25,324 nucleotides of DNA from a phage. The number at the start of each line of letters is the position of its first letter. Positions within the stretch are counted from its first letter, which is position 1. Location: the NCBI GenBank assembly GCA_015694865.1, contig GCA_015694865.1_3933.1. The stretch is one strand, 5' to 3'. The notes beneath the pieces are model-generated. The model saw nothing but the letters and a program-made list of their open reading frames with translations, was not told the origin of the DNA and ran no database searches. Positions 1 through 25,324 of this stretch are shown here, one piece after another. The position numbers and the translations under genes are program-made.

Positions 1-323
1 CCAGTTGCCAGAACAGAGCCTGATGGGTCGTAGATTACGAAGTTAGAAGAGATATCTTCTTCAAGTTCCATATTGTCTTGTTTAGCTTGAATTGCAGAAA
101 GCATCTGGTTAGAGAGAGAAGTCTGCATTAACTCAATCTCAATAGTACCTGTCTTGTCTGCATTTCTTGTCAGAGCAACTTGACCACCTGCACCAACAAC
201 TGGTGTCACAAGCGGTGATGTTCTCTGTAGACGCAAGAATGAATCTGGGGCAAAGCCTTCAATGGCAATACCATTCCAGCTACATACAACGTCTTTAGGG
301 GAATATTGCTGATACATAGCCAT
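1..323 (-). CDS. tail tube-like protein, N-terminal part only (gene runs off the window edge)
   Basis: Minus-strand ATG at 323..321 preceded by AGAGG-like RBS; my hand translation MAMYQQYSPKDVVCSWNGIAIEGF... stays open to position 1; lies directly downstream of the sheath-like gene. Not in the ORF track because it has no stop in the window. Confidence 0.45.
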   Translation of the reverse strand, partial: MAMYQQYSPKDVVCSWNGIAIEGFAPDSFLRLQRTSPLVTPVVGAGGQVALTRNADKTGTIEIELMQTSLSNQMLSAIQAKQDNMELEEDISSNFVIYDPSGSVLAT

Positions 324-338
324 TCCAATTTACCTCTA

Positions 339-1691
339 TTATTCGTAAGCCACTGTACCTTTCAAGTCAACATCCAAGATAGCCCCTGCTAAGATACCTG
401 CGAAGGTAACATCTTTCAGGATACGAGCTTTCTTGTCTGCCAAAGCAACTTGAGAGGCTTTAGGAACATTAACTGTGTAAGATGACAGGAAGTTTCTGTT
501 GACTGCTCTTTGTAGAGAGGTTTCAATGACTTGACGAATACGGGTAATACCAGTATCATCATAAGTAATCTTACCACCCTTCTGGTTAATTAGCAAGTCT
601 CTCAGAGAAGTTTTCAGGTCTGATTCTAACCAGTCAACGCCACGGACGATATCAATCCATTCCCCACCAGAAGTAATCCCTCTACGAACCACTGGAACAC
701 CACCATCAAGGTCAATAAAGCTACAGTGACGTACATCTAAAGCAGACTTCTGAATACTTGTCAGAGGTCTCTGATTAGATGGTTGTAGAGAAGCTGCTAC
801 ACCAGTTAGCTGAGCATTACCCCAAGCAATTGAACCTGCATCATATGGAGCACCATAAGCAATGTATGCCATCTCTGGGTAGTCTTCTGCTGCTGCGTGA
901 TGCCACAAGCAAACTGTACGAGTGTACATACTCTTAGCAAGCTGTGCTGGAACATCATTTGCACTGGCTAATTCTGTACCTTGCAGGGCTGTTACATCGG
1001 AGTTAGCTGTAAAGAAGATTTTCTTGCGAGCCTGAATCTCAGAAGCCATTGCTAAGACAAACTGTTGAGTTCTGTCTTCTGCTGCAATGAAATACCAGTC
1101 AGTAGAGTAAGCTTCGATAGCTGCCAGAGCAGTTGATGCTGTATCGGCAGTTGTACTTGCAATATGCACAGTCTGTGCTGTAGTTGTTACTTTCACAAAG
1201 TCATTATCACCAGCTTTGGTAATAATCATTGTGGCAGAGCCATTGCTACCAGTTACGTTCACAGAAACCTTATCTTTGATTGTTGTGTCATCTTCAATCT
1301 GTGTTTTAAACTGTTGCAACACTTTTTCAGCAGTGTCTTCATCTCGCGCTGTATACTGATATAGTTGAGAAATTCCACCGCCAGCAGCTACAGTAATTGA
1401 GTAGTCTGTACTTGCAGCAACGGCATTAGGAATTGATACAGTGTACTGCATAGCACGTCTACCAATATAAAGCTGAGTTACTTTAGGAGTCTGACTCCAA
1501 AGTTGTTTAGCAGCCTTATATGCAGCAGAGTTTTCATCGAAATCTTCAGCAACTTCAGTTAAGGAAGTGTAACCACGGACTCTTTCTTCAAAGTTATCTG
1601 TTGAAGCTAAGAATAGTGGCAAACCAAAACCTTCTCTTGTAGTTCCTGCGGTGTTCAATGTAATATCTACATTAACAATTGGATTCCACAT
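339..1691 (-). CDS. tail sheath-like structural protein (putative)
   Basis: 450 aa ORF; position after the head genes and before the tube-like gene; start codon abuts the stop of the upstream gene with an AAGGGG RBS. Family assignment is from memory of sheath-like proteins, not a search. Confidence 0.55.
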   Translation of the reverse strand: MWNPIVNVDITLNTAGTTREGFGLPLFLASTDNFEERVRGYTSLTEVAEDFDENSAAYKAAKQLWSQTPKVTQLYIGRRAMQYTVSIPNAVAASTDYSITVAAGGGISQLYQYTARDEDTAEKVLQQFKTQIEDDTTIKDKVSVNVTGSNGSATMIITKAGDNDFVKVTTTAQTVHIASTTADTASTALAAIEAYSTDWYFIAAEDRTQQFVLAMASEIQARKKIFFTANSDVTALQGTELASANDVPAQLAKSMYTRTVCLWHHAAAEDYPEMAYIAYGAPYDAGSIAWGNAQLTGVAASLQPSNQRPLTSIQKSALDVRHCSFIDLDGGVPVVRRGITSGGEWIDIVRGVDWLESDLKTSLRDLLINQKGGKITYDDTGITRIRQVIETSLQRAVNRNFLSSYTVNVPKASQVALADKKARILKDVTFAGILAGAILDVDLKGTVAYE

Positions 1692-2291
1692 TTATTTTAC
1701 CCCTTTGGAGTCTACATCTAGATGGATAGTATATTCTGGTGGCTCTTGTCCTTCTTCATAAACCAACTCACCATCAACAATGACACGCTCAATAATACTT
1801 CCACGTTCATCTTTCAGGACTGAATTTTTTACAAGAGTTACAACAAGAGGCGCAGAATTTTCGAAATCTGTATTGAGATAAGTGTAGTCATTTGGGATGG
1901 CTCCAGTGTCTAGTACTGTAGCTCCTGTCTCTTCAAGAATTAAATCCCTGACTGAACTCATCTCTAATCGTTGTTTAAGCTCAAGCATAATACTGTGAGC
2001 ACCTTTACCATTCACCGTAATTAATACTGGAATCTGAAAAGCAATTCTGTAGCAAACTACATCATCCTCAACAAACTTATCAAGAACCCAACCATAAGGT
2101 GTTGCAGCATCTTGACAATATACGGTAATAAATGGCTGGTCAGGTTTTAAACCTTTGTCATTTGAGTTATCAGAAGGGTAAGCTCTAATTACATTCGGTC
2201 TATTATTTTTATCACGAGCTAGTCTGTGACCAATAACATCCACTAAGGTTCTAACTAGACCTTTTTCAAGTTCTGCTGTTTCTAACTGCAT
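1692..2291 (-). CDS. hypothetical virion protein (head-tail/neck module)
   Basis: 199 aa ORF in the structural operon; start overlaps the upstream ORF end. Confidence 0.55.
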   Translation of the reverse strand: MQLETAELEKGLVRTLVDVIGHRLARDKNNRPNVIRAYPSDNSNDKGLKPDQPFITVYCQDAATPYGWVLDKFVEDDVVCYRIAFQIPVLITVNGKGAHSIMLELKQRLEMSSVRDLILEETGATVLDTGAIPNDYTYLNTDFENSAPLVVTLVKNSVLKDERGSIIERVIVDGELVYEEGQEPPEYTIHLDVDSKGVK

Positions 2292-2667
2292 TCATTTTAT
2301 CCCTTCTAATAATGATATATTCATAATGGGACGTATGGGCTAATTGCTGTGACCAATCCATAGTCATAAATACTTCATACTCATGACCATCAATCATAAC
2401 AATATCAGACTCATTCCACTCTACATCATCTGAAGTTCTAAGTTTATATGTGGTATACAGGATTCTTGTATCGGTAAGCCTAATACCTTCCGGTAAAGCA
2501 ATCTGTGTACCATTCTTTACAGAACCTTTGATATATGGCTGGATATTACCTTTGCAGTTAACCTCTACAATATCTTGCGAAGCTACCCAATCACCATCAT
2601 CATTATAATAACCGTCTTCAGAGACTTTACGCTTTACTACAAAGCTGTGTCTGTTTAAGAGTCTCAT
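2266..2667 (-). CDS. hypothetical virion protein
   Basis: 133 aa ORF; 4-nt overlap with the upstream ORF, typical translational coupling. Confidence 0.5.
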   Translation of the reverse strand: MRLLNRHSFVVKRKVSEDGYYNDDGDWVASQDIVEVNCKGNIQPYIKGSVKNGTQIALPEGIRLTDTRILYTTYKLRTSDDVEWNESDIVMIDGHEYEVFMTMDWSQQLAHTSHYEYIIIRRDKMNAVRNSRT

Positions 2668-3146
2668 TTTTTAATACCCTTCTTAGTAGAAATTTTATAA
2701 GCAAGGTTATCTCTTAAGTCACCTGTCTCAACAAGAGGTGCGTTAAAGCCTTTTTTCTTGACTGTGGAAGGTGCGTTAGGAGGGAGGATAGCAGAATTAC
2801 CAAAACCCCTTTTAATTACCTTTTGAGTATTCTTTGCAAATGCTTCTAAGGTATTTGAAGGGTCTGTGTTGAGACTGCTAAGTTGCTTATATAGATTCTT
2901 CTTAGTCTGCTCTAACAAGGTCTGTTTGTTTAGCATCATAGTGATTTCAAACAACCTACGATATACTTTACCAGAAGCTGAAGGAACCCCAATAACTTCT
3001 TGTAAATACATTAAAGCAGGATAAGAAAAACCAGAGCTATGTTGACCTTGTTCTTGAAAATACCCAACTTGAGCATTAGCCGTCTGCAAGTTCTTCATAG
3101 CCCCGACTAATTTTGCTCTAGCGGGGTGAATAACCCTTTTAACCAT
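2664..3146 (-). CDS. hypothetical head-tail joining/minor structural protein
   Basis: 160 aa ORF in a co-oriented operon; no specific motif recognised. Confidence 0.5.
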   Translation of the reverse strand: MVKRVIHPARAKLVGAMKNLQTANAQVGYFQEQGQHSSGFSYPALMYLQEVIGVPSASGKVYRRLFEITMMLNKQTLLEQTKKNLYKQLSSLNTDPSNTLEAFAKNTQKVIKRGFGNSAILPPNAPSTVKKKGFNAPLVETGDLRDNLAYKISTKKGIKK

Positions 3147-3595
3147 TATTCATCTCGCTCGATAATAAATACGCCATTAACACGGTTGCAGTAATCTCTG
3201 CCTTCGTATCTGGCAGCATCACCATATTCTGTGTATTTCTTGACAGAGCAAGGATTTTGACGACGCATGTCAATATCACACTGATTAATACCACCTGCAT
3301 AGGGTAGTCCTGAAACAGAGCTTTTAACAAGGTCGTCATAAACAGCTTTCAGAGACTTGAATCTGGAAGAGTTACGTAAATAAACACCACCAACCTTCTC
3401 ATCTCCCATCTTGGCTACTTGAAAGAGTAAATATTTAAGAGCTTTGATGGCTGCTTTCTTTTCATCCTTTCCAGATTCTAGATAGAACCACTCTAGCACA
3501 GACTGTTCAATAAGAATTTCGTCATTATTGGTGTCTGTGCAGAGGATTCTTACTCTATCAAGAGGGTTATTGGCTGGGTCGCCTGTATAACACAT
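3146..3595 (-). CDS. hypothetical virion protein
   Basis: 149 aa ORF immediately downstream of the major capsid gene. Confidence 0.5.
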   Translation of the reverse strand: MCYTGDPANNPLDRVRILCTDTNNDEILIEQSVLEWFYLESGKDEKKAAIKALKYLLFQVAKMGDEKVGGVYLRNSSRFKSLKAVYDDLVKSSVSGLPYAGGINQCDIDMRRQNPCSVKKYTEYGDAARYEGRDYCNRVNGVFIIERDE

Positions 3596-3616
3596 TAATA
3601 ACCCTCCTTAAGAATA

Positions 3617-4720
3617 TTAGTTTTGAGCGTCAGCACGAACATCTACCAGCAACTGAGGACGAGTACAGTATGGCAGCATGTAAGAGTGAGCTTCGAAGTC
3701 AATACCTTCGTCACGGTCTTTTTCGTATTCGAATACGTATAGTTCCTGACCAAGTGTATTTGCATAACCCATCTTAGGACATGGGCCGTATGCAACTTCA
3801 AAGATGTTGTTAGCTTCACCCAACATAGATACGTTAGGGAAAGCGTGCCCTACACCAACGCCTACACCAGCATCATCAATGTTAACCAGAGTGTGAACCT
3901 TACCACGCTTGTCTTTAAACTTACCGTTATACTGGACAAACTTAACGCCACCGTAGTAGAAAGTGTTCATGTGAGCCTGAACGCCGTCGGCACCACCAGT
4001 TCTCAGAGAACCAGTAATCTGTTGCCAAGCCAGTGGAGTCTGCTGTGCAAGATAAGCGTCACGAATCTTAGGATGCTTAACCAGTTTGCTGAAGAATACA
4101 CGGTCAACAACTACGTGAATCTCTTCACCGTTGATTACAGTGCCAGTCTTAGCTTCATCTTCCATGTGCATACGCAGTTCTTCAATAGAAGCGTCGATGT
4201 CAGCATTAGGGTTGTCAAGGTCGAAGTAAATAGTCTTCTTCCTAACGTCGAACTGCTTGTACAGGTCAGCGTACAGAGTACCACGAGCATCAACAACTTT
4301 ACCCTTCAGAGCTTGCATAAACAGGAACTCACGAGTAATATCGAACTTGGTACGAATCTTCATCAGCTTCTTGGCACGTACTACAGCTTCAGTAGTCAGT
4401 TCGTTTGCAGTGCCTGGCTGACGTACACCCTGAATCTCATCAGGAGTAATGCTTTCAACTTCTTTGAAGTACATCATTGGGAAGCTGATTTGACGAACAC
4501 GCTCAGGTGCGCTAGTCTCTGCTTTACGGCTATCACGGTCTACCGCATCAAGCAAGCTAACATCCCAATCAGTCAAGTCCATAAGGAAAGTAGTTTGGGT
4601 GATTGGTGCTGAACGGAATAGACCTAAGTTGGAAATATACCCATAAGTATTTGGGATAGACTGGACTTCACCAGTCAGGTCAGCAAGGAAAAATCTGCTT
4701 TTTTCAGAATTAGTCAACAT
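3617..4720 (-). CDS. major capsid protein (lambda gpE-like family)
   Basis: 367 aa ORF following the protease and decoration-like genes; size and gene order match lambda-like head modules. Confidence 0.7.
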   Translation of the reverse strand: MLTNSEKSRFFLADLTGEVQSIPNTYGYISNLGLFRSAPITQTTFLMDLTDWDVSLLDAVDRDSRKAETSAPERVRQISFPMMYFKEVESITPDEIQGVRQPGTANELTTEAVVRAKKLMKIRTKFDITREFLFMQALKGKVVDARGTLYADLYKQFDVRKKTIYFDLDNPNADIDASIEELRMHMEDEAKTGTVINGEEIHVVVDRVFFSKLVKHPKIRDAYLAQQTPLAWQQITGSLRTGGADGVQAHMNTFYYGGVKFVQYNGKFKDKRGKVHTLVNIDDAGVGVGVGHAFPNVSMLGEANNIFEVAYGPCPKMGYANTLGQELYVFEYEKDRDEGIDFEAHSYMLPYCTRPQLLVDVRADAQN

Positions 4721-4753
4721 TGTAAAATTCTCCAGAATGTCTTATTATTGTTA

Positions 4754-5131
4754 TTACAGGCCAGTTGGTACGAAATCAATACCTTTAGCAGCAAGAGCTG
4801 TCTTGACTGCACCAGCATCAACATCTGATTTAAGAGTAAGCAGGTCTTTTAGTTCTGCGTCACGGTAAATACCAACAACTTTCAACTGACCGTGGTAAGA
4901 CAGTTGTTGGTCTGCGTAAAAGTTAACGATACATACAGAATCAGCCTGATCTTCTTCCCCTACTGCAACTTTAGTACCATCTGCTTTCAGGACTTCACCT
5001 ACACGGTATTCTATTGAAGCAACTGGAGTGTACTCTTTGCGAGAGTGACCTGTTGGGGTAACCTGTTCCCAAAGAATGATATCATTCAGAGGTTCTCTTT
5101 TAACTAAGTGAGTAAAACCTTTATATGCCAT
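4754..5131 (-). CDS. head decoration-like protein (putative)
   Basis: 125 aa ORF between protease/scaffold and major capsid genes, the position of lambda gpD-type decoration proteins; sequence similarity not verified. Confidence 0.45.
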   Translation of the reverse strand: MAYKGFTHLVKREPLNDIILWEQVTPTGHSRKEYTPVASIEYRVGEVLKADGTKVAVGEEDQADSVCIVNFYADQQLSYHGQLKVVGIYRDAELKDLLTLKSDVDAGAVKTALAAKGIDFVPTGL

Positions 5132-5142
5132 TATTGTGTTCC

Positions 5143-6489
5143 TTATTTGATAAGAGATTTTAGAGCATTCTGGAGAGCCAGTTTGCGTTGTTCAGCGGTG
5201 TCTTCGGAAGCATTCTTAGCTGGTTCTTTTTCTTCTTCAACCAAATCAGCTTCGCCGTCATTACCCATTTCTTCCATAGCATTAGAATGTTCAAGAACAG
5301 CACCAGCAGTTTCTTTCAGCTTGGTAATTTCTGATTCTTTTTCTTCCATTGCAGAAGCATGGGACGCGATAGTTTCATTAAGTTTCTGGTTAGCACCTTC
5401 CATAGCATTCATAAACAGAACGCTCAGAGGGTTATCAAGACCAGCACCTAAAATAGTCGTTGCAGCTTCTTTTGCATCAAACCCAAAAGCTTCAGCAGAA
5501 GCAGAAATCTTATTAGTCAAATCTGACAAAGCAGCTTCCTGTTCTTTAGCTTTCATTTGAGCAACCTGAAGACGCAAAGCTTCTAGTTCTTGCTTTTCTT
5601 GTTCAGTCATTTCTTCACCTGAATTGTTAACGTTTAAACTTACAGGAGCCTCTTCAGAACCTTGTAAGTAATTTAAGAAATCATCTTGAGACATGATTGA
5701 GTTAATTAAACCAAGTTCAAGAGCTTCCTGAGCAGAATAAACATTCGCCTCAGTATTCTTTACAGCTTCTTCAGAGAGTTTACGAGATTCGGCTACAAAA
5801 CCTGTAAAGGTTGCGTAGGTATCATTAATTCTCTTTTGAAGTCTTTCTTTGCTTTCTTCTGAGAGTGCTTGGAATGGTGAACCCATCCCTTTAAATTCAC
5901 CAGCTTTAATGACGTTAATTGTTACGCCATTCTTTTCAAATGCCTTAGTTAATTCCTGATGAACCATAATTACACCAATAGAACCAACATCTGCATCTGG
6001 TGATGCAATAATTTCTTCAGCAGAAGATGCAAGAGCGTATGCAGCGGAACAAGCGAACTCATCTACATAAGCAATAATTTTCTTTTGGCCTCTTGAAGCC
6101 ATAATGTGACGTGCTAATTCAAAGCAACCTGAAGCTTCACCACCACCAGAATCGATGTGCAGAACAATAGTCTTGATTGACTCATCTGCTAAAGCTTCGT
6201 CAAAGCCTCTACGCAAACCTTCATAAGAGCTTAATCCACCTGTACACATTGCATCAATGAATGTCATACGATGGGTTAAACCACCCATAATAGGGATAAT
6301 AGCAATGTCATCTTTTACTTTTAAAAGACTTCTTGCTTCACCTTTGGGTTTATCAAAGTTTACTGCTGCTTGGACATCACCCAGCAATCTGTTATTCACA
6401 TAAGTTGCTGCTGAGTGAGCTAATGATTCAGTGGCTAGTAAAGGTTGGTTGAATAATCTATCAGCAAGTCTGAAGATATTCGAACTCAT
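5143..6489 (-). CDS. prohead protease, S49 (SppA/ClpP-like) family, with C-terminal scaffold-like coiled-coil extension
   Basis: 448 aa; S49-type core (…HIDSGGGEASGCFELARHI…IAYVDEFACSAAYALAS…VGSIGVIM…) followed by an E/K/A/Q-rich helical tail. Confidence 0.8.
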   Translation of the reverse strand: MSSNIFRLADRLFNQPLLATESLAHSAATYVNNRLLGDVQAAVNFDKPKGEARSLLKVKDDIAIIPIMGGLTHRMTFIDAMCTGGLSSYEGLRRGFDEALADESIKTIVLHIDSGGGEASGCFELARHIMASRGQKKIIAYVDEFACSAAYALASSAEEIIASPDADVGSIGVIMVHQELTKAFEKNGVTINVIKAGEFKGMGSPFQALSEESKERLQKRINDTYATFTGFVAESRKLSEEAVKNTEANVYSAQEALELGLINSIMSQDDFLNYLQGSEEAPVSLNVNNSGEEMTEQEKQELEALRLQVAQMKAKEQEAALSDLTNKISASAEAFGFDAKEAATTILGAGLDNPLSVLFMNAMEGANQKLNETIASHASAMEEKESEITKLKETAGAVLEHSNAMEEMGNDGEADLVEEEKEPAKNASEDTAEQRKLALQNALKSLIK

Positions 6490-6500
6490 TTTTACTCACC

Positions 6501-6833
6501 CTATTTGTTTAAATCTACAGAGACTGAAGAGATAACATAGATACCTTCTTCAGCGAAGAATTGAGGTTTGCTAAGAGCACCAGTTGCCACGCATTTATCG
6601 TTAGCATCCCACAAGCTATAGTGTGAGACCGTTGCAGAAGCTGGAACAGTAATATTAACTGTATCTTCTGAGGCAATTAAGCCATTATCCGGTTCAGAAA
6701 AATAAATAGCCACTGGCTGAGTAACCTTATTTGCTGTAGGGTCTGCCGTTGGGTCTACATTGTGTAAAATAATAGTTGTTGGGGTTAGCGTGGCGAGGAT
6801 TTTATTCTTACCATCAATAGTTAATGTTCCCAT
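6501..6833 (-). CDS. hypothetical protein
   Basis: 110 aa ORF between portal and protease genes; T/S/V-rich, beta-rich appearance. Confidence 0.45.
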   Translation of the reverse strand: MGTLTIDGKNKILATLTPTTIILHNVDPTADPTANKVTQPVAIYFSEPDNGLIASEDTVNITVPASATVSHYSLWDANDKCVATGALSKPQFFAEEGIYVISSVSVDLNK

Positions 6834-7333
6834 TAATTAAACCTTACTTTTTGTTTAAGGACTGTTGAATGGTTACCAGATTCATCTACCACATTTACAA
6901 TCATATCATATACTTTACCTTTGACAAGTACTTTGTAATCATTTTGTGAAAAAATGTATTCAAGTCTGTTTGTTTCTTTATTAACTGTCATTGGAGATTG
7001 AAATGCAGTGTCGAGGGTAATGAAAGCGGCTTCAATGCTATTAACATTGATACGTTTATTCTCGCAGTTATATAACTTTACACCCAAAAGGCATGAACTG
7101 TCAAATGGAATTTTAACAATTTCACTACAATTTCCTGAAATAAACGGTTTTCCACTCATTGGTGCATCAAGTAACCTGCAAATAGTGAAAACGTCAGAGG
7201 TTCCACCATCACTTACATAACCTGAAAGGCTGACCCTTGAGCCAGCCCCTACAGATAATTTGTCAGTGATAATAAGAACACCTCTATACGAATGCACTCG
7301 TGTAGCATTTGAAATAGAGATAACTTCAGCCAT
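6833..7333 (-). CDS. hypothetical protein
   Basis: 166 aa ORF; ATGA-type overlap with the portal gene stop. Confidence 0.45.
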   Translation of the reverse strand: MAEVISISNATRVHSYRGVLIITDKLSVGAGSRVSLSGYVSDGGTSDVFTICRLLDAPMSGKPFISGNCSEIVKIPFDSSCLLGVKLYNCENKRINVNSIEAAFITLDTAFQSPMTVNKETNRLEYIFSQNDYKVLVKGKVYDMIVNVVDESGNHSTVLKQKVRFN

Positions 7334-8808
7334 TATTTATTTGCCTTATTTGCTGTGCTTGGGTCTTTCGCTGAAGGTGTCTTTGCAGTACCTTCTCCAG
7401 CGGTCTTATAACCATCTCCTGAGCGGCTTTGACTATTTGGAGAAAGCTTTTCAGATACTGGTTGAGACTCATCAGCAGGAGGAAGACCAATATGCTCTCT
7501 AAGCTTGTTAGATAGCTCTTTGTCAACTTCCAAAGCACCTACTGCAACAGTCTTCTGGATATAAGAACCAATTGCTTCAAGGTCTGGAGTTTCGATATCA
7601 TCATATGTGATTTGTACATGTTCTTCATCGTCCCACATATTAAGAGCATAAGTCTGTGCAACTAAATCACGGTTAATTACGTTCTTAATTTGCTTCAGCA
7701 GGATATCTACCGACATTGCTAGTAAGCTTGTCTTAGAATCTGCAAGAGAGAATGAACCATATTTTGACTGACCCATAGCAAGAACATCTGACATAAATGC
7801 CATCATAATCTGCTTGGAATATCTGTCAATAATAGAACCTGTATCGTATGCTTTAGCACCCTGTCTAGAAACTAATGAGAACTCGAAAATATCCTCTTTA
7901 GTATCTGGGTCGATATATCTAGGCCAGATTAAACCTGCTCTATCATTAGCAATCATATCGTTAACAACAGTTTTGCAGTATTGTACGAAAGCTTTCTTTT
8001 CAGGTTCTGCATTTTCATCCAGATAATCTGGTGGTAAACCAATCTTTGGCATACCTACCAAGTCTCTTGAAACACCAACGGCTTCGTACTCTTCAATCTG
8101 AACTTTATACTTCCACGGTACATAGGCATTAAGTAATGGTGAACGACCTTCTGGGTTTCCATATTCATCATCATACTTAAACAGCATGAATTTAGCTCGT
8201 GGAAGTTTTCTTGTTAGTGGCCTTTCTACGAGATTAATTGCTCCAGCAATATGTGAAACATTTCTCAGATTCTGTCTAACACCAGTAACTTTTCTAAAGT
8301 CTTCGTCAAAATACCACTTATCAAGTGTTGATTGGTTTCTGATTGGTAATTTAGCCCATCCAATTAGACCATCATCAAATTTTGACTGGTACTTTCCTTT
8401 TTTACCCTGTCGCTTCTTATAAACTTTCTCGTTAACACAGAACCCATAAGTGCAGAATGACATTACAGAATTAATAAAATCTGCCCAATCATGCTCCATG
8501 TCATCCATTAAAGAATTAAAGAAGTCTGCTCTTTCAAGCATTTTAGGGTCTTGCTCTTTTCCCTTTGGAGGTACGAATCTCCAGTTGACTTTTCTGACAA
8601 ACATCTTAATAATATTTACAGATGCTGCTACAGCAGGGTCACGCATCATTAATTGGAAAGTTTTAATACTTTCAGGGAACCTTAGTGCCTGACGAGGTTC
8701 TTCATAGATTCTTCCATTCTTAACCTTCAGACCCAAAGAACCTACTTCACCCATTCTAAATGGTGGTAAGCTTTCTTGTGTTTCTGTAATATCTGCCATT
8801 CTTCTCAC
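7333..8808 (-). CDS. portal protein
   Basis: 491 aa ORF immediately downstream of the terminase large subunit; size and position typical of portal proteins. Confidence 0.7.
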   Translation of the reverse strand: MRRMADITETQESLPPFRMGEVGSLGLKVKNGRIYEEPRQALRFPESIKTFQLMMRDPAVAASVNIIKMFVRKVNWRFVPPKGKEQDPKMLERADFFNSLMDDMEHDWADFINSVMSFCTYGFCVNEKVYKKRQGKKGKYQSKFDDGLIGWAKLPIRNQSTLDKWYFDEDFRKVTGVRQNLRNVSHIAGAINLVERPLTRKLPRAKFMLFKYDDEYGNPEGRSPLLNAYVPWKYKVQIEEYEAVGVSRDLVGMPKIGLPPDYLDENAEPEKKAFVQYCKTVVNDMIANDRAGLIWPRYIDPDTKEDIFEFSLVSRQGAKAYDTGSIIDRYSKQIMMAFMSDVLAMGQSKYGSFSLADSKTSLLAMSVDILLKQIKNVINRDLVAQTYALNMWDDEEHVQITYDDIETPDLEAIGSYIQKTVAVGALEVDKELSNKLREHIGLPPADESQPVSEKLSPNSQSRSGDGYKTAGEGTAKTPSAKDPSTANKANK

Positions 8809-8815
8809 CTAGCTA

Positions 8816-10432
8816 TCAACGTCTAAGCCCCTCATATGGGTTTCCTCTCACTAAATCTGTGTGAGCACCCATTGATGGTGGCTTGAATAATTTAACTTCG
8901 TTAAGACTGTTGAAAGCATCACTGGTAGCATCCACTTGGTCATCTTTAGTTTTACCGTCACCACAAAAGCCTTCAAGTTCTTGAAAGTAAGCTTCATTCC
9001 AACTACCTCTCAAGACTTTTACAAGTCCAGCTTCAGAAGCAGCAGAAAATCCCGCAAAGCGGGTAACTTTATCTTTATTTGTTGGTTTGGCTCTTGCTCG
9101 ATAACCTTTCTCGGCAAGTTTCCTGATGAGGGATGTTGCGTAGGATTTACCAGCAGCGCCTGGGTCTTGAGGGATAAAAATACCAGTTCGCTTACCGTCA
9201 CTTTCAGCAGTCAAATTAATTTGTGTTTCGACTCCAGAGGGTCTATCTCTAAATCTTACTACATCAATGATATAATAGCAACCGTCTTTTTTAGATTTAC
9301 CCATCTTAACACCTGCTGTCCAGTCTGGATTAGGGTTAATCTCAGATGGTAAAGTTGCTGCTAAGTCCCATGCTCTAACATCAAATACATCTTCTGGGAG
9401 TGAATCAACAATTTCACACCATTGTCTTTGCCAATAGTTTGAACCTTCTGCACGAGCCTTCCAGTTACCGAAACGAAGTCTTGCAACGTTTACAGGAGTG
9501 TTGTTTTCCAACTTACCACGGTACTTAGGCTCTAAGAAGTCAAGGATTGGGTTATCATCAATCGTACCAGAGATGAAGGTGTATGTTTGAGGAATCTCAA
9601 GAGGGAACATTTCAAGAATCTTGTCTCTCTCCCAATCAGAAACCATCACACCATCATTCATTACATACCAACGAATACGACCACACTTTTCAGGGTCTGG
9701 ATAACCTTCTTCGTCTAAGAATGGTTCTACCCAATCGTAAATAAAGTGGTCTCTATCTGGGTTCATGGAAATCTTCATGTATGAATCGCCTTCAGCACCA
9801 GAACGTAGACGGGTTTGTAGGTATGAAATCTGTGAAGCAGAGAAGTGTGTACCTTCGTCAAAGTAAATAGCTGAGTATTCAATACCCTGATGACCTTCAG
9901 CGTGCTTTTCAAGTTCTAGGTAGGTAAACTTGATAGTTGCCCCAGAAGGGAATGTGATAGTCATTTTCTGCTCGTGAGGAATCCCACCAAACTTACCAAA
10001 TAGTTTCTTTGCAGCAGGCCATAAACCACCTTGTAACTGTGTTGTATTTCGACGGAAATATACAGCATTATAGTTAGGGTCTTCAATAAATCTTAAAGAG
10101 TCCATTAACAATGCGGCAGTCTTACCAGCACCAGCAGCACCACCATAGAGAACCAAGTCAGCATTAGTATTTAAAAAGACCTCTTGAGAACCCGGCTGAG
10201 GGGCTACATAGTTCTTATCAGTCATCAATTTAAAGATAAGGCGAACTTGGTCTGGTGTGTATCTTAATAAAGTCAGAATTTGAGTTGGAAGGAATTTAGA
10301 GGGGTCTTTACCGAATGATTTAATAATTTCTTTTACTTCATCAGAAAGCCCCAACTCTCCAGCTAGGACTTTCCTAACATCTTCCACTCGCTTCTGCTTA
10401 ACAGCATTTAAGTCCATTAAGCGCCTCCGCAA
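8816..10432 (-). CDS. terL: terminase large subunit
   Basis: 538 aa; N-terminal Walker A (VLYGGAAGAGKTAALL), Walker B-like (IYFDEGTHF) and a C-terminal nuclease-like region. Confidence 0.85.
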   Translation of the reverse strand: MRRRLMDLNAVKQKRVEDVRKVLAGELGLSDEVKEIIKSFGKDPSKFLPTQILTLLRYTPDQVRLIFKLMTDKNYVAPQPGSQEVFLNTNADLVLYGGAAGAGKTAALLMDSLRFIEDPNYNAVYFRRNTTQLQGGLWPAAKKLFGKFGGIPHEQKMTITFPSGATIKFTYLELEKHAEGHQGIEYSAIYFDEGTHFSASQISYLQTRLRSGAEGDSYMKISMNPDRDHFIYDWVEPFLDEEGYPDPEKCGRIRWYVMNDGVMVSDWERDKILEMFPLEIPQTYTFISGTIDDNPILDFLEPKYRGKLENNTPVNVARLRFGNWKARAEGSNYWQRQWCEIVDSLPEDVFDVRAWDLAATLPSEINPNPDWTAGVKMGKSKKDGCYYIIDVVRFRDRPSGVETQINLTAESDGKRTGIFIPQDPGAAGKSYATSLIRKLAEKGYRARAKPTNKDKVTRFAGFSAASEAGLVKVLRGSWNEAYFQELEGFCGDGKTKDDQVDATSDAFNSLNEVKLFKPPSMGAHTDLVRGNPYEGLRR

Positions 10433-10438
10433 ATAGAA

Positions 10439-10639
10439 TTATTCAGAGTCTGTAGCAGTCTCTTCTTTTTTAACTTCGAACTTTTCATCAACAGCATCAA
10501 GAAGTGCATCCATAGATGCTTCTTTAATATCAATACCTGTTGCTACAGATAATCTATCTGCAATTGCCATGATAGTGTTCTGCATAAATTCTAGCTTTTT
10601 ATTAGCTTCATAAAGTTCTTTGTAAACGGTCTCACTCAT
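10439..10639 (-). CDS. small hypothetical protein upstream of terL
   Basis: 66 aa acidic ORF; GGAGA RBS upstream of the ATG. Confidence 0.4.
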   Translation of the reverse strand: MSETVYKELYEANKKLEFMQNTIMAIADRLSVATGIDIKEASMDALLDAVDEKFEVKKEETATDSE

Positions 10640-10675
10640 TATGTTTTCTCCAAATAATTAACCATGTTTCCCCTT

Positions 10676-10699
10676 AAAAAAGACGGCACAGAGACCGTC
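10676..10699 (-). terminator. rho-independent terminator (minus strand)
   Basis: Plus-strand aaaaaa-GACGG-cacagaga-CCGTC, i.e. on the minus strand a GC hairpin followed by TTTTTT. Confidence 0.55.
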
Positions 10700-10764
10700 A
10701 AGGAGAAACCACAATGTACGTCAGAGACATACTGTATAAGTCTTCCTATAAAGTATAACTCTGT

Positions 10765-10824
10765 AAAAAAGCCCTGTCTAAAAATACTCTTCGGTAGCGA
10801 AAGGAAGAATACTTATAGCAGGGC
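10765..10824 (-). terminator. stem-loop plus U-tract downstream of tRNA-Cys (terminator or processing structure)
   Basis: GCCCTG (10771-10776) pairs with CAGGGC (10819-10824); minus strand has TTTTTT directly after the stem; an inner ttcg/cgaa hairpin sits in the large loop. Confidence 0.4.
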
Positions 10825-10861
10825 ATTATTATTATTTTAATTGAGAGAGAGTAAAATAACT

Positions 10862-10937
10862 TGGAGAATCCGAAGGGACTCGAACCCTTATAAACCTGTT
10901 TTGCAGACAGGCACATAGCCATTTCTGTCACGGATTC
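10862..10937 (-). tRNA. tRNA-Cys (anticodon GCA)
   Basis: 76 nt on reverse complement; acceptor GAATCCG/CGGATTC, T-arm AAGGG-TTCGAGT-CCCTT, anticodon loop CTGCAAA, CCA encoded. Confidence 0.8.
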
Positions 10938-10941
10938 AAAT

Positions 10942-11034
10942 TGGAGGAAGATACCAGACTTGAACTGGTACACCGATTTCTCAGCTACTGGCAGTTTAGC
11001 AAACTGCTCCCTTACCTTTTAGGGTTAATCTTCC
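10942..11034 (-). tRNA. tRNA-Ser (anticodon GCT), class II long variable arm
   Basis: 93 nt; acceptor GGAAGAT/ATCTTCC, anticodon stem GCAGT/ACTGC with loop TTGCTAA, about 21-nt variable arm, T-arm ACCAG-TTCAAGT-CTGGT, CCA encoded. Confidence 0.75.
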
Positions 11035-11035
11035 A

Positions 11036-11770
11036 TTATTTCTGTAATGCGTTCTTCATTTCTGGTGTTGCAATAGTGTCAATTACACCAGTTTTACAGG
11101 CATCATCAAACCAGTCTGGTAAGATACCTGCTAAGAACCCATTGATATTCGTTTTAAGGTACTCTGCAATAAGGGCAGCTTCTTCTTCAATCATCTGCAC
11201 AACTTCATCTGCATAAGCTGTAATCTTTGAGATACCTTCATTAATCTTACTGACAGCTTGGTTAGCTAAATCAGAAACAGTATCAAGACCCTTGTCAATA
11301 GCGTCTTGTAAGTCACTTAATACATCGTTAACACTCTCTAGTGTACTGTTAATCGTATCAATAGCTTTTTGACCATATTCTGTAGCAACACCCATAATAC
11401 CACTGAACGGTGTACAACCAACTTGTTCTCCTGCTGCACCCATAACATTGGAATATCCCTTTGCTACCTGCATACGTGATGAAAACTCATCAATAGATTT
11501 TTGACCGTAGTCTGTCAGGGTCTTAGTAGTTGCTGTAGTGCTTGTAAGGCTTGTTGTAAAGCTGTTTAGAAGGATTGTTGTAAGTCCAGCAGCAACAAGT
11601 TTCTCCTGCATTGTAGGGTCTGTTACAGAACTAATAGAGCTTACAAGTGATGTAGAAGCAGCTACGGTTCCACCGAGAACTGCTGCACCAGTAATAAGTG
11701 GGTTAGAAAACCCTTTACCGGTTTTTAAGAGATTAAAAATCTCCTTACCTTGTTCTGTCATCTCTTTCAT
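11036..11770 (-). CDS. hypothetical protein with N-terminal hydrophobic segment and long helical C-terminal region, embedded in the tRNA array
   Basis: ORF 11036..11833 trimmed to the internal Met at 11770 (AAAGG RBS) because the longer start would overlap tRNA-Phe; hydrophobic stretch LITGAAVLGGTVAASTSLVSSI. Confidence 0.5.
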   Translation of the reverse strand: MKEMTEQGKEIFNLLKTGKGFSNPLITGAAVLGGTVAASTSLVSSISSVTDPTMQEKLVAAGLTTILLNSFTTSLTSTTATTKTLTDYGQKSIDEFSSRMQVAKGYSNVMGAAGEQVGCTPFSGIMGVATEYGQKAIDTINSTLESVNDVLSDLQDAIDKGLDTVSDLANQAVSKINEGISKITAYADEVVQMIEEEAALIAEYLKTNINGFLAGILPDWFDDACKTGVIDTIATPEMKNALQK

Positions 11771-11786
11771 TAAGCACCTTTGAAAT

Positions 11787-11863
11787 TGGTAGTCCAGTGG
11801 GATTTGAACCCTCTTCTCATGTTTTTCAGACACGCGCTTTAACCATATAAGCTACTTGGACTA
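11787..11863 (-). tRNA. tRNA-Phe (anticodon GAA), acceptor/D-arm register ambiguous
   Basis: T-arm GAGGG-TTCAAAT-CCCAC, anticodon stem CGTGT/ACATG with loop CTGAAAA; the acceptor can pair as TAGTCCA/TGGACTA or a shifted register, so the ends are +/-2 nt. Confidence 0.55.
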
Positions 11864-11868
11864 TAAAT

Positions 11869-11944
11869 TGGGGTGACCTACGGGATTTGAACCCGTATAG
11901 ACCATGTTCACAGCATGGGTCATTACCATTTATGATAAGGCCAC
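11869..11944 (-). tRNA. tRNA-His (anticodon GTG)
   Basis: 76 nt; acceptor GTGGCCT/AGGTCAC, D-stem TCAT/ATGA, anticodon stem CCATG/CATGG with loop CTGTGAA, T-arm ACGGG-TTCAAAT-CCCGT, discriminator C, CCA encoded. Confidence 0.8.
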
Positions 11945-11975
11945 ATTTAAGGACTCTCGTAAGAACCCTTAGAAG

Positions 11976-12051
11976 TGGCAGCGGCATAAGGATTTGAACC
12001 TTAATAGGACAGCTTCAGAGACTGTTGCATTGCCAGTTATGCTATACCGCT
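11976..12051 (-). tRNA. tRNA-Gln (anticodon CTG)
   Basis: 76 nt; acceptor AGCGGTA/TGCCGCT, D-stem GCAT/ATGC, anticodon loop CTCTGAA, T-arm TAAGG-TTCAAAT-CCTTA, CCA encoded. Confidence 0.75.
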
Positions 12052-12056
12052 AAATT

Positions 12057-12135
12057 TGGTACTCCATATCGGATTCGAACCGATACATAACACAGATTTT
12101 AAGTCTGGCCTCTCTGCCAATTGGAGTAATGGAGC
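12057..12135 (-). tRNA. tRNA with Leu-type anticodon TAA but short variable region (atypical; isotype uncertain)
   Basis: 79 nt; acceptor GCTCCAT/ATGGAGT, T-arm ATCGG-TTCGAAT-CCGAT, best anticodon loop CTTAAAA on a 4-bp stem; no class II long arm. Confidence 0.5.
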
Positions 12136-12137
12136 AT

Positions 12138-12213
12138 TGGTGGGGGATGTTGGAATTGAACCAACTTCTTCGATTTCAAAGACCGAGGTTTTAACCTTGT
12201 AAACTAATCCCCT
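12138..12213 (-). tRNA. tRNA-Gln (anticodon TTG)
   Basis: 76 nt; T-arm GTTGG-TTCAATT-CCAAC, D-stem GTTT/AAAC, anticodon stem TCGGT/ATCGA with loop CTTTGAA; position 1-72 is an A-C mismatch. Confidence 0.7.
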
Positions 12214-12221
12214 TTAAATCT

Positions 12222-12779
12222 TTACTTTCTCAGTGGATGAATAAAGAATGCCAACATAACTCTTTCCCTTGAGAATGCTCTTTCTTCTGGGACAACACTT
12301 TTTAGTTTCCATCCAATATAAATTCTCCAGTAAAACTGTTTACCAAAGACTTTAATTGATGGGATAAAAGCGAATAATCCCCAAGCATTACTGTTCCACA
12401 TTAGGAGATAACCTGTCTGATTATCTTCAGGGTCAGAACTTACGTTGATATTACCTTTCCACTTAGTAACATCTTTTACATCTCTTCCTAATACATGGTA
12501 AGAGAAGTTATAGGCTTTGTTTCTCCAGAGCCATCCGACTCTCTGCATGTAGACACCCAGCTTACCAATCTTTCTAATCTTAGCCCATCGTTCGATATGA
12601 CCTTCGTCACCATCAATTGGGTTGTCATATGTCTCCATCCATCTAAATCCGAAAGGTAAGTGGCCTTTCTTCTCACTGTAAAATGGAACTACGAAAGGTG
12701 CTAAGATAACTGCTAAGGTTGCTGCTAATGGTTCTAGCAAAGCTAGGAAAATCCATGAAGCATATTTTAAATATCTCAT
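12222..12779 (-). CDS. hypothetical membrane-anchored protein embedded in the tRNA array
   Basis: 185 aa ORF; N-terminal hydrophobic helix (ASWIFLALLEPLAATLAVILAPFVVPF), Trp-rich soluble part; coupled to the upstream small ORF. Confidence 0.5.
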   Translation of the reverse strand: MRYLKYASWIFLALLEPLAATLAVILAPFVVPFYSEKKGHLPFGFRWMETYDNPIDGDEGHIERWAKIRKIGKLGVYMQRVGWLWRNKAYNFSYHVLGRDVKDVTKWKGNINVSSDPEDNQTGYLLMWNSNAWGLFAFIPSIKVFGKQFYWRIYIGWKLKSVVPEERAFSRERVMLAFFIHPLRK

Positions 12780-13018
12780 CGTCTAATCCTTGTAAGGAGA
12801 TAAATGTTATTATTCGTTTCTAAACCTTCTGGTAAAACTGTCTCAAAAATAACACTCTTTAGCTGTCTACCACCAAAACAATCACGTATAAATCTTTCTA
12901 CTCTAGCGGGGTCACATAAGTACCCTACTTTTAAGAAAATGTGGTGTTCAACACCAATGACCCTGACAAACTCAATATTCTCACAGTTTTCATGTTCAAC
13001 TACTGTTAATGTTTGCAT
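12776..13018 (-). CDS. hypothetical small protein (coupled to 12222..12779)
   Basis: 80 aa ORF; its stop overlaps the start of the downstream ORF (ATGA). Confidence 0.4.
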   Translation of the reverse strand: MQTLTVVEHENCENIEFVRVIGVEHHIFLKVGYLCDPARVERFIRDCFGGRQLKSVIFETVLPEGLETNNNIYLLTRIRR

Positions 13019-13035
13019 AGTATCACCTTTTTATC

Positions 13036-13111
13036 TGGCGCAGGATAAGGGATTCGAACCCCTATTAACAGCTTCGTAGACTGTTGCTCTATCCATTTGA
13101 ACTAATCCTGC
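13036..13111 (-). tRNA. tRNA-Arg (anticodon ACG)
   Basis: 76 nt; acceptor GCAGGAT/ATCCTGC, D-stem GTTC/GAGC, anticodon loop CTACGAA, T-arm AGGGG-TTCGAAT-CCCTT, CCA encoded. Confidence 0.8.
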
Positions 13112-13116
13112 AAAAT

Positions 13117-13194
13117 TGGTGTTCCAAGACGGATTCGAACCGTCACTAATACAAGGTTTGAGCTTACATCCTCTGCCAATTGGGATACTGGAAC
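13117..13194 (-). tRNA. tRNA with Leu-type anticodon CAA but short variable region (atypical; isotype uncertain)
   Basis: 78 nt; acceptor GTTCCAG/TTGGAAC, T-arm GACGG-TTCGAAT-CCGTC, D-loop AATTGGCAGAG shared with the 12057..12135 gene, anticodon loop CTCAAAC. Confidence 0.5.
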
Positions 13195-13195
13195 A

Positions 13196-13269
13196 TGGTA
13201 CTCACTAAAGGACTTGAACCTTTTCTTCATCTTGTAAGGGTGATGTTTTACCATATAAACTAAGCGAGT
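13196..13269 (-). tRNA. tRNA-Val (anticodon TAC)
   Basis: 74 nt; acceptor ACTCGCT/AGTGAGT, D-stem GTTT/AAAC, anticodon loop CTTACAA, T-arm AAAGG-TTCAAGT-CCTTT, CCA encoded; short variable loop. Confidence 0.65.
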
Positions 13270-13364
13270 GTGAAAGAGGTCTGAAGTTGTGCCGCTAACT
13301 CAACTCCGTGGAATTTGTTACGGTCTTCAGTTGACACCAGCGGTCTTTCACTTGACCTCTGAAT

Positions 13365-13441
13365 TGGTGCTGCTCACAGGACTCGAACCCGCATTTCCAT
13401 CCTTACAAGGGATGTGTAATAGCCAATTATACGAAAGCAGC
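13365..13441 (-). tRNA. tRNA-Thr (anticodon TGT)
   Basis: 77 nt; acceptor GCTGCTT/GAGCAGC, anticodon stem CATCC/GGATG with loop CTTGTAA, T-arm GCGGG-TTCGAGT-CCTGT, CCA encoded. Confidence 0.75.
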
Positions 13442-13448
13442 ATTAATT

Positions 13449-13524
13449 TGGAGCATCCAGAGGGAATCGAACCCTCAACCTCAGTTTGGAAGACTGTAAT
13501 TTTCCCGTTTAAACTATGGATGCA
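13449..13524 (-). tRNA. tRNA-Gly (anticodon TCC)
   Basis: 76 nt; acceptor GCATCCA/TGGATGC, anticodon loop CTTCCAA, T-arm GAGGG-TTCGATT-CCCTC, CCA encoded. Confidence 0.7.
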
Positions 13525-13529
13525 CTAAT

Positions 13530-13605
13530 TGGTGGAGAAGCAGGGAATTGAACCCTGTACTTAAGTTTGCAAAACTTATGTTTTAACCATGTAAACTACA
13601 TCCCC
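13530..13605 (-). tRNA. tRNA-Ala (anticodon TGC)
   Basis: 76 nt; G3-U70 wobble pair in the acceptor stem (Ala identity element), anticodon stem TAAGT/ACTTA with loop TTTGCAA, T-arm CAGGG-TTCAATT-CCCTG, CCA encoded. Confidence 0.75.
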
Positions 13606-13611
13606 AATGTA

Positions 13612-13687
13612 TGGTACAGGTGGAGGGAATTGAACCCATCGTCTTACTGATTAAGAGTCAGCCGCATAACCATTTTGCTACACCTGC
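13612..13687 (-). tRNA. tRNA-Lys (anticodon CTT)
   Basis: 76 nt; acceptor GCAGGTG/CACCTGT, anticodon stem GCTGA/TCAGT with loop CTCTTAA, T-loop TTCAATT, CCA encoded. Confidence 0.7.
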
Positions 13688-13694
13688 ATTAATT

Positions 13695-13772
13695 TGGTAG
13701 GAGACAAGGGATTCGAACCCTCAAACACCAACTTCTAAGGATGGTAGGTTTACCAATTACCGTCAATCTCCC
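13695..13772 (-). tRNA. tRNA with Leu-type anticodon TAG but short variable region (atypical; isotype uncertain)
   Basis: 78 nt; acceptor GGGAGAT/GTCTCCT, T-arm GAGGG-TTCGAAT-CCCTT, anticodon loop CTTAGAA on stem CCATC/GTTGG; D-arm poorly paired. Confidence 0.45.
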
Positions 13773-14028
13773 ATTAAATCTTTTTAGAGAACTTCTAAGA
13801 ACCTAAGCAACAAGGTTCCACAACAAGCTGTAATAACCTTAGAAGCCCTCTAAAAAGACCTAAAAAGGTCTTTGCATAGTCTTGTTTAATCCGGTGACTA
13901 GAACCTTTGGAGAGCTTGATATTATCTCTTCTCCGTGACACCTACTAGGTGCTTTACTGTGCTTGTACGACAATACACGAGGGATACCAAAGCAACATCC
14001 GAATGAAGCTTGGCTTTAAACCTTATTA

Positions 14029-14118
14029 GGCGGTAAGTAAAGGAGTCGAACCCTCACCGTATCTCTACAGTGGCAACTGTTTTCAAGACAGTTTGGCTAC
14101 CATTAGCCGCTACCTACC
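14029..14118 (-). tRNA. tRNA-Ser (anticodon TGA), class II
   Basis: About 88 nt; acceptor GGTAGGT/ACTTACC, D-stem GGC/GCC, anticodon stem ACTGT/ACAGT with loop CTTGAAA, long variable arm, T-loop TTCGACT; only CC of CCA encoded. Confidence 0.7.
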
Positions 14119-14131
14119 CCTAATAAGACTT

Positions 14132-14214
14132 TGGCATGGGACGGAGGAGTTGAACCCCTTTGAAACGGTTTTGGAGGCCGTTGCTCATGCCTTAGAGTCT
14201 TAACATCGTCCCAT
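14132..14214 (-). tRNA. tRNA-Trp-like (anticodon CCA) with abnormally long D-region; possibly a tRNA-like ncRNA
   Basis: 83 nt; perfect 7-bp acceptor ATGGGAC/GTCCCAT, T-loop TTCAACT, anticodon arm ACGGC-CTCCAAA-ACCGT, but about 16 nt between the D-stem strands. Confidence 0.5.
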
Positions 14215-14356
14215 ATTATAATTCGAAGCTTACCGTATTATCTCAACACTGTAAAGCCCCTTCTCAGATTATTTACATGTTCTGGAAAACATGAGATACA
14301 GACCACCTCCCTACAGGAAGACCCGCTTAGGTCGTCTAAGTAATCTGCTAACTAAT

Positions 14357-14433
14357 TGGCACACCCTACAGGATTCGAACCTGTAACTAACGATTTAGAA
14401 GACCGTTGCTCTATCCAATTGAACTAAGGGTGC
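14357..14433 (-). tRNA. tRNA-Arg (anticodon TCT)
   Basis: 77 nt; acceptor GCACCCT/AGGGTGT, D-stem GTTC/GAGC, anticodon stem ACGGT/ATCGT with loop CTTCTAA, T-arm ACAGG-TTCGAAT-CCTGT, CCA encoded. Confidence 0.8.
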
Positions 14434-14636
14434 ATTAATCTTTAAAGACTCTCTTAGAAAGCCCTTAAAGATGCCCACCTTATTAATCATACCGTGGGCT
14501 AGTACGCCAAATTCTTTGATGAGGGATTGGAAGACCTCACTGGTGTTTAGCCTATCAAGCTACTGCCAGAAAAACATTGTCGTTTGCATTTATTTTAAAT
14601 TTGCAAAATAGACGCTACGCAACGAAAACTAAGGTT

Positions 14637-14665
14637 ACTATAAAGTAGTCACATCTCAATGTCAA
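14637..14665 (-). promoter_or_regulatory. sigma70-like promoter on minus strand (TTGACA-17 bp-TATAGT)
   Basis: Plus-strand tgtcaa at 14660-14665 and actata at 14637-14642 give, on the minus strand, -35 TTGACA, a 17-nt spacer and -10 TATAGT, pointing at tRNA-Arg(TCT) and downstream tRNAs. Confidence 0.55.
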
Positions 14666-14680
14666 CAACTTTATTGAAAT

Positions 14681-14756
14681 TGGTACTGGTAGGTGGAATC
14701 GAACCACCGATGTTCCCTTATCAGGGGAGTGTTATAACCTTCTTAACTATACCAGC
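14681..14756 (-). tRNA. tRNA-Ile (anticodon GAT)
   Basis: 76 nt; acceptor GCTGGTA/TACCAGT, D-stem GTTA/TAAC, anticodon loop CTGATAA, T-arm GGTGG-TTCGATT-CCACC, CCA encoded. Confidence 0.75.
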
Positions 14757-14757
14757 T

Positions 14758-14834
14758 TGGAGGTTCAGATGGGATTCGAACCCATCGCCTGTCAGATTAA
14801 AAGTCTGCCGCATCACCATTCTGCTACACTTCCA
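14758..14834 (-). tRNA. tRNA-Lys-like (anticodon TTT) with poorly paired acceptor stem (possible pseudo-tRNA)
   Basis: Paralogous in sequence to the 13612..13687 tRNA-Lys; good T-arm ATGGG-TTCGAAT-CCCAT and anticodon arm GCAGA-CTTTTAA-TCTGA, but acceptor strands GGAAGTG vs CTGAACC pair at only 3 of 7 positions. Confidence 0.45.
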
Positions 14835-14837
14835 TTA

Positions 14838-14981
14838 AATTATCTTTGTAGATAAGCTACCCAGACTTGCTTAATGTCTGTAGCGATGTGCCTTTTTGGG
14901 TTTAAATCTAGAATTTACCCTTTCACCCTTTGTGGTCGCATACTCACAGGTAAGCTTAATAACTTATCTACAAAGATAATT
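14838..14981. repeat. 19-bp perfect inverted repeat (14838-14856 / 14963-14981) flanking a 106-bp non-coding segment
   Basis: aattatctttgtagataag at 14838-14856 is the exact reverse complement of cttatctacaaagataatt at 14963-14981. Confidence 0.7.
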
Positions 14982-15030
14982 ACCAGACCGTTGTTTATCA
15001 TCTTAAGTGCTACCATTACACCAACTCGAC

Positions 15031-15080
15031 ATCTGCCGAGTGAAGGAATCGAACCTTCGCCTTTTCTTTACCGGAGAAAT
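15031..15080 (-). ncRNA. tRNA-like fragment (T-arm plus 3' acceptor strand without a pairing 5' strand)
   Basis: Reverse complement gives TTTCT-CCGGTAA-AGAAA, then GAAGG-TTCGATT-CCTTC-ACTCGGC; no complementary 5' acceptor strand or recognisable D-arm within about 80 nt upstream. Confidence 0.35.
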
Positions 15081-15120
15081 AGATTGTTTAAGTTTTGCTG
15101 AATACGGTCTTCTGCAAAAT

Positions 15121-15197
15121 TGGAGGCGGGTGCAGGAGTCGAACCTACCGATACCATGCTAATGAGACATGTGAGACGCCCTTTCTCTATACCCGCA
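15121..15197 (-). tRNA. tRNA-Met (anticodon CAT; elongator, initiator or Ile2 not distinguishable)
   Basis: 77 nt; T-arm GTAGG-TTCGACT-CCTGC, anticodon stem CATGT/GCATG with loop CTCATTA, acceptor ACCCGCC with a 1-72 T-C mismatch in the best register, CCA encoded. Confidence 0.6.
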
Positions 15198-15287
15198 ATT
15201 CTCAATGACCAGACCAAATATCTTCTTTGTCCGATTTCGTGTCAGATGAGTAGATTAAGTTTGCTGTAATTGGTCTTCTGTCAAAAC

Positions 15288-15365
15288 TGGCGTTCCAGAA
15301 GGGATTTGAACCCTCAGATATCCACTTTGAAAGAGTGGTGACTTTACCATTTTGTCTACTGGAAC
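15288..15365 (-). tRNA. tRNA-Glu (anticodon TTC)
   Basis: 78 nt; acceptor GTTCCAG/CTGGAAC, anticodon stem CCACT/AGTGG with loop CTTTCAA, T-arm GAGGG-TTCAAAT-CCCTT, CCA encoded. Confidence 0.7.
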
Positions 15366-15375
15366 ATTAATTTGT

Positions 15376-15449
15376 TCTCTGTTGGAGGACTTGAACCTCC
15401 GGCCTTACCGCCCCAAACGGAACGCTCTACCAAGCTGAGCTAAACAGAG
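15376..15449 (-). tRNA. tRNA-Pro (anticodon TGG)
   Basis: 74 nt without CCA; C1-G72 pair, D-arm TAGCTCAGCTTGGTAGAGC, anticodon loop TTTGGGG with G37, T-arm GGAGG-TTCAAGT-CCTCC. Confidence 0.75.
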
Positions 15450-15567
15450 ATAAACTTTTCAAACTCTATGTAACCACTTTAACATTATTTTTTAGTGGTT
15501 GTCAAGAACTTTTTTAAAATATTTTTCAGTATCTTAGAAAAGCTCTCATTTCGTTTCTATGTAGAAC

Positions 15568-15596
15568 ATATTAAAGGGTATCAAACACATTGTCAA
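15568..15596 (-). promoter_or_regulatory. sigma70-like promoter on minus strand (TTGACA-17 bp-TAATAT) upstream of the tRNA array
   Basis: Plus-strand tgtcaa at 15591-15596 and atatta at 15568-15573 give, on the minus strand, -35 TTGACA, a 17-nt spacer and -10 TAATAT; the -35 sits in the loop of a 9-bp inverted repeat (aaagggtat/ataccctt). Confidence 0.5.
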
Positions 15597-15614
15597 TACC
15601 CTTTTTAAAACTTT

Positions 15615-17029
15615 TTACCAGATGTAACGGTCAATCATTACTGCTTTGAGCATTACACTGATTGGGTCAAACTTCTCACCACCAAGCAGAGCTTTTAAAG
15701 TAGCTGGAGAAAAACCAGATACCATTGCTACACCGTTATCCTTAACAGACACTTCGCAAGTACCATTACGGTTTGCTAAGTACCAGAATACCAGTTGAGG
15801 CATTTCGTATCCAGCTTTTTTGTACTTACTCTGAATTGCTTCAAAGTTTGTACGACCGTTAGCTCCATCAACCTGATTGAACTCCATATCGGAGAAGATG
15901 ATAAGCTTACTTGCATGTCTTTCTTAGTCAAGTTGTTTCTCTTACCTACCTCAAGAATCCGGTCAAAAGCTGCTTGTAAGTTAGTTGAGCCATATTCAAC
16001 ATGTCGCATCACCTGACGATGACGGTTTCGTAAATCACCACTCAGTTCGATGAAGTGAGGGTTTGTTGAATAAACCATTAACTCATCCTTAAAGCAACCT
16101 GTATTGCGTTCTGCTACATACAAGGCAAGGGATACACCAATATCAAGGGCAGTGATTGAACCAAGATTCACCCAAGACATTGAGCTTGAAACATCAGTCA
16201 TACACAAGATGTTTTCACCTTCTGCCATCCAGTTTGGTAGTGCTTTCCACTGCTCATTGGCAACATCTGCATTACCATGCTTGATAGACTTAATCACATC
16301 GTATGGGTAAACAGCACCAGCGTTAATCTTAGTCTCACCTTTTGATAAGGACTCAATGTAAGCTTTGTAACGTTCTCCATCCTTACGGTTAAACAGTTTT
16401 TGGTAACGTGCAGCAGCAAGTGAAGGAGTCTTACTGTAGTCAATCTTACCAAACTCATTAGCAGAGATTTTTTGCTCAACTGTATCAGATAGTGCAGACA
16501 ACAGTGTGCGGTACTCTTTCTCACTCAAGTTGGCAAACTTGCAGAAACGTTTTACAAACTGCTTATGACGTGGTTTGACTCGTGGTAACCACTTAGCCGC
16601 CAAACCTGCTGTTGCAGGTTCTAGTAATGCTGCTTCTAGATGTTTGAAGGCATCTGTCTCGAAACGAGTACCTACGAAGATTTTGAAGTCATCAAAACGA
16701 CCAAGTTCTGCAATCTTATCCATAATGCGAAGAACCTGCGTAGGCTCTAAAACTTTGTCTTCAATCGCTTGAAGTAAAACAGTTCTGAAGGCTTTACGCT
16801 CACCCATACCTTCTCGTACATCTCGCATATGAAGCAAAATACGAACTGCAACATCAACATCCTCACGCAAAGCTTTGTAGAACAGGTCTGGTAAGATTTC
16901 TACGTTGCTACGGCTTGAACCAGCAGCTTTGTAAAAGTCTACAAGAGCAGACATTGATGAAGTATGGTTTACAGCACCATTTTCAGTTCGACCTGCATGA
17001 AGGTGCGCATGTTTAAATAATTCGCTCAT
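15615..17029 (-). CDS. Ro60-like vWA-domain protein, interrupted by an apparent frameshift near 15885-15926
   Basis: Two overlapping minus-strand ORFs (15776..17029 and 15615..15887) in different frames; MIDAS-like TDVSSSM motif in the first; the second frame reads ...HASKLIIFSDMEFNQ..., typical of the end of a vWA fold. Ro60-like (DUF2828-type) assignment is from memory. Confidence 0.6.
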
Positions 17030-17110
17030 ATTTTACTCTCTTCTCTCATTTGTTTGTTGATGTGACAGACTTTAGAGCAACTTTGTAGAGTCTGTCAACA
17101 CCTTTTAAAA

Positions 17111-17482
17111 TTATTTTTTGAGAGTCGCTACAGCAGAGAACGTTGGTTTGTTATCTGTCTGAGACTGACCACCATTATCAGGGGTCTTCTTAGTGTCTGC
17201 TGCAATCGCTTTCATCTCACCTGCTGAGTGAGTCATGATGGTTTTACCAGCCTCCATCATCGACTTCAGGTTTACATCGTCAGTCGTCAAACCGAACTCT
17301 GCAAGCTTAGCAGCATCCCTTGTAACAACCGCCTCAAACAACTTTGCAGCAAACTCAGCAGAATTATCAATGGTCAGTTGAGCTTTTACAAGTGAGCTTT
17401 TGTTACGAGAGCCTTTTGGTCTTCCAGATGGGTTTCCAGACTGGCCTTTTTTAAACTGGCCTTTGTTTGTTCTGTTTTTCAT
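17111..17482 (-). CDS. small basic protein with GNPSGRPKG motif (candidate DNA-binding protein or small terminase-like protein)
   Basis: 123 aa ORF; N-terminal K/R-rich region with GNPSGRPKG; first gene of the minus-strand operon. Confidence 0.5.
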   Translation of the reverse strand: MKNRTNKGQFKKGQSGNPSGRPKGSRNKSSLVKAQLTIDNSAEFAAKLFEAVVTRDAAKLAEFGLTTDDVNLKSMMEAGKTIMTHSAGEMKAIAADTKKTPDNGGQSQTDNKPTFSAVATLKK

Positions 17483-17657
17483 TGGTATGCCTCTTATAAG
17501 ACCTCTTAAAAGGCTTTTAAGATAAAAGATAGATATCCAGAAAGATATCTGTTTAAATAGCCTTTTTAGAGGAACCTTTTAAGTTATCTTCTAAGTATTT
17601 AGAAGCCTACACCTTGTCAAGTACTTTGTCAACAACTTTTTTAACTTGCAATAGTTC

Positions 17658-17686
17658 TTGACTTGTTGTATGGATTACTGTACCAT
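17658..17686 (+). promoter_or_regulatory. candidate sigma70-like promoter for the rightward gene block (TTGACT-17 bp-TACCAT)
   Basis: TTGACT at 17658-17663, 17-nt spacer, TACCAT at 17681-17686, about 45 nt upstream of the first plus-strand ATG; weak -10. Confidence 0.3.
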
Positions 17687-17731
17687 CTTACTTAAAGCTG
17701 TAGGTCTGCCTTGTTATACAAAGGAGACTTA

Positions 17732-17893
17732 ATGAGAAAATCAAATAAACCGAAGAAAGGTAAGAATACCAATCACTGTAAGGAATCAAAAAGGGTAGAG
17801 TTAATCTACTATTCATCCTCTGAAATTGGTCTGTACCTGTTCTTTCAAAATTACAGAAGACAAGAGGATTATCTATGTGTAGTTCCCAATTAG
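17732..17893 (+). CDS. small lysine-rich hypothetical protein
   Basis: ORF 17711..17893 trimmed to the ATG at 17732, which has an AAGGAG RBS 5 nt upstream. Confidence 0.45.
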   Translation: MRKSNKPKKGKNTNHCKESKRVELIYYSSSEIGLYLFFQNYRRQEDYLCVVPN

Positions 17894-18108
17894 AAATCGC
17901 AGATATTATAGATTTATATCAAACTGCAAAGAGTCATGGCTATATAACCTCAATTGGAAAGAATAGTCACTATGATGCTTTGACTGGAATGTATTTCAGG
18001 GCAATGGCTCAATCTAGTGAACAACACTTAATGGTTTCTTCCAGTGAGTTTACTTCGTTTCTCTATTGCAGCAAAATTATAAACCGCAGGAGAACTGAAA
18101 AATGTTAA
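17875..18108 (+). CDS. hypothetical protein
   Basis: 77 aa ORF with AAGAGG RBS upstream; overlaps the previous ORF by 19 nt. Confidence 0.45.
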   Translation: MCSSQLEIADIIDLYQTAKSHGYITSIGKNSHYDALTGMYFRAMAQSSEQHLMVSSSEFTSFLYCSKIINRRRTEKC

Positions 18109-18692
18109 CAGTAAGTTTTAATTACAATAGTGATGGCTCTGTATCAATTAATTCACCATATGCAAATGACCTGCTTAAAGAGCTAGTTAATCAGTGTGAT
18201 AGAGGTCTTCACTATGTTCAAAATTCTTTTAAACAGAAGACTATTGCTAATAACTTGATGCGTGTAACAGTAACGGCATCGAATCAAAATTATGACTTTG
18301 ATAGTGAAAGTCCGTACTCATTAGTTGCGCTTGGAGAGAGCAGCCAATTCAAACTTGTTTGCCACGACTCAGAAACATTCCTTAAGGTATTTTCAAACCT
18401 TATCCATAATAATAAGTACAGCTACGTTGATGGTAGTGTAAACTTCTATCCAGCAAATTATACATGTTTGTTGGTTGATAACATGAGAAAGAGTAAGCAA
18501 GAGCCTACAGAAATTTCATTTGATGTGAACTCTAGTCCAGACGCAGAAACAAGTAAGAACTTTGATATGAGTTACGCATTGTCGCTCAGTAAGAAATCCG
18601 AGTTCATTGATTATGTCAATGGATTTGATTTTAAGTTTGATGAGAGTATGAATCTTAAAAAACTTAAAAACCTACTTAAGACCAAAGCTTAA
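18102..18692 (+). CDS. hypothetical protein
   Basis: 196 aa ORF; GGAG RBS; start overlaps the previous stop. Confidence 0.55.
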   Translation: MLTVSFNYNSDGSVSINSPYANDLLKELVNQCDRGLHYVQNSFKQKTIANNLMRVTVTASNQNYDFDSESPYSLVALGESSQFKLVCHDSETFLKVFSNLIHNNKYSYVDGSVNFYPANYTCLLVDNMRKSKQEPTEISFDVNSSPDAETSKNFDMSYALSLSKKSEFIDYVNGFDFKFDESMNLKKLKNLLKTKA

Positions 18693-18739
18693 GTGTGAAT
18701 AGGGGCATCAGTCCCTTTAACTATTTATAAGGATATTTA

Positions 18740-19111
18740 ATGAAAGCTAAGAGTGCAAAAGACTTTTATTGCTTACTACAATCCTATATCAATTCCGTGC
18801 AAAATGGTGAAAGGTACAACCTTAATGATGTTATCCCAACACCTTTGACATGGAGACTCAGTAAATGGCCTGAAGAAGATATTACACCAACAAGCAAACA
18901 ACACACCTACAAACCTGAAATCAATATTCCAGACTCTGAGAACCTATTATATCCAATGTTCCATATTGTTGGTCTTGGGAGATTCCTTATGGATATTCAG
19001 TATGTAATTGGTAAAGGTTATAAGGTTAAAGGCATTGTTGTTGGTGATGTATCTCCACACCACAAAGGTTATTTTAGACTAAACGCACATTTAGAGGCTA
19101 AAAAGAAATGA
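18740..19111 (+). CDS. hypothetical protein, paralog of the N-terminal region of 19108..19740
   Basis: 123 aa; AAGGA RBS; shares motifs with the next ORF (W.EEDI / WPEADI, YKP, DSE..LY / SDELLY, MDIQY / MDLQY). Confidence 0.55.
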   Translation: MKAKSAKDFYCLLQSYINSVQNGERYNLNDVIPTPLTWRLSKWPEEDITPTSKQHTYKPEINIPDSENLLYPMFHIVGLGRFLMDIQYVIGKGYKVKGIVVGDVSPHHKGYFRLNAHLEAKKK

Positions 19112-19740
19112 TTAAAGCAAAGACTTACCCAGACTTTAAAGAGTTTGTGAAGGGCTTCATTGCAAACGTAAAGGTTGGTAAGAGATATGATTTTAGAACA
19201 TATCAAGAGGCTATTTTACCACTTACCTATAGTTCATATTGGCCTGAAGCTGATATTGCAGAAGTTGAGAAGTTTGACTACAAACCAGACTACAAAGTTC
19301 CATTTAGTGATGAATTGCTTTACAGTGTTGGTGCACAGATGAGAACTGCTGATTTCTTCATGGATTTGCAGTATGCAATCATCAATGGTAAAGATGTTGA
19401 CACAATTTACTGTGAATGGTTGGCAAGAGTTAAGCCGTTCTCAATGTTGAATGCTAAGTTGAAAGATGTCATCACACCACCAACAATCACTCAGCAACCA
19501 ACCAATCAAACAGTAAATGAAGGGGGTACACTTACCCTAAGCGTTATTGCAACTAATGCCACTGGTTATCAATGGAAAAAGGATGGTGAGGACATCCCTA
19601 GTGCCAATTCTGCAACTTACACCAAAGAAGGTGCAACCGCTGCTGATGCAGGAAGCTACACCTGTGTAGTTACTGGTGCAGGTGGCTCTGTAACATCTAA
19701 TGCAGCAACAGTTACTGTTAACCCAGCAGGGGAGGCATAA
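19108..19740 (+). CDS. hypothetical protein with C-terminal Ig-like domain
   Basis: 210 aa; ATGA overlap with the previous gene; C-terminus ...TLTLSVIATNATGYQWKKDGEDIPSANSATYTKEGATAADAGSYTCVVTGAGGSVTSNAATVTV... has the Y-x-C pattern of Ig-like domains. Confidence 0.6.
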   Translation: MIKAKTYPDFKEFVKGFIANVKVGKRYDFRTYQEAILPLTYSSYWPEADIAEVEKFDYKPDYKVPFSDELLYSVGAQMRTADFFMDLQYAIINGKDVDTIYCEWLARVKPFSMLNAKLKDVITPPTITQQPTNQTVNEGGTLTLSVIATNATGYQWKKDGEDIPSANSATYTKEGATAADAGSYTCVVTGAGGSVTSNAATVTVNPAGEA

Positions 19741-20204
19741 TGCAACTCTCAAGAAAAGGTTTAGAAGCTATTAAGTTCTTTGAAGGTCTTAAGCTTGAGG
19801 CTTACGAAGATTCTGCTGGAATCCCCACAATTGGGTATGGGACAATTCGTATTGGTGGGAAGCCTGTTAAGATGGGTATGAAGATTACCGCTGAACAAGC
19901 TGAACAGTATCTTCTTGCAGATGTTGAAAAGTTCGTTGCAGCAGTGAACAAAGCCATCAAGGTTCCAACTTCTCAGAATGAGTTTGATGCACTTGTAAGT
20001 GAAACATACAACATTGGTATCACAGCTATGCAGGACTCTACATTTATCAAGCGCCACAATGCTGGTAATAAGGTCGGTTGTGCAGAAGCTATGCAGTGGT
20101 GGAACAAGGTTACAGTAAAAGGTAAGAAGGTCACTTCAAACGGCCTGAAAAACAGACGTAGAATGGAAGCTGACATTTATCTTGACAGTGTATATCCAAA
20201 GTAA
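19740..20204 (+). CDS. endolysin, GH24 (T4 lysozyme-like) family
   Basis: 154 aa; N-terminal FEGLKLEAYEDSAGIPTIGYG carries the Glu…Asp…Thr catalytic arrangement; GGGGAGG RBS; terminator immediately downstream. Confidence 0.85.
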   Translation: MQLSRKGLEAIKFFEGLKLEAYEDSAGIPTIGYGTIRIGGKPVKMGMKITAEQAEQYLLADVEKFVAAVNKAIKVPTSQNEFDALVSETYNIGITAMQDSTFIKRHNAGNKVGCAEAMQWWNKVTVKGKKVTSNGLKNRRRMEADIYLDSVYPK

Positions 20205-20213
20205 TATCTTCAT

Positions 20214-20240
20214 AGGCTCCTTCGGGAGCCTTTTTTATTT
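20214..20240 (+). terminator. rho-independent terminator after the endolysin gene
   Basis: AGGCTCC-ttcg-GGAGCCT hairpin followed by TTTTTTATTTT. Confidence 0.8.
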
Positions 20241-20255
20241 TCTAAGGAGAAAACT

Positions 20256-20654
20256 ATGAAACTTTGGGCTAGTGACTTTGGAACTTTTAAGTACACTCGT
20301 AATGGCTCGCTTGTACGCATTGTCGGAAACAATGTGGTTTCAAGAGGTGACAAGGTGTATACACGGTTTACTGTAGAGCTTGTTGAGCTGTCGCCTATTG
20401 AGTCTGTGAACAATGGTCTGTTCAAGTTTGAGACTTACAATGTCAATGAGCATGGACAATTTAACCCTCTTGGCGAAAGTGGACTTGATATTATTTCAGA
20501 ACACCCGTTGACAAAAGAGCAACTTGCAGGTTACTATAAAACTGTTCTGGAAAGGCAGTTAGCAACACATGAACAAGAAGCTAACTACCACCTACATCAT
20601 TGCGAAACTTTAAGAGCAAAAATCGAACAAGCAGAGAGAGGTTTTTATGAATAA
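20256..20654 (+). CDS. hypothetical protein
   Basis: 132 aa ORF; AAGGAG RBS. Confidence 0.55.
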   Translation: MKLWASDFGTFKYTRNGSLVRIVGNNVVSRGDKVYTRFTVELVELSPIESVNNGLFKFETYNVNEHGQFNPLGESGLDIISEHPLTKEQLAGYYKTVLERQLATHEQEANYHLHHCETLRAKIEQAERGFYE

Positions 20655-21045
20655 AGATGTTAGAGATATCCAAGTAAAAGTTGACACGTTTGGCCATGAT
20701 GGTCGAGAAGATATAGGTTTTGCCGATGCAGTAATATACAAGTGCAACGGAGATTTATTCCTTCAGTTTACAGGGTCTGGAAGCACACTTCATCGAGTAC
20801 GAGATGATGAAGATGGTTGTCCTGTATTTGGTTGGTTTGACAGGGAGTTCCCTCTTTACGCAATCCACTACCCAGATGGTGGTGAAGATTGGACAACCCA
20901 ATCAATCTTTGATGAGCTTAATGGTGTTCCAGTTGAGCAAGAAGAGCGAGAGCCTGTTGAACTTACCTTCACCTTTATCAAAGAAGAGAAAGTAGGTGAC
21001 TTGTCAGTAACTGAAGCAATTCAAGTTTCACAGGTGATTCGTTAA
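20647..21045 (+). CDS. hypothetical protein
   Basis: 132 aa ORF; overlaps the previous stop; GAGAGG RBS. Confidence 0.55.
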   Translation: MNKDVRDIQVKVDTFGHDGREDIGFADAVIYKCNGDLFLQFTGSGSTLHRVRDDEDGCPVFGWFDREFPLYAIHYPDGGEDWTTQSIFDELNGVPVEQEEREPVELTFTFIKEEKVGDLSVTEAIQVSQVIR

Positions 21046-21338
21046 TGAGTAAAGTACAGGTTATTTTCCCTATTTGTGACTTCTCACTAGAGCGTGAACT
21101 TGACCTGTACGAAGAAATTACTGACGAAATCATCTGGTCTGTTGTAGAAGAGGCTATCAAGAAACTGTATGGTGGCCTCTTAAATCCATCAAGTAAAAAG
21201 CTCACTACTAAGCAAGTAGCTGATACGTACACTTCATATGATGCCTACAACAAACCTTTTGAAAATACCTGCTTTGACCTTATGGTAGGTAATAACAAAG
21301 TCAACTATTTCTTCGTCAGAGAGTTTAACGATGAGTAA
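21045..21338 (+). CDS. hypothetical protein
   Basis: 97 aa ORF; TAATG stop/start overlap. Confidence 0.5.
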   Translation: MSKVQVIFPICDFSLERELDLYEEITDEIIWSVVEEAIKKLYGGLLNPSSKKLTTKQVADTYTSYDAYNKPFENTCFDLMVGNNKVNYFFVREFNDE

Positions 21339-21675
21339 GCTCCATGTCACAGTGTACAAAAACTTCTCAGATATCAAAGAGTCTTTAACAAATAAGCTTG
21401 ACTTACAACGTAAAAGACTCTTCTTAATGTACGATATAGACAACTACAACCATCCTAAAGAGTTTAACTACAAAGATGGTACAAAGGTTGTTGAGTTTGA
21501 AGATTCTGTGACGGTATATGTCAAGCATGACTTACCAGCAAAGTACATAGGGATGTTAGAGTACTATATATTCAAACACACAGGTATGCGTGGTGAATCT
21601 GTCAAGATATCTTCTATAGAAGTTTTTGAGAAACCTAACACACAACTTAAAAAGTATTTAATGAGGAAACTGTAA
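21331..21675 (+). CDS. hypothetical protein
   Basis: 114 aa ORF; overlaps the previous gene end. Confidence 0.5.
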   Translation: MSKLHVTVYKNFSDIKESLTNKLDLQRKRLFLMYDIDNYNHPKEFNYKDGTKVVEFEDSVTVYVKHDLPAKYIGMLEYYIFKHTGMRGESVKISSIEVFEKPNTQLKKYLMRKL

Positions 21676-22256
21676 TGTCCGAAGAGCAACAGAATATTAC
21701 TCCACAAGTAACACTGGTACAACATTTTGGAAATATTGAAGGGTGTATTGCACTTTTTCAACCAAGCATCAACTCTCCTGCAAAAGTTTGTAAGTTGACT
21801 ATGAATGTGAACAATATCAGTGTTTGCCTTGTTGATGAAGTCCAGTACTTCAAATTCAATGACAGAGAGGTTGATGCTGCACTATTGAAGTATCGAGCAA
21901 GCCTCGAAAAAGACATCGACCACAAAGAACTTGTAACACTGTTTGGTGACCTTCACAAGCTTCTTGAAAAGGTTATGAAGCGCACATACTACATGAACAA
22001 CGGTTCAATCATCACCACTTTGATTTCACCATGTATTTCAGAGCCAATTTTAACTGATGACGGTGGATACTACGTGGTAGCATCAGCAGATTCTGATTGG
22101 TGGATGAAGAACACAGCACTTAAAACAGTGATTGAGGCTATCCGCGAACATATCCCTTCATTCAGCCCGTGGAAAGGTAAAAGTGATGATTTCATTGCAC
22201 TATTGAGTGAAGAGAGTAACAAGCGCAGTGCATTGCTGCCTAAAAAATACTCTTGA
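21675..22256 (+). CDS. hypothetical protein
   Basis: 193 aa ORF; GAGGA RBS; start overlaps the previous stop. Confidence 0.55.
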   Translation: MSEEQQNITPQVTLVQHFGNIEGCIALFQPSINSPAKVCKLTMNVNNISVCLVDEVQYFKFNDREVDAALLKYRASLEKDIDHKELVTLFGDLHKLLEKVMKRTYYMNNGSIITTLISPCISEPILTDDGGYYVVASADSDWWMKNTALKTVIEAIREHIPSFSPWKGKSDDFIALLSEESNKRSALLPKKYS

Positions 22257-22281
22257 CCGAGTATACAACACTGATTATGAT

Positions 22282-22312
22282 GGGAGCTATCGAGAGGTAG
22301 TTCCCTTTTTAG
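22282..22312 (+). terminator. candidate rho-independent terminator
   Basis: GGGAGCTA-tcgagagg-TAGTTCCC stem (one G-U pair) followed by TTTTT. Confidence 0.5.
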
Positions 22313-22339
22313 TTTCTAGATAAGAGACATGGTAAAAGA

Positions 22340-22558
22340 ATGAAAAAACTAACTACAGTTGAAGACTACTACAAACTGTCCCTGTTAGAGCAGTATCGTA
22401 GGAGCCAGAATATCAGAAAATGCTATGGTAAACACGCTGAAGGTGACTTTTACCGTTGCTACGATGCAGATTTAAAAGGTGTAACACCTAGAGGGAAAGT
22501 CCTGCAAAGGCTTGTTGACCTTGAGTGGAACAAACGATTGAGAGGGTTTGGGAAATGA
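22340..22558 (+). CDS. hypothetical small protein
   Basis: 72 aa ORF; weak RBS; stop overlaps the next start. Confidence 0.45.
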   Translation: MKKLTTVEDYYKLSLLEQYRRSQNIRKCYGKHAEGDFYRCYDADLKGVTPRGKVLQRLVDLEWNKRLRGFGK

Positions 22559-23058
22559 TTTACGAAGAAAGATACAAAATAGATTACCAGAAGACTGGTC
22601 ATCATACTTCTCTTAGAGTAACCAAACCAAATGGGGATACCGGTATCATAGCACACTTTGGTGGTGACTATTGGTACGGTACAGGTTGCTTTGAAGGCTA
22701 CACTCAAGAATACTTGAAAGCTTTCTACAGAGACTTTACAAATGACTACAACAGGGTTGTTGAAGAGAAGAATAAGTGCATTAAGCATGAATATCATGCC
22801 AGAGGTTGTCTAAATATTGTTATGATACTAGTGTTCTTCTTAGCAACATTACTAGCTGTATCAGCAATCAGCTACATAGCTCAAGACTTGACCATTACAC
22901 AGATTACTGCAAAGTTGCATGATGTCTGGTACTTGTATGTTGTTCCTTTAGCTGGTATCATCATCTCACTAATGAGGTTCAGAGTTCATAAGAAACGACT
23001 TAAGAATTCTGAGGTTAAACTTGAAGAGGTAAGTAAAGAATGCAACCTACAATTATAG
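22555..23058 (+). CDS. hypothetical membrane protein (two predicted transmembrane helices)
   Basis: ORF 22525..23058 trimmed to the ATG at 22555 (GAGGG RBS, ATGA overlap with the previous gene); hydrophobic segments LNIVMILVFFLATLLAVSAISYI and WYLYVVPLAGIIISLM. Confidence 0.5.
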   Translation: MIYEERYKIDYQKTGHHTSLRVTKPNGDTGIIAHFGGDYWYGTGCFEGYTQEYLKAFYRDFTNDYNRVVEEKNKCIKHEYHARGCLNIVMILVFFLATLLAVSAISYIAQDLTITQITAKLHDVWYLYVVPLAGIIISLMRFRVHKKRLKNSEVKLEEVSKECNLQL

Positions 23059-23134
23059 CTGTATGTGTTCGTTTTGCAATCGCTGAAATGATTAACAAGG
23101 CAATCTTAAAAGATGCCTATGGAGAGACTAAGTA

Positions 23135-23359
23135 ATGATTAAGACACCTGTACCAATCTTTGGATTTCCTTCTATAGAAGAGTTCAAAGTTTATCTTGAC
23201 AAAAACTTCTACAACGAGCAGCCTGTTACTTTGCTGAAGAGTGACTTATCAGAGCTTCTTGATATGGTTATTAAGGCAACTTCTGAGAAGGAGCCTGAAC
23301 AGAAAGCTGAGAAGAAGACTAGTAAGAAATCTGATAAGAAGACTGAAAAGTCTGAGTAA
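23135..23359 (+). CDS. hypothetical small protein with lysine-rich C-terminus
   Basis: 74 aa ORF; GGAGAG RBS; C-terminal KAEKKTSKKSDKKTEKSE. Confidence 0.45.
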   Translation: MIKTPVPIFGFPSIEEFKVYLDKNFYNEQPVTLLKSDLSELLDMVIKATSEKEPEQKAEKKTSKKSDKKTEKSE

Positions 23360-23412
23360 TAGCTTAAGGGGTTACTTGATAGCCCCTTTGTAGAAACTTA
23401 GAAGGTAGCGAA

Positions 23413-23841
23413 ATGAAAGAACTTATAGGTAAAGAGCTTGACGTTGTAGATGCAAAGACACAGAGGTATATAGCTACTGTTAAGTTTCTTGGAATGAATG
23501 ATGCAAGTGATGATTACCCTCTCAACTGCATAGTTTTAGATAAGTTTAAGGTTTGTGGTATTAATTTTAATGAGGATAACTTTATAAGCTTTGATAAGGA
23601 CGGTTTCTGGCGTGGTAAGAACCACCCTCAAGCAAATGAGTTTGATATGCGTCTAGTGATACCACAAAAAGGTAAATCACAAAATGTAAAAGATATCCTT
23701 GTAGAAGCCTATGCAGAAGGTATAATAGCTGTTGTGCATGATGTTGAAAAAGCTTTAAAGCTTGTTATGCCACATTTAGAATCTGGAAAGCTGACTTTAG
23801 AGATGCTTAATAGGGTTATTCGGAGAGCTTATGAAAATTAA
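23413..23841 (+). CDS. hypothetical protein
   Basis: 142 aa ORF; GAAGG RBS. Confidence 0.55.
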   Translation: MKELIGKELDVVDAKTQRYIATVKFLGMNDASDDYPLNCIVLDKFKVCGINFNEDNFISFDKDGFWRGKNHPQANEFDMRLVIPQKGKSQNVKDILVEAYAEGIIAVVHDVEKALKLVMPHLESGKLTLEMLNRVIRRAYEN

Positions 23842-24295
23842 AGAAGTAGTGCAAAGAGCAATGCTTGACAACTCAACTAAAGATGAGATGTACAAAGAGA
23901 TTTGTGATAAGTTGAATTGCTCAAGACATGCTGCTAAGGTTCTTGTACATTGTTTTATCTGGGAATGCTCAGAAGTTTATATGAAACACGTAGCTTTTGA
24001 GAGTTCTCATTTACTCGGTGATGCAAAAATAGGTGTAGCACTAAAAGAGCCTGAGATGAAAACAGTACCTAAAGTTGGTAATGTGTATAAACTAAAAAAT
24101 TTTATTACAGGCGAGATTGTTGCAGAAGGTGAAGTGCAACAGGTTTATCATGATGGTAAATATCTGTTTAAGATATTCGAGTATGATAGTCGTTACAGAC
24201 ACTTATGTGGTATTACATTTTTAGTTTCAGAGGATGACCTCATCAAGAACAATAGTAATAAATTCGCAGTACCAGAATATCAAGTTTTACGATAA
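23831..24295 (+). CDS. hypothetical protein
   Basis: 154 aa ORF; GGAGAG RBS; overlaps the previous gene end. Confidence 0.55.
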   Translation: MKIKEVVQRAMLDNSTKDEMYKEICDKLNCSRHAAKVLVHCFIWECSEVYMKHVAFESSHLLGDAKIGVALKEPEMKTVPKVGNVYKLKNFITGEIVAEGEVQQVYHDGKYLFKIFEYDSRYRHLCGITFLVSEDDLIKNNSNKFAVPEYQVLR

Positions 24296-24308
24296 TGGTG
24301 TGATAGAT

Positions 24309-24857
24309 ATGGAAAAAGATAACTTAAAAGAAGTTGAAGGTAACTACTTAGTACTTGACTGGAAGGATGTTCGGGAAGCACTCTCCGAAGAAAATCTTGA
24401 CTGGTTCGAACAAATTATCTTTGCAGTACGGCATAACCGAGAAGTTGAAAATGGTAAAGAGCCACTTGAAGGAATCTTTGTAGAAAGGTCTTATCCATTC
24501 TATGAAGACACTTTGCAGAAAGTTAAGATGTACTTTAAACAGAAGAACCGTAAAGTGGTCACTATGGTATCTCTTGGTGGACAGAGTATGTCTGTGATGG
24601 AAGATATCAACCCTAAGAGACCAAGTAAGGGTGTCTGTATAAAAATCACAGGTCATGAAGAGTATATCTCAGCAAGTGATTTTAGTGCATTCTGTAATGG
24701 CTCTTGTGTCTTTAATGGTTTTCACTATGATATCCGAGTTTACCCAATCAAGGGTGATGATATCATGATGCAGATATTCGATAACAACAATGGATTTACT
24801 CATTTTTATCAGACAACCAAGTCATCATTGAAAACAGTTCTGGAAACACTGATTTAA
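24309..24857 (+). CDS. hypothetical protein
   Basis: ORF 24234..24857 trimmed to the in-frame ATG at 24309, just after the previous stop; terminator follows. Confidence 0.5.
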   Translation: MEKDNLKEVEGNYLVLDWKDVREALSEENLDWFEQIIFAVRHNREVENGKEPLEGIFVERSYPFYEDTLQKVKMYFKQKNRKVVTMVSLGGQSMSVMEDINPKRPSKGVCIKITGHEEYISASDFSAFCNGSCVFNGFHYDIRVYPIKGDDIMMQIFDNNNGFTHFYQTTKSSLKTVLETLI

Positions 24858-24867
24858 AATATCTTAA

Positions 24868-24900
24868 GAGCCTCCTTAATTGGGGGCTTTTTAATTTTTT
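24868..24900 (+). terminator. rho-independent terminator ending the rightward gene block
   Basis: AGCCTCC-ttaattg-GGGGGCT hairpin followed by TTTTTAATTTTTT. Confidence 0.65.
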
Positions 24901-24940
24901 ATAAAATTTTATCGGTTGTCCCAACCTCTGGGTCACCATC

Positions 24941-25324
24941 ATATGTGAATAAAGTATCTATCCTTCTTAACAACCTTCTTAATCTTACTCTCTATATAGT
25001 TATATAGTACTATATAGTATCTTAGTAACTATCTAGTGGTCTTAATAGCCCTCTGTATAGCCCTTCTAAATAGCCATCTAAACACTCTTCTAACAAGCCT
25101 TCTTAACAACCTATACAATCACCTTAACCATCCCTCTACACCCTCTTAGAAGCTCCTATACACCTCTTAATCTCTATGTCAGCTATGTTACCCTCTATAG
25201 GTGTTCACTAGGTATTACTAAGCCTCTATATAGACTGTTTTAACAAACTTAACAGGAATATCTTTACAGACCTTATCTCACAAGGTCTAACACGGTACTA
25301 ACAAGGTATCTTATAAGCCTGTTA
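24941..25324. repeat. non-coding, pyrimidine-skewed, repeat-rich region
   Basis: No ORF of 60 aa or more on either strand; plus strand almost devoid of G; three copies of TATATAGT at 24993-25018; repeated CCTTCTTAACAACC and CTTCTAA/CTCTTAGAAGC-type motifs. Confidence 0.6.

Follow-up and report, generated by a model that had tools for sequence, protein, structure and literature searches.

A probable hybrid tRNA-Lys/tRNA-Met gene in the tRNA array of a Felix O1-like phage

The tRNA array and a tRNA-Lys(UUU)-like gene with a mismatched acceptor stem

The window, by which we mean the whole stretch of 25,324 nucleotides analysed here, is placed in the Felix O1-like group (Felixounavirus, Ounavirinae) and carries the tRNA array of such a phage. 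A 2-kb query around the gene described below has matches in 279 phage records, of which Enterobacteria phage ECP2307 is the best, at 98.1%. ARAGORN reports 22 tRNA genes between positions 10862 and 15450, every one of them on the minus strand. The gene of interest and the tRNA gene next to it are as follows:

14758..14833, minus strand: whole tRNA-Lys(UUU)-like gene, 76 nt, with G1 at 14833 and A76 at 14758 (ARAGORN; Rfam tRNA, 42.7 bits)
14801..14799, minus strand: its anticodon, TTT
14681..14756, minus strand: tRNA-Ile(GAU), the next gene, 1 nt downstream (ARAGORN; Rfam, 62.3 bits)

Base 14834 is position -1 and lies outside the gene proper. On the minus strand the gene reads GGAAGTG TA GCAG AATGGTG ATGC G GCAGA CTTTTAA TCTGA CAGGCG ATGGG TTCGAAT CCCAT CTGAACC T CCA. 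The presence of a tRNA-Lys(TTT)-like element at this place, as given in the original prediction, is confirmed by both programs. The Rfam tRNA model (RF00005) matches 14761..14833 over its full length (model positions 1–71) with a score of 42.7 bits (E = 8.8e-7), which exceeds the gathering score of 29 and is far beyond chance, but is about 12 bits below the scores of the intact Lys and Met genes (54.4 and 56.4 bits, respectively) discussed below as its parents. The ARAGORN call, tRNA-Lys(ttt), covers 14758..14830 (73 nt) and puts the anticodon at position 30, whereas intact copies have it at position 33, indicating that three 5' bases were dropped to find a stem.

The internal arms are well formed, as had been predicted for the anticodon and T arms: the 7-nt anticodon loop CUUUUAA has U33, the T loop conforms to TTCRA, the T arm AUGGG-UUCGAAU-CCCAU has a flawless 5-bp stem, and the D loop AAUGGUG contains GG. 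The predicted pairing of the acceptor strands at only three of seven positions was also found, the strands GGAAGTG and CTGAACC aligning as G-C, G-C, A.A, A.A, G.G, U.U and G-C, with the four non-pairs in a row at positions 3-70 to 6-67. The 7-bp acceptor helix with a single-stranded N73-CCA that is canonical for elongator tRNAs is absent, and the earlier statement that no normal acceptor helix can form agrees with the acceptor pair probability computed with ViennaRNA, which is 0.0 as against 0.88–1.0 in the intact parental genes. In the minimum-energy fold the 5' GGA pairs with UCC of the 3' end, tying up the CCA end.

The relatedness to the tRNA-Lys(CTT) gene at 13612..13687 is likewise real, with 60 of 80 aligned positions identical. 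We note that this Lys(CTT) gene, like the intact Lys(UUU) copies in relatives (e.g. L008 1942..2014), has an irregular T stem (GAYGGG / CCCTC), which can be drawn with A49.C65 and U50.U64 mismatches or, alternatively, with 5 bp and a single bulged pyrimidine. The bulged pyrimidine varies (T or C) among relatives, and the T stem of the gene described here is regular.

Two parental genes and an 81-bp deletion

Two intact adjacent genes, tRNA-Lys(UUU) and tRNA-Met(CAU), occupy this site in all 29 relatives that were read directly, including Felix O1, where both are intact, and the closest relative, ECP2307. They are separated by a spacer of 4–5 nt, or longer where DNA has been inserted, and at 28 of 28 other loci with the Lys anticodon arm, the Lys 3' end is intact and followed by Met. 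Compensatory changes in the Lys acceptor helix are present in the related genomes L004 (GGGGGTG/CACTCCC) and L006 (GGGAGTG/CACTCCT), which argues that the helix is selected when the gene is whole. The comparison with related genomes suggested in the original prediction was thus the right test, and it revealed a 7-bp acceptor helix in each of two complete genes, Lys and Met, with compensatory bases in that of Lys. The proper partner of the Lys strand GGAAGTG is CACTTCT and that of the Met strand CTGAACC is GGTTCAG, and the acceptor of the window gene is mismatched, with its A.A and U.U oppositions, because its two strands come from these different genes. The gene can be divided into three parts:

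14784..14833, minus strand: Lys(UUU)-only part (nt 1–50), with the same sequence as in the intact tRNA-Lys(UUU) genes of ECP2307, ekra and Felix O1
14771..14783, minus strand: crossover zone (nt 51–63), GGGTTCGAATCCC, in the T stem and T loop; TTCGAAT is present in both genes of ECP2307 and L004–L007
14758..14770, minus strand: Met(CAU)-only part (nt 64–76), with the same sequence as the 3' end of intact tRNA-Met(CAU) genes in ECP2307, ekra and Felix O1

The Lys(UUU)-only part comprises the 5' acceptor strand GGAAGTG (14833..14827), the D arm, the anticodon arm, the variable loop and the first T-stem bases, and the Met(CAU)-only part comprises the final two T-stem bases (AT), the 3' acceptor strand CTGAACC (14768..14762), the discriminator T (14761) and CCA (14760..14758).

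Aligned with ECP2307, nt 1–63 correspond to Lys(UUU) and nt 51–76 to Met(CAU) with no mismatches, and GGGTTCGAATCCC is present in ECP2307 as a perfect 13-nt direct repeat in the Lys and Met T arms, the copies being 81 bp apart. ECP2307, Meda and several IMG/VR genomes have TTCGAAT as the Met T loop, such that the 13-nt string is found in both of their genes. A three-way alignment of the window with relatives contains a clean 81-bp gap and zero substitutions in either retained half; the scattered substitutions or small indels expected of decay by point mutation are absent from the gene in comparison with the parental genes of ECP2307. When BLAST matches to a full-length array are chained, the break falls at Lys nt 63 on one side and Met nt 51 on the other. 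The annotation of phage ekra lists Lys, Met and Ile in that order after Asp, whereas the window has a single gene beside Ile. The ekra Lys(UUU) gene ends in ...GGGTTCGAATCCCTCCACTTCTACCA and is followed 5 nt on by Met(CAU), GGTTCAG...GTGGGTTCGATTCCCATCTGAACCTCCA; the window follows the Lys sequence through GGGTTCGAATCCC and continues with ATCTGAACCTCCA, the Met 3' end, the switch falling inside TCCC when ekra and the window are read directly.

Thus, the two halves of the gene are identical to neighbouring parental genes, the junction lies in sequence that these share, the missing length equals the spacing of the repeat, and the two-gene state is ancestral. We put the probability at about 90% that an 81-bp deletion has produced a hybrid (chimeric) tRNA gene here, with the front of tRNA-Lys(UUU) and the tail of tRNA-Met(CAU), and nothing in the data contradicts a deletion origin. 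The ancestral minus-strand order, retained by every relative examined, is tRNA-Lys(UUU), a short spacer, tRNA-Met(CAU) and tRNA-Ile(GAU). From it the window has lost one repeat copy together with all that separates the two, presumably through replication slippage or illegitimate recombination at the repeat. The product combines the 5' acceptor strand, D arm, anticodon arm and T loop of Lys with the 3' acceptor strand, U73 and CCA of Met. If the Met T loop of the window phage was TTCGATT before the deletion, as it is in ekra, the usable homology would have been 8 + 4 nt and not 13.

The fusion is confined to this one sequence among those searched. The 60 best GenBank matches to 14720–14880 are all in two pieces, spanning 242 or 316 bp as compared to 161 bp in the window; a 47-nt junction query has no one-piece match among 213 records; and the junction is absent from about 210–250 GenBank relatives, IMG/VR, the JGI metagenomes and the GTDB genomes, with no string combining Lys-specific and Met-specific sequence in either of the latter two collections. 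Five IMG/VR matches to a 26-nt junction string were rejected as fusions, all being intact tRNA-Met genes with the T loop TTCGAAT, and it was these that revealed the 13-nt repeat. The Lys–Met spacers of L017, L022, L024 and L030 contain a 74–81-nt insert with complementary ends (GCCCCTT...AAGGGGC), which explains the 316-bp spans of the GenBank matches. In Felix O1 (L125, AF320576) the intact tRNA-Met(CAU) that follows Lys(UUU) is at 637..713, and is omitted from the tRNA table of the 2010 genome paper (Whichard et al. 2010, PMC3185647). A 495-bp ORF (ORF97, 722..1216) is inserted between Met and Ile in the same genome, and its Cys- and His-rich sequence leads us to guess that it encodes an HNH-type homing endonuclease.

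The earlier proposal of a decaying duplicate is correct in that the gene belongs to the Lys lineage and is most likely dead, but descent from a duplicate of tRNA-Lys(CTT), with decay through point mutations, is exceedingly improbable. The 60/80 identity between the two genes would fit such a descent, as would the unusual T stem and D arm common to both Lys genes; however, the first 63 nt are the same as in the intact and widely conserved Lys(UUU) of relatives, the last 26 nt agree fully with the adjacent Met gene, the sole difference from the two-gene state is one clean gap, and the exchange of a strand accounts for every acceptor mismatch, leaving no scattered substitutions to explain. An assembly or sequencing artefact, the real genome having both genes, is suggested by the uniqueness of the hybrid junction to this sequence and by the like uniqueness of a second deletion (see below). 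We regard this as quite unlikely, since the 13-nt repeat is shorter than usual assembler k-mers and reads, which would make collapse improbable, comparable deletions in tRNA arms are found in the independent genomes L003 and L019, and tRNA content is known to vary within the genus (PMC8300805). The deletion may nonetheless have arisen through laboratory passage, or less likely reflect an assembly error, instead of being a natural variant.

It is very unlikely that the hybrid still functions as a tRNA-Lys. Its score above the Rfam threshold, its intact UUU anticodon and loop, and a T stem that is a cleaner helix than that of the parent are all compatible with function, but these are set against the four consecutive non-pairs with an acceptor pair probability of 0, a minimum-energy fold that consumes the 3' CCA region, and a discriminator U73 where the intact gene has A73. 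A73 contributes to recognition by E. coli LysRS, and a stacked acceptor/T helix is needed by RNase P. The other suggestion of the original prediction, a tRNA-like RNA kept for another role, finds no support in the comparisons, the fusion being a singleton, and is highly improbable. One such role would be that of an uncharged decoy presenting the Lys(UUU) anticodon arm to host anticodon nucleases, and it is true that the anticodon, D and T arms are intact, that the gene is probably co-transcribed with the array, and that PARIS AriB is among the host defences that target tRNA-Lys(UUU) and are countered by phage tRNAs (PMC12409363). The hybrid, though, is present in one genome and nowhere else in four large collections, giving no sign of selection, it was made at the expense of a normal Lys(UUU) gene, and the second, unrelated private deletion of three tRNAs suggests a general erosion of the array. 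We give as little credence to the more specific notion that a stable, uncharged hybrid serves as a decoy or sponge for anticodon-directed nucleases (PARIS AriB, PrrC) or tRNA-modifying enzymes, with the deletion as an adaptive conversion to a mimic. The deletion-derived, non-adaptive hybrid of Lys and Met genes remains the preferred reading.

Deletion-formed hybrid tRNA genes were reportedly described in the phage T4 tRNA cluster by McClain and Foss in 1984, and those cases are said to be laboratory deletion mutants. As reported, they resemble the hybrid described here in that a deletion within the cluster fuses the 5' portion of one gene to the 3' portion of a second where the two share sequence; the differences are that our hybrid comes from a sequenced Felix O1-like phage, that its join is between Lys(UUU) and Met(CAU) within the T arm, and that its acceptor stem is mismatched. 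The window gene is a further instance of this T4-type deletion-derived hybrid. A second point of comparison is provided by the tRNA pseudogenes of Felix O1, which include a 'Pseudo (Tyr)' entry (Whichard et al. 2010, PMC3185647). These lie in the same array and are similarly tRNA-like without satisfying structural criteria, but they are conserved across relatives, were flagged for unusual structure, and are not fusions of neighbouring genes.

Other deletions, spacers and a tRNA mimic in Felix O1-like arrays

The window carries another private deletion within the transcription unit of the hybrid, with its junction located by alignment and array comparison:

15090..15120, minus strand: junction of the second private deletion

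This deletion is 478 bp relative to L007 and 508–569 bp relative to ECP2307 and ekra, and takes out tRNA-Asn(GUU), tRNA-Tyr(GUA) and tRNA-Asp(GUC). Its breakpoints are in copies of a repeated spacer motif, CAGAAGACCGT..CAGCAA, and its junction is absent from the GenBank relatives.

Two related genomes have hybrids of their own, with breakpoints that likewise fall in short strings common to tRNA genes and with the intervening genes removed. In L019 (IMG/VR 2974574300) the Leu gene after tRNA-Val consists of the 5' end of Leu(CAA) and Leu(UAA), which meet within a 13-nt D-arm string common to both, CCAATTGGCAGAG; two Leu isoacceptors are thus joined, six of seven acceptor pairs are kept, and this Leu/Leu hybrid may still work. 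The L003 hybrid, located upstream of tRNA-Met, links the T arm of a tRNA mimic (described below) to the Lys(UUU) 3' end through a 272-bp deletion with the join at GGTTCGATTCC, so that Lys(UUU) is destroyed from its 5' side. The window junction is absent from both genomes. A recurrent 81-bp deletion at Leu(CAA)/Arg(ACG) in L001, L013, L026 and L029 was considered as a further hybrid and rejected, since there a single gene has been cleanly excised between CCAATTT repeats. Felixounavirus genomes have 17–23 tRNAs each (PMC8300805), a range that fits turnover of the tRNA array by deletion.

The spacers of the array have features of their own. A repeated spacer module is present at 15280..15209 (minus strand) and 15114..14983 (minus strand), with two more copies in ECP2307/ekra (L008, L001). 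Its 5' CAGAAGACC(G/A).. pairs with the 3' ..(C/T)GGTCTGG to enclose 50–130 nt, and one copy encloses the tRNA mimic. These modules may be processing hairpins, and they double as deletion substrates. There is also a perfect 18-bp inverted repeat, ATTATCTTTGTAGATAAG / CTTATCTACAAAGATAAT, at 14839..14980 (minus strand), around approximately 106 nt between the tRNA mimic and the hybrid, and the array spacers 13773..14028 and 14434..14680 have complementary strings at their starts and ends; all three regions may represent structured RNAs. A tRNA-like stretch at 14132..14212 (minus strand) is not called by ARAGORN, and its only Rfam match is tRNA-Sec, with a sub-threshold score of 23 bits. Its acceptor stem (GGGACG/CGTCCC) is good and its Trp-like loop, CUCCAAA, closes on a C.A mismatch, but the D region is over-long and irregular. 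Its identification with the tRNA-Trp(CCA) of L014/L020 was rejected because the latter lies in a 413-bp insert of different sequence.

The tRNA mimic is an unannotated element just upstream of the hybrid, lying between the arms AGACCGT and ACGGTCT, and is organized as follows:

14983..15114, minus strand: whole tRNA mimic
15079..15063, minus strand: small hairpin
15058..15042, minus strand: T arm, GAAGG-TTCGATT-CCTTC
15041..15024, minus strand: closed helix, ACTCGGC-AGAT-GTCGAGT, with a loop in place of acceptor ends
15021..15007, minus strand: D arm, GTGT-AATGGTA-GCAC

The mimic is present in 241 GenBank records of Felix O1-like phages and annotated in none. Across three clades its T and D arms are invariant, and the closed helix of 6–7 bp is rewritten yet complementary, reading ACACGT-TACG-GCGTGT and ACCCTTC-GCCAAACA-GAAGGGT in the other clades. 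RNAalifold recovers the three helices without being given a structure, with changes on both sides at three of the seven closed-helix pairs. The bacterial Y RNA YrlA has a tRNA-like domain consisting, in order, of a variable hairpin, a T arm, a closed acceptor-like stem-loop that is not conserved in sequence, and a D arm (PMC4201824), and the order of parts in the mimic matches this description. Assignment of the mimic as YrlA was rejected, as there is no conserved Ro60-binding motif (GNCGAAN0-1G), no rsr gene nearby and no family match: its flanks are tRNA genes, its only GNCGAAG-like string, GGCGAAGG, overlaps the T stem and has C changed to A in L004, L019, L026 and L029, and a search of Rfam at E <= 10 returned no family beyond a partial tRNA.

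A covariance model built from the mimic finds one copy in the window, and identifies closed-acceptor elements, each with a T arm, closed helix and D arm, in the tRNA arrays of unrelated phage contigs, where neither ARAGORN nor Rfam calls a tRNA:

L115/L122, 2004..2094: closed-acceptor element
L034, 11933..12026: closed-acceptor element
L090, 930..1025: closed-acceptor element
L082, 13256..13348: closed-acceptor element

The closed helix of L115, TCAACAC-TTCG-GTGTTGA, is 36 nt upstream of tRNA-Lys(UUU). The closing loop begins with G-CCA in L090 and in Felix clade C, a sequence feature that may point to tandem tRNA copies as the source, or to processing by RNase P and CCA addition. These elements may constitute an undescribed family, or may be repeatedly formed relics of tandem tRNAs. 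Matches of the model in L032, L052 and L109 were dismissed as false positives at ordinary tRNA-tRNA junctions. A scan with the D-arm string TAGTGTAAYGGTAGCACAG was unspecific: besides 75 ordinary tRNAs, its 121 matches comprised 34 that were unclassified and 8 lying at contig edges, leaving only 4 candidate mimics, and two of these may be tandem tRNAs. We consider the mimic to be of greater interest than the hybrid, and it merits a study of its own.

Transcription and consequences for the phage

Promoter-like sites are located upstream of tRNA-Pro at 15596..15568 and 15505..15476, with none between there and the hybrid, and the next strong promoter-like site is after tRNA-Ile, at 14665..14637, where it matches the P45 consensus given for Felix O1 (PMC3185647). 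From the positions of these sites, the hybrid RNA is probably transcribed from the promoter or promoters upstream of tRNA-Pro, together with Pro, Glu, Met and Ile. RNase P cleavage at the 5' end of tRNA-Ile(GAU) would then set the 3' end of any hybrid transcript. With four acceptor mismatches, U73 in place of A73 and a tied-up CCA, the hybrid is likely to be a poor substrate for RNase P as well as for LysRS, and would not be expected to accumulate as a working tRNA; judging from its sequence and predicted fold, it is most likely uncharged, degraded and non-working. The phage would then be without a working tRNA-Lys(UUU) and without the tRNA-Met(CAU) of this site. With the second deletion, five tRNA genes of the canonical array, Lys(UUU), Met(CAU), Asn, Tyr and Asp, are lost or broken.

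In phage T5, the phage-encoded Lys(UUU), Thr(UGU) and Asn(GUU) tRNAs counter AriB, the nuclease of PARIS, and the tRNA-deletion variants T5 123 and T5 Mos were used in that work, in which the loss of tRNAs shows as sensitivity to a tRNA-cleaving defence (PMC12409363). These variants are similar to the window phage in being viable with blocks of tRNAs lost, including tRNA-Lys(UUU) and tRNA-Asn(GUU), but they belong to another phage family and no hybrid gene is described in them. The window phage keeps Thr(UGU) and is missing Asn(GUU) and a working Lys(UUU), and by analogy with T5 it may be more sensitive to PARIS-type defences. A link to retron Eco2 was set aside as irrelevant, the paper concerned mentioning Felixounavirus only as mostly unrestricted.

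The hybrid is above the Rfam gathering threshold and is called by ARAGORN, so that a pipeline would annotate it as tRNA-Lys; it is best marked as a pseudogene or hybrid and not as tRNA-Lys. By itself the hybrid is of little consequence, being a further example of a known process. Taken with the other deletions, it offers a base-pair view of how genes are lost from Felix O1-like tRNA arrays, by deletions between strings shared by T or D arms or between spacer motifs that recur. T5 counters PARIS with three tRNA species, and the window phage has lost two of them; it would thus provide a natural test case for the purpose of these tRNAs.

What the first reader, a model, noticed from the sequence alone, without database searches (positions are those of the whole stretch)
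14838..14981. 19-bp perfect inverted repeat bracketing a 106-bp non-coding segment within the tRNA array
The two arms are exact reverse complements. This is long for a chance match in an AT-rich spacer. On the minus-strand transcript it would form a 19-bp stem with a large loop, suggesting a processing site, a small structured RNA, a protein-binding palindrome, or a miniature inverted-repeat element.
Basis: seen in the sequence. Interest (0 to 1): 0.55.

Follow-up and report, generated by a model that had tools for sequence, protein, structure and literature searches.

The report
Conserved structured RNA in phage tRNA operon
The inverted repeat is the closing stem of a conserved, folded non-coding RNA of about 144 nt that Felix O1-like phages transcribe with their tRNAs, next to a tRNA-mimicking Y-type RNA and downstream of a Ro60-like RNA-binding protein gene; I found no description of such an RNA-protein system in these phages.

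Summary
Positions 14838-14856 and 14963-14981 are exact reverse complements around 106 nt, and chance does not explain this. Read on the minus strand, which is the tRNA strand, the helix extends to 24 bp through three G·U pairs.

It is not a MITE, a tRNA remnant or a coding feature. It is helix P1 of a ~144-nt structured RNA that lies 0-14 nt upstream of tRNA-Lys(UUU). I found this RNA in seven sequence lineages of Felix O1-like phages and their relatives.

- **P1:** it keeps 21-26 pairs although its sequence is almost entirely replaced between lineages. Eleven of 22 pairs covary and 99% of cells are paired.
- **Inner structure:** hairpins H2 and H3 also covary, as does a candidate pseudoknot between junction J1 and the H3 loop.
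- **Rfam:** no family matches.

The context matters most. Immediately upstream lies a YrlA-type tRNA mimic (T arm, closed 7-bp acceptor stem, D arm). The operon begins with a DUF2828 gene whose predicted fold matches Ro60/TROVE proteins. Similar tRNA mimics sit beside DUF2828 genes in unrelated phages.

My best reading is a stable RNA cut out of the tRNA precursor, probably working with the phage Ro60-like/Y-RNA system. The structure is shown. The processing route and the Ro60 link are inferred.

The parts
14958..14981 (-). P1 5' strand of the 144-nt RNA (AAUUAUCUUUGUAGAUAAGUUAUU).
   Evidence: 24 pairs in the window (21 Watson-Crick + 3 G·U). Eleven of 22 model pairs covary across 24 sequences.
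14838..14861 (-). P1 3' strand (GGUAGCUUAUCUACAAAGAUAAUU). It ends 6-7 nt before tRNA-Lys.
14951..14955 (-). Junction J1 (GCUUA), candidate pseudoknot strand.
   Evidence: pairs with UAAGC in the H3 loop. Type B and L041 have GCUAA/UUAGC, and L125 has GUUCA/UGAAC.
14931..14948 (-). H1: short hairpin UGUG/CACA with conserved loop AGUAUGCGAC.
   Evidence: the stem is GGGG/CCCC in L042 with the same loop. Type B has UCGUC/GAUGA with loop CCAUGAGUGCC. Pairing is weaker in the model alignment (81%).
14898..14920 (-). H2: hairpin GGGU AAAUU CUA GAUUU(AA)ACCC, with the 6-nt palindrome UCUAGA at its apex.
   Evidence: the upper helices covary (GC<->AU, GC<->CG, AU<->UA). AUUCUAGAUU is invariant in types A and B. 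The apex is ACUAGU in L042.
14862..14880 (-). H3: CAGAC / GUCUG with a 9-nt loop (AUUAAGCAA). Loop positions 14869-14873 (UAAGC) are the second pseudoknot strand.
   Evidence: 100% paired and 4 of 6 pairs covary. One search covers the pseudoknot.
14983..15114 (-). Adjacent YrlA-like Y RNA module. Enclosing helix AGACCGU (15104-15110) / ACGGUCU (14985-14991), 5' motif UUCAGCAA, V hairpin 15063-15079, T arm 15042-15058, closed 7-bp acceptor-like stem 15024-15041, D arm 15007-15021.
   Evidence: sub-threshold tRNA match, 22 bits; acceptor-like stem 99% paired, 3 of 7 pairs covary with three pair types.
14758..14830 (-). tRNA-Lys(UUU). In this window it is a Met/Lys chimera. RNase P cleavage at its 5' end would define the 3' end of the 144-nt RNA (inferred).
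15615..17029 (-). Ro60/TROVE-like gene (Pfam DUF2828 + DUF7788, vWA MIDAS motif DxSxS), first gene of the operon side. Here it is split by a 1-nt deletion near 15914.
15476..15505 (-). Sigma-70-like promoter match (TTGACA-18-TAAAGT with TG) upstream of tRNA-Pro. No terminator-like site lies between it and the unit on the minus strand.
   Evidence: consensus match only.

Best explanation
The inverted repeat is helix P1 (about 22-24 bp, including G·U pairs) of a ~144-nt structured non-coding RNA. The RNA is made on the minus strand as part of the polycistronic tRNA transcript of a Felix O1-like phage. P1 closes a multi-helix core made of H1, H2 (palindromic apex) and H3, and the H3 loop probably pairs with junction J1 to form a pseudoknot.

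Inferred mechanism: RNase P cleavage at the 5' end of tRNA-Lys, 0-14 nt downstream, creates the RNA's 3' end. The long helix then blocks 3'-exonucleases, so the domain accumulates as a discrete stable RNA. RNase III cleavage within P1 is an alternative or additional route of release.

The RNA always lies in an operon that starts with a Ro60/TROVE-like (DUF2828) gene and carries YrlA-type Y RNAs. It is therefore most likely a further RNA component, or a ligand, of that phage Ro60-like ribonucleoprotein, which acts on tRNA or RNA metabolism during infection.

Shown: the helix, its strand, its conservation and covariation, the context, the fold of the protein and the recurrence of YrlA-like RNAs. 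Inferred: expression as a stable RNA, the processing steps and any binding to the Ro60-like protein.
For: - **The helix is real and non-random**.
- **It is an RNA helix on the minus strand.** Two U·G pairs are present in all 21 type A/B versions, and 98.2% of cells pair against 31-44% when partners are slid. Model R1 scores 48-178 bits on the tRNA strand and 21-32 bits on the other.
- **It is conserved with covariation.** Type A and type B inner sequences are barely alignable yet keep P1, H2 and H3. R1, built from type B only, finds type A, L041, L042, L123, L124 and L125. In the 24-sequence model alignment 28 of 48 pairs change on both sides (shuffle mean 15.1, 0 of 500 shuffles reach it; slid controls 3-7). 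P1 is 99.4% paired with 11 covarying pairs. P1 has 21-26 pairs in seven lineages with different sequences.
- **Pseudoknot:** 95.8% paired, UA<->AU switch; GUUCA/UGAAC in L125.
- **Position:** always 0-14 nt before tRNA-Lys(UUU).
- **No conserved ORF** and **no Rfam family**.
- **Context:** the upstream gene's model (pLDDT 88.9) gives only Ro60/TROVE structures as its top 12 PDB hits, over the full length, with E from 4e-8 to 1.5e-6. The adjacent T-AS-D element covaries. Equivalent elements occur beside DUF2828 genes in unrelated phage contigs at E from 1e-10 to 1e-4, with the same enclosing helix and 5' UUNCAGCA motif.
- **Published Ro60 systems** encode their Y RNAs within a few kb on the same strand (PMC4201824; PMC12135203).
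Against: - No expression, end-mapping or binding data exist for this RNA.
- The unit was not detected in 75 more distant DUF2828 loci, so it is specific to one lineage and not a universal partner of the protein.
- It lacks the 5' motif of the Y-like modules and the canonical GNCGAAN0-1G motif, apart from GCCGAAG in the Sf13 type.
- The P1 sequence is not conserved, unlike the Ro-binding stem of classical Y RNAs.
- Viable isolates lack it (SP116), so it is dispensable in culture.
- The Ro60-like gene is frameshifted in this very window.
- H1 and the base of H2 pair less consistently (81-84%), and the pseudoknot is not evident in L124.
- The model alignment is fitted to the structure, and the sequences are phylogenetically related, so the counts overstate the number of independent events.
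Confidence: 0.55

Rival explanations
1. A pure processing stalk or insulator. The ~22-bp helix is an RNase III site, like the stalks flanking 16S and 23S rRNA. It splits the long tRNA precursor and stops neighbouring tRNAs from misfolding, and the excised inner RNA has no function of its own.
For: The helix length stays near two turns (21-26 bp) while its sequence drifts, which is what a length- and shape-read substrate predicts. It lies between tRNAs with no promoter or terminator of its own. A second long hairpin sits in the same way just before tRNA-Leu(UAG), at 13777-13860. RNase III involvement in processing the T4 tRNA cluster is from my own memory of older literature.
Against: The inner 100 nt is not free to drift. 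The H2 apex AUUCUAGAUU, the H1 loop and the H3 loop are conserved, H2 and H3 covary, and a junction-loop pseudoknot covaries. A stalk alone would not need these. Most other spacers in the array need no such element.
Confidence: 0.2
2. An independent trans-acting phage RNA unrelated to the Ro60-like protein. One example is a decoy or regulator tied to tRNA-Lys(UUU), such as a mimic of the Lys anticodon stem-loop that titrates a host anticodon nuclease. Another is a dimerising RNA that uses the palindromic H2 apex.
For: The unit is strictly next to tRNA-Lys(UUU) in all seven lineages, even where tRNA-Ala separates it from the YrlA-like element. By eye, H3 (CAGAC CUUAAGCAA GUCUG) resembles the tRNA-Lys anticodon arm (CAGA CUUUUAA UCUG). 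The apex palindrome is kept as UCUAGA or ACUAGU. The unit is absent from distant DUF2828 loci.
Against: The adjacency may be inherited synteny. The H3 loop has 9 nt, and its middle is probably engaged in the pseudoknot. No target or partner was identified, and no similarity to E. coli genomes was found.
Confidence: 0.17
3. A DNA-level element: a cruciform, a protein-binding palindrome, a recombination hotspot or a MITE-like mobile unit.
For: The DNA repeat is perfect over 19 bp in this phage. The region is recombinogenic, with deletions in the window, SP116 and ESCO45 and a type A/type B cassette exchange whose breakpoints lie inside the arms.
Against: There is a single copy and no target-site duplication or intact empty site was seen. 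The G·U pairs would be A·C mismatches in DNA. The arm sequence is not conserved between lineages although pairing is. The observed deletions use tRNA T-arm homology or repeated spacer motifs, not the arms.
Confidence: 0.04
4. A decayed tRNA gene (a remnant) whose acceptor stem happens to be extended, with no current function.
For: The topology resembles a cloverleaf: a closing helix plus three hairpins, with a loop-junction contact. It sits in a tRNA array in which chimeric and truncated tRNAs exist.
Against: Neither the Rfam tRNA model nor ARAGORN reports anything in 14838-14981, and there is no T-loop or D-loop signature. Covariation in seven lineages shows selection on this specific structure. 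An ancient tRNA origin cannot be excluded, but that would not make it a remnant.
Confidence: 0.04

Closest known systems
Bacterial and phage Y RNAs (YrlA, YrlB, Yrn1; Yrl1 and Yrl2 of Thermus phage phiLo) bound by Ro60/Rsr
   Same: These are small structured RNAs encoded within a few kb of a Ro60-type gene on the same strand. Several different RNAs can serve one protein, a stem is formed by the 5' and 3' ends, and a tRNA-like module is present in one of them (PMC4201824; PMC12135203). Here a Ro60-fold gene, a YrlA-like T-AS-D module and the 144-nt RNA with a terminal stem share one strand within 2 kb.
   Different: The 144-nt unit has no tRNA-like module, no bulged Ro-binding helix of conserved sequence and no GNCGAAN0-1G or CGAA motif in most lineages. 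The protein belongs to DUF2828 (about 13% identity to solved Ro60s, no Pfam TROVE hit). The RNAs are embedded in a tRNA array. Binding is untested.
Phage T4 species 1 and species 2 RNAs (rnaC, rnaD)
   Same: They are stable small RNAs of 139 and 119 nt, of unknown function, co-transcribed with and cut out of a phage tRNA cluster (annotation).
   Different: No sequence or architectural similarity was found. rnaC carries a T arm and a short terminal stem and has no long closing helix. R1 finds nothing in the T4 locus, and no Ro60-like gene is annotated in the 6 kb of T4 that I fetched.
RNase III processing stalks of rRNA operons and phage early transcripts
   Same: A helix of about two turns, formed by sequences flanking a structured RNA inside a polycistronic precursor.
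   Different: Cleavage is not shown here. The enclosed RNA is only about 100 nt, with its own conserved loops and pseudoknot.
tRNA
   Same: The unit has a four-way-junction topology with a loop-to-junction tertiary contact, lies in a tRNA array, and would have its 3' end set by RNase P acting on the next tRNA.
   Different: The closing helix has 22-24 bp rather than 7 bp. There are no T-loop or D-loop consensus sequences and no anticodon loop, and tRNA models do not match.

Membership tests
Y RNA (Ro60-associated ncRNA), tested for the 144-nt unit | Encoded near a Ro60/TROVE-type gene, on the same strand | tested here: met
   The gene at 15615-17029(-) has a Ro60 fold. The unit lies about 630 nt downstream in the window and about 1.3 kb downstream in ASO1A. 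The same synteny holds in L041, L042 and L123-L125.
Y RNA (Ro60-associated ncRNA), tested for the 144-nt unit | Stem formed by the 5' and 3' ends of the RNA | tested here: met
   P1 has 21-26 bp in seven lineages. The true RNA ends were not mapped.
Y RNA (Ro60-associated ncRNA), tested for the 144-nt unit | Conserved Ro-binding motif (GGUCCGA bulged helix in animals; GNCGAAN0-1G or CGAA in bacteria and phage) | tested here: not met
   P1 is unbulged in Felixounavirus and its sequence is not conserved between lineages. GCCGAAG occurs only in the Sf13 type; other type B sequences have GCCGAUG and type A has UGCGACC.
Y RNA (Ro60-associated ncRNA), tested for the 144-nt unit | Physical binding to the Ro60 protein | not testable with these tools
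   Needs RIP/CLIP or EMSA.
YrlA-type tRNA-mimic Y RNA, tested for the adjacent element 14983-15114 | Order V stem-loop, T arm, closed acceptor-like stem (AS), D arm, with tRNA-invariant nucleotides | tested here: met
   Alignment A4. T loop UUCGAUU, U8, D loop AAUGGUA. The AS has 7 bp, is 99% paired and 3 of its pairs covary with three pair types. The layout is as described in PMC4201824.
YrlA-type tRNA-mimic Y RNA, tested for the adjacent element 14983-15114 | 5' GNCGAAN0-1G motif | tested here: not met
   A different conserved motif, UUNC(A/C)GCA(A), follows the 5' strand of the enclosing helix here and in distant DUF2828 loci.
YrlA-type tRNA-mimic Y RNA, tested for the adjacent element 14983-15114 | Recurs beside the Ro60-type gene in unrelated genomes | tested here: met
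   R2 hits at L067 (47.7 bits), L085 (39 and 25), L124 (49.8), L123 (39.6), L125 (29), L115 and L120/L121. All are on the gene's strand and none overlaps an ARAGORN tRNA in L067, L085, L115 or L123-L125; L120 and L121 were not scanned.
Ro60/TROVE protein, tested for the gene 15615-17029 | HEAT-repeat ring followed by a vWA domain with a MIDAS motif | tested here: met
   Foldseek's top 12 hits are all Ro60/TROVE chains over the full length (TM-score on the query 0.47-0.65); the next hits are vWA domains only. D279, S281 and S283 are invariant. No sequence-level TROVE hit was found, so this is a fold-level assignment.
MITE / mobile inverted-repeat element | Multiple dispersed copies, target-site duplication, presence/absence polymorphism with intact empty sites | tested here: not met
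   Single copy in the window. The position is syntenic in 252 phage records. Absences are larger deletions that also remove neighbouring genes. No match in E. coli genomes.
tRNA or tRNA pseudogene, tested for the unit | Match to tRNA covariance or heuristic models; T-loop and D-loop signatures | tested here: not met
   ARAGORN and Rfam RF00005 report nothing in 14838-14981, even at E<=10.
Any Rfam 15 family | Score at or near the gathering threshold | tested here: not met
   No hit on the unit at E<=10 with permissive filters.
RNase III processing stalk | Cleavage by RNase III within the helix | not testable with these tools
   The length of about 22 bp is compatible. End mapping in rnc+ and rnc- hosts is needed.

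The most novel reading that the evidence does not exclude
The 144-nt pseudoknotted RNA is a new RNA class. It would be a dedicated second RNA subunit, or an effector tether, of a previously unrecognised phage Ro60-like (DUF2828) ribonucleoprotein that is built into tRNA operons. That complex would control maturation, quality control or protection of phage tRNAs, tRNA-Lys(UUU) in particular, against host RNases or anticodon nucleases.
Probability: 0.3. Interest if true: 0.8.

Novelty: new variant of a known kind. Interest (0 to 1): 0.65.

Why it matters
- **An unannotated RNA in a well-used phage group.** Felix O1-like phages are classic typing and biocontrol phages. Most of the record rows I saw list nothing or only tRNA-Lys under this interval, a few call a hypothetical protein and one (REP5) a tRNA-Thr. 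The interval in fact holds a conserved structured RNA and, beside it, a tRNA-mimic Y RNA.
- **A new and large setting for Ro60 biology.** The fold-level identification of the DUF2828 family (more than 2,500 homologs, more than 589 viral loci) as Ro60-like, its frequent placement next to same-strand tRNA arrays, and the recurrent YrlA-like RNAs with their own 5' motif extend Ro60/Y-RNA biology beyond the systems described in the papers I read (mycobacteriophages, CcrColossus, phage G, phiLo).
- **A testable question.** What Y RNAs and Ro60 do in microbes is still open. This system can be studied genetically in E. coli and Salmonella hosts.
- **A reusable tool.** The 144-nt RNA now has a defined, covariation-supported fold that can be mutated directly.

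Tried and rejected
1. **Rfam.** Scans of the array and of the 300-nt interval gave nothing on the unit.
2. **MITE or dispersed repeat.** The arm search in the window and blastn against 5,426 E. coli genomes found no extra copies.
3. **Coding.** The antisense 75-aa ORF, annotated as hypothetical in some records, exists only in type A. The sense 33-aa ORF is absent from Mooglevirus-type sequences.
4. **Two-piece (permuted) tmRNA, or a permuted tRNA gene maturing into a decoding tRNA, for the upstream element.** I rejected both. ARAGORN finds no tmRNA and there is no G3·U70. The 'anticodon' loop varies between 6 and 7 nt, has C33 in most Felixounaviruses and changes triplet (GGU, AUG). The layout equals YrlA's V-T-AS-D.
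5. **Homology with T4 rnaC/rnaD.** No similarity.
6. **One composite RNA made of the YrlA-like module plus the unit.** I rejected this as a general rule because tRNA-Ala separates them in L123-L125 and L041.
7. **The unit beside distant DUF2828 genes.** R1 found none in L048-L122.
8. **Pattern scans of IMG/VR with motifs from the unit.** These returned only Ounavirinae contigs plus two chance hits in coding DNA, L034 and L035.
9. **Sequence search of the protein against the PDB.** Uninformative; only the fold comparison worked.
10. **Literature searches** on Felixounavirus tRNA regions, permuted tRNAs in phages, DUF2828, and TROVE with Felix found no description of this locus.

Full report
**1. 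The observation**

The window is part of a Felix O1-like myovirus genome (Ounavirinae). A 701-bp stretch around the finding matches 254 phage records, nearly all Felixounavirus and its relatives. All 22 tRNA genes are on the minus strand.

Positions 14838-14856 and 14963-14981 are exact reverse complements around 106 nt. At up to 3 mismatches the arm occurs nowhere else in the window, against 0.04 matches expected. On the minus-strand RNA the helix continues through U·G pairs to 24 bp.

**2. The repeat is the closing helix of a conserved RNA**

The unit is present at the same place, just upstream of tRNA-Lys(UUU), in about 250 records. It comes in two forms.

- **Type A** occurs in this window, ASO1A and Felix O1.
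- **Type B** occurs in pSJ21, tootiki, Mooglevirus and Suspvirus.

The inner ~100 nt of the two forms are barely alignable. Both keep the long helix, the invariant sequence AUUCUAGAUU and a hairpin CAGAC...GUCUG.

On 21 distinct sequences the 24-pair helix is 98.2% paired, against 31-44% when partners are slid. Changes on both sides occur at four pairs, and there is one paired indel. Two U·G pairs are present in every sequence. On the opposite strand or in duplex DNA these would be mismatches.

**3. More lineages and the inner structure**

Covariance model R1 was built from type B only. It recovers type A at 47-53 bits. It also recovers much more distant units:

- L041, Yersinia phage P778, 39 bits;
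- L042, 35 bits;
- L124, L123 and L125, at 28, 25 and 20 bits with filters off.

Reverse-strand scores are 21-32 bits.

In the 24-sequence model alignment 28 of 48 pairs change on both sides. The shuffle mean is 15.1, none of 500 shuffles reaches the observed value, and slid controls give 3-7. P1 is 99.4% paired with 11 covarying pairs. H3 is 100% paired with 4 of 6 pairs covarying, and the upper H2 helices covary. H1 and the base of H2 are weaker, at 81-84% paired. This alignment is fitted to the structure, and the sequences are related, so the number of independent events is smaller than the cell counts suggest.

Across seven lineages P1 keeps 21-26 pairs, with 1-4 G·U pairs each, while its sequence differs in each.

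A five-pair interaction between junction J1 and the H3 loop also changes in step:

| Lineage | J1 / H3 loop |
|---|---|
| Type A, L042 | GCUUA / UAAGC |
| Type B, L041 | GCUAA / UUAGC |
| L123 | GCUU / AAGC |
| L125 | GUUCA / UGAAC |
| L124 | not evident |

. I treat this as a candidate pseudoknot.

No Rfam family matches the unit. No ORF is conserved. There is no similarity to E. coli genomes.

**4. What lies next to it**

Directly upstream in transcript sense (14983-15114) is an element that Rfam scores as a sub-threshold tRNA (22 bits). Its order is a hairpin, a canonical T arm (GAAGG UUCGAUU CCUUC), a 3' acceptor strand, a 4-nt loop, a 5' acceptor strand, U8, and a canonical D arm (GUGU AAUGGUA GCAC).

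The closed acceptor-like stem covaries fully between lineages: ACUCGGC/GUCGAGU, ACACGUU/GGCGUGU and ACCCUUC/GAAGGGU. It is 99% paired.

This is the V-T-AS-D layout of YrlA, the tRNA-mimic Y RNA of bacterial Ro60 (Rsr) systems (PMC4201824). In that paper the M. smegmatis YrlA, which has a 7-bp AS, is cut by RNase P and receives CCA. In the Mordin type the loop here reads G-CCA-AACA.

The element is enclosed by a helix, AGACCGU/ACGGUCU, whose 5' strand is followed by UUNCAGCAA. The same frame, AGAAGACC-NN...NN-GGUCUGG with covarying NN, recurs around simple hairpins. There are two copies in the window, four in ASO1A and three in L042.

**5. The protein**

The gene that precedes the array on the same strand (15615-17029) belongs to Pfam DUF2828 + DUF7788 and to PHROG 850, 'RNA-binding protein'.

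- An AlphaFold model of a 98%-identical homolog has pLDDT 88.9 and pTM 0.88.
- Its 12 best PDB matches are exclusively Ro60/TROVE proteins aligned over the full length: Xenopus and human Ro60, D. radiodurans Rsr and Thermus phage phiLo Ro60. E-values run from 4e-8 to 1.5e-6 and TM-scores on the query from 0.47 to 0.65. After these come only isolated vWA domains.
- The MIDAS motif DxSxS is invariant.
- There is no sequence-level TROVE hit, so this is a fold-level assignment.

The family is large, with more than 2,546 homologs and at least 589 viral stretches. In about half of 60 distant viral loci, tRNA genes lie beside the gene. All are on its strand, and often they start within 400 nt of its stop codon.

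**6. The tRNA mimic recurs with this protein**

Model R2 covers T-AS-D only. It finds elements beside DUF2828 genes in unrelated contigs, each with its own complementary AS:

- L067 (47.7 bits, E=1e-10);
- L085 (two in tandem, the first 58 nt after the stop codon);
- L115, and L120/L121;
- L124, L123 and L125.

T-D forms without an AS lie just upstream of the gene in L067, L069 and L056. No hit in L067, L085, L115 or L123-L125 overlaps a predicted tRNA; L120 and L121 were not scanned for tRNAs. Junctions between adjacent tRNAs score below 24 bits.

Nearly all of these elements are enclosed by a 6-9-bp helix followed by UU(N)C(A/C)GCA(A). The canonical GNCGAAN0-1G motif is absent. These look like a DUF2828-specific branch of YrlA-like Y RNAs. 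In the literature available here I found Ro60/Y-RNA pairs described for mycobacteriophages, CcrColossus, phage G, phiLo and some jumbo phages. I found nothing for Felix O1-like phages or for DUF2828.

**7. How the 144-nt RNA most likely works**

Shown:

- It lies in the tRNA transcription unit. The nearest promoter-like site is upstream of tRNA-Pro, and no terminator-like site intervenes.
- Its 3' helix strand ends 0-14 nt before tRNA-Lys +1 in every lineage.
- In the P778 clade a tRNA-Ala separates it from the YrlA-like RNA, so it is a separate molecule after processing.

Inferred:

- RNase P at tRNA-Lys sets its 3' end.
- The long helix protects it from 3' exonucleases, and RNase III may cut within it.
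- The conserved loops and the pseudoknot, not the helix sequence, carry the function.

Its constant company (a Ro60-like gene, Y-like modules and a YrlA-like mimic) makes a role in that ribonucleoprotein the most economical hypothesis. After RNase P cleavage it would be a helix with a short single-stranded 3' tail. From my own knowledge, this is the kind of ligand Ro60 binds (compare the PDB entry 2I91 title).

Several facts count against a tight link:

- The unit is absent from distant DUF2828 loci.
- It has no Y-RNA motif.
- Viable isolates lack it (SP116) or keep it without the mimic (ESCO45).
- The Ro60-like gene carries a 1-nt deletion in this window.

**8. Verdict**

The finding is real and is a conserved structured RNA. 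I put this at about 0.9, and at 0.55 for the full statement that includes processing and the Ro60 context. The rivals are a pure processing stalk (0.2), an independent RNA linked to tRNA-Lys or a dimerising RNA (0.17), a DNA-level element (0.04) and a tRNA remnant (0.04).

I file it as a new variant of a known kind: phage Ro60/Y-RNA loci and stable RNAs in phage tRNA clusters. The unit itself matches no described family.

Noticed in passing
window 14983-15114 (-): A YrlA-type tRNA mimic: V hairpin, T arm, closed 7-bp acceptor-like stem and D arm inside a helix AGACCGU/ACGGUCU. The acceptor-like stem covaries fully between lineages. One record (REP5) lists a tRNA-Thr under this interval; ASO1B, AYO145A and LTH02 list tRNA-Thr, tRNA-OTHER or a tRNA pseudogene under a wider 701-bp match, which I did not place.
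   Followed up: yes
window 15615-17029 (-): The DUF2828/DUF7788 gene has a Ro60/TROVE + vWA fold. In this window a 1-nt deletion near 15914, relative to ASO1A, splits it into 417-aa and 90-aa ORFs. This may be a sequencing error or a real inactivation.
   Followed up: yes
window 15209-15279 (-) and 14983-15113 (-); L001 has four copies: A paralogous spacer module AGAAGACC-NN-(U/A)U(N)CAGCAA...NN-GGUCUGG, with covarying NN (AA/UU or GU/AC). It surrounds either a simple hairpin or the tRNA mimic. These are possibly a family of small Y-like RNAs.
   Followed up: partly
L048-L119 (IMG/VR loci encoding DUF2828 homologs): In about half of 60 distant viral loci, tRNA genes lie next to the Ro60-like gene. 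All are on its strand, and often they start within a few hundred nt of its stop codon.
   Followed up: partly
L067 4879-4922, L069 4830-4872, L056 1569-1611: T arm + D arm elements with almost no acceptor-like stem lie about 40-130 nt upstream of the DUF2828 start codon, again inside a helix followed by UUNC(A/C)GCA. They look like a second architectural variant of the Y-like RNA.
   Followed up: no
window 14758-14830 (-) and ~15095-15122: Relative to ASO1A the window has two deletions. A tRNA-Met was lost by recombination between T arms, leaving a Met/Lys chimeric 'tRNA-Lys'. A further 448 bp carrying tRNA-Asp, tRNA-Tyr, tRNA-Asn and two spacer modules was lost between repeated CAGAAGACC motifs.
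   Followed up: partly
window 13777-13860 (-): A second long hairpin (stem of about 24 bp, -39 kcal/mol) lies directly before tRNA-Leu(UAG). It ends ...AAAAAGAUUUAAU|GG, much like the unit's ...CAAAGAUAAUUUAAU|GG before tRNA-Lys. Rfam gives a spurious MIR473 hit there and R1 a weak 15-bit hit.
   Followed up: partly
L038 (SP116) ~900-960; L039 (ESCO45) 700-900: Natural deletion variants exist. SP116 fuses the mimic's T arm to the 3' end of tRNA-Lys and loses the unit. ESCO45 keeps the unit but lacks the mimic and has a truncated tRNA-Lys. The array is highly plastic, and each element is dispensable in culture.
   Followed up: partly
L003, L004 versus L001 (unit region): Within the genus Felixounavirus the inner ~120 nt of the unit exists as two allelic cassettes, types A and B. 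The exchange boundaries lie inside the P1 arms, which suggests recombination with Mooglevirus- or Suspvirus-type phages.
   Followed up: partly
L007, L015, L018, L033 (Mordin type), acceptor-like loop: The loop closing the acceptor-like stem reads G-CCA-AACA, which is a discriminator plus an encoded CCA. L085 6559-6620 has GCCAAUU likewise. This is compatible with RNase P cleavage and a tRNA-like 3' end, as reported for M. smegmatis YrlA.
   Followed up: no
L068 1257-1707; L073 10822-11176: ARAGORN predicts tmRNA genes (one of them permuted) within a few kb of the DUF2828 gene in two distant viral contigs.
   Followed up: no
window 17111-17482 (-), and L041, L042, L123-L125: A small DUF5681 gene always precedes the Ro60-like gene, giving the conserved gene pair DUF5681-DUF2828 ahead of the tRNA array.
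   Followed up: no

What the first reader, a model, noticed from the sequence alone, without database searches (positions are those of the whole stretch)
15776..15926. Frameshift splitting the Ro60-like vWA gene
The 417-codon frame ends in a run of non-vWA-like residues, while a second frame overlapping it carries the expected continuation (...HASKLIIFSDMEFNQ...). The frames switch within roughly 15890-15926, around the sequence AAGAAAGACATGCAAGTAAGC on the coding strand. This is either a real inactivating mutation, an assembly error, or less likely a recoding event.
Basis: seen in the sequence. Interest (0 to 1): 0.5.

Follow-up and report, generated by a model that had tools for sequence, protein, structure and literature searches.

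The report
One-base deletion breaks phage Ro60-like gene
A FelixO1-type phage has lost a single base from its Ro60-like RNA-binding protein gene, splitting it into two reading frames; this is an ordinary private frameshift (a recent knockout or a base-calling error), not a recoding signal.

Summary
The window is part of a Felixounavirus (FelixO1-like myovirus) genome. The minus-strand gene at 17029..15615 is a single 471-codon ORF (Pfam DUF2828 + DUF7788) in relatives. Its predicted fold is Ro60-like: a helical ring plus a vWA domain.

In the window one C is missing. Relatives read GAY ATG CCA AGT; the window reads GAC ATG C-A AGT, with the single C at 15913. The lost base lies in the codon of Pro373, which is invariant in a 61-protein alignment. 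Translation then runs 45 out-of-frame codons to a stop at 15776. The native C-terminal 98 codons sit in the -1 frame.

Re-inserting the C restores a 471-aa protein that is 98% identical to relatives. The displaced part shows almost only synonymous differences, so the lesion is very recent or not real.

It is the only frame-broken gene among about 35 compared. No other sequence searched carries it, except contigs assembled separately from the same read set (SRR13163199). There is no slippery sequence at the junction, and relatives are in frame, so recoding is rejected.

Real null allele (about 0.55) and read-level error (about 0.4) cannot be separated without the reads. Interest is low.

The parts
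15615..17029 (-). Whole disrupted Ro60-like gene (DUF2828 + DUF7788/vWA). It is 1415 nt here and 1416 nt (471 codons plus stop) in relatives.
   Evidence: single 1416-nt CDS in relatives; Pfam; re-inserting one C gives a 471-aa protein, 98-98.5% identical.
15913..15914 (-). Deletion site. Coding strand reads ATG C|A AGT where relatives read ATG CCA AGT. One C of the Pro373 codon is missing, leaving a single C at 15913.
   Evidence: the same 1-nt gap against 6 relatives; P373 invariant in 61 homologs.
15776..17029 (-). 417-codon ORF as it now reads: 372 native residues, then 45 out-of-frame residues, then TAG.
15779..15913 (-). Out-of-frame tail (codons 373-417, QVSLSSSPIWSS...NWYSGT). It has no homology to any family member.
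   Evidence: coverage stops at ~90%; tblastn HSP ends at residue ~376.
15615..15911 (-). Displaced native C-terminal coding segment (residues 374-471 plus stop) in the -1 frame. It encodes strands beta4-beta6 of the vWA fold and the invariant S380-D381.
   Evidence: DUF7788 positions 107-189, E 1e-25; residues 374-471 match at 99-100% in a different frame.
15615..15887 (-). 90-codon ATG-initiated ORF, the only start codon available in the second frame. It begins at M382, after S380-D381, and has no Shine-Dalgarno-like sequence upstream (CATCTTCTCCGATATG).
15924..15926 (-). TAA in the second frame. It marks the upstream limit of the two-frame overlap and was created by a private CAG->AAG (Q->K) substitution.
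15815..15821 (-). A_AAA_AAG heptamer, in register with the out-of-frame tail. It could return some ribosomes to the native frame by a -1 slip, but only about 31 codons after the lesion and past the MIDAS residues. It is an ordinary Lys-Lys coding sequence in relatives.
17069..17098 (-). Promoter-like site (TTGACA-18-TAAAGT) upstream of the gene's ATG at 17029.
   Evidence: a similar promoter is annotated in phage ASO1A.
15573..15604 (-). Terminator-like hairpin just after the native stop codon. It overlaps a promoter-like site for the downstream tRNA array.

Best explanation
A genuine, very recent single-base deletion has inactivated a non-essential accessory gene of a Felixounavirus. One C of the CCA codon for invariant Pro373 is gone (coding strand, window 15913). 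The gene encodes a Ro60-like RNA-binding protein: a helical DUF2828 ring plus a DUF7788 vWA domain.

Shown: the deletion itself; its position in the middle of the vWA domain; the resulting product of 372 native and 45 nonsense residues; and the fact that residues 373-381 (PSKLIIFSD, strand beta4 plus the last MIDAS aspartate) are encoded by neither the 417-aa ORF nor the 90-aa downstream ORF.

Inferred: the truncated protein lacks three of the six core vWA strands and is non-functional; the phage tolerates the loss; and the deletion is in the phage DNA rather than only in the reads.
For: The 1-nt gap is the same against six relatives. Repair gives a 471-aa protein 98-98.5% identical to them.

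The site is a CC dinucleotide, not a homopolymer run.

It is the only frame break among ~35 genes compared across the 25-kb window, so the assembly is not generally indel-prone.

Logan contigs built separately from run SRR13163199 are 100% identical to the window over 7254 and 4948 nt. One of them (L008) spans the lesion and carries the deletion. The window spans more than one of these contigs, so it comes from a different assembly.

The same genome has two further private deletions within 1.2 kb, in the adjacent tRNA array. None of the 12 best relatives listed shares them, so this lineage is really losing accessory sequence here.

The gene has been frameshifted independently elsewhere. Phage Barry has a 244-aa product whose frame changes after ...TVEQK.

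Invariant D279-x-S281-x-S283, T349 and S380-D381 and the predicted strand order show what is lost.
Against: The displaced C-terminal 99 codons show no decay: 2-10 synonymous against 0-1 non-synonymous differences to relatives. An artefact would look the same.

The deletion was found nowhere else. No phage record matched a 71-nt probe across the site at 100%. The exact deletion-bearing pattern found nothing in IMG/VR, JGI metagenomes or GTDB genomes. The gene region has no match at all in complete E. coli genomes.

Both assemblies that carry it appear to come from one read set, so a systematic read-level error is not excluded. The sequencing platform and the reads could not be inspected.
Confidence: 0.55

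Rival explanations
1. Read-level or consensus error: the phage actually has the intact 471-codon gene, and one C of CC was dropped during base-calling or consensus building.
For: The deletion is unique among more than 250 close relatives and absent from every collection searched. The downstream frame is perfectly preserved, with 0-1 non-synonymous changes. The lost base sits in an invariant codon of a gene that is uninterrupted in all 60 sampled phage homologs.
Against: It is not in a homopolymer. No other gene of ~35 shows a frame break. A separate k-mer-based assembly of the run gives the identical sequence through the site.
Confidence: 0.4
2. Programmed recoding (-1 ribosomal frameshift or transcriptional slippage), or a functional two-subunit split, that still yields a working Ro60-like protein.
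For: The second frame is -1 relative to the first. An A_AAA_AAG heptamer lies in register in the out-of-frame tail at 15821-15815, so a minor fused product is conceivable.
Against: There is no X_XXY_YYZ heptamer and no run of 5 or more identical bases between the TAA at 15926-15924 and the conserved IIFSD motif. The heptamer at 15821 is about 31 codons too late, so a slip there would replace beta4 and the MIDAS S380-D381 with nonsense. Every relative examined at this site is in frame with CCA, and all 60 sampled phage homologs are uninterrupted. The 90-aa ORF has no ribosome-binding site and starts after D381.
Confidence: 0.03

Closest known systems
Felixounavirus 'RNA-binding protein' / 'vWFA protein' / 'DUF2828 family protein' (e.g. 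VpaE1 YP_009147314.1, ORF045; wV8 gp047)
   Same: Same locus and synteny: the DUF5681 gene upstream and the tRNA array downstream. DNA identity is 96-98%, and the repaired product is 98-98.5% identical.
   Different: The window lacks one C in the Pro373 codon, so the gene is split. All relatives examined have a single 1416-nt CDS.
Ro60 / Rsr (TROVE) RNA-binding proteins, including the Thermus phage phiLo Ro60 (PDB 9l5y; PMC12135203) and mycobacteriophage 'Ro-like RNA binding protein'
   Same: The predicted full-length fold matches Ro60 structures: the top 12 PDB hits, E 4e-8 to 1e-6, TM 0.48-0.66 normalised to the query. It has a helical ring plus a C-terminal vWA domain with the DxSxS...T...D MIDAS pattern. 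Mycobacteriophage Ro-like proteins are detectable homologs at 30-34% identity.
   Different: Only 11-16% identity to solved Ro60 structures. No Pfam TROVE hit and no PDB sequence hit. No Y-RNA family match next to the gene. RNA binding has not been tested for this subfamily.
Independent frameshift allele of the same gene in Escherichia phage Barry (P0029, 244 aa)
   Same: The same gene is broken by a frame change in an otherwise intact Felixounavirus genome.
   Different: The site is different: after ...TVEQK, about codon 187, in the helical domain. Comparison with the window's coding sequence suggests loss of one A from an A-run, but the Barry DNA was not fetched.
dnaX-type -1 programmed frameshifting (A_AAA_AAG)
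   Same: An identical heptamer is present in the overlap.
   Different: It is not at the junction, not conserved as a two-frame arrangement, and cannot restore the missing conserved segment.

Membership tests
Pfam DUF2828 (PF11443) + DUF7788 (PF25043) phage/eukaryote family | Both Pfam models matched above their gathering scores | tested here: met
   DUF2828 scores 101.5 bits (cut-off 29). DUF7788 is split: 45.8 bits in the 417-aa ORF (profile positions 3-104) and 90.5 bits in the second frame (positions 107-189). The intact VpaE1 protein scores 149.3 bits in one stretch.
Ro60/Rsr (TROVE) proteins | Ring of helical repeats closed by a C-terminal vWA domain (fold level) | tested here: met
   The model of intact homolog P0001 has pLDDT 89.1 and pTM 0.88. 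Its 12 best PDB matches are all Ro60, Rsr or TROVE structures (2i91_A: E 4.4e-8, TMq 0.66); isolated vWA domains follow.
Ro60/Rsr (TROVE) proteins | Sequence-level match to the TROVE model or to solved Ro60 sequences | tested here: not met
   no TROVE hit at E<=0.01; no PDB chain at E<=1; no NCBIfam model.
Ro60/Rsr (TROVE) proteins | Partner Y RNA encoded nearby | tested here: not met
   Rfam finds only tRNAs in the window and nothing credible in the 165-nt spacer after the gene. A divergent, uncurated Y RNA cannot be excluded.
Ro60/Rsr (TROVE) proteins | Binds misfolded RNA or Y RNA | not testable with these tools
   This is a biochemical property. The RefSeq name 'RNA-binding protein' is an annotation, not a test.
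vWA domain with MIDAS | DxSxS ... T ... D metal-site residues in one polypeptide | tested here: not met
   D279, S281, S283, T349 and S380-D381 are invariant in 61 homologs. In the window, S380-D381 lie after the deletion and before M382, so neither ORF encodes them.
Programmed -1 ribosomal frameshift | Slippery X_XXY_YYZ heptamer at the frame junction | tested here: not met
   There is none between 15923 and the IIFSD motif. The only heptamer (15821) is about 31 codons downstream.
Programmed -1 ribosomal frameshift | Two-frame arrangement conserved in relatives | tested here: not met
   The 25 relatives listed for the 71-nt probe all span one extra base at this site, and all 60 sampled homologs are uninterrupted.
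Frameshift pseudogene / null allele | Indel not divisible by three relative to intact orthologs, with a premature stop | tested here: met
   A 1-nt deletion leads to a stop 45 codons later.
Frameshift pseudogene / null allele | The lesion is present in the DNA, supported at read level | not testable with these tools
   The support is only indirect: the same sequence appears in Logan contigs of SRR13163199.

The most novel reading that the evidence does not exclude
The frameshift is real and is one of several linked losses in this phage. The Ro60-like gene and five neighbouring tRNA genes have been hit by three private deletions within about 1.2 kb. Asp, Tyr and Asn are deleted, and Met and Lys(UUU) are fused into a broken hybrid. 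This would mean the phage Ro60-like protein works together with the phage tRNA array (for example tRNA quality control or repair) and becomes dispensable when the array shrinks.
Probability: 0.08. Interest if true: 0.45.

Novelty: already known. Interest (0 to 1): 0.1.

Why it matters
It matters mostly for annotation. The two ORFs should be annotated as one disrupted gene (a pseudogene or a sequencing-error flag), not as two hypothetical proteins. Nothing here suggests recoding.

If the deletion is real, this phage is a natural knockout of the Felixounavirus Ro60-like gene. It would show that the gene is dispensable for propagation. It would also offer a convenient isogenic comparison for working out what phage Ro60-like proteins do, which is still unknown outside one Thermus phage structure (PMC12135203).

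Tried and rejected
- PDB sequence search with the intact homolog: no hit at E<=1.
- NCBIfam: no model matched.
- Exact search for the deletion-bearing 25-mer (two degenerate positions): zero hits in IMG/VR, JGI metagenomes and GTDB genomes.
- E. coli complete genomes: no match to the gene region.
- Literature search for the run accession SRR13163199: nothing found.
- Literature on DUF2828: only incidental plant mentions.
- Exact look-up of the window's tail-sheath protein: not on record.
- Rfam at gathering threshold over the window, and at E<=10 over the spacer after the gene: no Y RNA, only tRNAs and noise.
- Recoding: considered and rejected for lack of a slippery site at the junction and lack of conservation.
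- Functional two-piece protein: considered and rejected, because residues 373-381 are encoded by neither ORF and the second ORF has no ribosome-binding site.
- Generally error-prone assembly: considered and rejected, because no other gene is frame-broken.

Full report
**What the window is.** The 25.3-kb window is a segment of a Felixounavirus (FelixO1-like myovirus) genome. It is 95-98% identical to Salmonella phage FSL SP-012 and Escherichia phages ASO1A and VpaE1, among others. It runs from tail and head structural genes through the terminase, an array of 22 tRNA genes and the gene in question, to early genes on the other strand.

**Checking the observation.**
- On the minus strand there is a 417-codon ORF at 17029..15776.
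- A second frame overlaps it and reads ...*ERHASKLIIFSDMEFNQVDG... down to a stop at 15615.
- Pfam finds DUF2828 (PF11443) and the first half of DUF7788 (PF25043, profile positions 3-104) in the first frame.
- The second half of DUF7788 (positions 107-189, E 1e-25) lies in the second frame. The intact VpaE1 protein matches DUF7788 positions 3-189 in one piece.

**Locating the lesion.**
- Relatives annotate one 1416-nt CDS of 471 codons at this locus. The window has 1415 nt between the same start and stop.
- DNA alignment shows a single 1-nt gap. Relatives read GAY ATG CCA AGT AAG CTT; the window reads GAC ATG C-A AGT AAG CTT, with the remaining C at window 15913 on the coding strand.
- Re-inserting one C gives an open 471-codon frame whose product is 97.7-98.5% identical to six relatives.
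- The affected codon encodes Pro373, which is invariant in an alignment of 61 homologs down to 40% identity.

**Consequence for the protein.**
- An AlphaFold model of the intact homolog P0001 (97% identical; pLDDT 89.1, pTM 0.88) has a helical N-terminal part. A Rossmann-like vWA domain begins at strand 274-279.
- Invariant D279-x-S281-x-S283, T349 and S380-D381 form the MIDAS pattern.
- The deletion falls just before strand 375-380.
- The window's product would keep 372 native residues and add 45 unrelated ones. It would lack three of the six core strands and the last MIDAS residues.
- The only start codon in the second frame is M382. It has no Shine-Dalgarno-like sequence upstream.
- Residues 373-381 (PSKLIIFSD) are therefore encoded by neither ORF. 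A functional two-piece protein is not credible.

**Is it Ro60-like?**
- By fold, yes. The 12 best PDB matches of the model are all Ro60, Rsr or TROVE structures, including Xenopus Ro60 (2i91_A, E 4.4e-8, TM 0.66 normalised to the query) and the Thermus phage phiLo Ro60. Isolated vWA domains come only after these.
- By sequence models, no. There is no Pfam TROVE hit, no PDB sequence hit at E<=1 and no NCBIfam model.
- The family is widespread in large phages. tblastn finds it in 692 phage records, including mycobacteriophage genes annotated 'Ro-like RNA binding protein'.
- Phage ROT/TROVE proteins have been noted before in the context of RNA repair (PMC7824862). One phage Ro60 has been solved (PMC12135203).
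- No Y-RNA family was detected near the gene.

**Is the two-frame layout shared or programmed?**
- It is not shared. No phage record matched a 71-nt probe across the site at 100% identity. All 25 rows listed span 72 nt, one base more than the probe.
- The exact deletion-bearing pattern is absent from IMG/VR, JGI metagenomes and GTDB genomes.
- The protein search returned 1795 hits. The 120 best listed are overwhelmingly about 470-490 aa with both domains.
- All 60 phage records sampled evenly down the tblastn ranking have the gene in one uninterrupted piece.
- At the junction there is no X_XXY_YYZ heptamer and no homopolymer run.
- The only slippery heptamer in the 145-nt overlap is A_AAA_AAG at 15821-15815. 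It lies about 31 codons past the lesion and would not restore the conserved beta4/MIDAS segment. In relatives it is simply a Lys-Lys coding sequence.
- Recoding is therefore rejected.

**Real mutation or error?**

For a real mutation:
- The site is a CC dinucleotide rather than a homopolymer.
- Of about 35 annotated genes of VpaE1 and FSL SP-012 compared with the window by tblastn, this is the only one that changes frame. Other indels are intergenic, compensating pairs in divergent stretches, or multiples of three.
- The exact 417-aa product is on record on a Logan contig of run SRR13163199. That contig is 100% identical to window 12776-20029. A second Logan contig of the same run equals window 1965-6912.
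- The window spans several Logan contigs, so it comes from a different assembly. The deletion is thus not specific to one assembler.
- The same genome carries two other private deletions in the adjacent tRNA array, which the Logan contig also reproduces.
- The gene is independently frameshifted in another Felixounavirus, phage Barry, which suggests it can be lost.

For an error:
- The deletion is unique.
- The displaced 99 codons differ from relatives by 2-10 synonymous and 0-1 non-synonymous changes.
- Both assemblies seem to derive from one read set, which I could not inspect.

I put a real recent null allele at about 0.55, a read-level error at about 0.40 and recoding at about 0.03.

**Comparison with what is known, and verdict.** This is an ordinary private frameshift in a known, widely annotated phage gene family. 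It should be annotated as one disrupted gene. If confirmed at read level, its only wider value is as a natural knockout of the Felixounavirus Ro60-like protein, whose function is untested. The neighbouring tRNA deletions raise a weak, speculative possibility of linked loss.

Noticed in passing
window 14758-14833 (-): A hybrid tRNA gene. It has the 5' acceptor strand, D-arm, anticodon (TTT) arm and T-arm of the relatives' tRNA-Lys, fused at the GGGTTCGAATCCC T-loop to the 3' end of the neighbouring tRNA-Met. About 67 nt are lost. The 3' acceptor strand (TGAACC) no longer complements the Lys 5' strand (GGAAGTG), so it is probably non-functional. ARAGORN places the anticodon at an odd position (30). 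None of the 12 best relatives listed shares the junction.
   Followed up: partly
window 15095-15122 (junction); corresponds to L005 15411-15857: A 447-nt deletion between 28-nt direct repeats removes tRNA-Asp, tRNA-Tyr and tRNA-Asn, which the 12 best relatives listed retain. Together with the hybrid tRNA, this phage has 22 tRNA genes where FSL SP-012 and VpaE1_ev108 have 26 annotated over the same stretch.
   Followed up: partly
window 19108-19740 (+): The Ig-domain 'tail protein' is 210 aa here and 294 aa in relatives. This is an in-frame loss of about one Ig-like repeat.
   Followed up: no
window 15815-15821 (-): A dnaX-type A_AAA_AAG slippery heptamer lies, by coincidence, in register with the out-of-frame tail. 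It could send a fraction of ribosomes back into the native frame, giving a near-full-length product with about 31 scrambled residues that still lacks the MIDAS S380-D381.
   Followed up: yes
L010 (Listeria phage A511), L012 (Mycobacterium phage Kingsolomon), L011 (Aeromonas phage phiAS5): In distant phages the Ro60-like homolog often sits near RNA-related genes. A511 has tRNA-Pro and tRNA-Arg upstream and an RtcB-type 'tRNA splicing ligase' 1.3 kb downstream. Kingsolomon has tRNA-Tyr 1.2 kb upstream and a 380-nt unannotated gap just downstream, where a Y RNA might lie. phiAS5 has no tRNA within 3 kb.
   Followed up: partly
P0029 (Escherichia phage Barry, cluster of 8 sequences): An independent frameshift of the same gene at about codon 187 (...TVEQK|SLLMSLVRL...). 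Comparison with the window's coding sequence suggests loss of one A from the run in CAGAAAATC, but the Barry DNA was not fetched.
   Followed up: partly
window 15573-15604 and 15568-15596 (-): The terminator-like hairpin after the Ro60-like gene overlaps a near-consensus promoter (TTGACA-17-TAATAT). A second promoter-like site at 15505-15476 precedes tRNA-Pro, so the tRNA array seems to have its own promoters rather than depending on read-through from the Ro60-like gene.
   Followed up: no

Follow-up and report, generated by a model that had tools for sequence, protein, structure and literature searches.

A pair of tandem genes in a Felix O1-like myophage very probably encodes a Hoc-like capsid decoration protein that binds at the centre of capsid hexamers (gene B) and a paralog that shares its CapBD domain and is devoid of an Ig-like domain (gene A). 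This assessment concerns the identities of the two proteins, and the function of A is considered separately below. The DNA analysed, referred to here as the window, is a stretch of 25,324 nucleotides from a Felixounavirus. The region of the pair is matched by 251 phage records, nearly all of them from Felixounavirus or other Ounavirinae.

Organization of the locus

Gene A (18740..19111, plus strand, 123 aa) and gene B (19108..19740, plus strand, 210 aa) share the tetranucleotide ATGA at 19108-19111, in which the stop codon of A overlaps the start codon of B. The stop codon of B in turn overlaps the start of a GH24 endolysin gene (19740..20204, plus strand; Phage_lysozyme PF00959, E 6.7e-41; PHROG 7, endolysin) in the sequence TAATG at 19738-19742, and the endolysin is predicted to be translationally coupled to B. 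The placement of the pair immediately upstream of the endolysin in the original prediction is thus correct. A strong intrinsic terminator detected by a terminator scan (AGGCTCC-ttcg-GGAGCCT, then TTTTTTATTTT; 20214..20241, plus strand) closes the A-B-endolysin unit.

On the other side, a weak hairpin (GGGGC-atca-GTCCC, then TTTAACTATTTATA; 18702..18729, plus strand) is found between an upstream gene of 196 aa and A. The consensus terminator scan missed this hairpin because its T-run is short. A rho-independent terminator is listed at the equivalent position in the Felix O1 terminator table (PMC3185647), and the annotation of phage Michonne includes terminators at places equivalent to both of these elements. 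Scanning and inspection of the 47-nt gap before A for a T4-type late or sigma-70 promoter revealed nothing convincing.

Gene B is not part of the structural module: it immediately precedes the GH24 lysin gene and is approximately 15 kb from the major capsid protein gene (3617..4720, identified with phmmer against the PDB), which is on the minus strand and encodes the predicted binding partner of B. The layout around B is unchanged in Felix O1, VpaE1, Sf14, and Michonne, and the adjacency of B and the endolysin represents conserved synteny across the whole subfamily. On present evidence, the endolysin is a conserved neighbour and not a functional partner.

Gene B encodes a capsid decoration protein

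Searches with phmmer against the PDB aligned residues 1-206 of B to residues 1-207 of the Hex-Dec protein of phage Bas63 (9ncf_S, E 2e-223) and aligned B colinearly, from residue 1, to gp20 of phage Sf14 (9c2d_S, E 5.6e-153). Both solved proteins carry additional Ig repeats. Furthermore, B matches PHROG 3995 (E 1.7e-120). These alignments identify B as orthologous to Hex-Dec of Bas63, gp20 of Sf14, and gp36 of Felix O1, in a form with one Ig domain. The original prediction could assign no family to the pair; the family is that of Hex-Dec and Sf14 gp20.

In the Bas63 and Sf14 structures, CapBD is centred in the 60 pentamer-proximal hexamers of a T=9 capsid and projects Ig domains, of which the family has one to four; these 60 sites show strong CapBD density into which the ortholog of B fits well, and the remaining 20 hexamers are without density in both cryo-EM studies (PMC12609058, PMC11821841). 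In Sf14 gp20, Arg79 and Arg107 form salt bridges with Asp221 of the capsid protein (PMC11821841). Both arginines are present in B and are invariant across 17 homologs that were aligned. The capsid protein of the window is nearly identical to Bas63 gp8 (E 1.1e-242 to 9ncf_A and 1.2e-230 to 9c2d_A, phmmer against the PDB), and it retains the aspartate equivalent to Asp221 of the Sf14 capsid protein gp34 at residue 220, within the motif KIRDAY. Further evidence comes from Felix O1, in which gp36 was found in virions by mass spectrometry with 44% peptide coverage (PMC3185647).

The CapBD of B (residues 1-122; 19108..19473, plus strand) was delimited by alignment to the solved orthologs, to which it is 88-98% identical, and by this orthology B is expected to bind the capsid in the present phage. 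The N-terminal ~120 residues would fold into a two-lobed domain with pseudo-two-fold symmetry. In the T=9 lattice, one monomer of this domain would plug every pentamer-proximal hexamer (60 in all) at its centre. Arg79 and Arg107 would hold the domain against a ring of capsid-protein Asp221 residues, and the C-terminal Ig-like portion would project outward. With a shallow alignment as input, AF2 modelled this CapBD poorly (pLDDT 35-65), and the solved orthologs were therefore used for its structure; the authors of the Sf14 study met the same AlphaFold problem (PMC11821841).

By analogy with T4 Hoc, B is probably an accessory protein whose Ig domain may weakly attach virions to surfaces of the host or the environment, or may make them aggregate. 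An adhesive role of the Ig domains is a proposal in the structural papers as well (PMC12609058, PMC11821841). The role in surface interaction that had been suggested from the position beside the endolysin may accordingly hold in another sense, with Ig domains proposed to stick virions to surfaces.

Two other readings of the pair were considered. In one, A and B serve the endolysin as lysis or cell-wall accessories, for instance as holin, as spanin, or as a subunit for wall binding or targeting. The two genes are directly beside the endolysin gene and translationally coupled, and Felix O1-type phages have no holin gene next to the lysin gene (PMC3185647, PMC4837284). However, neither protein has a transmembrane segment or a signal-like N-terminus (maximum Kyte-Doolittle mean over 19 residues, 1.14 for A and 1.04 for B) or matches a lysis family in Pfam or PHROGs, and the Felix O1 endolysin peaks at 25 min, compared to 60 min for both ORF 36 and ORF 37 (PMC3185647). 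For B, this reading, which the original prediction had offered, is already contradicted by its orthologs, which two cryo-EM structures show on the capsid and mass spectrometry detected in virions (PMC12609058, PMC11821841, PMC3185647), and it is very improbable for the pair. In the other reading, which comes from database annotation, B is a tail protein or the major tail protein, and A is one by propagation. PHROG 3995 and GenBank/RefSeq records carry the label "tail protein", and gp36 was named "major tail protein" in the Felix O1 paper after its detection in virions (PMC3185647), but mass spectrometry of virions is unable to separate head from tail. On B, hits of the tail-associated PHROGs 158, 853, 3575, and 9239 are limited to the Ig region (residues ~96-209), while residues 1-122 match only the capsid-bound CapBD. 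Moreover, the atomic models of Bas63 and Sf14 place CapBD in the capsid hexamers and assign the tail tube and sheath to other genes (PMC12609058, PMC11821841). Thus, B is mislabelled as "tail protein" or "major tail protein", and a tail function for the pair is extremely improbable.

The single Ig domain is a recombinant of two repeats

The C-terminal Ig-like domain that had been noticed in the second gene is clearly present. Three Pfam models, namely Ig_3 (E 6.5e-12), I-set, and Ig_2, exceed their gathering scores on residues 124-204 of B. AF2 modelled residues ~125-206 as a beta-sandwich with high confidence (pLDDT 93-96), and Foldseek placed this model on Ig domains of the C2/I-set type, with 3bfo_A as the best match (TM 0.90, rmsd 1.5 Å). 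From these three lines of evidence, the domain was mapped to residues 125-206 (19480..19725, plus strand). B has this single Ig_3/I-set domain after CapBD, while the family ranges from one to four.

Comparison with relatives that carry several Ig domains showed that the single domain is not uniform in origin. Upstream of codons 169-173 (ATYTK; 19612..19626, plus strand) it is of the first-repeat type, and downstream of them it is of the last-repeat type. Matches per 30 nt to the first Ig of VpaE1 number 28, 28, 28, 28, and 24 and then fall to 17 and 19, whereas those to the last Ig of VpaE1 number 24, 17, 20, 21, and 25 and then rise to 29, 28, and 28. A residue-level mosaic map was also used to locate the junction. 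In the Ig domain of the window, the first repeat of a longer array thus continues in register into the last one, and this chimera is a product of unequal homologous recombination.

Other single-Ig relatives showed no fewer than eight different mosaics, and single-Ig forms have arisen repeatedly by in-register recombination. NBSal004 and JH2 are examples of relatives with one Ig domain. The variety of these mosaics indicates that the number of Ig copies (1-4) keeps changing. In a sample of 45 records, one, two, three, and four Ig domains were found in 8, 14, 17, and 6 records, respectively, as judged from BLAST spans; a search for homologous proteins yielded mostly 210-aa forms. Since the breakpoints of the in-register recombinants vary, repeats that recombine unequally with one another account for contraction of the array and probably also for its expansion. 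No description of the chimeric Ig domain or of recurrent single-Ig recombination was found in the literature searched.

Gene A encodes a CapBD-only paralog

The similarity of the two proteins, from which a local duplication had been proposed, was confirmed by BLASTP (37% identity over 101 residues, E 7e-16), and the coordinates given for the two genes were exact. This similarity is judged to be far above chance and to span all of A. In phmmer searches of the PDB, A matched only the N-terminal ~118 residues of the solved orthologs of B (E 7e-11 to 9ncf_S and 3e-10 to 9c2d_S). The protein ends at residue 123, directly after CapBD, and has no Ig domain. Its orthologs are Felix O1 gp37, Sf14 gp21, and Bas63 gene 125, and it belongs to PHROG 4463, annotated as "unknown function". 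An AF2 model of moderate confidence (pLDDT 65.5, pTM 0.67) had 9c2d_S and 9ncf_S as its only significant fold matches in the PDB (Foldseek, TM ~0.65, E 3e-5), which suggests that A keeps the CapBD fold.

The positions equivalent to Arg79 and Arg107 are occupied by Gly and by His or Gln in all orthologs of A. A consistently basic charge that would suit an acidic hexamer pore was considered and rejected: the pI is 9.3 for A of the window and ranges from 5.2 to 9.3 among orthologs, so net charge is not conserved. Searches of Pfam gave no match for A, and PADLOC gave no defence or anti-defence match for A, B, or the upstream 196-aa gene product. An exhaustive profile search of 1.84 billion representatives returned only 12 proteins, all of them CapBD proteins of Ounavirinae-like phages, and linked no other family. 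There was no sign of gene conversion between A and B, with a nucleotide identity of only 45-50% and a longest identical run of 10 nt at the WPE-DI motif.

In Felix O1, gp37 is transcribed late together with gp36 and is absent from the list of virion proteins, which comprises those with at least 25% coverage (PMC3185647). Sf14 gp21 is mentioned neither in the text of the Sf14 paper (PMC11821841) nor in its supplements, and the papers on wV8 and UAB_Phi87 contain no list of virion proteins. We found no description of a CapBD-only paralog in the literature searched.

Duplication history and natural variants

Distant relatives possess a single CapBD gene at the position of the A-B pair, the product of which already ends in a display module that is either an Ig domain, a Big_2 domain, or a Lys-rich tail, and the single-copy loci (L006 and L009-L013) have the flanking genes of the A-B locus. 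In a distance tree, the single-copy proteins are nearer to B than to A. Because these outgroup genes have a display module and lie closer to B, B keeps the ancestral architecture, and A is either a copy of only the 5' ~370 nt or a copy that lost its Ig domain. Of the two possibilities raised by the original prediction, gain of the domain by the second gene is therefore not upheld, while its loss by the first may still apply. A and B each form a clade, reciprocally monophyletic with the proteins of a divergent 87-kb contig (L004) included, and A arose by one duplication within the Ounavirinae.

Gene A is conserved across three genera and a deep metagenomic lineage. A match covering at least 80% of A is present in 233 of 253 records, and nearly every ortholog retrieved has a length of 122-124 aa. 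A is under purifying selection that is strongest on the second lobe, and it evolves about twice as fast as the CapBD of B (dN/dS of 0.07-0.18 for A versus 0.03-0.06 for the CapBD of B). Invariant columns in lobe 2 amount to 42 of 54 in A and 43 of 53 in B, compared to 28 of 46 (A) and 41 of 47 (B) in lobe 1.

Natural variants of the pair also exist. In ~19 of the 253 records, including those of mio, SP116, and Z31, A is pseudogenised by one shared internal deletion, and this clade keeps B intact. In one isolate, SP3_SHan-2021, the two genes have collapsed into an A::B hybrid, in which residues 1-48 of A are followed by B from residue 49 to its end. In PhageMaP data, genes 124 and 125 of Bas63 score near zero versus about -3.6 for the capsid gene, and the Bas63 ortholog of A (gene 125) is dispensable in the laboratory. 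As the scores for gene 125 are noisy, they show dispensability and no host- or defence-specific phenotype.

Comparison with other decoration proteins

Compared to Bas63 Hex-Dec (9NCF chain S) and Sf14 gp20 (9C2D/9C3A chain S), B has the same type of Ig repeat and retains R79 and R107; its gene likewise lies between a 123-aa gene and the endolysin, and the cognate capsid proteins are ~98% identical to that of the window. The difference lies in the Ig portion, with one chimeric domain of first- and last-repeat origin in B, four domains in Bas63, and three in Sf14. A appears to share the CapBD fold with these proteins at ~35% sequence identity; unlike them, it has no Ig domain and no anchoring arginines and has so far been seen on no capsid.

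T4 Hoc resembles the family of B in several respects: it is a monomer at the hexamer centre that carries an outward string of Ig-like domains, and it is a dispensable accessory with an acidic surface and a number of Ig domains that varies among relatives. However, its capsid-binding domain is C-terminal, so that the domain order is reversed, and the CapBD of the B family is larger, topologically distinct, and pseudo-two-fold, with sequence similarity in the Ig part only (PMC12609058, PMC11821841). Consistently, the Hoc-like PHROGs 2973, 4069, and 3945 match only residues ~122-208 of B. T4 Hoc is thus an analogue of B and not a member of its family. T5 pb10 (5LXK) and other Ig-bearing phage decoration proteins have a capsid-binding domain at the N-terminus and a C-terminal Ig-like domain, as does B. 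The resemblance does not extend beyond the Ig domain of B, to which 5lxk_A and 8zvi_a align with E ~1e-13, and the capsid-binding domains are unrelated by sequence.

A further comparison is with distant metagenomic single-copy proteins (P0100-P0104), which share CapBD with A and B (profile E 5e-9 to 1.6e-4). On contigs of sufficient length, they also share the synteny DUF2828 - DUF5681 | 62 aa - gene of ~185-205 aa - CapBD gene - lysozyme. These loci differ from the window in having one gene instead of two and in the exchange of the display module, which can be a Big_2-type Ig, an I-set Ig, or a Lys-rich tail.

Possible functions of A

We tentatively suggest that A is still a late protein that binds the capsid lattice, with a changed binding mode, and that it might act for a short time or in few copies, on the hexamers of procapsids or sites unused by B for instance, without forming a stable decoration. 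Counting against A as a capsid binder are the 20 other hexamers, which are empty in both maps, the failure of gp37 to appear among the Felix O1 virion proteins listed at 25% coverage or more, the replacement of both anchoring arginines, and the lack of conservation of net charge. A more specific proposal, which we regard as unlikely, is that A and B constitute a two-protein system that partitions the capsid lattice, in which A would be a placeholder or regulator that binds hexamers and controls where and when B loads. Candidate sites for A would be the hexamers of the procapsid prior to its expansion, the 20 hexamers on the true three-fold axes if sparsely occupied, and portal-proximal hexamers. 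Such stages and sites would be invisible to the published icosahedrally averaged maps of mature virions. To our knowledge, no placeholder or regulator of this type has been described among Hoc-like decoration proteins.

Alternatively, A could be a second stable decoration protein that fills the 20 true three-fold hexamers or competes with B at the 60 sites and thereby tunes the number of Ig fibres. The predicted CapBD fold of A, the late expression of its Felix O1 ortholog with that of B, the translational coupling of A to B, and a second lobe as conserved as that of B are in line with this idea. In addition, the three-fold hexamers of Sf14 differ in the position of the Asp221 side chain and could select a differently equipped binder (PMC11821841). 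However, the published maps have no density in those hexamers and a strong density fitted by the B ortholog at the 60 others (PMC12609058, PMC11821841), gp37 is missing from the Felix O1 virion list (PMC3185647), and A has no equivalents of R79 and R107, which makes a stable decoration quite improbable. It is also doubtful that A is a duplicate that lacks a function or is decaying, or that it now serves a role away from the capsid, such as an interaction with the host or its defences. Its dispensability in Bas63, the deletion in ~19 records, the hybrid gene of SP3_SHan-2021, its faster evolution with a relaxed first lobe, and the loss of the capsid-contact arginines would all fit such a fate. 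On the other hand, the retention of near full-length A in most records and across three genera and a deep metagenomic lineage speaks against decay, an omega of 0.07-0.18 is incompatible with neutrality, and defence and anti-defence models gave no match.

Implications

B is the already known Hoc-like decoration protein of Felix O1-type phages, and A is a previously undescribed tandem copy of its CapBD. These assignments correct the "tail protein" and "major tail protein" labels that have been widely propagated on both genes in hundreds of genomes of Felix O1-like phages, a group used in typing, biocontrol, and therapy of Salmonella and E. coli. The recombinant origin of single-Ig forms bears on a question left by both structural papers, namely whether the number of Ig domains changes by gain or by loss. 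The conserved Ig-less paralog provides a natural experiment on the site specificity of proteins that bind hexamer centres. Furthermore, a minimal capsid anchor of ~120 aa that accepts varied display modules, including I-set Ig, Big_2 Ig, and a Lys-rich tail, is relevant to the engineering of phage display on T=9 capsids.

Gene organization and the earlier lysis proposal

ORF A (18740..19111, plus strand, 123 aa), ORF B (19108..19740, plus strand, 210 aa) and a Phage_lysozyme/GH24 endolysin (19740..20204, plus strand, 154 aa; PF00959, E 6.7e-41) are three closely spaced plus-strand genes, in which the A stop and B start overlap in ATGA and the B stop and endolysin start overlap in TAATG. A weak hairpin can be read in the sequence 5' of A (18702-18715), where the Felix O1 genome paper lists a terminator at the equivalent position, and a strong terminator lies 3' of the endolysin (20214-20241). 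The original prediction described A and B as tandem paralogs, the second with an Ig-like domain, lying immediately upstream of the endolysin. Pairwise protein alignment gave 37% identity over 101 residues (E 7e-16), Pfam placed an Ig_3/I-set domain at residues 124-204 of B (E 6.5e-12), and AlphaFold2 modelled this part as a beta-sandwich (pLDDT 93-96) that superposes on Ig C2/I-set domains (3bfo_A, TM 0.90, rmsd 1.5 Å). The observation was therefore right in every particular.

The role in lysis that had been suggested from this position did not hold up. No transmembrane segment is present in either protein (maximum 19-residue hydropathy 1.14), and neither has a lysis-family match in Pfam or PHROGs. 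Felix O1 ORFs 36 and 37 reach their maximum at 60 min, alongside tail-fibre and portal genes, later than the endolysin (ORF35) at 25 min. Adjacency to the endolysin is conserved synteny across the whole group. On these four grounds, A and B were rejected as lysis proteins.

Several neighboring features were recorded. A cluster of 22 tRNA genes (minus strand, 10862..15450) separates the structural module from the divergent promoter region, an arrangement shared with Felix O1. A DUF2828/vWFA-type gene, labelled "RNA-binding protein" in relatives and 471 aa long in VpaE1 gp045 and Felix O1 gp42, is split at ~15914 by a 1-nt deletion (CATG-CAAG versus CATGCCAAG) into a minus-strand gene of 417 aa (15776..17029) and an ORF of 90 aa (15615..15887), and represents either a pseudogene or a sequencing error. 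A 132-aa protein (20647..21045, plus strand), with homologs Andreotti_103, mio_119 and Bas63 gene 121, is called "D-alanyl-D-alanine carboxypeptidase" in several relatives; it has no Pfam match and its sole PHROG is 4348, of unknown function, and the label is probably a propagated mis-annotation.

ORF B as an ortholog of hexamer-centre decoration proteins

Of the 251 phage records that match the region, essentially all belong to Felixounavirus or other Ounavirinae; the best match is 97% identical. In a PDB sequence search, B matched Hex-Dec of Bas63 (9ncf chain S, 460 aa; E 2e-223) and gp20 of Sf14 (9c2d/9c3a chain S, 372 aa; E 5.6e-153), both built into cryo-EM capsid maps; the alignments to 9ncf_S and 9c2d_S start at residue 1, and these proteins carry three (Bas63) and two (Sf14) further Ig repeats. 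Judging from these alignments, B is an ortholog of both. The structural studies (PMC12609058, PMC11821841) described a Hoc-like monomer whose capsid-binding domain (CapBD) at the N terminus, ~118-122 residues long with two pseudo-two-fold lobes, is seated centrally in the 60 pentamer-proximal hexamers of a T=9 capsid, leaving the 20 hexamers on true three-fold axes empty. In Sf14, Arg79 and Arg107 form salt bridges with Asp221 in three of six capsid subunits. According to these papers, the Ig domains point outward and are too mobile to resolve, and more than 10 kb separates the decoration gene from the structural module (PMC12609058, PMC11821841).

The window fits all of these published features. 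R79 and R107 are kept in B and invariant across 17 homologs; the window's major capsid protein aligns with Bas63 gp8 almost without differences (E 1.1e-242) and retains the Asp; and its gene (3617..4720, minus strand) lies ~15 kb from B, with the 22-tRNA cluster in between. With high confidence, by orthology to relatives in which this was shown by cryo-EM, B would sit at hexamer centres as a monomeric plug that R79 and R107 fix to the Asp ring, with its Ig domain displayed outward. By analogy with T4 Hoc, and as the cited authors likewise propose, the Ig domain may give weak adhesion or aggregation, B being accessory. Felix O1 virions contained the ortholog, gp36 (44% peptide coverage), which was named "major tail protein"; this name and the "tail protein" of PHROG 3995 are the origin of the label on both genes in many records. 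Tail-family PHROG matches other than PHROG 3995 fall in the Ig region of B only.

Since every testable defining feature of the Hex-Dec/Sf14 gp20 family is found in B, it is a member, and it is already known. B resembles T4 Hoc and T5 pb10 in how it works, yet it is placed outside their families on account of a reversed domain order, an unrelated CapBD and similarity limited to the Ig part.

ORF A as a CapBD paralog and its origin

Pfam has no family for A, and its PHROG is 4463 ("unknown function"). Within 9ncf_S (E 7e-11) and 9c2d_S (E 3e-10), the CapBD is the only part that A matches, and the AlphaFold2 model of A, of moderate confidence (pLDDT 65.5, pTM 0.67), has these two chains as its sole significant PDB fold matches (E 3e-5, TM ~0.65). 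A is therefore a CapBD without an Ig domain. Although it shares this domain with the Hex-Dec/Sf14 gp20 family, it has neither the arginines that anchor B nor an Ig display domain, and because these two defining features are missing it is filed as a CapBD paralog rather than a decoration protein. Its orthologs are Felix O1 gp37, Sf14 gp21 and Bas63 gene 125; neither A nor the A/B paralogy is mentioned in the two structural studies (PMC12609058, PMC11821841) or the other literature searched.

An exhaustive profile search recovered only 12 CapBD proteins among 1.84 billion representative proteins. The order A (122 aa), B (298 aa), endolysin is retained in a divergent metagenomic ounavirus of 87 kb (L004), and a distance tree that includes it recovers A and B as reciprocally monophyletic clades. 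Only one CapBD gene is present in more distant relatives (L006, L009-L013), directly 3' of a homolog of the window's 196-aa gene (E 3e-17 in L009, E 4e-20 in L006) and, wherever the contig reaches that far, directly 5' of a lysozyme gene. The single-copy proteins end in a C-terminal module (a Big_2-type Ig, an I-set Ig or a Lys-rich tail) and are closer to B (36-38% identical) than to A (24-27%); B thus keeps the ancestral architecture. The original prediction had the second gene gaining the Ig domain or the first losing it; a gain is not what these outgroups indicate, and A is a lineage-specific, faster-diverging duplicate of the 5' part. Because the 196-aa gene and CapBD gene are also paired in single-CapBD relatives, their pairing is older than the duplication. 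In the window the 196-aa gene (18102..18692, plus strand; PHROG 4034, function unknown) is likewise directly 5' of the CapBD gene, and its Bas63 ortholog, gene 126, has mildly negative PhageMaP scores.

Constraint, loss and possible role of ORF A

At least 80% of A is covered by a match in 233 of 253 records, and the retrieved orthologs are almost all 122-124 aa long. Pairwise dN/dS was 0.07-0.18 for A versus 0.03-0.06 for the CapBD of B, with dN about twofold higher in A. Across three genera, 42 of 54 columns of the second lobe are invariant in A versus 43 of 53 in B, and 28 of 46 versus 41 of 47 in the first lobe. These comparisons indicate that A is a real gene under uneven constraint, its second lobe conserved as in B and its first relaxed. 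Where B has its capsid-anchoring arginines, A has Gly and His/Gln, and A orthologs differ in net charge.

Two Bas63 genes, 124 (Hex-Dec) and 125 (A), come out as dispensable by PhageMaP knockout screening, with near-zero scores and a slightly greater need for gene 124 on strain S17-1; for the capsid gene the score is about -3.6 in the sheet after S17-1, which we take to be MG1655. A is a pseudogene in ~19 of 253 records. Those of Z31 (L015, 2306..2497), mio (L023, 1079..1269) and SP116 (L024, 1078..1269) share an identical internal deletion of ~225 nt, a lost start codon and point changes; the shared deletion and lost start point to one ancestral event. Beside the pseudogene, mio and SP116 retain an intact B of 294 aa and 210 aa, respectively; in Z31, B is broken inside its Ig region and has been annotated as two ORFs. 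Salmonella phage SP3_SHan-2021 (L016) carries a hybrid gene, A(1-48)::B(49-end), with two Ig domains (2501..3379), whose crossover lies at the shared WPE-DI motif, the longest A/B nucleotide identity (10 nt). A deletion joining the two paralogs at this microhomology produced the hybrid, in an isolate that is viable.

A second decoration protein occupying the unused capsid sites is a disfavoured reading of A, since the cryo-EM papers state that those hexamers are empty and the Felix O1 proteome argues against it; A is tentatively not expected to be a stable major virion component. We favour, with low confidence, a late protein, translationally coupled to B, that would bind a conserved partner through its CapBD fold, chiefly the second lobe; this partner would most plausibly be the capsid lattice, bound in a different mode from B. 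Besides a second decoration protein, the main alternative is that A is a duplicate on its way to being lost or to taking up a role away from the capsid.

Ig repeats and recombination

Among 45 full-length matches sampled at even spacing, with repeat number inferred from span length, one, two, three or four Ig repeats were present in 8, 14, 17 and 6 records, respectively. The Bas63 paper reported four repeats, among ICTV species, for Bas63 only; the six four-repeat records imply that such forms are not confined to this phage. The length of the A-to-endolysin span points to four repeats in several isolates, for example MET-P1-301, DaR-2019b, LNA1, Shy, ZX4221 and KEP3.

The first ~140 nt of the window Ig resemble the first repeat of VpaE1 and Andreotti (28/30 per block) and the remainder their last repeat (29/30), the switch falling in codons 169-173 (ATYTK, nt 19612-19626); this Ig domain is a recombinant. 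The single repeat of NBSal004 is of the last-repeat type throughout. At least eight different mosaics, some with middle-repeat segments, were found among 40 single-Ig proteins. Unequal recombination, in register within the array, has therefore repeatedly generated single-Ig forms. A further B homolog, from Salmonella phage GE_vB_B3 (P0078, 209 aa), has a normal CapBD and is out of frame in the Ig part from about residue 158, which is either a further sign that this part is expendable or an assembly error.

What is new here is modest: the A/B paralogy, unreported so far, and how it evolved; the pseudogene and hybrid forms that occur naturally; and the recombinational origin of one-Ig forms. These recombinant single-Ig forms bear on the gain versus loss of Ig domains, a question left open by both structural papers.

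Follow-up and report, generated by a model that had tools for sequence, protein, structure and literature searches.

The window analyzed here, a stretch of 25,324 nucleotides, comes from a Felix O1-like virulent myovirus (Felixounavirus) with 96% identity to known phages. Downstream of its endolysin gene, positions 20256-24857 carry a block of 12 real protein genes, g1 to g11 and g7b, all on the + strand. Such a block follows the endolysin gene in all Felix O1-like phages and is already annotated in hundreds of genomes. An earlier note on this DNA had described eleven genes of 72-193 codons; its coordinates and strand were right, but it overlooked g7b (23040-23135), and the size range, which fits g1-g11, is not strictly true of every gene because g7b has only 31 codons. 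Most starts do overlap the previous stop, as that note observed, with eight of the 11 junctions overlapping (-8, -1, -8, -1, -4, -19, -1 and -11 nt) and three separated by gaps of 83, 53 and 13 nt. Translational coupling links the genes within three groups, g1-g5, g6-g7-g7b-g8 and g9-g11.

The first group opens with g1 (20256..20654, 132 aa, phrog_4266), which had no match in Pfam, NCBIfam or PDB and no homologue detected in the distant Ounavirinae-like relative L039. The acidic g2 protein (20647..21045, 132 aa, pI 4.3) consists of a hypervariable N-terminal half, an invariant DGCPVFGW...YPDGxEDWTTQ core and a poly-Glu linker of varying length; at a 93% identity level its sequences from 34 loci sort into 17 clusters, and it has a homologue in L039 at 42% identity. 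Its label in phages fjerdesal and dune, "D-Ala-D-Ala carboxypeptidase", found no support in Pfam, NCBIfam or PDB. The acidic g3 (21045..21338, 97 aa, phrog_4385) has an L039 homologue at 40% identity, and the basic g4 (21331..21675, 114 aa, phrog_4040) is 100% identical to gp119 of phage Bas63. Of all block members, g5 (21675..22256, 193 aa, phrog_4109) is retained most widely, and it is the only block gene found in a Hafnia phage.

In the second group, the basic g6 (22340..22558, 72 aa, phrog_4459) is joined through an ATGA to g7 (22555..23058), a membrane protein of 167 aa (phrog_4343) that is 90% identical to Bas63 gp116. The hydrophobic micro-protein g7b (23040..23135, 31 aa) shares 19 nt with the 3' end of g7, and a TAATG couples it to g8; it matches phrog_6279 with an E value of 3e-23, appears in the annotations of Bas63, SUSP2 and Mushroom, and is 68-100% conserved. 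A conserved N-terminal 50 aa followed by a Lys/Glu-rich tail makes up g8 (23135..23359, 74 aa), which is Bas63 gp114 at 97% identity. The third group comprises g9 (23413..23841, 142 aa, phrog_7193), a variably present accessory gene, g10 (23831..24295, 154 aa, phrog_4713), whose N-terminal 50 aa are common to phrog_9565, and the two-domain g11 (24309..24857, 182 aa).

Except for g9, all genes are conserved at the protein level across Felixounavirus, Suspvirus and Mooglevirus (47-100% aa identity), and gene order is syntenic across these three Ounavirinae genera, with an extra gene between g5 and g6 in SUSP2 and Moogle. Because the proteins are conserved in three genera and pairwise dN/dS lies between 0.02 and 0.41 (pairs with unsaturated synonymous sites), the open reading frames go beyond chance, and by these ratios all block genes are judged to be under purifying selection. 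The fast-changing members are g2, g9, g10 and g11. Across 35 related loci, g2, g10 and g11 are hypervariable and g9 is present in 20; g9 has the highest dN/dS in the block (0.31-0.41), is carried by some Felixounaviruses, is missing from Bas63, Mushroom, Moogle and others, and outside Felixounavirus occurs only in SUSP2 (39% identity).

The earlier note had recognized no protein family in the block, and our searches agree. No block protein reached the cutoff in Pfam, NCBIfam or PADLOC, PHROGs placed each gene in one family, all of unknown function, and PDB sequence and profile searches of nine proteins (all but g6, g7b and g8) gave nothing significant. Assignment to replication or structural families was the outcome that the earlier note had set against its own proposal; Pfam, PHROGs and NCBIfam profiles placed no block protein in a replication or virion protein family, and the genes are ORFans. 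The g5, g7 and g11 families are limited to Ounavirinae-like phages. The genes as such are thus already known, being catalogued phage ORFans annotated everywhere as "hypothetical", and every molecular function proposed for them below is one that we infer. New here are two internal terminators placed directly after conserved putative promoters, which would divide the block into separate units, and a genuine anti-Gabija gene, Gad1, which a distant relative carries in the same post-lysin operon.

Putative promoters, terminators and expression of the block

Two sigma-70-type promoter-like sites were found on the + strand by scanning. P1 (TTGACA-N17-TATCTT, 20182..20210) lies within the last codons of the endolysin gene; its -35 hexamer and a TAnnnT -10 are conserved in the genera Felixounavirus, Suspvirus and Mooglevirus, and the AYO145A record annotates a promoter at this position. 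P2 (TTGACC-N17-TATGAT, 22253..22281) overlaps the g5 stop codon, and both of its hexamers are conserved across the three genera while the spacer diverges. Given these consensus matches and their conservation, we regard P1 and P2 as putative promoters. Each is followed on the same strand by an intrinsic terminator consisting of a hairpin and a T-run. T1 (20214..20240), between the endolysin gene and g1, has a predicted hairpin energy of -12.9 kcal/mol in read-through RNA versus -4.5 in RNA starting 7 nt after the P1 -10, and T2 (22282..22310), which begins one base after the P2 -10, has -16.3 kcal/mol versus about -4.3 in RNA starting at P2. A further + strand hairpin read from the sequence between g8 and g9 (AAGGGG-N12-CCCCTT, 23366..23389) has no U-tract and was left unscored by the terminator scan, which placed a terminator closing the block, T3, at 24866..24899 (+).

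The g1-g5 and g6-g8 groups would each seem to own a host-type (sigma-70) promoter whose start site falls within the preceding terminator hairpin. Read-through from the lysin operon would be halted at these hairpins, and transcripts initiated at the promoters would run on.

In the published RT-PCR analysis of Felix O1, most block ORFs were classed as "middle" (25 min), the same as the lysin. Such timing counts against a takeover role, as takeover genes are usually early; however, it says little either way because the same table has the major capsid gene as early. The virion proteome of Felix O1 contained the products of ORFs 23 and 36 and none of ORFs 24-34 (PMC3185647), the block counterparts when ORF numbers are assigned by counting from the lysin (gp35), and the block products are non-virion proteins.

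Non-virion products of this kind might be late morphogenesis helpers, such as chaperones or assembly factors, co-transcribed with the lysin and an Ig-domain decoration or tail protein. The block does lie directly downstream of, and in the same orientation as, the lysin gene and a gene for a virion protein (gp36 in Felix O1, assumed from its position beside gp35 to be the Ig-domain protein), and several block proteins are small and acidic, like many chaperones. However, assembly factors are usually conserved alongside their structural partners, whereas g9 is variably present and Erwinia-infecting Ounavirinae share the structural module at the DNA level and are absent from the block-wide DNA matches and from the g5 and g7 protein matches. 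The block's own sigma-70-type promoters with a strong -35 speak against pure late control, and the sole published phenotypes, those of Bas63 g114 and g116, are conditional rather than general. We therefore consider a morphogenesis role highly improbable.

The membrane protein g7 and the holin question

The earlier description of 22555..23058 as a two-helix membrane protein was borne out, with residues 81-112 and 124-142 forming hydrophobic segments. The protein comprises a conserved 85-aa cytoplasmic N-domain, two transmembrane helices and a charged C-tail (RFRVHKKRLKNSEVKLEE...), and the positive-inside rule predicts an N-in/C-in topology. The homologue in L039 has the same architecture at 23% identity. 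A PDB profile search gave a weak match of g7 residues 44-78 to GpsB (E 0.024 over 35 residues) spanning a GY..E...F......DY motif; hhalign against an approximate B. subtilis GpsB sequence returned a probability of 1.4%, and g7 did not match Pfam DivIVA.

The same note had called g7 the only holin-like candidate near the endolysin, a claim that our analysis does not support. Being a soluble GH24 lysozyme, the endolysin depends on a holin; none has been firmly identified in this genus, and g7 could in principle be a holin, antiholin or lysis-timing factor that accumulates in the inner membrane and releases the enzyme encoded 2.3 kb upstream on the same strand. With its transmembrane helices and charged C-terminus, g7 fits the general description of a small holin of the inner membrane, although 167 aa is large for class II, and in Felix O1 its presumed homologue shares the 25-min RT-PCR class with the lysin. 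It resembles class II holins, such as S21 of phage 21, in having a pair of transmembrane helices around a short periplasmic loop, in its predicted N-in/C-in topology and in the strong charge of its cytoplasmic C-terminus. Unlike these holins, it carries the 85-residue N-domain, which is its most conserved part while the helices vary, and g7 lies away from the endolysin, with six genes, T1, T2, P1 and P2 intervening and no linkage to endolysin or spanins, the latter located some 12 kb off in Bas63 and Mushroom. Searches of Pfam and PHROGs linked g7 to no holin family, and none of 60 sampled records labels it "holin". Other candidates are at hand: a protein with class-III-like topology encoded at 12222-12779 of the window bears the label "holin" in one phage, a class III holin with one helix was described by the annotators of Mushroom, and the candidates of the Felix O1 authors (gp79, 116, 118, 119 and 131) map elsewhere (PMC3185647). 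In addition, Bas63 gp116 groups with non-essential genes on three hosts, whereas a sole holin for a soluble GH24 lysozyme should be required for plaques; this dispensability therefore argues against g7 in that role. The protein is probably not the missing holin, and a holin, antiholin or lysis-timing role for it is very unlikely.

The Whirly-like domain of g11

The N-domain of g11 (residues 1-77) is widespread in phages, and an exhaustive profile search found the C-domain (residues ~80-182) restricted to Ounavirinae-type proteins. The C-domain is Whirly/PC4-like, with two beta-beta-beta-beta-alpha repeats, and can be superposed on Whirly structures; it has no Pfam Whirly, PurA or PC4 match, and its PDB profile search was null. 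Compared with Whirly or type I PC4-like domains such as plant WHY/PBF-2 p24 and trypanosome MRP1/2, g11 shows just 6-13% sequence identity and, unlike them, has its C-domain fused to an unrelated phage N-domain. A phage example of the fold is ChmC. This protein is an RNA-binding protein of jumbo phages (bioRxiv 10.1101/2023.09.22.559000). The fold predicts that g11 binds single-stranded nucleic acid; the cell-division proteins SsgA and SsgB have a Whirly fold without nucleic-acid binding, and the pI of g11 is 5.3, i.e. not basic.

An alternative would assign part of the block to DNA replication or recombination. In this view g11 would be a Whirly-type factor for single-strand binding or origin melting, with the neighboring iteron-rich non-coding region of 1.6 kb as its site of action, and nearby genes would encode accessory replication proteins. 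The final gene ahead of a gene-free region is indeed g11, and this region is crowded with CTTAACA/CTAACAAG repeats spaced at 11 and 31 nt; a PC4-like factor for recombination-dependent replication is known from phage T5 (PMC7549692). However, the recognized replication genes of these phages are tens of kb distant, g11 is acidic overall, and no other block member shows a nucleic-acid-enzyme signature. Replication cores are usually broadly conserved, whereas the g11 Whirly-like domain is confined to one lineage, and L039, of which the recovered 14.6 kb covers the block, keeps g2, g3, g5, g7 and g8 with no g11 homologue detected. On balance a replication role appears unlikely.

Probable host-interaction functions and comparison with known systems

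The earlier note had suggested host takeover or anti-defense for the block, which our results support in part. In a pooled PhageMaP screen reported in one preprint, whose gene numbers we matched to locus tags, Bas63 g116 and g114 (g7 and g8) were non-essential on the E. coli strains BW25113, DH10B and MG1655 and more essential on S17-1, and the 66-80 kb region held small hypothetical genes of varying essentiality (PMC11482910). The S17-1 effect need not be defense because this strain differs in many ways (RP4, Mu, pili). The g116 and g114 phenotypes could be polar effects inside one coupled operon. The g7-g8 pair is preserved at 23-34% identity in L039, whose g7 homologue is directly coupled to a gene of 74 aa that resembles g8. 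In L039 and L040 the same post-lysin operon encodes Gad1 (PF25705, E 3e-65, 221 bits against a cutoff of 27) with 30% identity to phi3T/SPbeta Gad1 over 94% of its length. Gad1 was found only in these relatives and not in the window, and its presence there demonstrates no more than that cargo of this kind can be accommodated in the region. The conditional phenotypes, the patchy g9, the hypervariable g2, g10 and g11 and the relatives' Gad1 thus favor the suggestion, but none of the 12 block proteins matched known anti-defense proteins (Pfam families such as Gad1, solved structures) or a characterized takeover or exclusion protein, and support for anti-defense is therefore by association only.

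The reading that we favor, with a probability of roughly 0.55, is that the block forms the accessory, lineage-specific portion of the transcription region that runs rightward on the lysin side, with host-interaction functions. Its products would act on the host during infection in conditional host-range, counter-defense or envelope functions, and would probably contribute neither to replication and morphogenesis nor to canonical lysis. The g7/g8 pair would be an ancient membrane-anchored module required in some hosts only, to which g6 and g7b were joined in this lineage; judging from the Bas63 homologues, g7 and g8 would be dispensable under laboratory conditions. A bolder version makes g6-g7-g7b-g8 a new membrane-anchored host-range or counter-exclusion module, g11 a new phage class of Whirly-fold nucleic-acid binder that interferes with a host RNA- or DNA-based process, and the whole block an Ounavirinae anti-defense island. 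We offer this version only tentatively and consider it rather unlikely; if it is true, block members are several undescribed inhibitor families. In this version the module would neutralize an envelope-associated barrier present in some strains, e.g. one that is RP4-, Mu- or Tn7-encoded in S17-1.

Felix O1-type phages are widely used in typing, biocontrol and therapy of Salmonella and E. coli, and about 15 kb of their genome, block included, is functionally blank; block counterparts fall in the "~15 kb region with only hypothetical proteins" of Felixounavirus (PMC8300805). If some block genes set host range or disarm defenses, they would account for the way phage efficacy differs from strain to strain, and transferring them from one phage to another could be feasible. 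The places to look are g7/g8, ancient, coupled and conditionally required, the predicted nucleic-acid binder g11, and the hypervariable g2, g9 and g10.

The closest known counterparts are Felix O1 ORFs 24-34, Bas63 (JohannRWettstein) gp112-gp122 and AYO145A gp029-gp039, in which the same set of genes, 66-100% identical in aa sequence, occurs in unchanged order and is annotated throughout as hypothetical or membrane proteins. The g2 and g10 alleles of the window differ from those of these phages, and the window has g9, whereas Bas63 and Mushroom do not. Felix O1 probably also lacks g9, because the AYO145A note on the g9 homologue gp031 cites only wV8. Among virulent phages, accessory or anti-defense clusters include the non-essential small-ORF clusters of T4 and the 0.3-0.7 region of T7. 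Unlike these clusters and the phi3T/SPbeta Gad1, the block has no protein in a known anti-defense family. The block resembles those clusters in that its genes are small, translationally coupled, lineage-restricted and patchy, include fast-evolving members and, by analogy, would be individually dispensable.

Identity of the phage and gene content of the block

The whole 25.3-kb window matches the virulent Felix O1-like myoviruses of the genus Felixounavirus, with Salmonella phage FSL SP-012 and E. coli phages VpaE1, ASO1A/B and dune as the nearest DNA matches (96-97% identity). The block of small genes alone (20256-24857, plus strand) matched 254 phage records, and in 208 the match spanned 80% or more of its length. 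The hosts were Escherichia, Salmonella, Shigella and Citrobacter, except for a few unnamed records and a single one entered as a Staphylococcus phage. The minus strand of the window carries terminase and head genes, 22 tRNAs, a Ro60/vWFA-type protein and a DUF5681 protein. Genes on the plus strand, from about 17.9 kb, are two small ones, then those for a 123-aa protein and an Ig-domain protein, and then that for a GH24 endolysin at 19740-20204 (Phage_lysozyme in Pfam, E 7e-41); the block comes next. Given this identity, a temperate lifestyle with an integrase/repressor switch (15.7-17.5 kb) was rejected, and the 417-aa ORF that looked integrase-like is the Ro60/vWFA-type protein.

All eleven ORFs (g1-g11) reported by the earlier note were found in place, but a twelfth had been missed. 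This gene, g7b (23040-23135, 31 codons), overlaps the 3' end of g7, is coupled by TAATG to g8, matches phrog_6279 (E 3e-23) and is annotated in the related phages Bas63, SUSP2 and Mushroom. The reported tight coupling was confirmed, with overlaps at 8 of the 11 junctions and a Shine-Dalgarno-like sequence before most starts. All twelve proteins are conserved in Felixounavirus, Suspvirus (SUSP2) and Mooglevirus (Moogle) at 47-100% identity, and pairwise dN/dS values ranged from 0.02 to 0.41 where synonymous sites were unsaturated. The block genes are real. The start of g11 is most likely at 24309 (182 aa) and not at 24234, because that methionine is where stand-alone homologues of the first g11 domain start, and a 549-nt gene is annotated in four relatives.

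The block corresponds to gp039-gp029 of phage AYO145A and gp122-gp112 of Bas63, every one labelled hypothetical, and by counting from the lysin gp35 we infer that it equals Felix O1 ORFs 34-24. A comparative study of Felixounavirus described a region of about 15 kb holding hypothetical proteins only (PMC8300805). The block had thus already been catalogued, though not understood.

Several features flanking the block were also noted. The Ro60/vWFA-type protein (15776-17029, minus strand) matches DUF2828/DUF7788 and a PHROG annotated as RNA-binding protein, adjoins the tRNA array and is a homologue of Bas63 gp130. According to the PhageMaP preprint, a knockout screen of Bas63 genes, gp130 counters the ppl defence system and the endolysin homologue g123 triggers the Ec67 retron (PMC11482910). 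The latter role is unexpected for a lysozyme. The 123-aa protein (18740-19111, plus strand) is paralogous to an N-terminal stretch of ~120 residues in the adjacent Ig-domain protein (19108-19740, plus strand), and their families phrog_4463 and phrog_3995 cross-match. The Ig-domain protein has 210 aa in the window and 294-460 aa in relatives, indicating that the number of Ig repeats differs among phages. Downstream of the block, a gene-free region of about 1.6 kb between convergent operons begins at 24858-25324 and runs about 1.2 kb past the window (compare L001:8600-10250). It is kept in all three genera and is dense in CTTAACA/CTAACAAG-type repeats, spaced 11 and 31 nt apart, and in long imperfect inverted repeats. 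The Rfam search of the window returned tRNAs only, with no family matched in this region. Its possible roles include those of an origin, a packaging site and a protein-binding array.

Putative promoters placed before terminator hairpins

Three terminator-like hairpins, all annotated in AYO145A too, follow the lysin (T1), g5 (T2) and g11 (T3). Sigma-70-type promoter matches lie directly before two of them on the plus strand, P1 (20182-20210, TTGACA-N17-TATCTT) before T1 and P2 (22253-22281, TTGACC-N17-TATGAT) before T2. In an alignment of the window with Bas63, AYO145A, Mushroom, SUSP2, Moogle and two metagenomic relatives, the hexamers of both are kept while the P2 spacer diverges, a pattern expected of a working promoter. 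Each -10 hexamer ends 0-3 nt upstream of the hairpin, which puts the start predicted some 7 nt downstream within the 5' arm. In read-through RNA, the hairpin energy is -16.3 kcal/mol for T2 and -12.9 kcal/mol for T1, compared to only about -4.4 kcal/mol in promoter-begun RNA (T2 -4.3). Upstream transcripts would then stop at the hairpin, and those begun at P1 or P2 would lack the full stem. We infer that g1-g5 and g6-g8(-g11) may form units insulated from the lysin operon, each with putative promoters for the host polymerase. The arrangement, TTGAC-N16-17-TAnnnT followed by an intrinsic terminator, recurs at 20182-20240 and 22253-22310, and a third copy lies 3' of the NAMPT gene in Bas63 (L004:15439) and Mushroom (L008:2959).

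The literature search found no Felixounavirus transcriptome. The only timing data are from Felix O1 RT-PCR, in which the expression of most of ORFs 24-35 is highest at 25 min, but at 5 min for ORF31 and 60 min for ORF30; the resolution of that table is doubtful because it lists the major capsid gene as early.

Homology searches and the proteins g11 and g7

Searches of Pfam, NCBIfam and PADLOC gave no match at or above threshold and PHROGs returned one unknown-function family per gene, in keeping with the earlier observation that the block holds no recognisable family. Sequence and profile searches of the PDB with g1-g5, g7 and g9-g11 yielded nothing significant, and none of the searches assigned a block protein to an ordinary replication or structural family. 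Homologues of g5, g7 and g11 were confined to Ounavirinae-type phages among 5.8 billion proteins and IMG/VR. In the Felix O1 virion proteome, none of ORFs 24-34 was detected, whereas the flanking ORFs 23 and 36 were (PMC3185647). The Pfam hints to DUF5092 (g5, 20.5 bits against a cutoff of 27), SNAD1 (g5) and DUF7565 (g6) are all below cutoff, and a D-alanyl-D-alanine carboxypeptidase label on a g2 homologue had no support in Pfam, NCBIfam or PDB searches.

The predicted structure of g11 (24309-24857) has a pLDDT of 82.8, with most of the C-terminal 100 residues above 90. In the model these residues form two beta-beta-beta-beta-alpha units, which suggests a Whirly-like fold; the resemblance is at the level of the fold, with 6-13% identity, and Pfam and PDB profile searches gave no sequence-profile link to Whirly. 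On this basis g11 may bind single-stranded nucleic acid, although SsgA-type proteins have a Whirly-type fold without nucleic-acid binding. Residues 1-77 (24309-24540) make up a separate domain with the motif ExRYLVLKxxD...GKxPLxCVVVExDWPxYE, for which an exhaustive profile search collected 309 cluster representatives at E<=1e-3, widespread in phages and prophages. Most are stand-alone proteins of 70-130 aa or N-termini before varied C-termini. No Pfam model covers the domain, and none of ten homologues scanned had a credible Pfam assignment. By its sequence profile, it is an undescribed, widespread phage and prophage domain.

The g7 protein (22555-23058) starts with a conserved N-terminal domain of 85 residues. 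Two hydrophobic helices follow, with a loop of 15 residues between them, and the tail is positively charged; the positive-inside rule predicts an N-in/C-in topology. Given its two helices, the earlier note had proposed g7 as the only holin-like candidate near the endolysin, and a holin should indeed be needed since the endolysin carries no signal or SAR sequence. Nevertheless, g7 is a poor candidate for this role. Its invariant residues sit in the soluble domain (HFGGxxWxGTGCFEGYxxEYLKAFYRDF) and not in the helices, it matches no holin family in Pfam or PHROGs, and none of 60 sampled records, including the CPT-annotated Moogle and Mushroom, is labelled holin. The holin candidates of the Felix O1 authors map elsewhere (PMC3185647), and the Mushroom authors described a class III holin with one helix (PMC4392139). 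In RefSeq, the Mushroom record now lacks a named holin. Additionally, in the PhageMaP screen Bas63 gp116, 90% identical to g7, falls in the non-essential group on three of the four hosts (PMC11482910). The window also holds a second candidate with class-III-like topology, a 185-aa protein of phrog_2143 with one N-terminal transmembrane helix (12222-12779, minus strand) encoded within the tRNA cluster. Its annotation in Salmonella phage vB_Si_35FD is holin, and homologues with 56-61% identity occur in 155-180 kb phages of Klebsiella, Enterobacter, Salmonella and Escherichia, KP15 and STML-198 among them; the protein is a candidate holin only. Bas63 gp088, a neighbour of the spanins, was rejected as it lacks a transmembrane helix. 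Residues 44-78 of g7 weakly resemble the GpsB/DivIVA signature (E 0.024, PDB profile search), a marginal match that neither a Pfam search nor hhalign against a B. subtilis GpsB sequence confirmed.

Host interaction and an anti-Gabija gene in a relative

In the PhageMaP screen, small hypothetical genes at 66-80 kb of Bas63 vary in essentiality, and g114 and g116, the counterparts of g8 (23135-23359) and g7, belong to a set of four genes whose essentiality is greater on S17-1 than on BW25113, DH10B and MG1655 (PMC11482910). The Bas63 numbering was verified against locus tags with g79/80, g84/85, g124 and g130. As g7 and g8 share one translationally coupled operon, polar effects may lie behind this phenotype, and S17-1 differs from the other screened hosts in many ways. 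The Bas63 trigger of DRT7, gene 035, lies outside the block. Literature searches found no Felix O1 anti-defence paper, and the genus is absent from the HIDEN-SEQ and transposon essentiality preprints.

Across 35 related loci, g3, g4, g7b and g8 are almost invariant within the genus. In contrast, g2 falls into 17 clusters at 93% identity, with a hypervariable N-terminal half and a poly-Glu linker of varying length, g10 and g11 are diverse too, and g9, present in 20 of the 35 loci, has the highest dN/dS in the block. SUSP2 and Moogle carry an extra gene between g5 and g6, and a Hafnia Ounavirinae phage retains g5 alone. A 50%-identical g5 homologue led to a distant relative, L039, an 87-kb metagenomic contig (ENA ERZ28599557 scaffold_93) that shares the DUF5681, Ig-protein and lysin arrangement at 45-63% identity. 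Its post-lysin block retains g2, g3, g5 and g7, the last at 23% identity with the same architecture, and a g8-like 74-aa gene is directly coupled to the g7 homologue. The genes kept in L039 point to an older core made up of g2, g3, g5, g7 and g8.

As a whole, the block consists of Ounavirinae ORFans that are conserved and already known. On context alone, they are best read as accessory, non-virion, conditionally useful host-interaction genes in separately promoted units, because two members are conditionally essential, others are patchy and fast-evolving, and the block of a relative holds an anti-defence gene. This reading is in line with the general idea of the earlier note, host takeover or anti-defence; the holin role suggested there for g7 is not supported. 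What is new here is modest, namely the Whirly-like fold predicted for g11, the promoter-in-terminator units and the ancient pairing of g7 and g8.

Finally, about 1.3 kb further in the post-lysin operon, L039 encodes a 333-aa Gad1 (9993-10994; PF25705, E 3e-65, 221 bits against a cutoff of 27). The phage that hosts this anti-Gabija protein is a Gram-negative-type myovirus. Gad1 matches in cultured phages come almost all from Bacillus SPbeta-like phages and none from Ounavirinae. In L039, the block region has housed a bona fide anti-defence gene, whose product shares 30% identity with phi3T/SPbeta Gad1 across 94% of its length.

What the first reader, a model, noticed from the sequence alone, without database searches (positions are those of the whole stretch)
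24900..25324. Strand-skewed, repeat-rich non-coding tail of the window
The last 420 bp have almost no G on the plus strand, carry three tandem TATATAGT units and several copies of CCTTCTTAACAACC and CTTCTAA-type motifs, and encode no ORF. Directly after a terminator, this looks like a replication origin, a packaging site, a genome terminus or a regulatory array rather than neutral spacer.
Basis: seen in the sequence. Interest (0 to 1): 0.55.

Follow-up and report, generated by a model that had tools for sequence, protein, structure and literature searches.

The report
Repeat array beside phage terminal repeat
The window's G-poor, repeat-rich tail is the conserved non-coding DNA just inside the terminal repeat of a Felix O1-like phage chromosome, and it most likely helps cut and package the genome, much like the short-repeat arrays next to phage T7's terminal repeat.

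Summary
In 24900-25324, G is 10.6% (GC skew -0.40), the lowest of any 425-nt stretch in the window. The repeats exceed composition-matched shuffles (0/1000). There is no ORF over 48 aa, and an intrinsic terminator lies just upstream.

The window is a Felix O1-like myovirus (Felixounavirus). In complete relatives the tail is the first ~467 nt of a ~1.65-kb gene-free gap between convergent gene blocks. That gap holds the 570-614-bp direct terminal repeat (DTR), known from PhageTerm and Bal31/run-off data. The DTR's inner boundary lies 134 nt beyond the window end, so the tail is subterminal unique DNA and not the terminus.

Across three genera the gap is more conserved (74-93% nt identity) than the flanking genes. 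It carries TCTTAACA/TAACAAG motifs on one strand, phased at ~11-12 bp. A fourth genus (Erwinia phages) keeps the motif, phasing and skew without alignable sequence. T7's SRL array has the same signature (G 10.8%, skew -0.44, 13-nt period).

Best reading: a cis-acting protein-binding array of the concatemer-junction/packaging region (confidence ~0.5). Rivals are a replication origin and a Rho/rut-type insulator. It is a new member of a known kind, of moderate interest.

The parts
24866..24901 (+). Intrinsic terminator of the last + strand gene (stop codon ends at 24857): a 10-bp stem-loop at 24866-24891 followed by a T run.
   Evidence: 2 terminator-like sites found; shuffles give 0.2. The same structure is annotated as a terminator in wV8 and Moogle. 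GGGGCTTTTTA (24883-24893) is invariant in 22 sequences.
24902..25324 (+). Window part of the 'left' subterminal non-coding region: G-poor, C-rich on the + strand, with a ~12-nt periodic degenerate repeat array. In relatives it continues 133 nt further to the inner DTR boundary TATCTGCTT|GGTAGCCC.
   Evidence: composition, periodicity, shuffles. (distance to the DTR). (mean conservation 0.895; 54% of columns invariant in 22 sequences from three genera).
24931..24948 (.). Invariant blocks GGTCACCAT and ATATGTGA; role unknown.
24962..24983 (+). First TCTTAAC-type motif pair (CCTTCTTAACAACC followed by TTCTTAAT), spaced 12 nt apart.
   Evidence: The core TCTTAACA is the motif enriched in the whole gap and in the Erwinia phage gap.
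24989..25017 (.). 29-nt block TCTCTATATAGTTATATAGTACTATATAG, invariant across the aligned genera and 79% A+T. It contains the three TATATAGT units and two CTATATAG palindromes.
25010..25038 (+). Composite site A: CTATATAG-N3-CTTAGTAA-N4-CTAGTG.
   Evidence: the only forward copy in the window. (arm of an inverted repeat; + strand fold z = -3.2). Conserved in Felixouna-, Susp- and Mooglevirus.
25040..25111 (+). Variable-copy 12/24-nt tandem array (CCCTTCTAAATAG / CCATCTAAACACT / CTTCTAACAAG / CCTTCTTAACAACC). This is the least conserved stretch, with indels between strains.
   Evidence: periods 12 and 24. (indels, low conservation at 25038-25100).
25145..25176 (+). Invariant blocks CTTAGAAGC (25145-25153) and TCTTAATCTCTA (25165-25176). 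CTTAGAAG is the unit repeated with an 11-nt period in the right flank of the Erwinia phage gap.
25206..25233 (-). Composite site B, the inverted copy of site A. On the - strand it reads CTATATAG-N3-CTTAGTAA-N3-CTAGTG.
   Evidence: It lies within the invariant block 25216-25239.
25239..25256 (+). Two TAACA motifs 9 nt apart (TTTTAACAAACTTAACAGG).
   Evidence: ACTTAACAGG is conserved.
25280..25323 (+). Near-invariant 44-nt block ACAAGGTCTAACACGGTACTAACAAGGTATCTTATAAGCCTGTT, carrying TCTAACAC and CTAACAAG motifs 11 nt apart.

Best explanation
**What it is.** The tail is the gene-proximal part of the non-coding 'terminal region' of a Felix O1-like (Ounavirinae) phage chromosome. In replicating concatemers this ~1.65-kb region lies between two convergent transcription units. 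It is laid out as left flank (~600 nt, of which the window holds the first 467), then the direct terminal repeat (570-614 bp), then the right flank (~470 nt).

**How it most likely works.** Terminase cuts at two fixed sites, TATCTGCTT|GGTAGCCC and TGTTAAGGGGGC|TAGC, and the DNA between them ends up at both ends of every virion chromosome. The window's tail lies just outside the inner cut. It is built from short motifs on one strand (TCTTAACA / CTAACAAG, CTNTATAG, CTTAGAAG), phased roughly one helical turn apart, plus an inverted pair of a 28-29-bp composite site. I infer that it is a cis-acting array of protein-binding sites that continues, in the same orientation, into the repeat. Its likely role is to organise the concatemer junction for recognition, cutting, repeat duplication or packaging initiation. 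That would be the role long proposed for the SRL/SRR short-repeat arrays flanking the T7 terminal repeat and for the repeated boxes of pac/cos sites.

**Shown:** identity, location relative to the repeat, conservation, motif content, phasing, absence of coding or known RNA.

**Inferred:** that proteins bind, which protein binds, and that the process served is packaging or end processing.
For: 1. **Identity.** 255-258 phage records match the tail, all Felixouna-, Susp- or Mooglevirus plus one apparently chimeric record.
2. **Position.** Four DTR-resolved genomes were checked: Pr103Blw 581 bp (annotated), D4 581 bp, CRP22 579 bp and Ro111lw 613 bp. All four carry exact end duplications. In the three aligned to the window's end (Pr103Blw, D4, CRP22) the inner edge falls 134-135 nt past it. 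The two boundary motifs are invariant or nearly so in the 11 genomes from three genera that were examined. The lengths match published values: 581 bp (PMC8303462) and 613 bp (PMC6454146). For UAB_Phi87 I predict 614 bp, against 608 bp measured by Bal31 and run-off sequencing (PMC4837284).
3. **Selection.** The gap is 74-93% identical to the distant genera in 60-nt bins. The flanking coding DNA is mostly 41-60%, and the neighbouring protein is only 49-57% identical. In 22 unique sequences, 54% of tail columns are invariant, including blocks of 24, 25 and 29 nt.
4. **Array character.** In the gap TAACA[AG] occurs 25 times on the + strand and 5 times on the - strand, against a background of 0.8 per kb. 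CTAACAAG occurs 10 times against 0.12 expected. Self-similarity peaks at lag 12 in the tail (z = 6.1), lag 11 in the DTR (z = 11.2) and lag 10-11 in the right flank (z = 4.2). The tail shares its motif vocabulary with the DTR on the same strand.
5. **Deep conservation of architecture without alignable sequence.** Erwinia phage Fifi106 (Kolesnikvirus) has the syntenic 1487-nt gap. It carries TCTTAACA 11 times on one strand (0.11 expected), a lag-11 peak of z = 9.3 and a left-flank skew of -0.33. A related isolate contig has an exact 444-nt terminal duplication ending at the homologues of the boundary motifs.
6. **Measured resemblance to T7.** T7 nt 161-400, next to its 160-bp terminal repeat, has G 10.8%, skew -0.44 and a 13-nt period with z = 10.1, made of CCTAAAG units on one strand. 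The tail has G 10.6%, skew -0.40 and a 12-nt period with z = 6.1.
7. **Nothing else fits.** There is no ORF, no 3-nt periodicity, no Rfam family and no excess of sigma-70-like promoters.
Against: - No binding protein is identified. The window has a T4-type large terminase (8816-10432) but no recognisable small terminase. The 66-aa ORF next to it is strongly acidic.
- No experiment links this DNA to packaging.
- The tail is outside the repeat and 134 nt or more from the nearest cut, so it may serve another process.
- The skew is mirror-symmetric: C-rich on the transcribed-sense strand downstream of both convergent operons. That also fits a transcription-related role.
- The invariant AT-rich block next to iteron-like repeats also fits an origin.
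- The function of the T7 arrays used as the analogy is itself not established (my knowledge of Dunn & Studier 1983 and later T7 packaging work; not retrievable from the paper library).
Confidence: 0.5

Rival explanations
1. Replication origin, or part of one. The phased TCTTAACA/TAACAAG repeats would act as iterons for an initiator. The invariant 79% A+T block with three TATATAGT units (24989-25017) would act as the DNA-unwinding element.
For: The tail combines an iteron-like one-strand array with an invariant AT-rich triple repeat. It has strong sequence conservation without coding. It sits in the largest gene-free region of the genome, where transcription does not collide with initiation. 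No origin has been described for this phage group in the papers read.
Against: No initiator gene lies next to the region; the helicase/primase and polymerase genes are tens of kb away in Fifi106. The repeat unit of 7-8 bp at an 11-bp spacing is shorter and denser than classical iterons. The densest, best-phased arrays lie inside the terminal repeat and stop at the terminase cut sites. The cumulative GC-skew turn at the gap is confounded by the switch in gene orientation.
Confidence: 0.2
2. Transcriptional insulator. The C-rich, G-poor tract would be a Rho-utilisation (rut)-like back-up terminator. It would stop read-through from the convergent operons from crossing the terminal repeat or concatemer junction and running antisense into the opposite operon.
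For: The C:G ratio is 3.6 over 24950-25200 (69 C, 19 G), with a ~12-nt periodicity. The skew is mirror-symmetric: the sense strand downstream of each convergent operon is C-rich (left flank -0.23 to -0.50; right flank +0.2 to +0.51 on the + strand). The Erwinia phage shows the same pattern. In the + strand MFE fold most of 25069-25144 is unpaired.
Against: A strong intrinsic terminator already precedes the tail. A rut site needs composition, not invariant 24-29-nt blocks or an inverted composite site. The palindromic CTATATAG motifs and the 11-bp phased arrays inside the repeat are not explained. The region is about 5 times longer than a typical rut site (my knowledge).
Confidence: 0.12
3. The tail encodes a small RNA, or a structured single-stranded DNA or RNA element. 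The ~30-nt inverted repeat 25010-25038 / 25206-25233 would form a long-range stem.
For: The + strand folds better than shuffles (z = -3.2; 0 of 100 shuffles fold as well). Both arms lie in conserved blocks.
Against: There is no promoter-like site upstream and no terminator downstream, and no Rfam match. The N3 spacers inside the arms do not pair in any genus: TAT or CCT opposite CCT. No compensatory changes are available because the arms are invariant. The strand is otherwise G-poor and weakly structured.
Confidence: 0.06
4. Ordinary spacer or decayed coding sequence, whose repeats are slippage products without function.
For: The 25040-25111 tandem array varies in copy number between strains. 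Some GenBank records annotate tiny ORFs in the gap.
Against: Conservation is higher than in the flanking genes across three genera. The architecture is retained in a fourth genus without alignable sequence. There is no 3-nt periodicity and no conserved ORF.
Confidence: 0.03

Closest known systems
Short-repeat arrays SRL/SRR flanking the 160-bp terminal repeat of phage T7 (Dunn & Studier 1983; recalled from my own knowledge, sequence re-analysed here)
   Same: Both are non-coding DNA immediately next to a short exact direct terminal repeat. Both carry a 7-8-bp motif repeated on one strand every 12-13 nt. Composition is nearly identical: T7 161-400 has G 10.8% and skew -0.44, and the tail has G 10.6% and skew -0.40. 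In both, copies of the motif also occur inside the repeat, and the orientation is the same across the concatemer junction.
   Different: The motif is unrelated (CCTAAAG vs TCTTAACA / CTAACAAG / CTNTATAG) and there is no sequence homology. The host virus is a myovirus with a T4-type large terminase and no phage RNA polymerase. In Felix O1-like phages the densest arrays lie inside a much longer repeat (570-614 bp vs 160 bp). The flank also holds an inverted composite site and an invariant AT-rich block, which T7 lacks. The region sits between convergent operons, whereas in T7 it lies upstream of the early promoters.
Direct terminal repeat of Felixounavirus genomes (UAB_Phi87 608 bp, PMC4837284; Ro111lw 613 bp, PMC6454146; Pr103Blw 581 bp, PMC8303462)
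   Same: It is the same gene-free locus. The tail is contiguous with the repeat and shares its motifs and strand orientation.
   Different: The tail is not part of the duplicated segment, which starts 134 nt beyond the window. The papers read report only repeat lengths. They do not describe the arrays, the boundary motifs or the cross-genus conservation.
pac/cos recognition regions made of repeated protein-binding boxes (P1 pac hexamer repeats, SPP1 pacL/pacR, lambda cosB R sites; from my own knowledge)
   Same: Both are clusters of short repeated boxes flanking terminase cleavage sites. Phasing close to the helical repeat suggests DNA wrapped on an oligomeric recognition protein.
   Different: The arrays here span about 1.2 kb, far longer than known pac/cos sites. 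No small terminase or other binder is identified. There are two fixed cuts ~590 bp apart (DTR type), not one cut followed by headful packaging or a cohesive end.
Iteron-plus-DUE replication origins (lambda ori, plasmid oriV; from my own knowledge)
   Same: Both have a one-strand array of short repeats next to an AT-rich block.
   Different: The repeat unit and spacing are much shorter. There is no adjacent initiator gene. The arrays are bounded by terminase cut sites.

Membership tests
Felixounavirus / Ounavirinae direct terminal repeat (the physical genome terminus) | The sequence is present at both ends of the virion chromosome (an exact terminal duplication). | tested here: not met
   In Pr103Blw, D4 and CRP22 the duplicated 579-581 bp starts 134-135 nt beyond the position homologous to window 25324. 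In Ro111lw the 613-bp duplication starts at the same conserved inner boundary motif. The tail maps to unique DNA.
Felixounavirus / Ounavirinae direct terminal repeat (the physical genome terminus) | The conserved boundary (cleavage) motifs TATCTGCTT|GGTAGCCC and TGTTAAGGGGGC|TAGC are present. | tested here: not met
   Neither motif is in the window. Both are found in 11 relatives downstream of the tail homologue.
Ounavirinae terminal non-coding region (gap between convergent operons that contains the DTR) | Synteny: follows the last gene of the + strand block and its terminator, with no ORFs, and is homologous to the gap of complete genomes. | tested here: met
   The tail corresponds to the first 467 of ~1658 nt of the gap.
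T7-type subterminal short-repeat array (SRL/SRR-like) | Lies directly beside a short exact terminal repeat. | tested here: met
   By homology the tail ends 134 nt from the DTR edge, and the array continues up to and into the DTR.
T7-type subterminal short-repeat array (SRL/SRR-like) | A short motif is repeated on one strand with a regular 12-13-nt spacing, with strong C>G skew on that strand. | tested here: met
   Tail: lag 12 z = 6.1, G 10.6%, skew -0.40. T7 161-400: lag 13 z = 10.1, G 10.8%, skew -0.44.
T7-type subterminal short-repeat array (SRL/SRR-like) | Sequence relatedness to the T7 CCTAAAG arrays, or to the T7-like virus lineage. | tested here: not met
   The motifs differ. The virus is an Ounavirinae myovirus with a T4-type TerL. 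The resemblance is analogy, not homology.
T7-type subterminal short-repeat array (SRL/SRR-like) | A role in concatemer processing or packaging. | not testable with these tools
   This needs deletion or plasmid-transduction experiments.
Replication origin (iterons + DNA-unwinding element) | Repeated initiator-binding sites next to an AT-rich unwinding element. | tested here: inconclusive
   Arrays and a 79% A+T invariant block are present. However, the unit and spacing are atypical and no initiator is known.
Replication origin (iterons + DNA-unwinding element) | An initiator or replication gene is adjacent, or an origin has been mapped experimentally. | tested here: not met
   The flanking genes are small proteins of unknown function. 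Replication genes lie far away in Fifi106. No origin mapping was found in the papers read.
Rho-dependent terminator (rut site) | A C-rich, G-poor, weakly structured RNA tract of about 80 nt or more downstream of a transcription unit. | tested here: inconclusive
   The composition criterion is met. The fold leaves most of 25069-25144 unpaired, but the whole tract folds better than shuffles. An intrinsic terminator already precedes it.
Protein-coding gene | A conserved ORF with 3-nt periodicity. | tested here: not met
Known RNA family (Rfam 15) | A match at or near the gathering score. | tested here: not met
   The only two sub-threshold hits lie on the terminator (26 and 22.6 bits, against gathering scores of 55 and 47).

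The most novel reading that the evidence does not exclude
The tail, the terminal repeat and the opposite flank together form one ~1.5-1.7-kb nucleoprotein 'terminal organiser', conserved across the subfamily Ounavirinae. A still unidentified protein, phage-encoded or an enterobacterial host factor, would polymerise head-to-tail on TCTTAACA sites spaced one helical turn apart. The inverted 28-29-bp composite sites in the tail would anchor a DNA loop. The assembly would position the two terminase cuts ~590 bp apart, and might also serve as the replication start. This would be a new DNA-recognition system for exact-end packaging in a myovirus that has a T4-type terminase and no recognisable small terminase.
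Probability: 0.25. Interest if true: 0.6.

Novelty: new member of a known kind. Interest (0 to 1): 0.35.

Why it matters
Felix O1-like phages are widely used for Salmonella and E. coli typing, biocontrol and therapy, and Bas63 is becoming a model for the group. Even so, how they define their chromosome ends is known only as a repeat length.

This analysis places the repeat, gives conserved cut-site motifs, and shows that about 1.6 kb of non-coding DNA around it is under stronger constraint than the adjacent genes. The window's tail is part of that DNA.

- **Annotation.** The tiny ORFs called inside the gap should be dropped, and genomes can be opened at the true ends.
- **Engineering.** The flank should not be treated as a neutral insertion site.
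- **Packaging research.** It gives a defined DNA target for finding the recognition protein of a terminase system that lacks an obvious small subunit.

It is not a new kind of element. Repeat arrays beside terminal repeats have been known since the T7 sequence.

Tried and rejected
- **Missed coding frame.** ORF lists on both strands found nothing over 48 aa, and there is no 3-nt periodicity.
- **Known RNA.** An Rfam scan at permissive E-values gave only sub-threshold hits on the terminator.
- **Promoter array.** TTAACA resembles a -35 hexamer and TATAGT a -10 hexamer. The sigma-70 scan nevertheless found only 2 sites in 24700-25324, against 2.6 expected. In the whole gap it found 11 against 6.3 +/- 2.5.
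- **IHF sites.** None lie in the gap; the 3 matches are all in flanking genes.
- **Finding the source contig.** I searched IMG/VR for the last 34 nt to read beyond the window. Nine relatives matched, but none was identical (best 97-99%), so the extension rests on homologues.
- **Erwinia relatives by DNA similarity.** No hits at E <= 0.01. I guessed one accession wrongly and fetched an unrelated N4-like phage. An early look at the start of the Fifi106 record showed only coding sequence. The syntenic gap was then found from the annotation.
- **Small terminase candidate.** The 66-aa ORF upstream of TerL has no Pfam hit, and its PHROG family has no known function. It has only close homologues and is strongly acidic, so I dropped it as a DNA binder and did not run a structure prediction.
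- **Literature.** T7 SRL/SRR function and Felix O1 transcriptomics were not retrievable from the library. The Felix O1, wV8 and comparative Felixounavirus papers do not discuss the gap. The PhageMaP paper targeted Bas63 genes only.
- **Motif outside Ounavirinae.** A collection scan for TCTTAACA-N3-TCTTAACA gave mostly single chance hits. Dense arrays occurred only in Ounavirinae contigs, plus two unrelated contigs with perfect 11-nt tandem repeats that I did not pursue.
Full report
**1.

Region 24900-25324 contains 129 A, 105 C, 45 G and 146 T. G is 10.6% and GC skew is -0.40. In the core 24950-25200, G is 7.6% and skew is -0.57. No other 425-nt stretch of the window has so little G (minimum 0.101, at 24891; median 0.19). 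The genes just upstream have the opposite skew (+0.17 to +0.29), so the skew is local and not a genome-wide property.

TATATAGT occurs at 24993, 25001 and 25011 and nowhere else in 25 kb. CCTTCTTAACAACC occurs at 24962 and 25098 only. CTTCTAA is at 25063 and 25087. 'Almost no G' and 'several copies' are mild overstatements.

Against 1000 dinucleotide-preserving shuffles of the tail, no shuffle reached the observed value for any of these measures:

| Measure | Observed | Shuffles |
|---|---|---|
| Repeated 7-mers | 48 | 18.3 +/- 5.2 |
| Repeated 8-mers | 24 | 5.7 |
| TAACA | 7 | 1.0 |
| CTNTATAG | 5 | 0.18 |
| TATATAGT | 3 | 0.09 |

Self-similarity peaks at a lag of 12 nt (z = 6.1), with no 3-nt coding signal. 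Tandem Repeats Finder reports periods of 10/18, 12/24 and 11. The longest ORFs touching the tail are 48 aa (mostly antisense to the last gene) and 37 aa with a GTG start. An intrinsic terminator (stem-loop 24866-24891 plus a T run) follows the last gene, whose stop codon ends at 24857.

**2. What the window is**

The last kilobase is 95-97% identical to many Felixounavirus genomes, the Felix O1-like myoviruses of Escherichia and Salmonella. The tail alone matches 255 records, from Felixounavirus, Suspvirus and Mooglevirus.

The window carries a T4-type large terminase (8816-10432, - strand), a portal gene (7333-8808), 22 tRNA genes (10862-15450), and a + strand block that includes an endolysin (17711-24857).

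In complete relatives the tail is the start of a gene-free gap of about 1.62-1.74 kb between two convergent gene blocks. In fjerdesal this is L001 4559-6216, where window 24300-25324 corresponds to L001 4001-5024. The same layout holds in wV8, Felix O1, SP116, UAB_Phi87, SUSP2, Moogle and ESh20. The Felix O1 paper describes this point as the convergence of transcription units 1-23 and 40-24, but does not comment on the gap.

**3. Where the genome ends are**

Several records are opened inside this gap.

- Pr103Blw annotates a 581-bp 'short direct terminal repeat' at both ends. Its paper reports a 581-bp PhageTerm DTR (PMC8303462).
- D4 (581 bp), CRP22 (579 bp) and Ro111lw (613 bp) also carry exact end duplications. 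The Ro111lw length matches PMC6454146.
- In window orientation the repeat starts at ...ATATCTGCTT|GGTAGCCCTTAACA... and ends at ...ATGTTAAGGGGGC|TAGCATTTACG... in every case.
- These two boundary motifs are invariant or nearly so in the 11 genomes examined. They enclose 569-614 bp.
- For UAB_Phi87 they enclose 614 bp. Bal31 digestion and run-off sequencing measured 608 bp (PMC4837284).

The window ends 134 nt before the inner boundary. The tail is therefore unique subterminal DNA lying between the last gene and the terminal repeat. It is neither the terminus nor part of the repeat.

**4. Anatomy of the whole gap**

In fjerdesal the three parts are as follows.

| Part | Length | GC skew |
|---|---|---|
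| Left flank | 599 nt | -0.23 overall; down to -0.50 in the part that lies in the window |
| DTR | 591 nt | -0.15 |
| Right flank | 468 nt | +0.20 |

The gap is filled with short motifs on the + strand.

- TAACA[AG] occurs 25 times on the + strand and 5 times on the - strand. Background is 0.8 per kb per strand.
- CTAACAAG occurs 10 times against 0.12 expected. CTTAACAG occurs 7 times.
- CTNTATAG occurs 8 times against a background of 0.04 per kb. CTTTTAAG occurs 7 times.
- Three of the few reverse copies are the tandem TTGTTAAGAAA units that abut the outer cut site.

Spacing inside the repeat is sharply 11 nt (z = 11.2, with harmonics at 21-22 and 31-32). It is 10-11 nt in the right flank (z = 4.2) and 12 nt in the window's tail. 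The left flank shares its motif vocabulary with the repeat on the same strand.

**5. Conservation**

In 60-nt bins, the gap is 74-93% identical between fjerdesal and the distant genera (SUSP2, Moogle, ESh20). The flanking coding DNA is mostly 41-60%. The neighbouring 182-aa protein is only 49-57% identical.

In an alignment of 22 unique sequences, mean conservation of 24902-25324 is 0.895 and 54% of columns are invariant. The invariant blocks include:

- TACTAAGCCTCTATATAGACTGTT (25216-25239);
- ACAAGGTCTAACACGGTA (25280-25297) and TAACAAGGTATCTTATAAGCCTGTT (25299-25323).

The only poorly conserved stretch is the 12/24-nt tandem array at 25040-25111, which varies by indels.

The tail also holds an inverted pair of a composite site. 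CTATATAG-N3-CTTAGTAA-N4-CTAGTG lies at 25010-25038 on the + strand. Its inverted copy lies at 25206-25233 on the - strand. These are the only two copies in the window, and they are conserved in all three genera. This pair explains why the + strand folds better than shuffles (z = -3.2). The internal spacers do not pair in any genus, which favours protein sites over a nucleic-acid stem.

**6. A fourth genus keeps the architecture without the sequence**

blastn finds no Erwinia phage with the tail. Even so, Erwinia phage Fifi106 (Kolesnikvirus) has the same synteny and a 1487-nt gap. In that gap:

- TCTTAACA occurs 11 times on one strand (0.11 expected) and never on the other;
- the lag-11 peak is z = 9.3;
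- the left flank is C-rich (skew -0.33) and begins with TCTTAAC units about 12 nt apart;
- the right flank carries CTTAGAAG units with an 11-nt period.

An isolate contig 96-98% identical to Fifi106 has an exact 444-nt terminal duplication. Its ends fall within 2-3 nt of the homologues of the Felix-group boundary motifs. The motif, phasing, skew and position are therefore conserved across the subfamily, which argues for a conserved DNA-binding partner.

**7. How it most likely works**

The tail is shown to be a non-coding, strongly constrained, helically phased, one-strand motif array. It is contiguous and co-oriented with the arrays inside the terminal repeat, and it is bounded on the far side by fixed cleavage sites.

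I infer that it is part of the cis-acting nucleoprotein region that organises the concatemer junction for end recognition, cutting, repeat duplication or packaging initiation.

The closest worked example is T7. I re-analysed NC_001604. The 240 nt next to its 160-bp repeat have G 10.8% and skew -0.44, with CCTAAAG units every 13 nt (z = 10.1) on one strand. That is almost the same signature as the tail. It is an analogy, not homology: the motifs and viruses are unrelated, and the function of the T7 arrays is itself only proposed (my knowledge).

No binder was found. The window has no recognisable small terminase, and the 66-aa ORF beside TerL is acidic.

**8. Rivals**

- **Replication origin (0.2).** Iteron-like arrays plus the invariant AT-rich block fit an origin. 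Against it, there is no adjacent initiator, the unit and spacing are atypical, and the best arrays stop at the terminase cuts.
- **Rho/rut-like insulator (0.12).** The C:G ratio is 3.6 and the skew is mirror-symmetric on the sense strand of both convergent operons. A rut site, however, does not need invariant 24-29-nt blocks, and an intrinsic terminator already precedes the tail.
- **Small RNA or structured strand (0.06).** There is no promoter, terminator or Rfam support, and the arm spacers do not pair.
- **Functionless spacer (0.03).** The conservation data contradict this.

**9. Novelty and score**

The terminal repeat of Felixounaviruses is already known as a length. Repeat arrays beside terminal repeats are a known kind of feature.

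What I did not find described in the papers read is the position of the repeat within a subfamily-wide conserved gap, its boundary motifs, the TCTTAACA phasing, and the tail's composite inverted site.

I file the tail as a new member of a known kind, with interest 0.35.

Noticed in passing
L001 5149-5165 and 5737-5754 (beyond the window; homologous positions about 134 nt and 724 nt past window 25324): The two DTR boundaries carry motifs that are invariant or nearly so in the 11 genomes examined from Felixouna-, Susp- and Mooglevirus: TATCTGCTT|GGTAGCCC and TGTTAAGGGGGC|TAGC. Both have TAGC just after the cut. The outer cut is preceded by three tandem TTGTTAAGAAA units, which are inverted copies of the array motif. 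They look like the terminase cleavage signals.
   Followed up: partly
L033 20006-21492 (Erwinia phage Fifi106, OR284297); L046/L113 (IMG/VR 2974644367_000001): Kolesnikvirus has the syntenic gene-free gap with TCTTAACA 11 times on one strand, an 11-nt period (z = 9.3) and the same skew pattern, although no sequence is alignable with the window tail. A closely related isolate contig has an exact 444-nt terminal duplication at the homologous boundaries.
   Followed up: yes
L123 (IMGVR_UViG_3300042863_002604, 81 kb; rc coordinates ~1420-1540) and L076 (IMGVR_UViG_3300035698_023479; rc ~4190-4275): Two contigs with no similarity to Ounavirinae carry perfect 11-nt tandem arrays of the same core: GTTCTTAACAA 10 times and TTCTTAACAT[CT]T 8 times. 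This may be coincidence, or a more widespread binding motif.
   Followed up: no
window 17483-17710: The divergent intergenic region between the - strand and + strand gene blocks also shows 12-nt self-similarity (z = 5.7) and three 12-nt tandem pairs (CCTCTTAAAAGA, AGAAAGATATCC, TTGTCAACAACT). It is probably the promoter/operator region of the two divergent units.
   Followed up: no
window 10862-15450, - strand: A cluster of 22 tRNA genes lies between the terminase gene and a 417-aa protein that matches a PHROG family annotated as RNA-binding. This is typical of Felix O1-like phages.
   Followed up: partly
window 8816-10639, - strand: The large terminase is T4-type (Terminase_6N/6C), although the phage makes exact short terminal repeats. 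No small terminase is recognisable. The 66-aa ORF immediately upstream (10439-10639) is conserved but strongly acidic and of unknown function.
   Followed up: partly
GenBank GU169904.1 ('Staphylococcus phage SA1', 147 kb), around 137082-137627: This record holds a Felix O1-like copy of the window's last gene (90% aa identity) and of the tail. It is probably a chimeric or contaminated assembly.
   Followed up: no
Homologues of window 24858-25324 and the rest of the gap in JN225449 (Phi87_32-34), PP886228 (CDS0001, CDS0149), ON528730 and others: Several GenBank records annotate 25-50-aa 'hypothetical proteins' inside the gap. No ORF is conserved across genomes and there is no coding periodicity, so these calls look spurious.
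   Followed up: partly
L001 5749-6216 (right flank of the DTR, beyond the window): The right flank uses a different motif family (CTTTTAAG, CTTTATAG; CTTAGAAG in the Erwinia phage) with a 10-11-nt period. Near the opposite operon it becomes C-rich on the - strand, mirroring the window's tail.
   Followed up: partly
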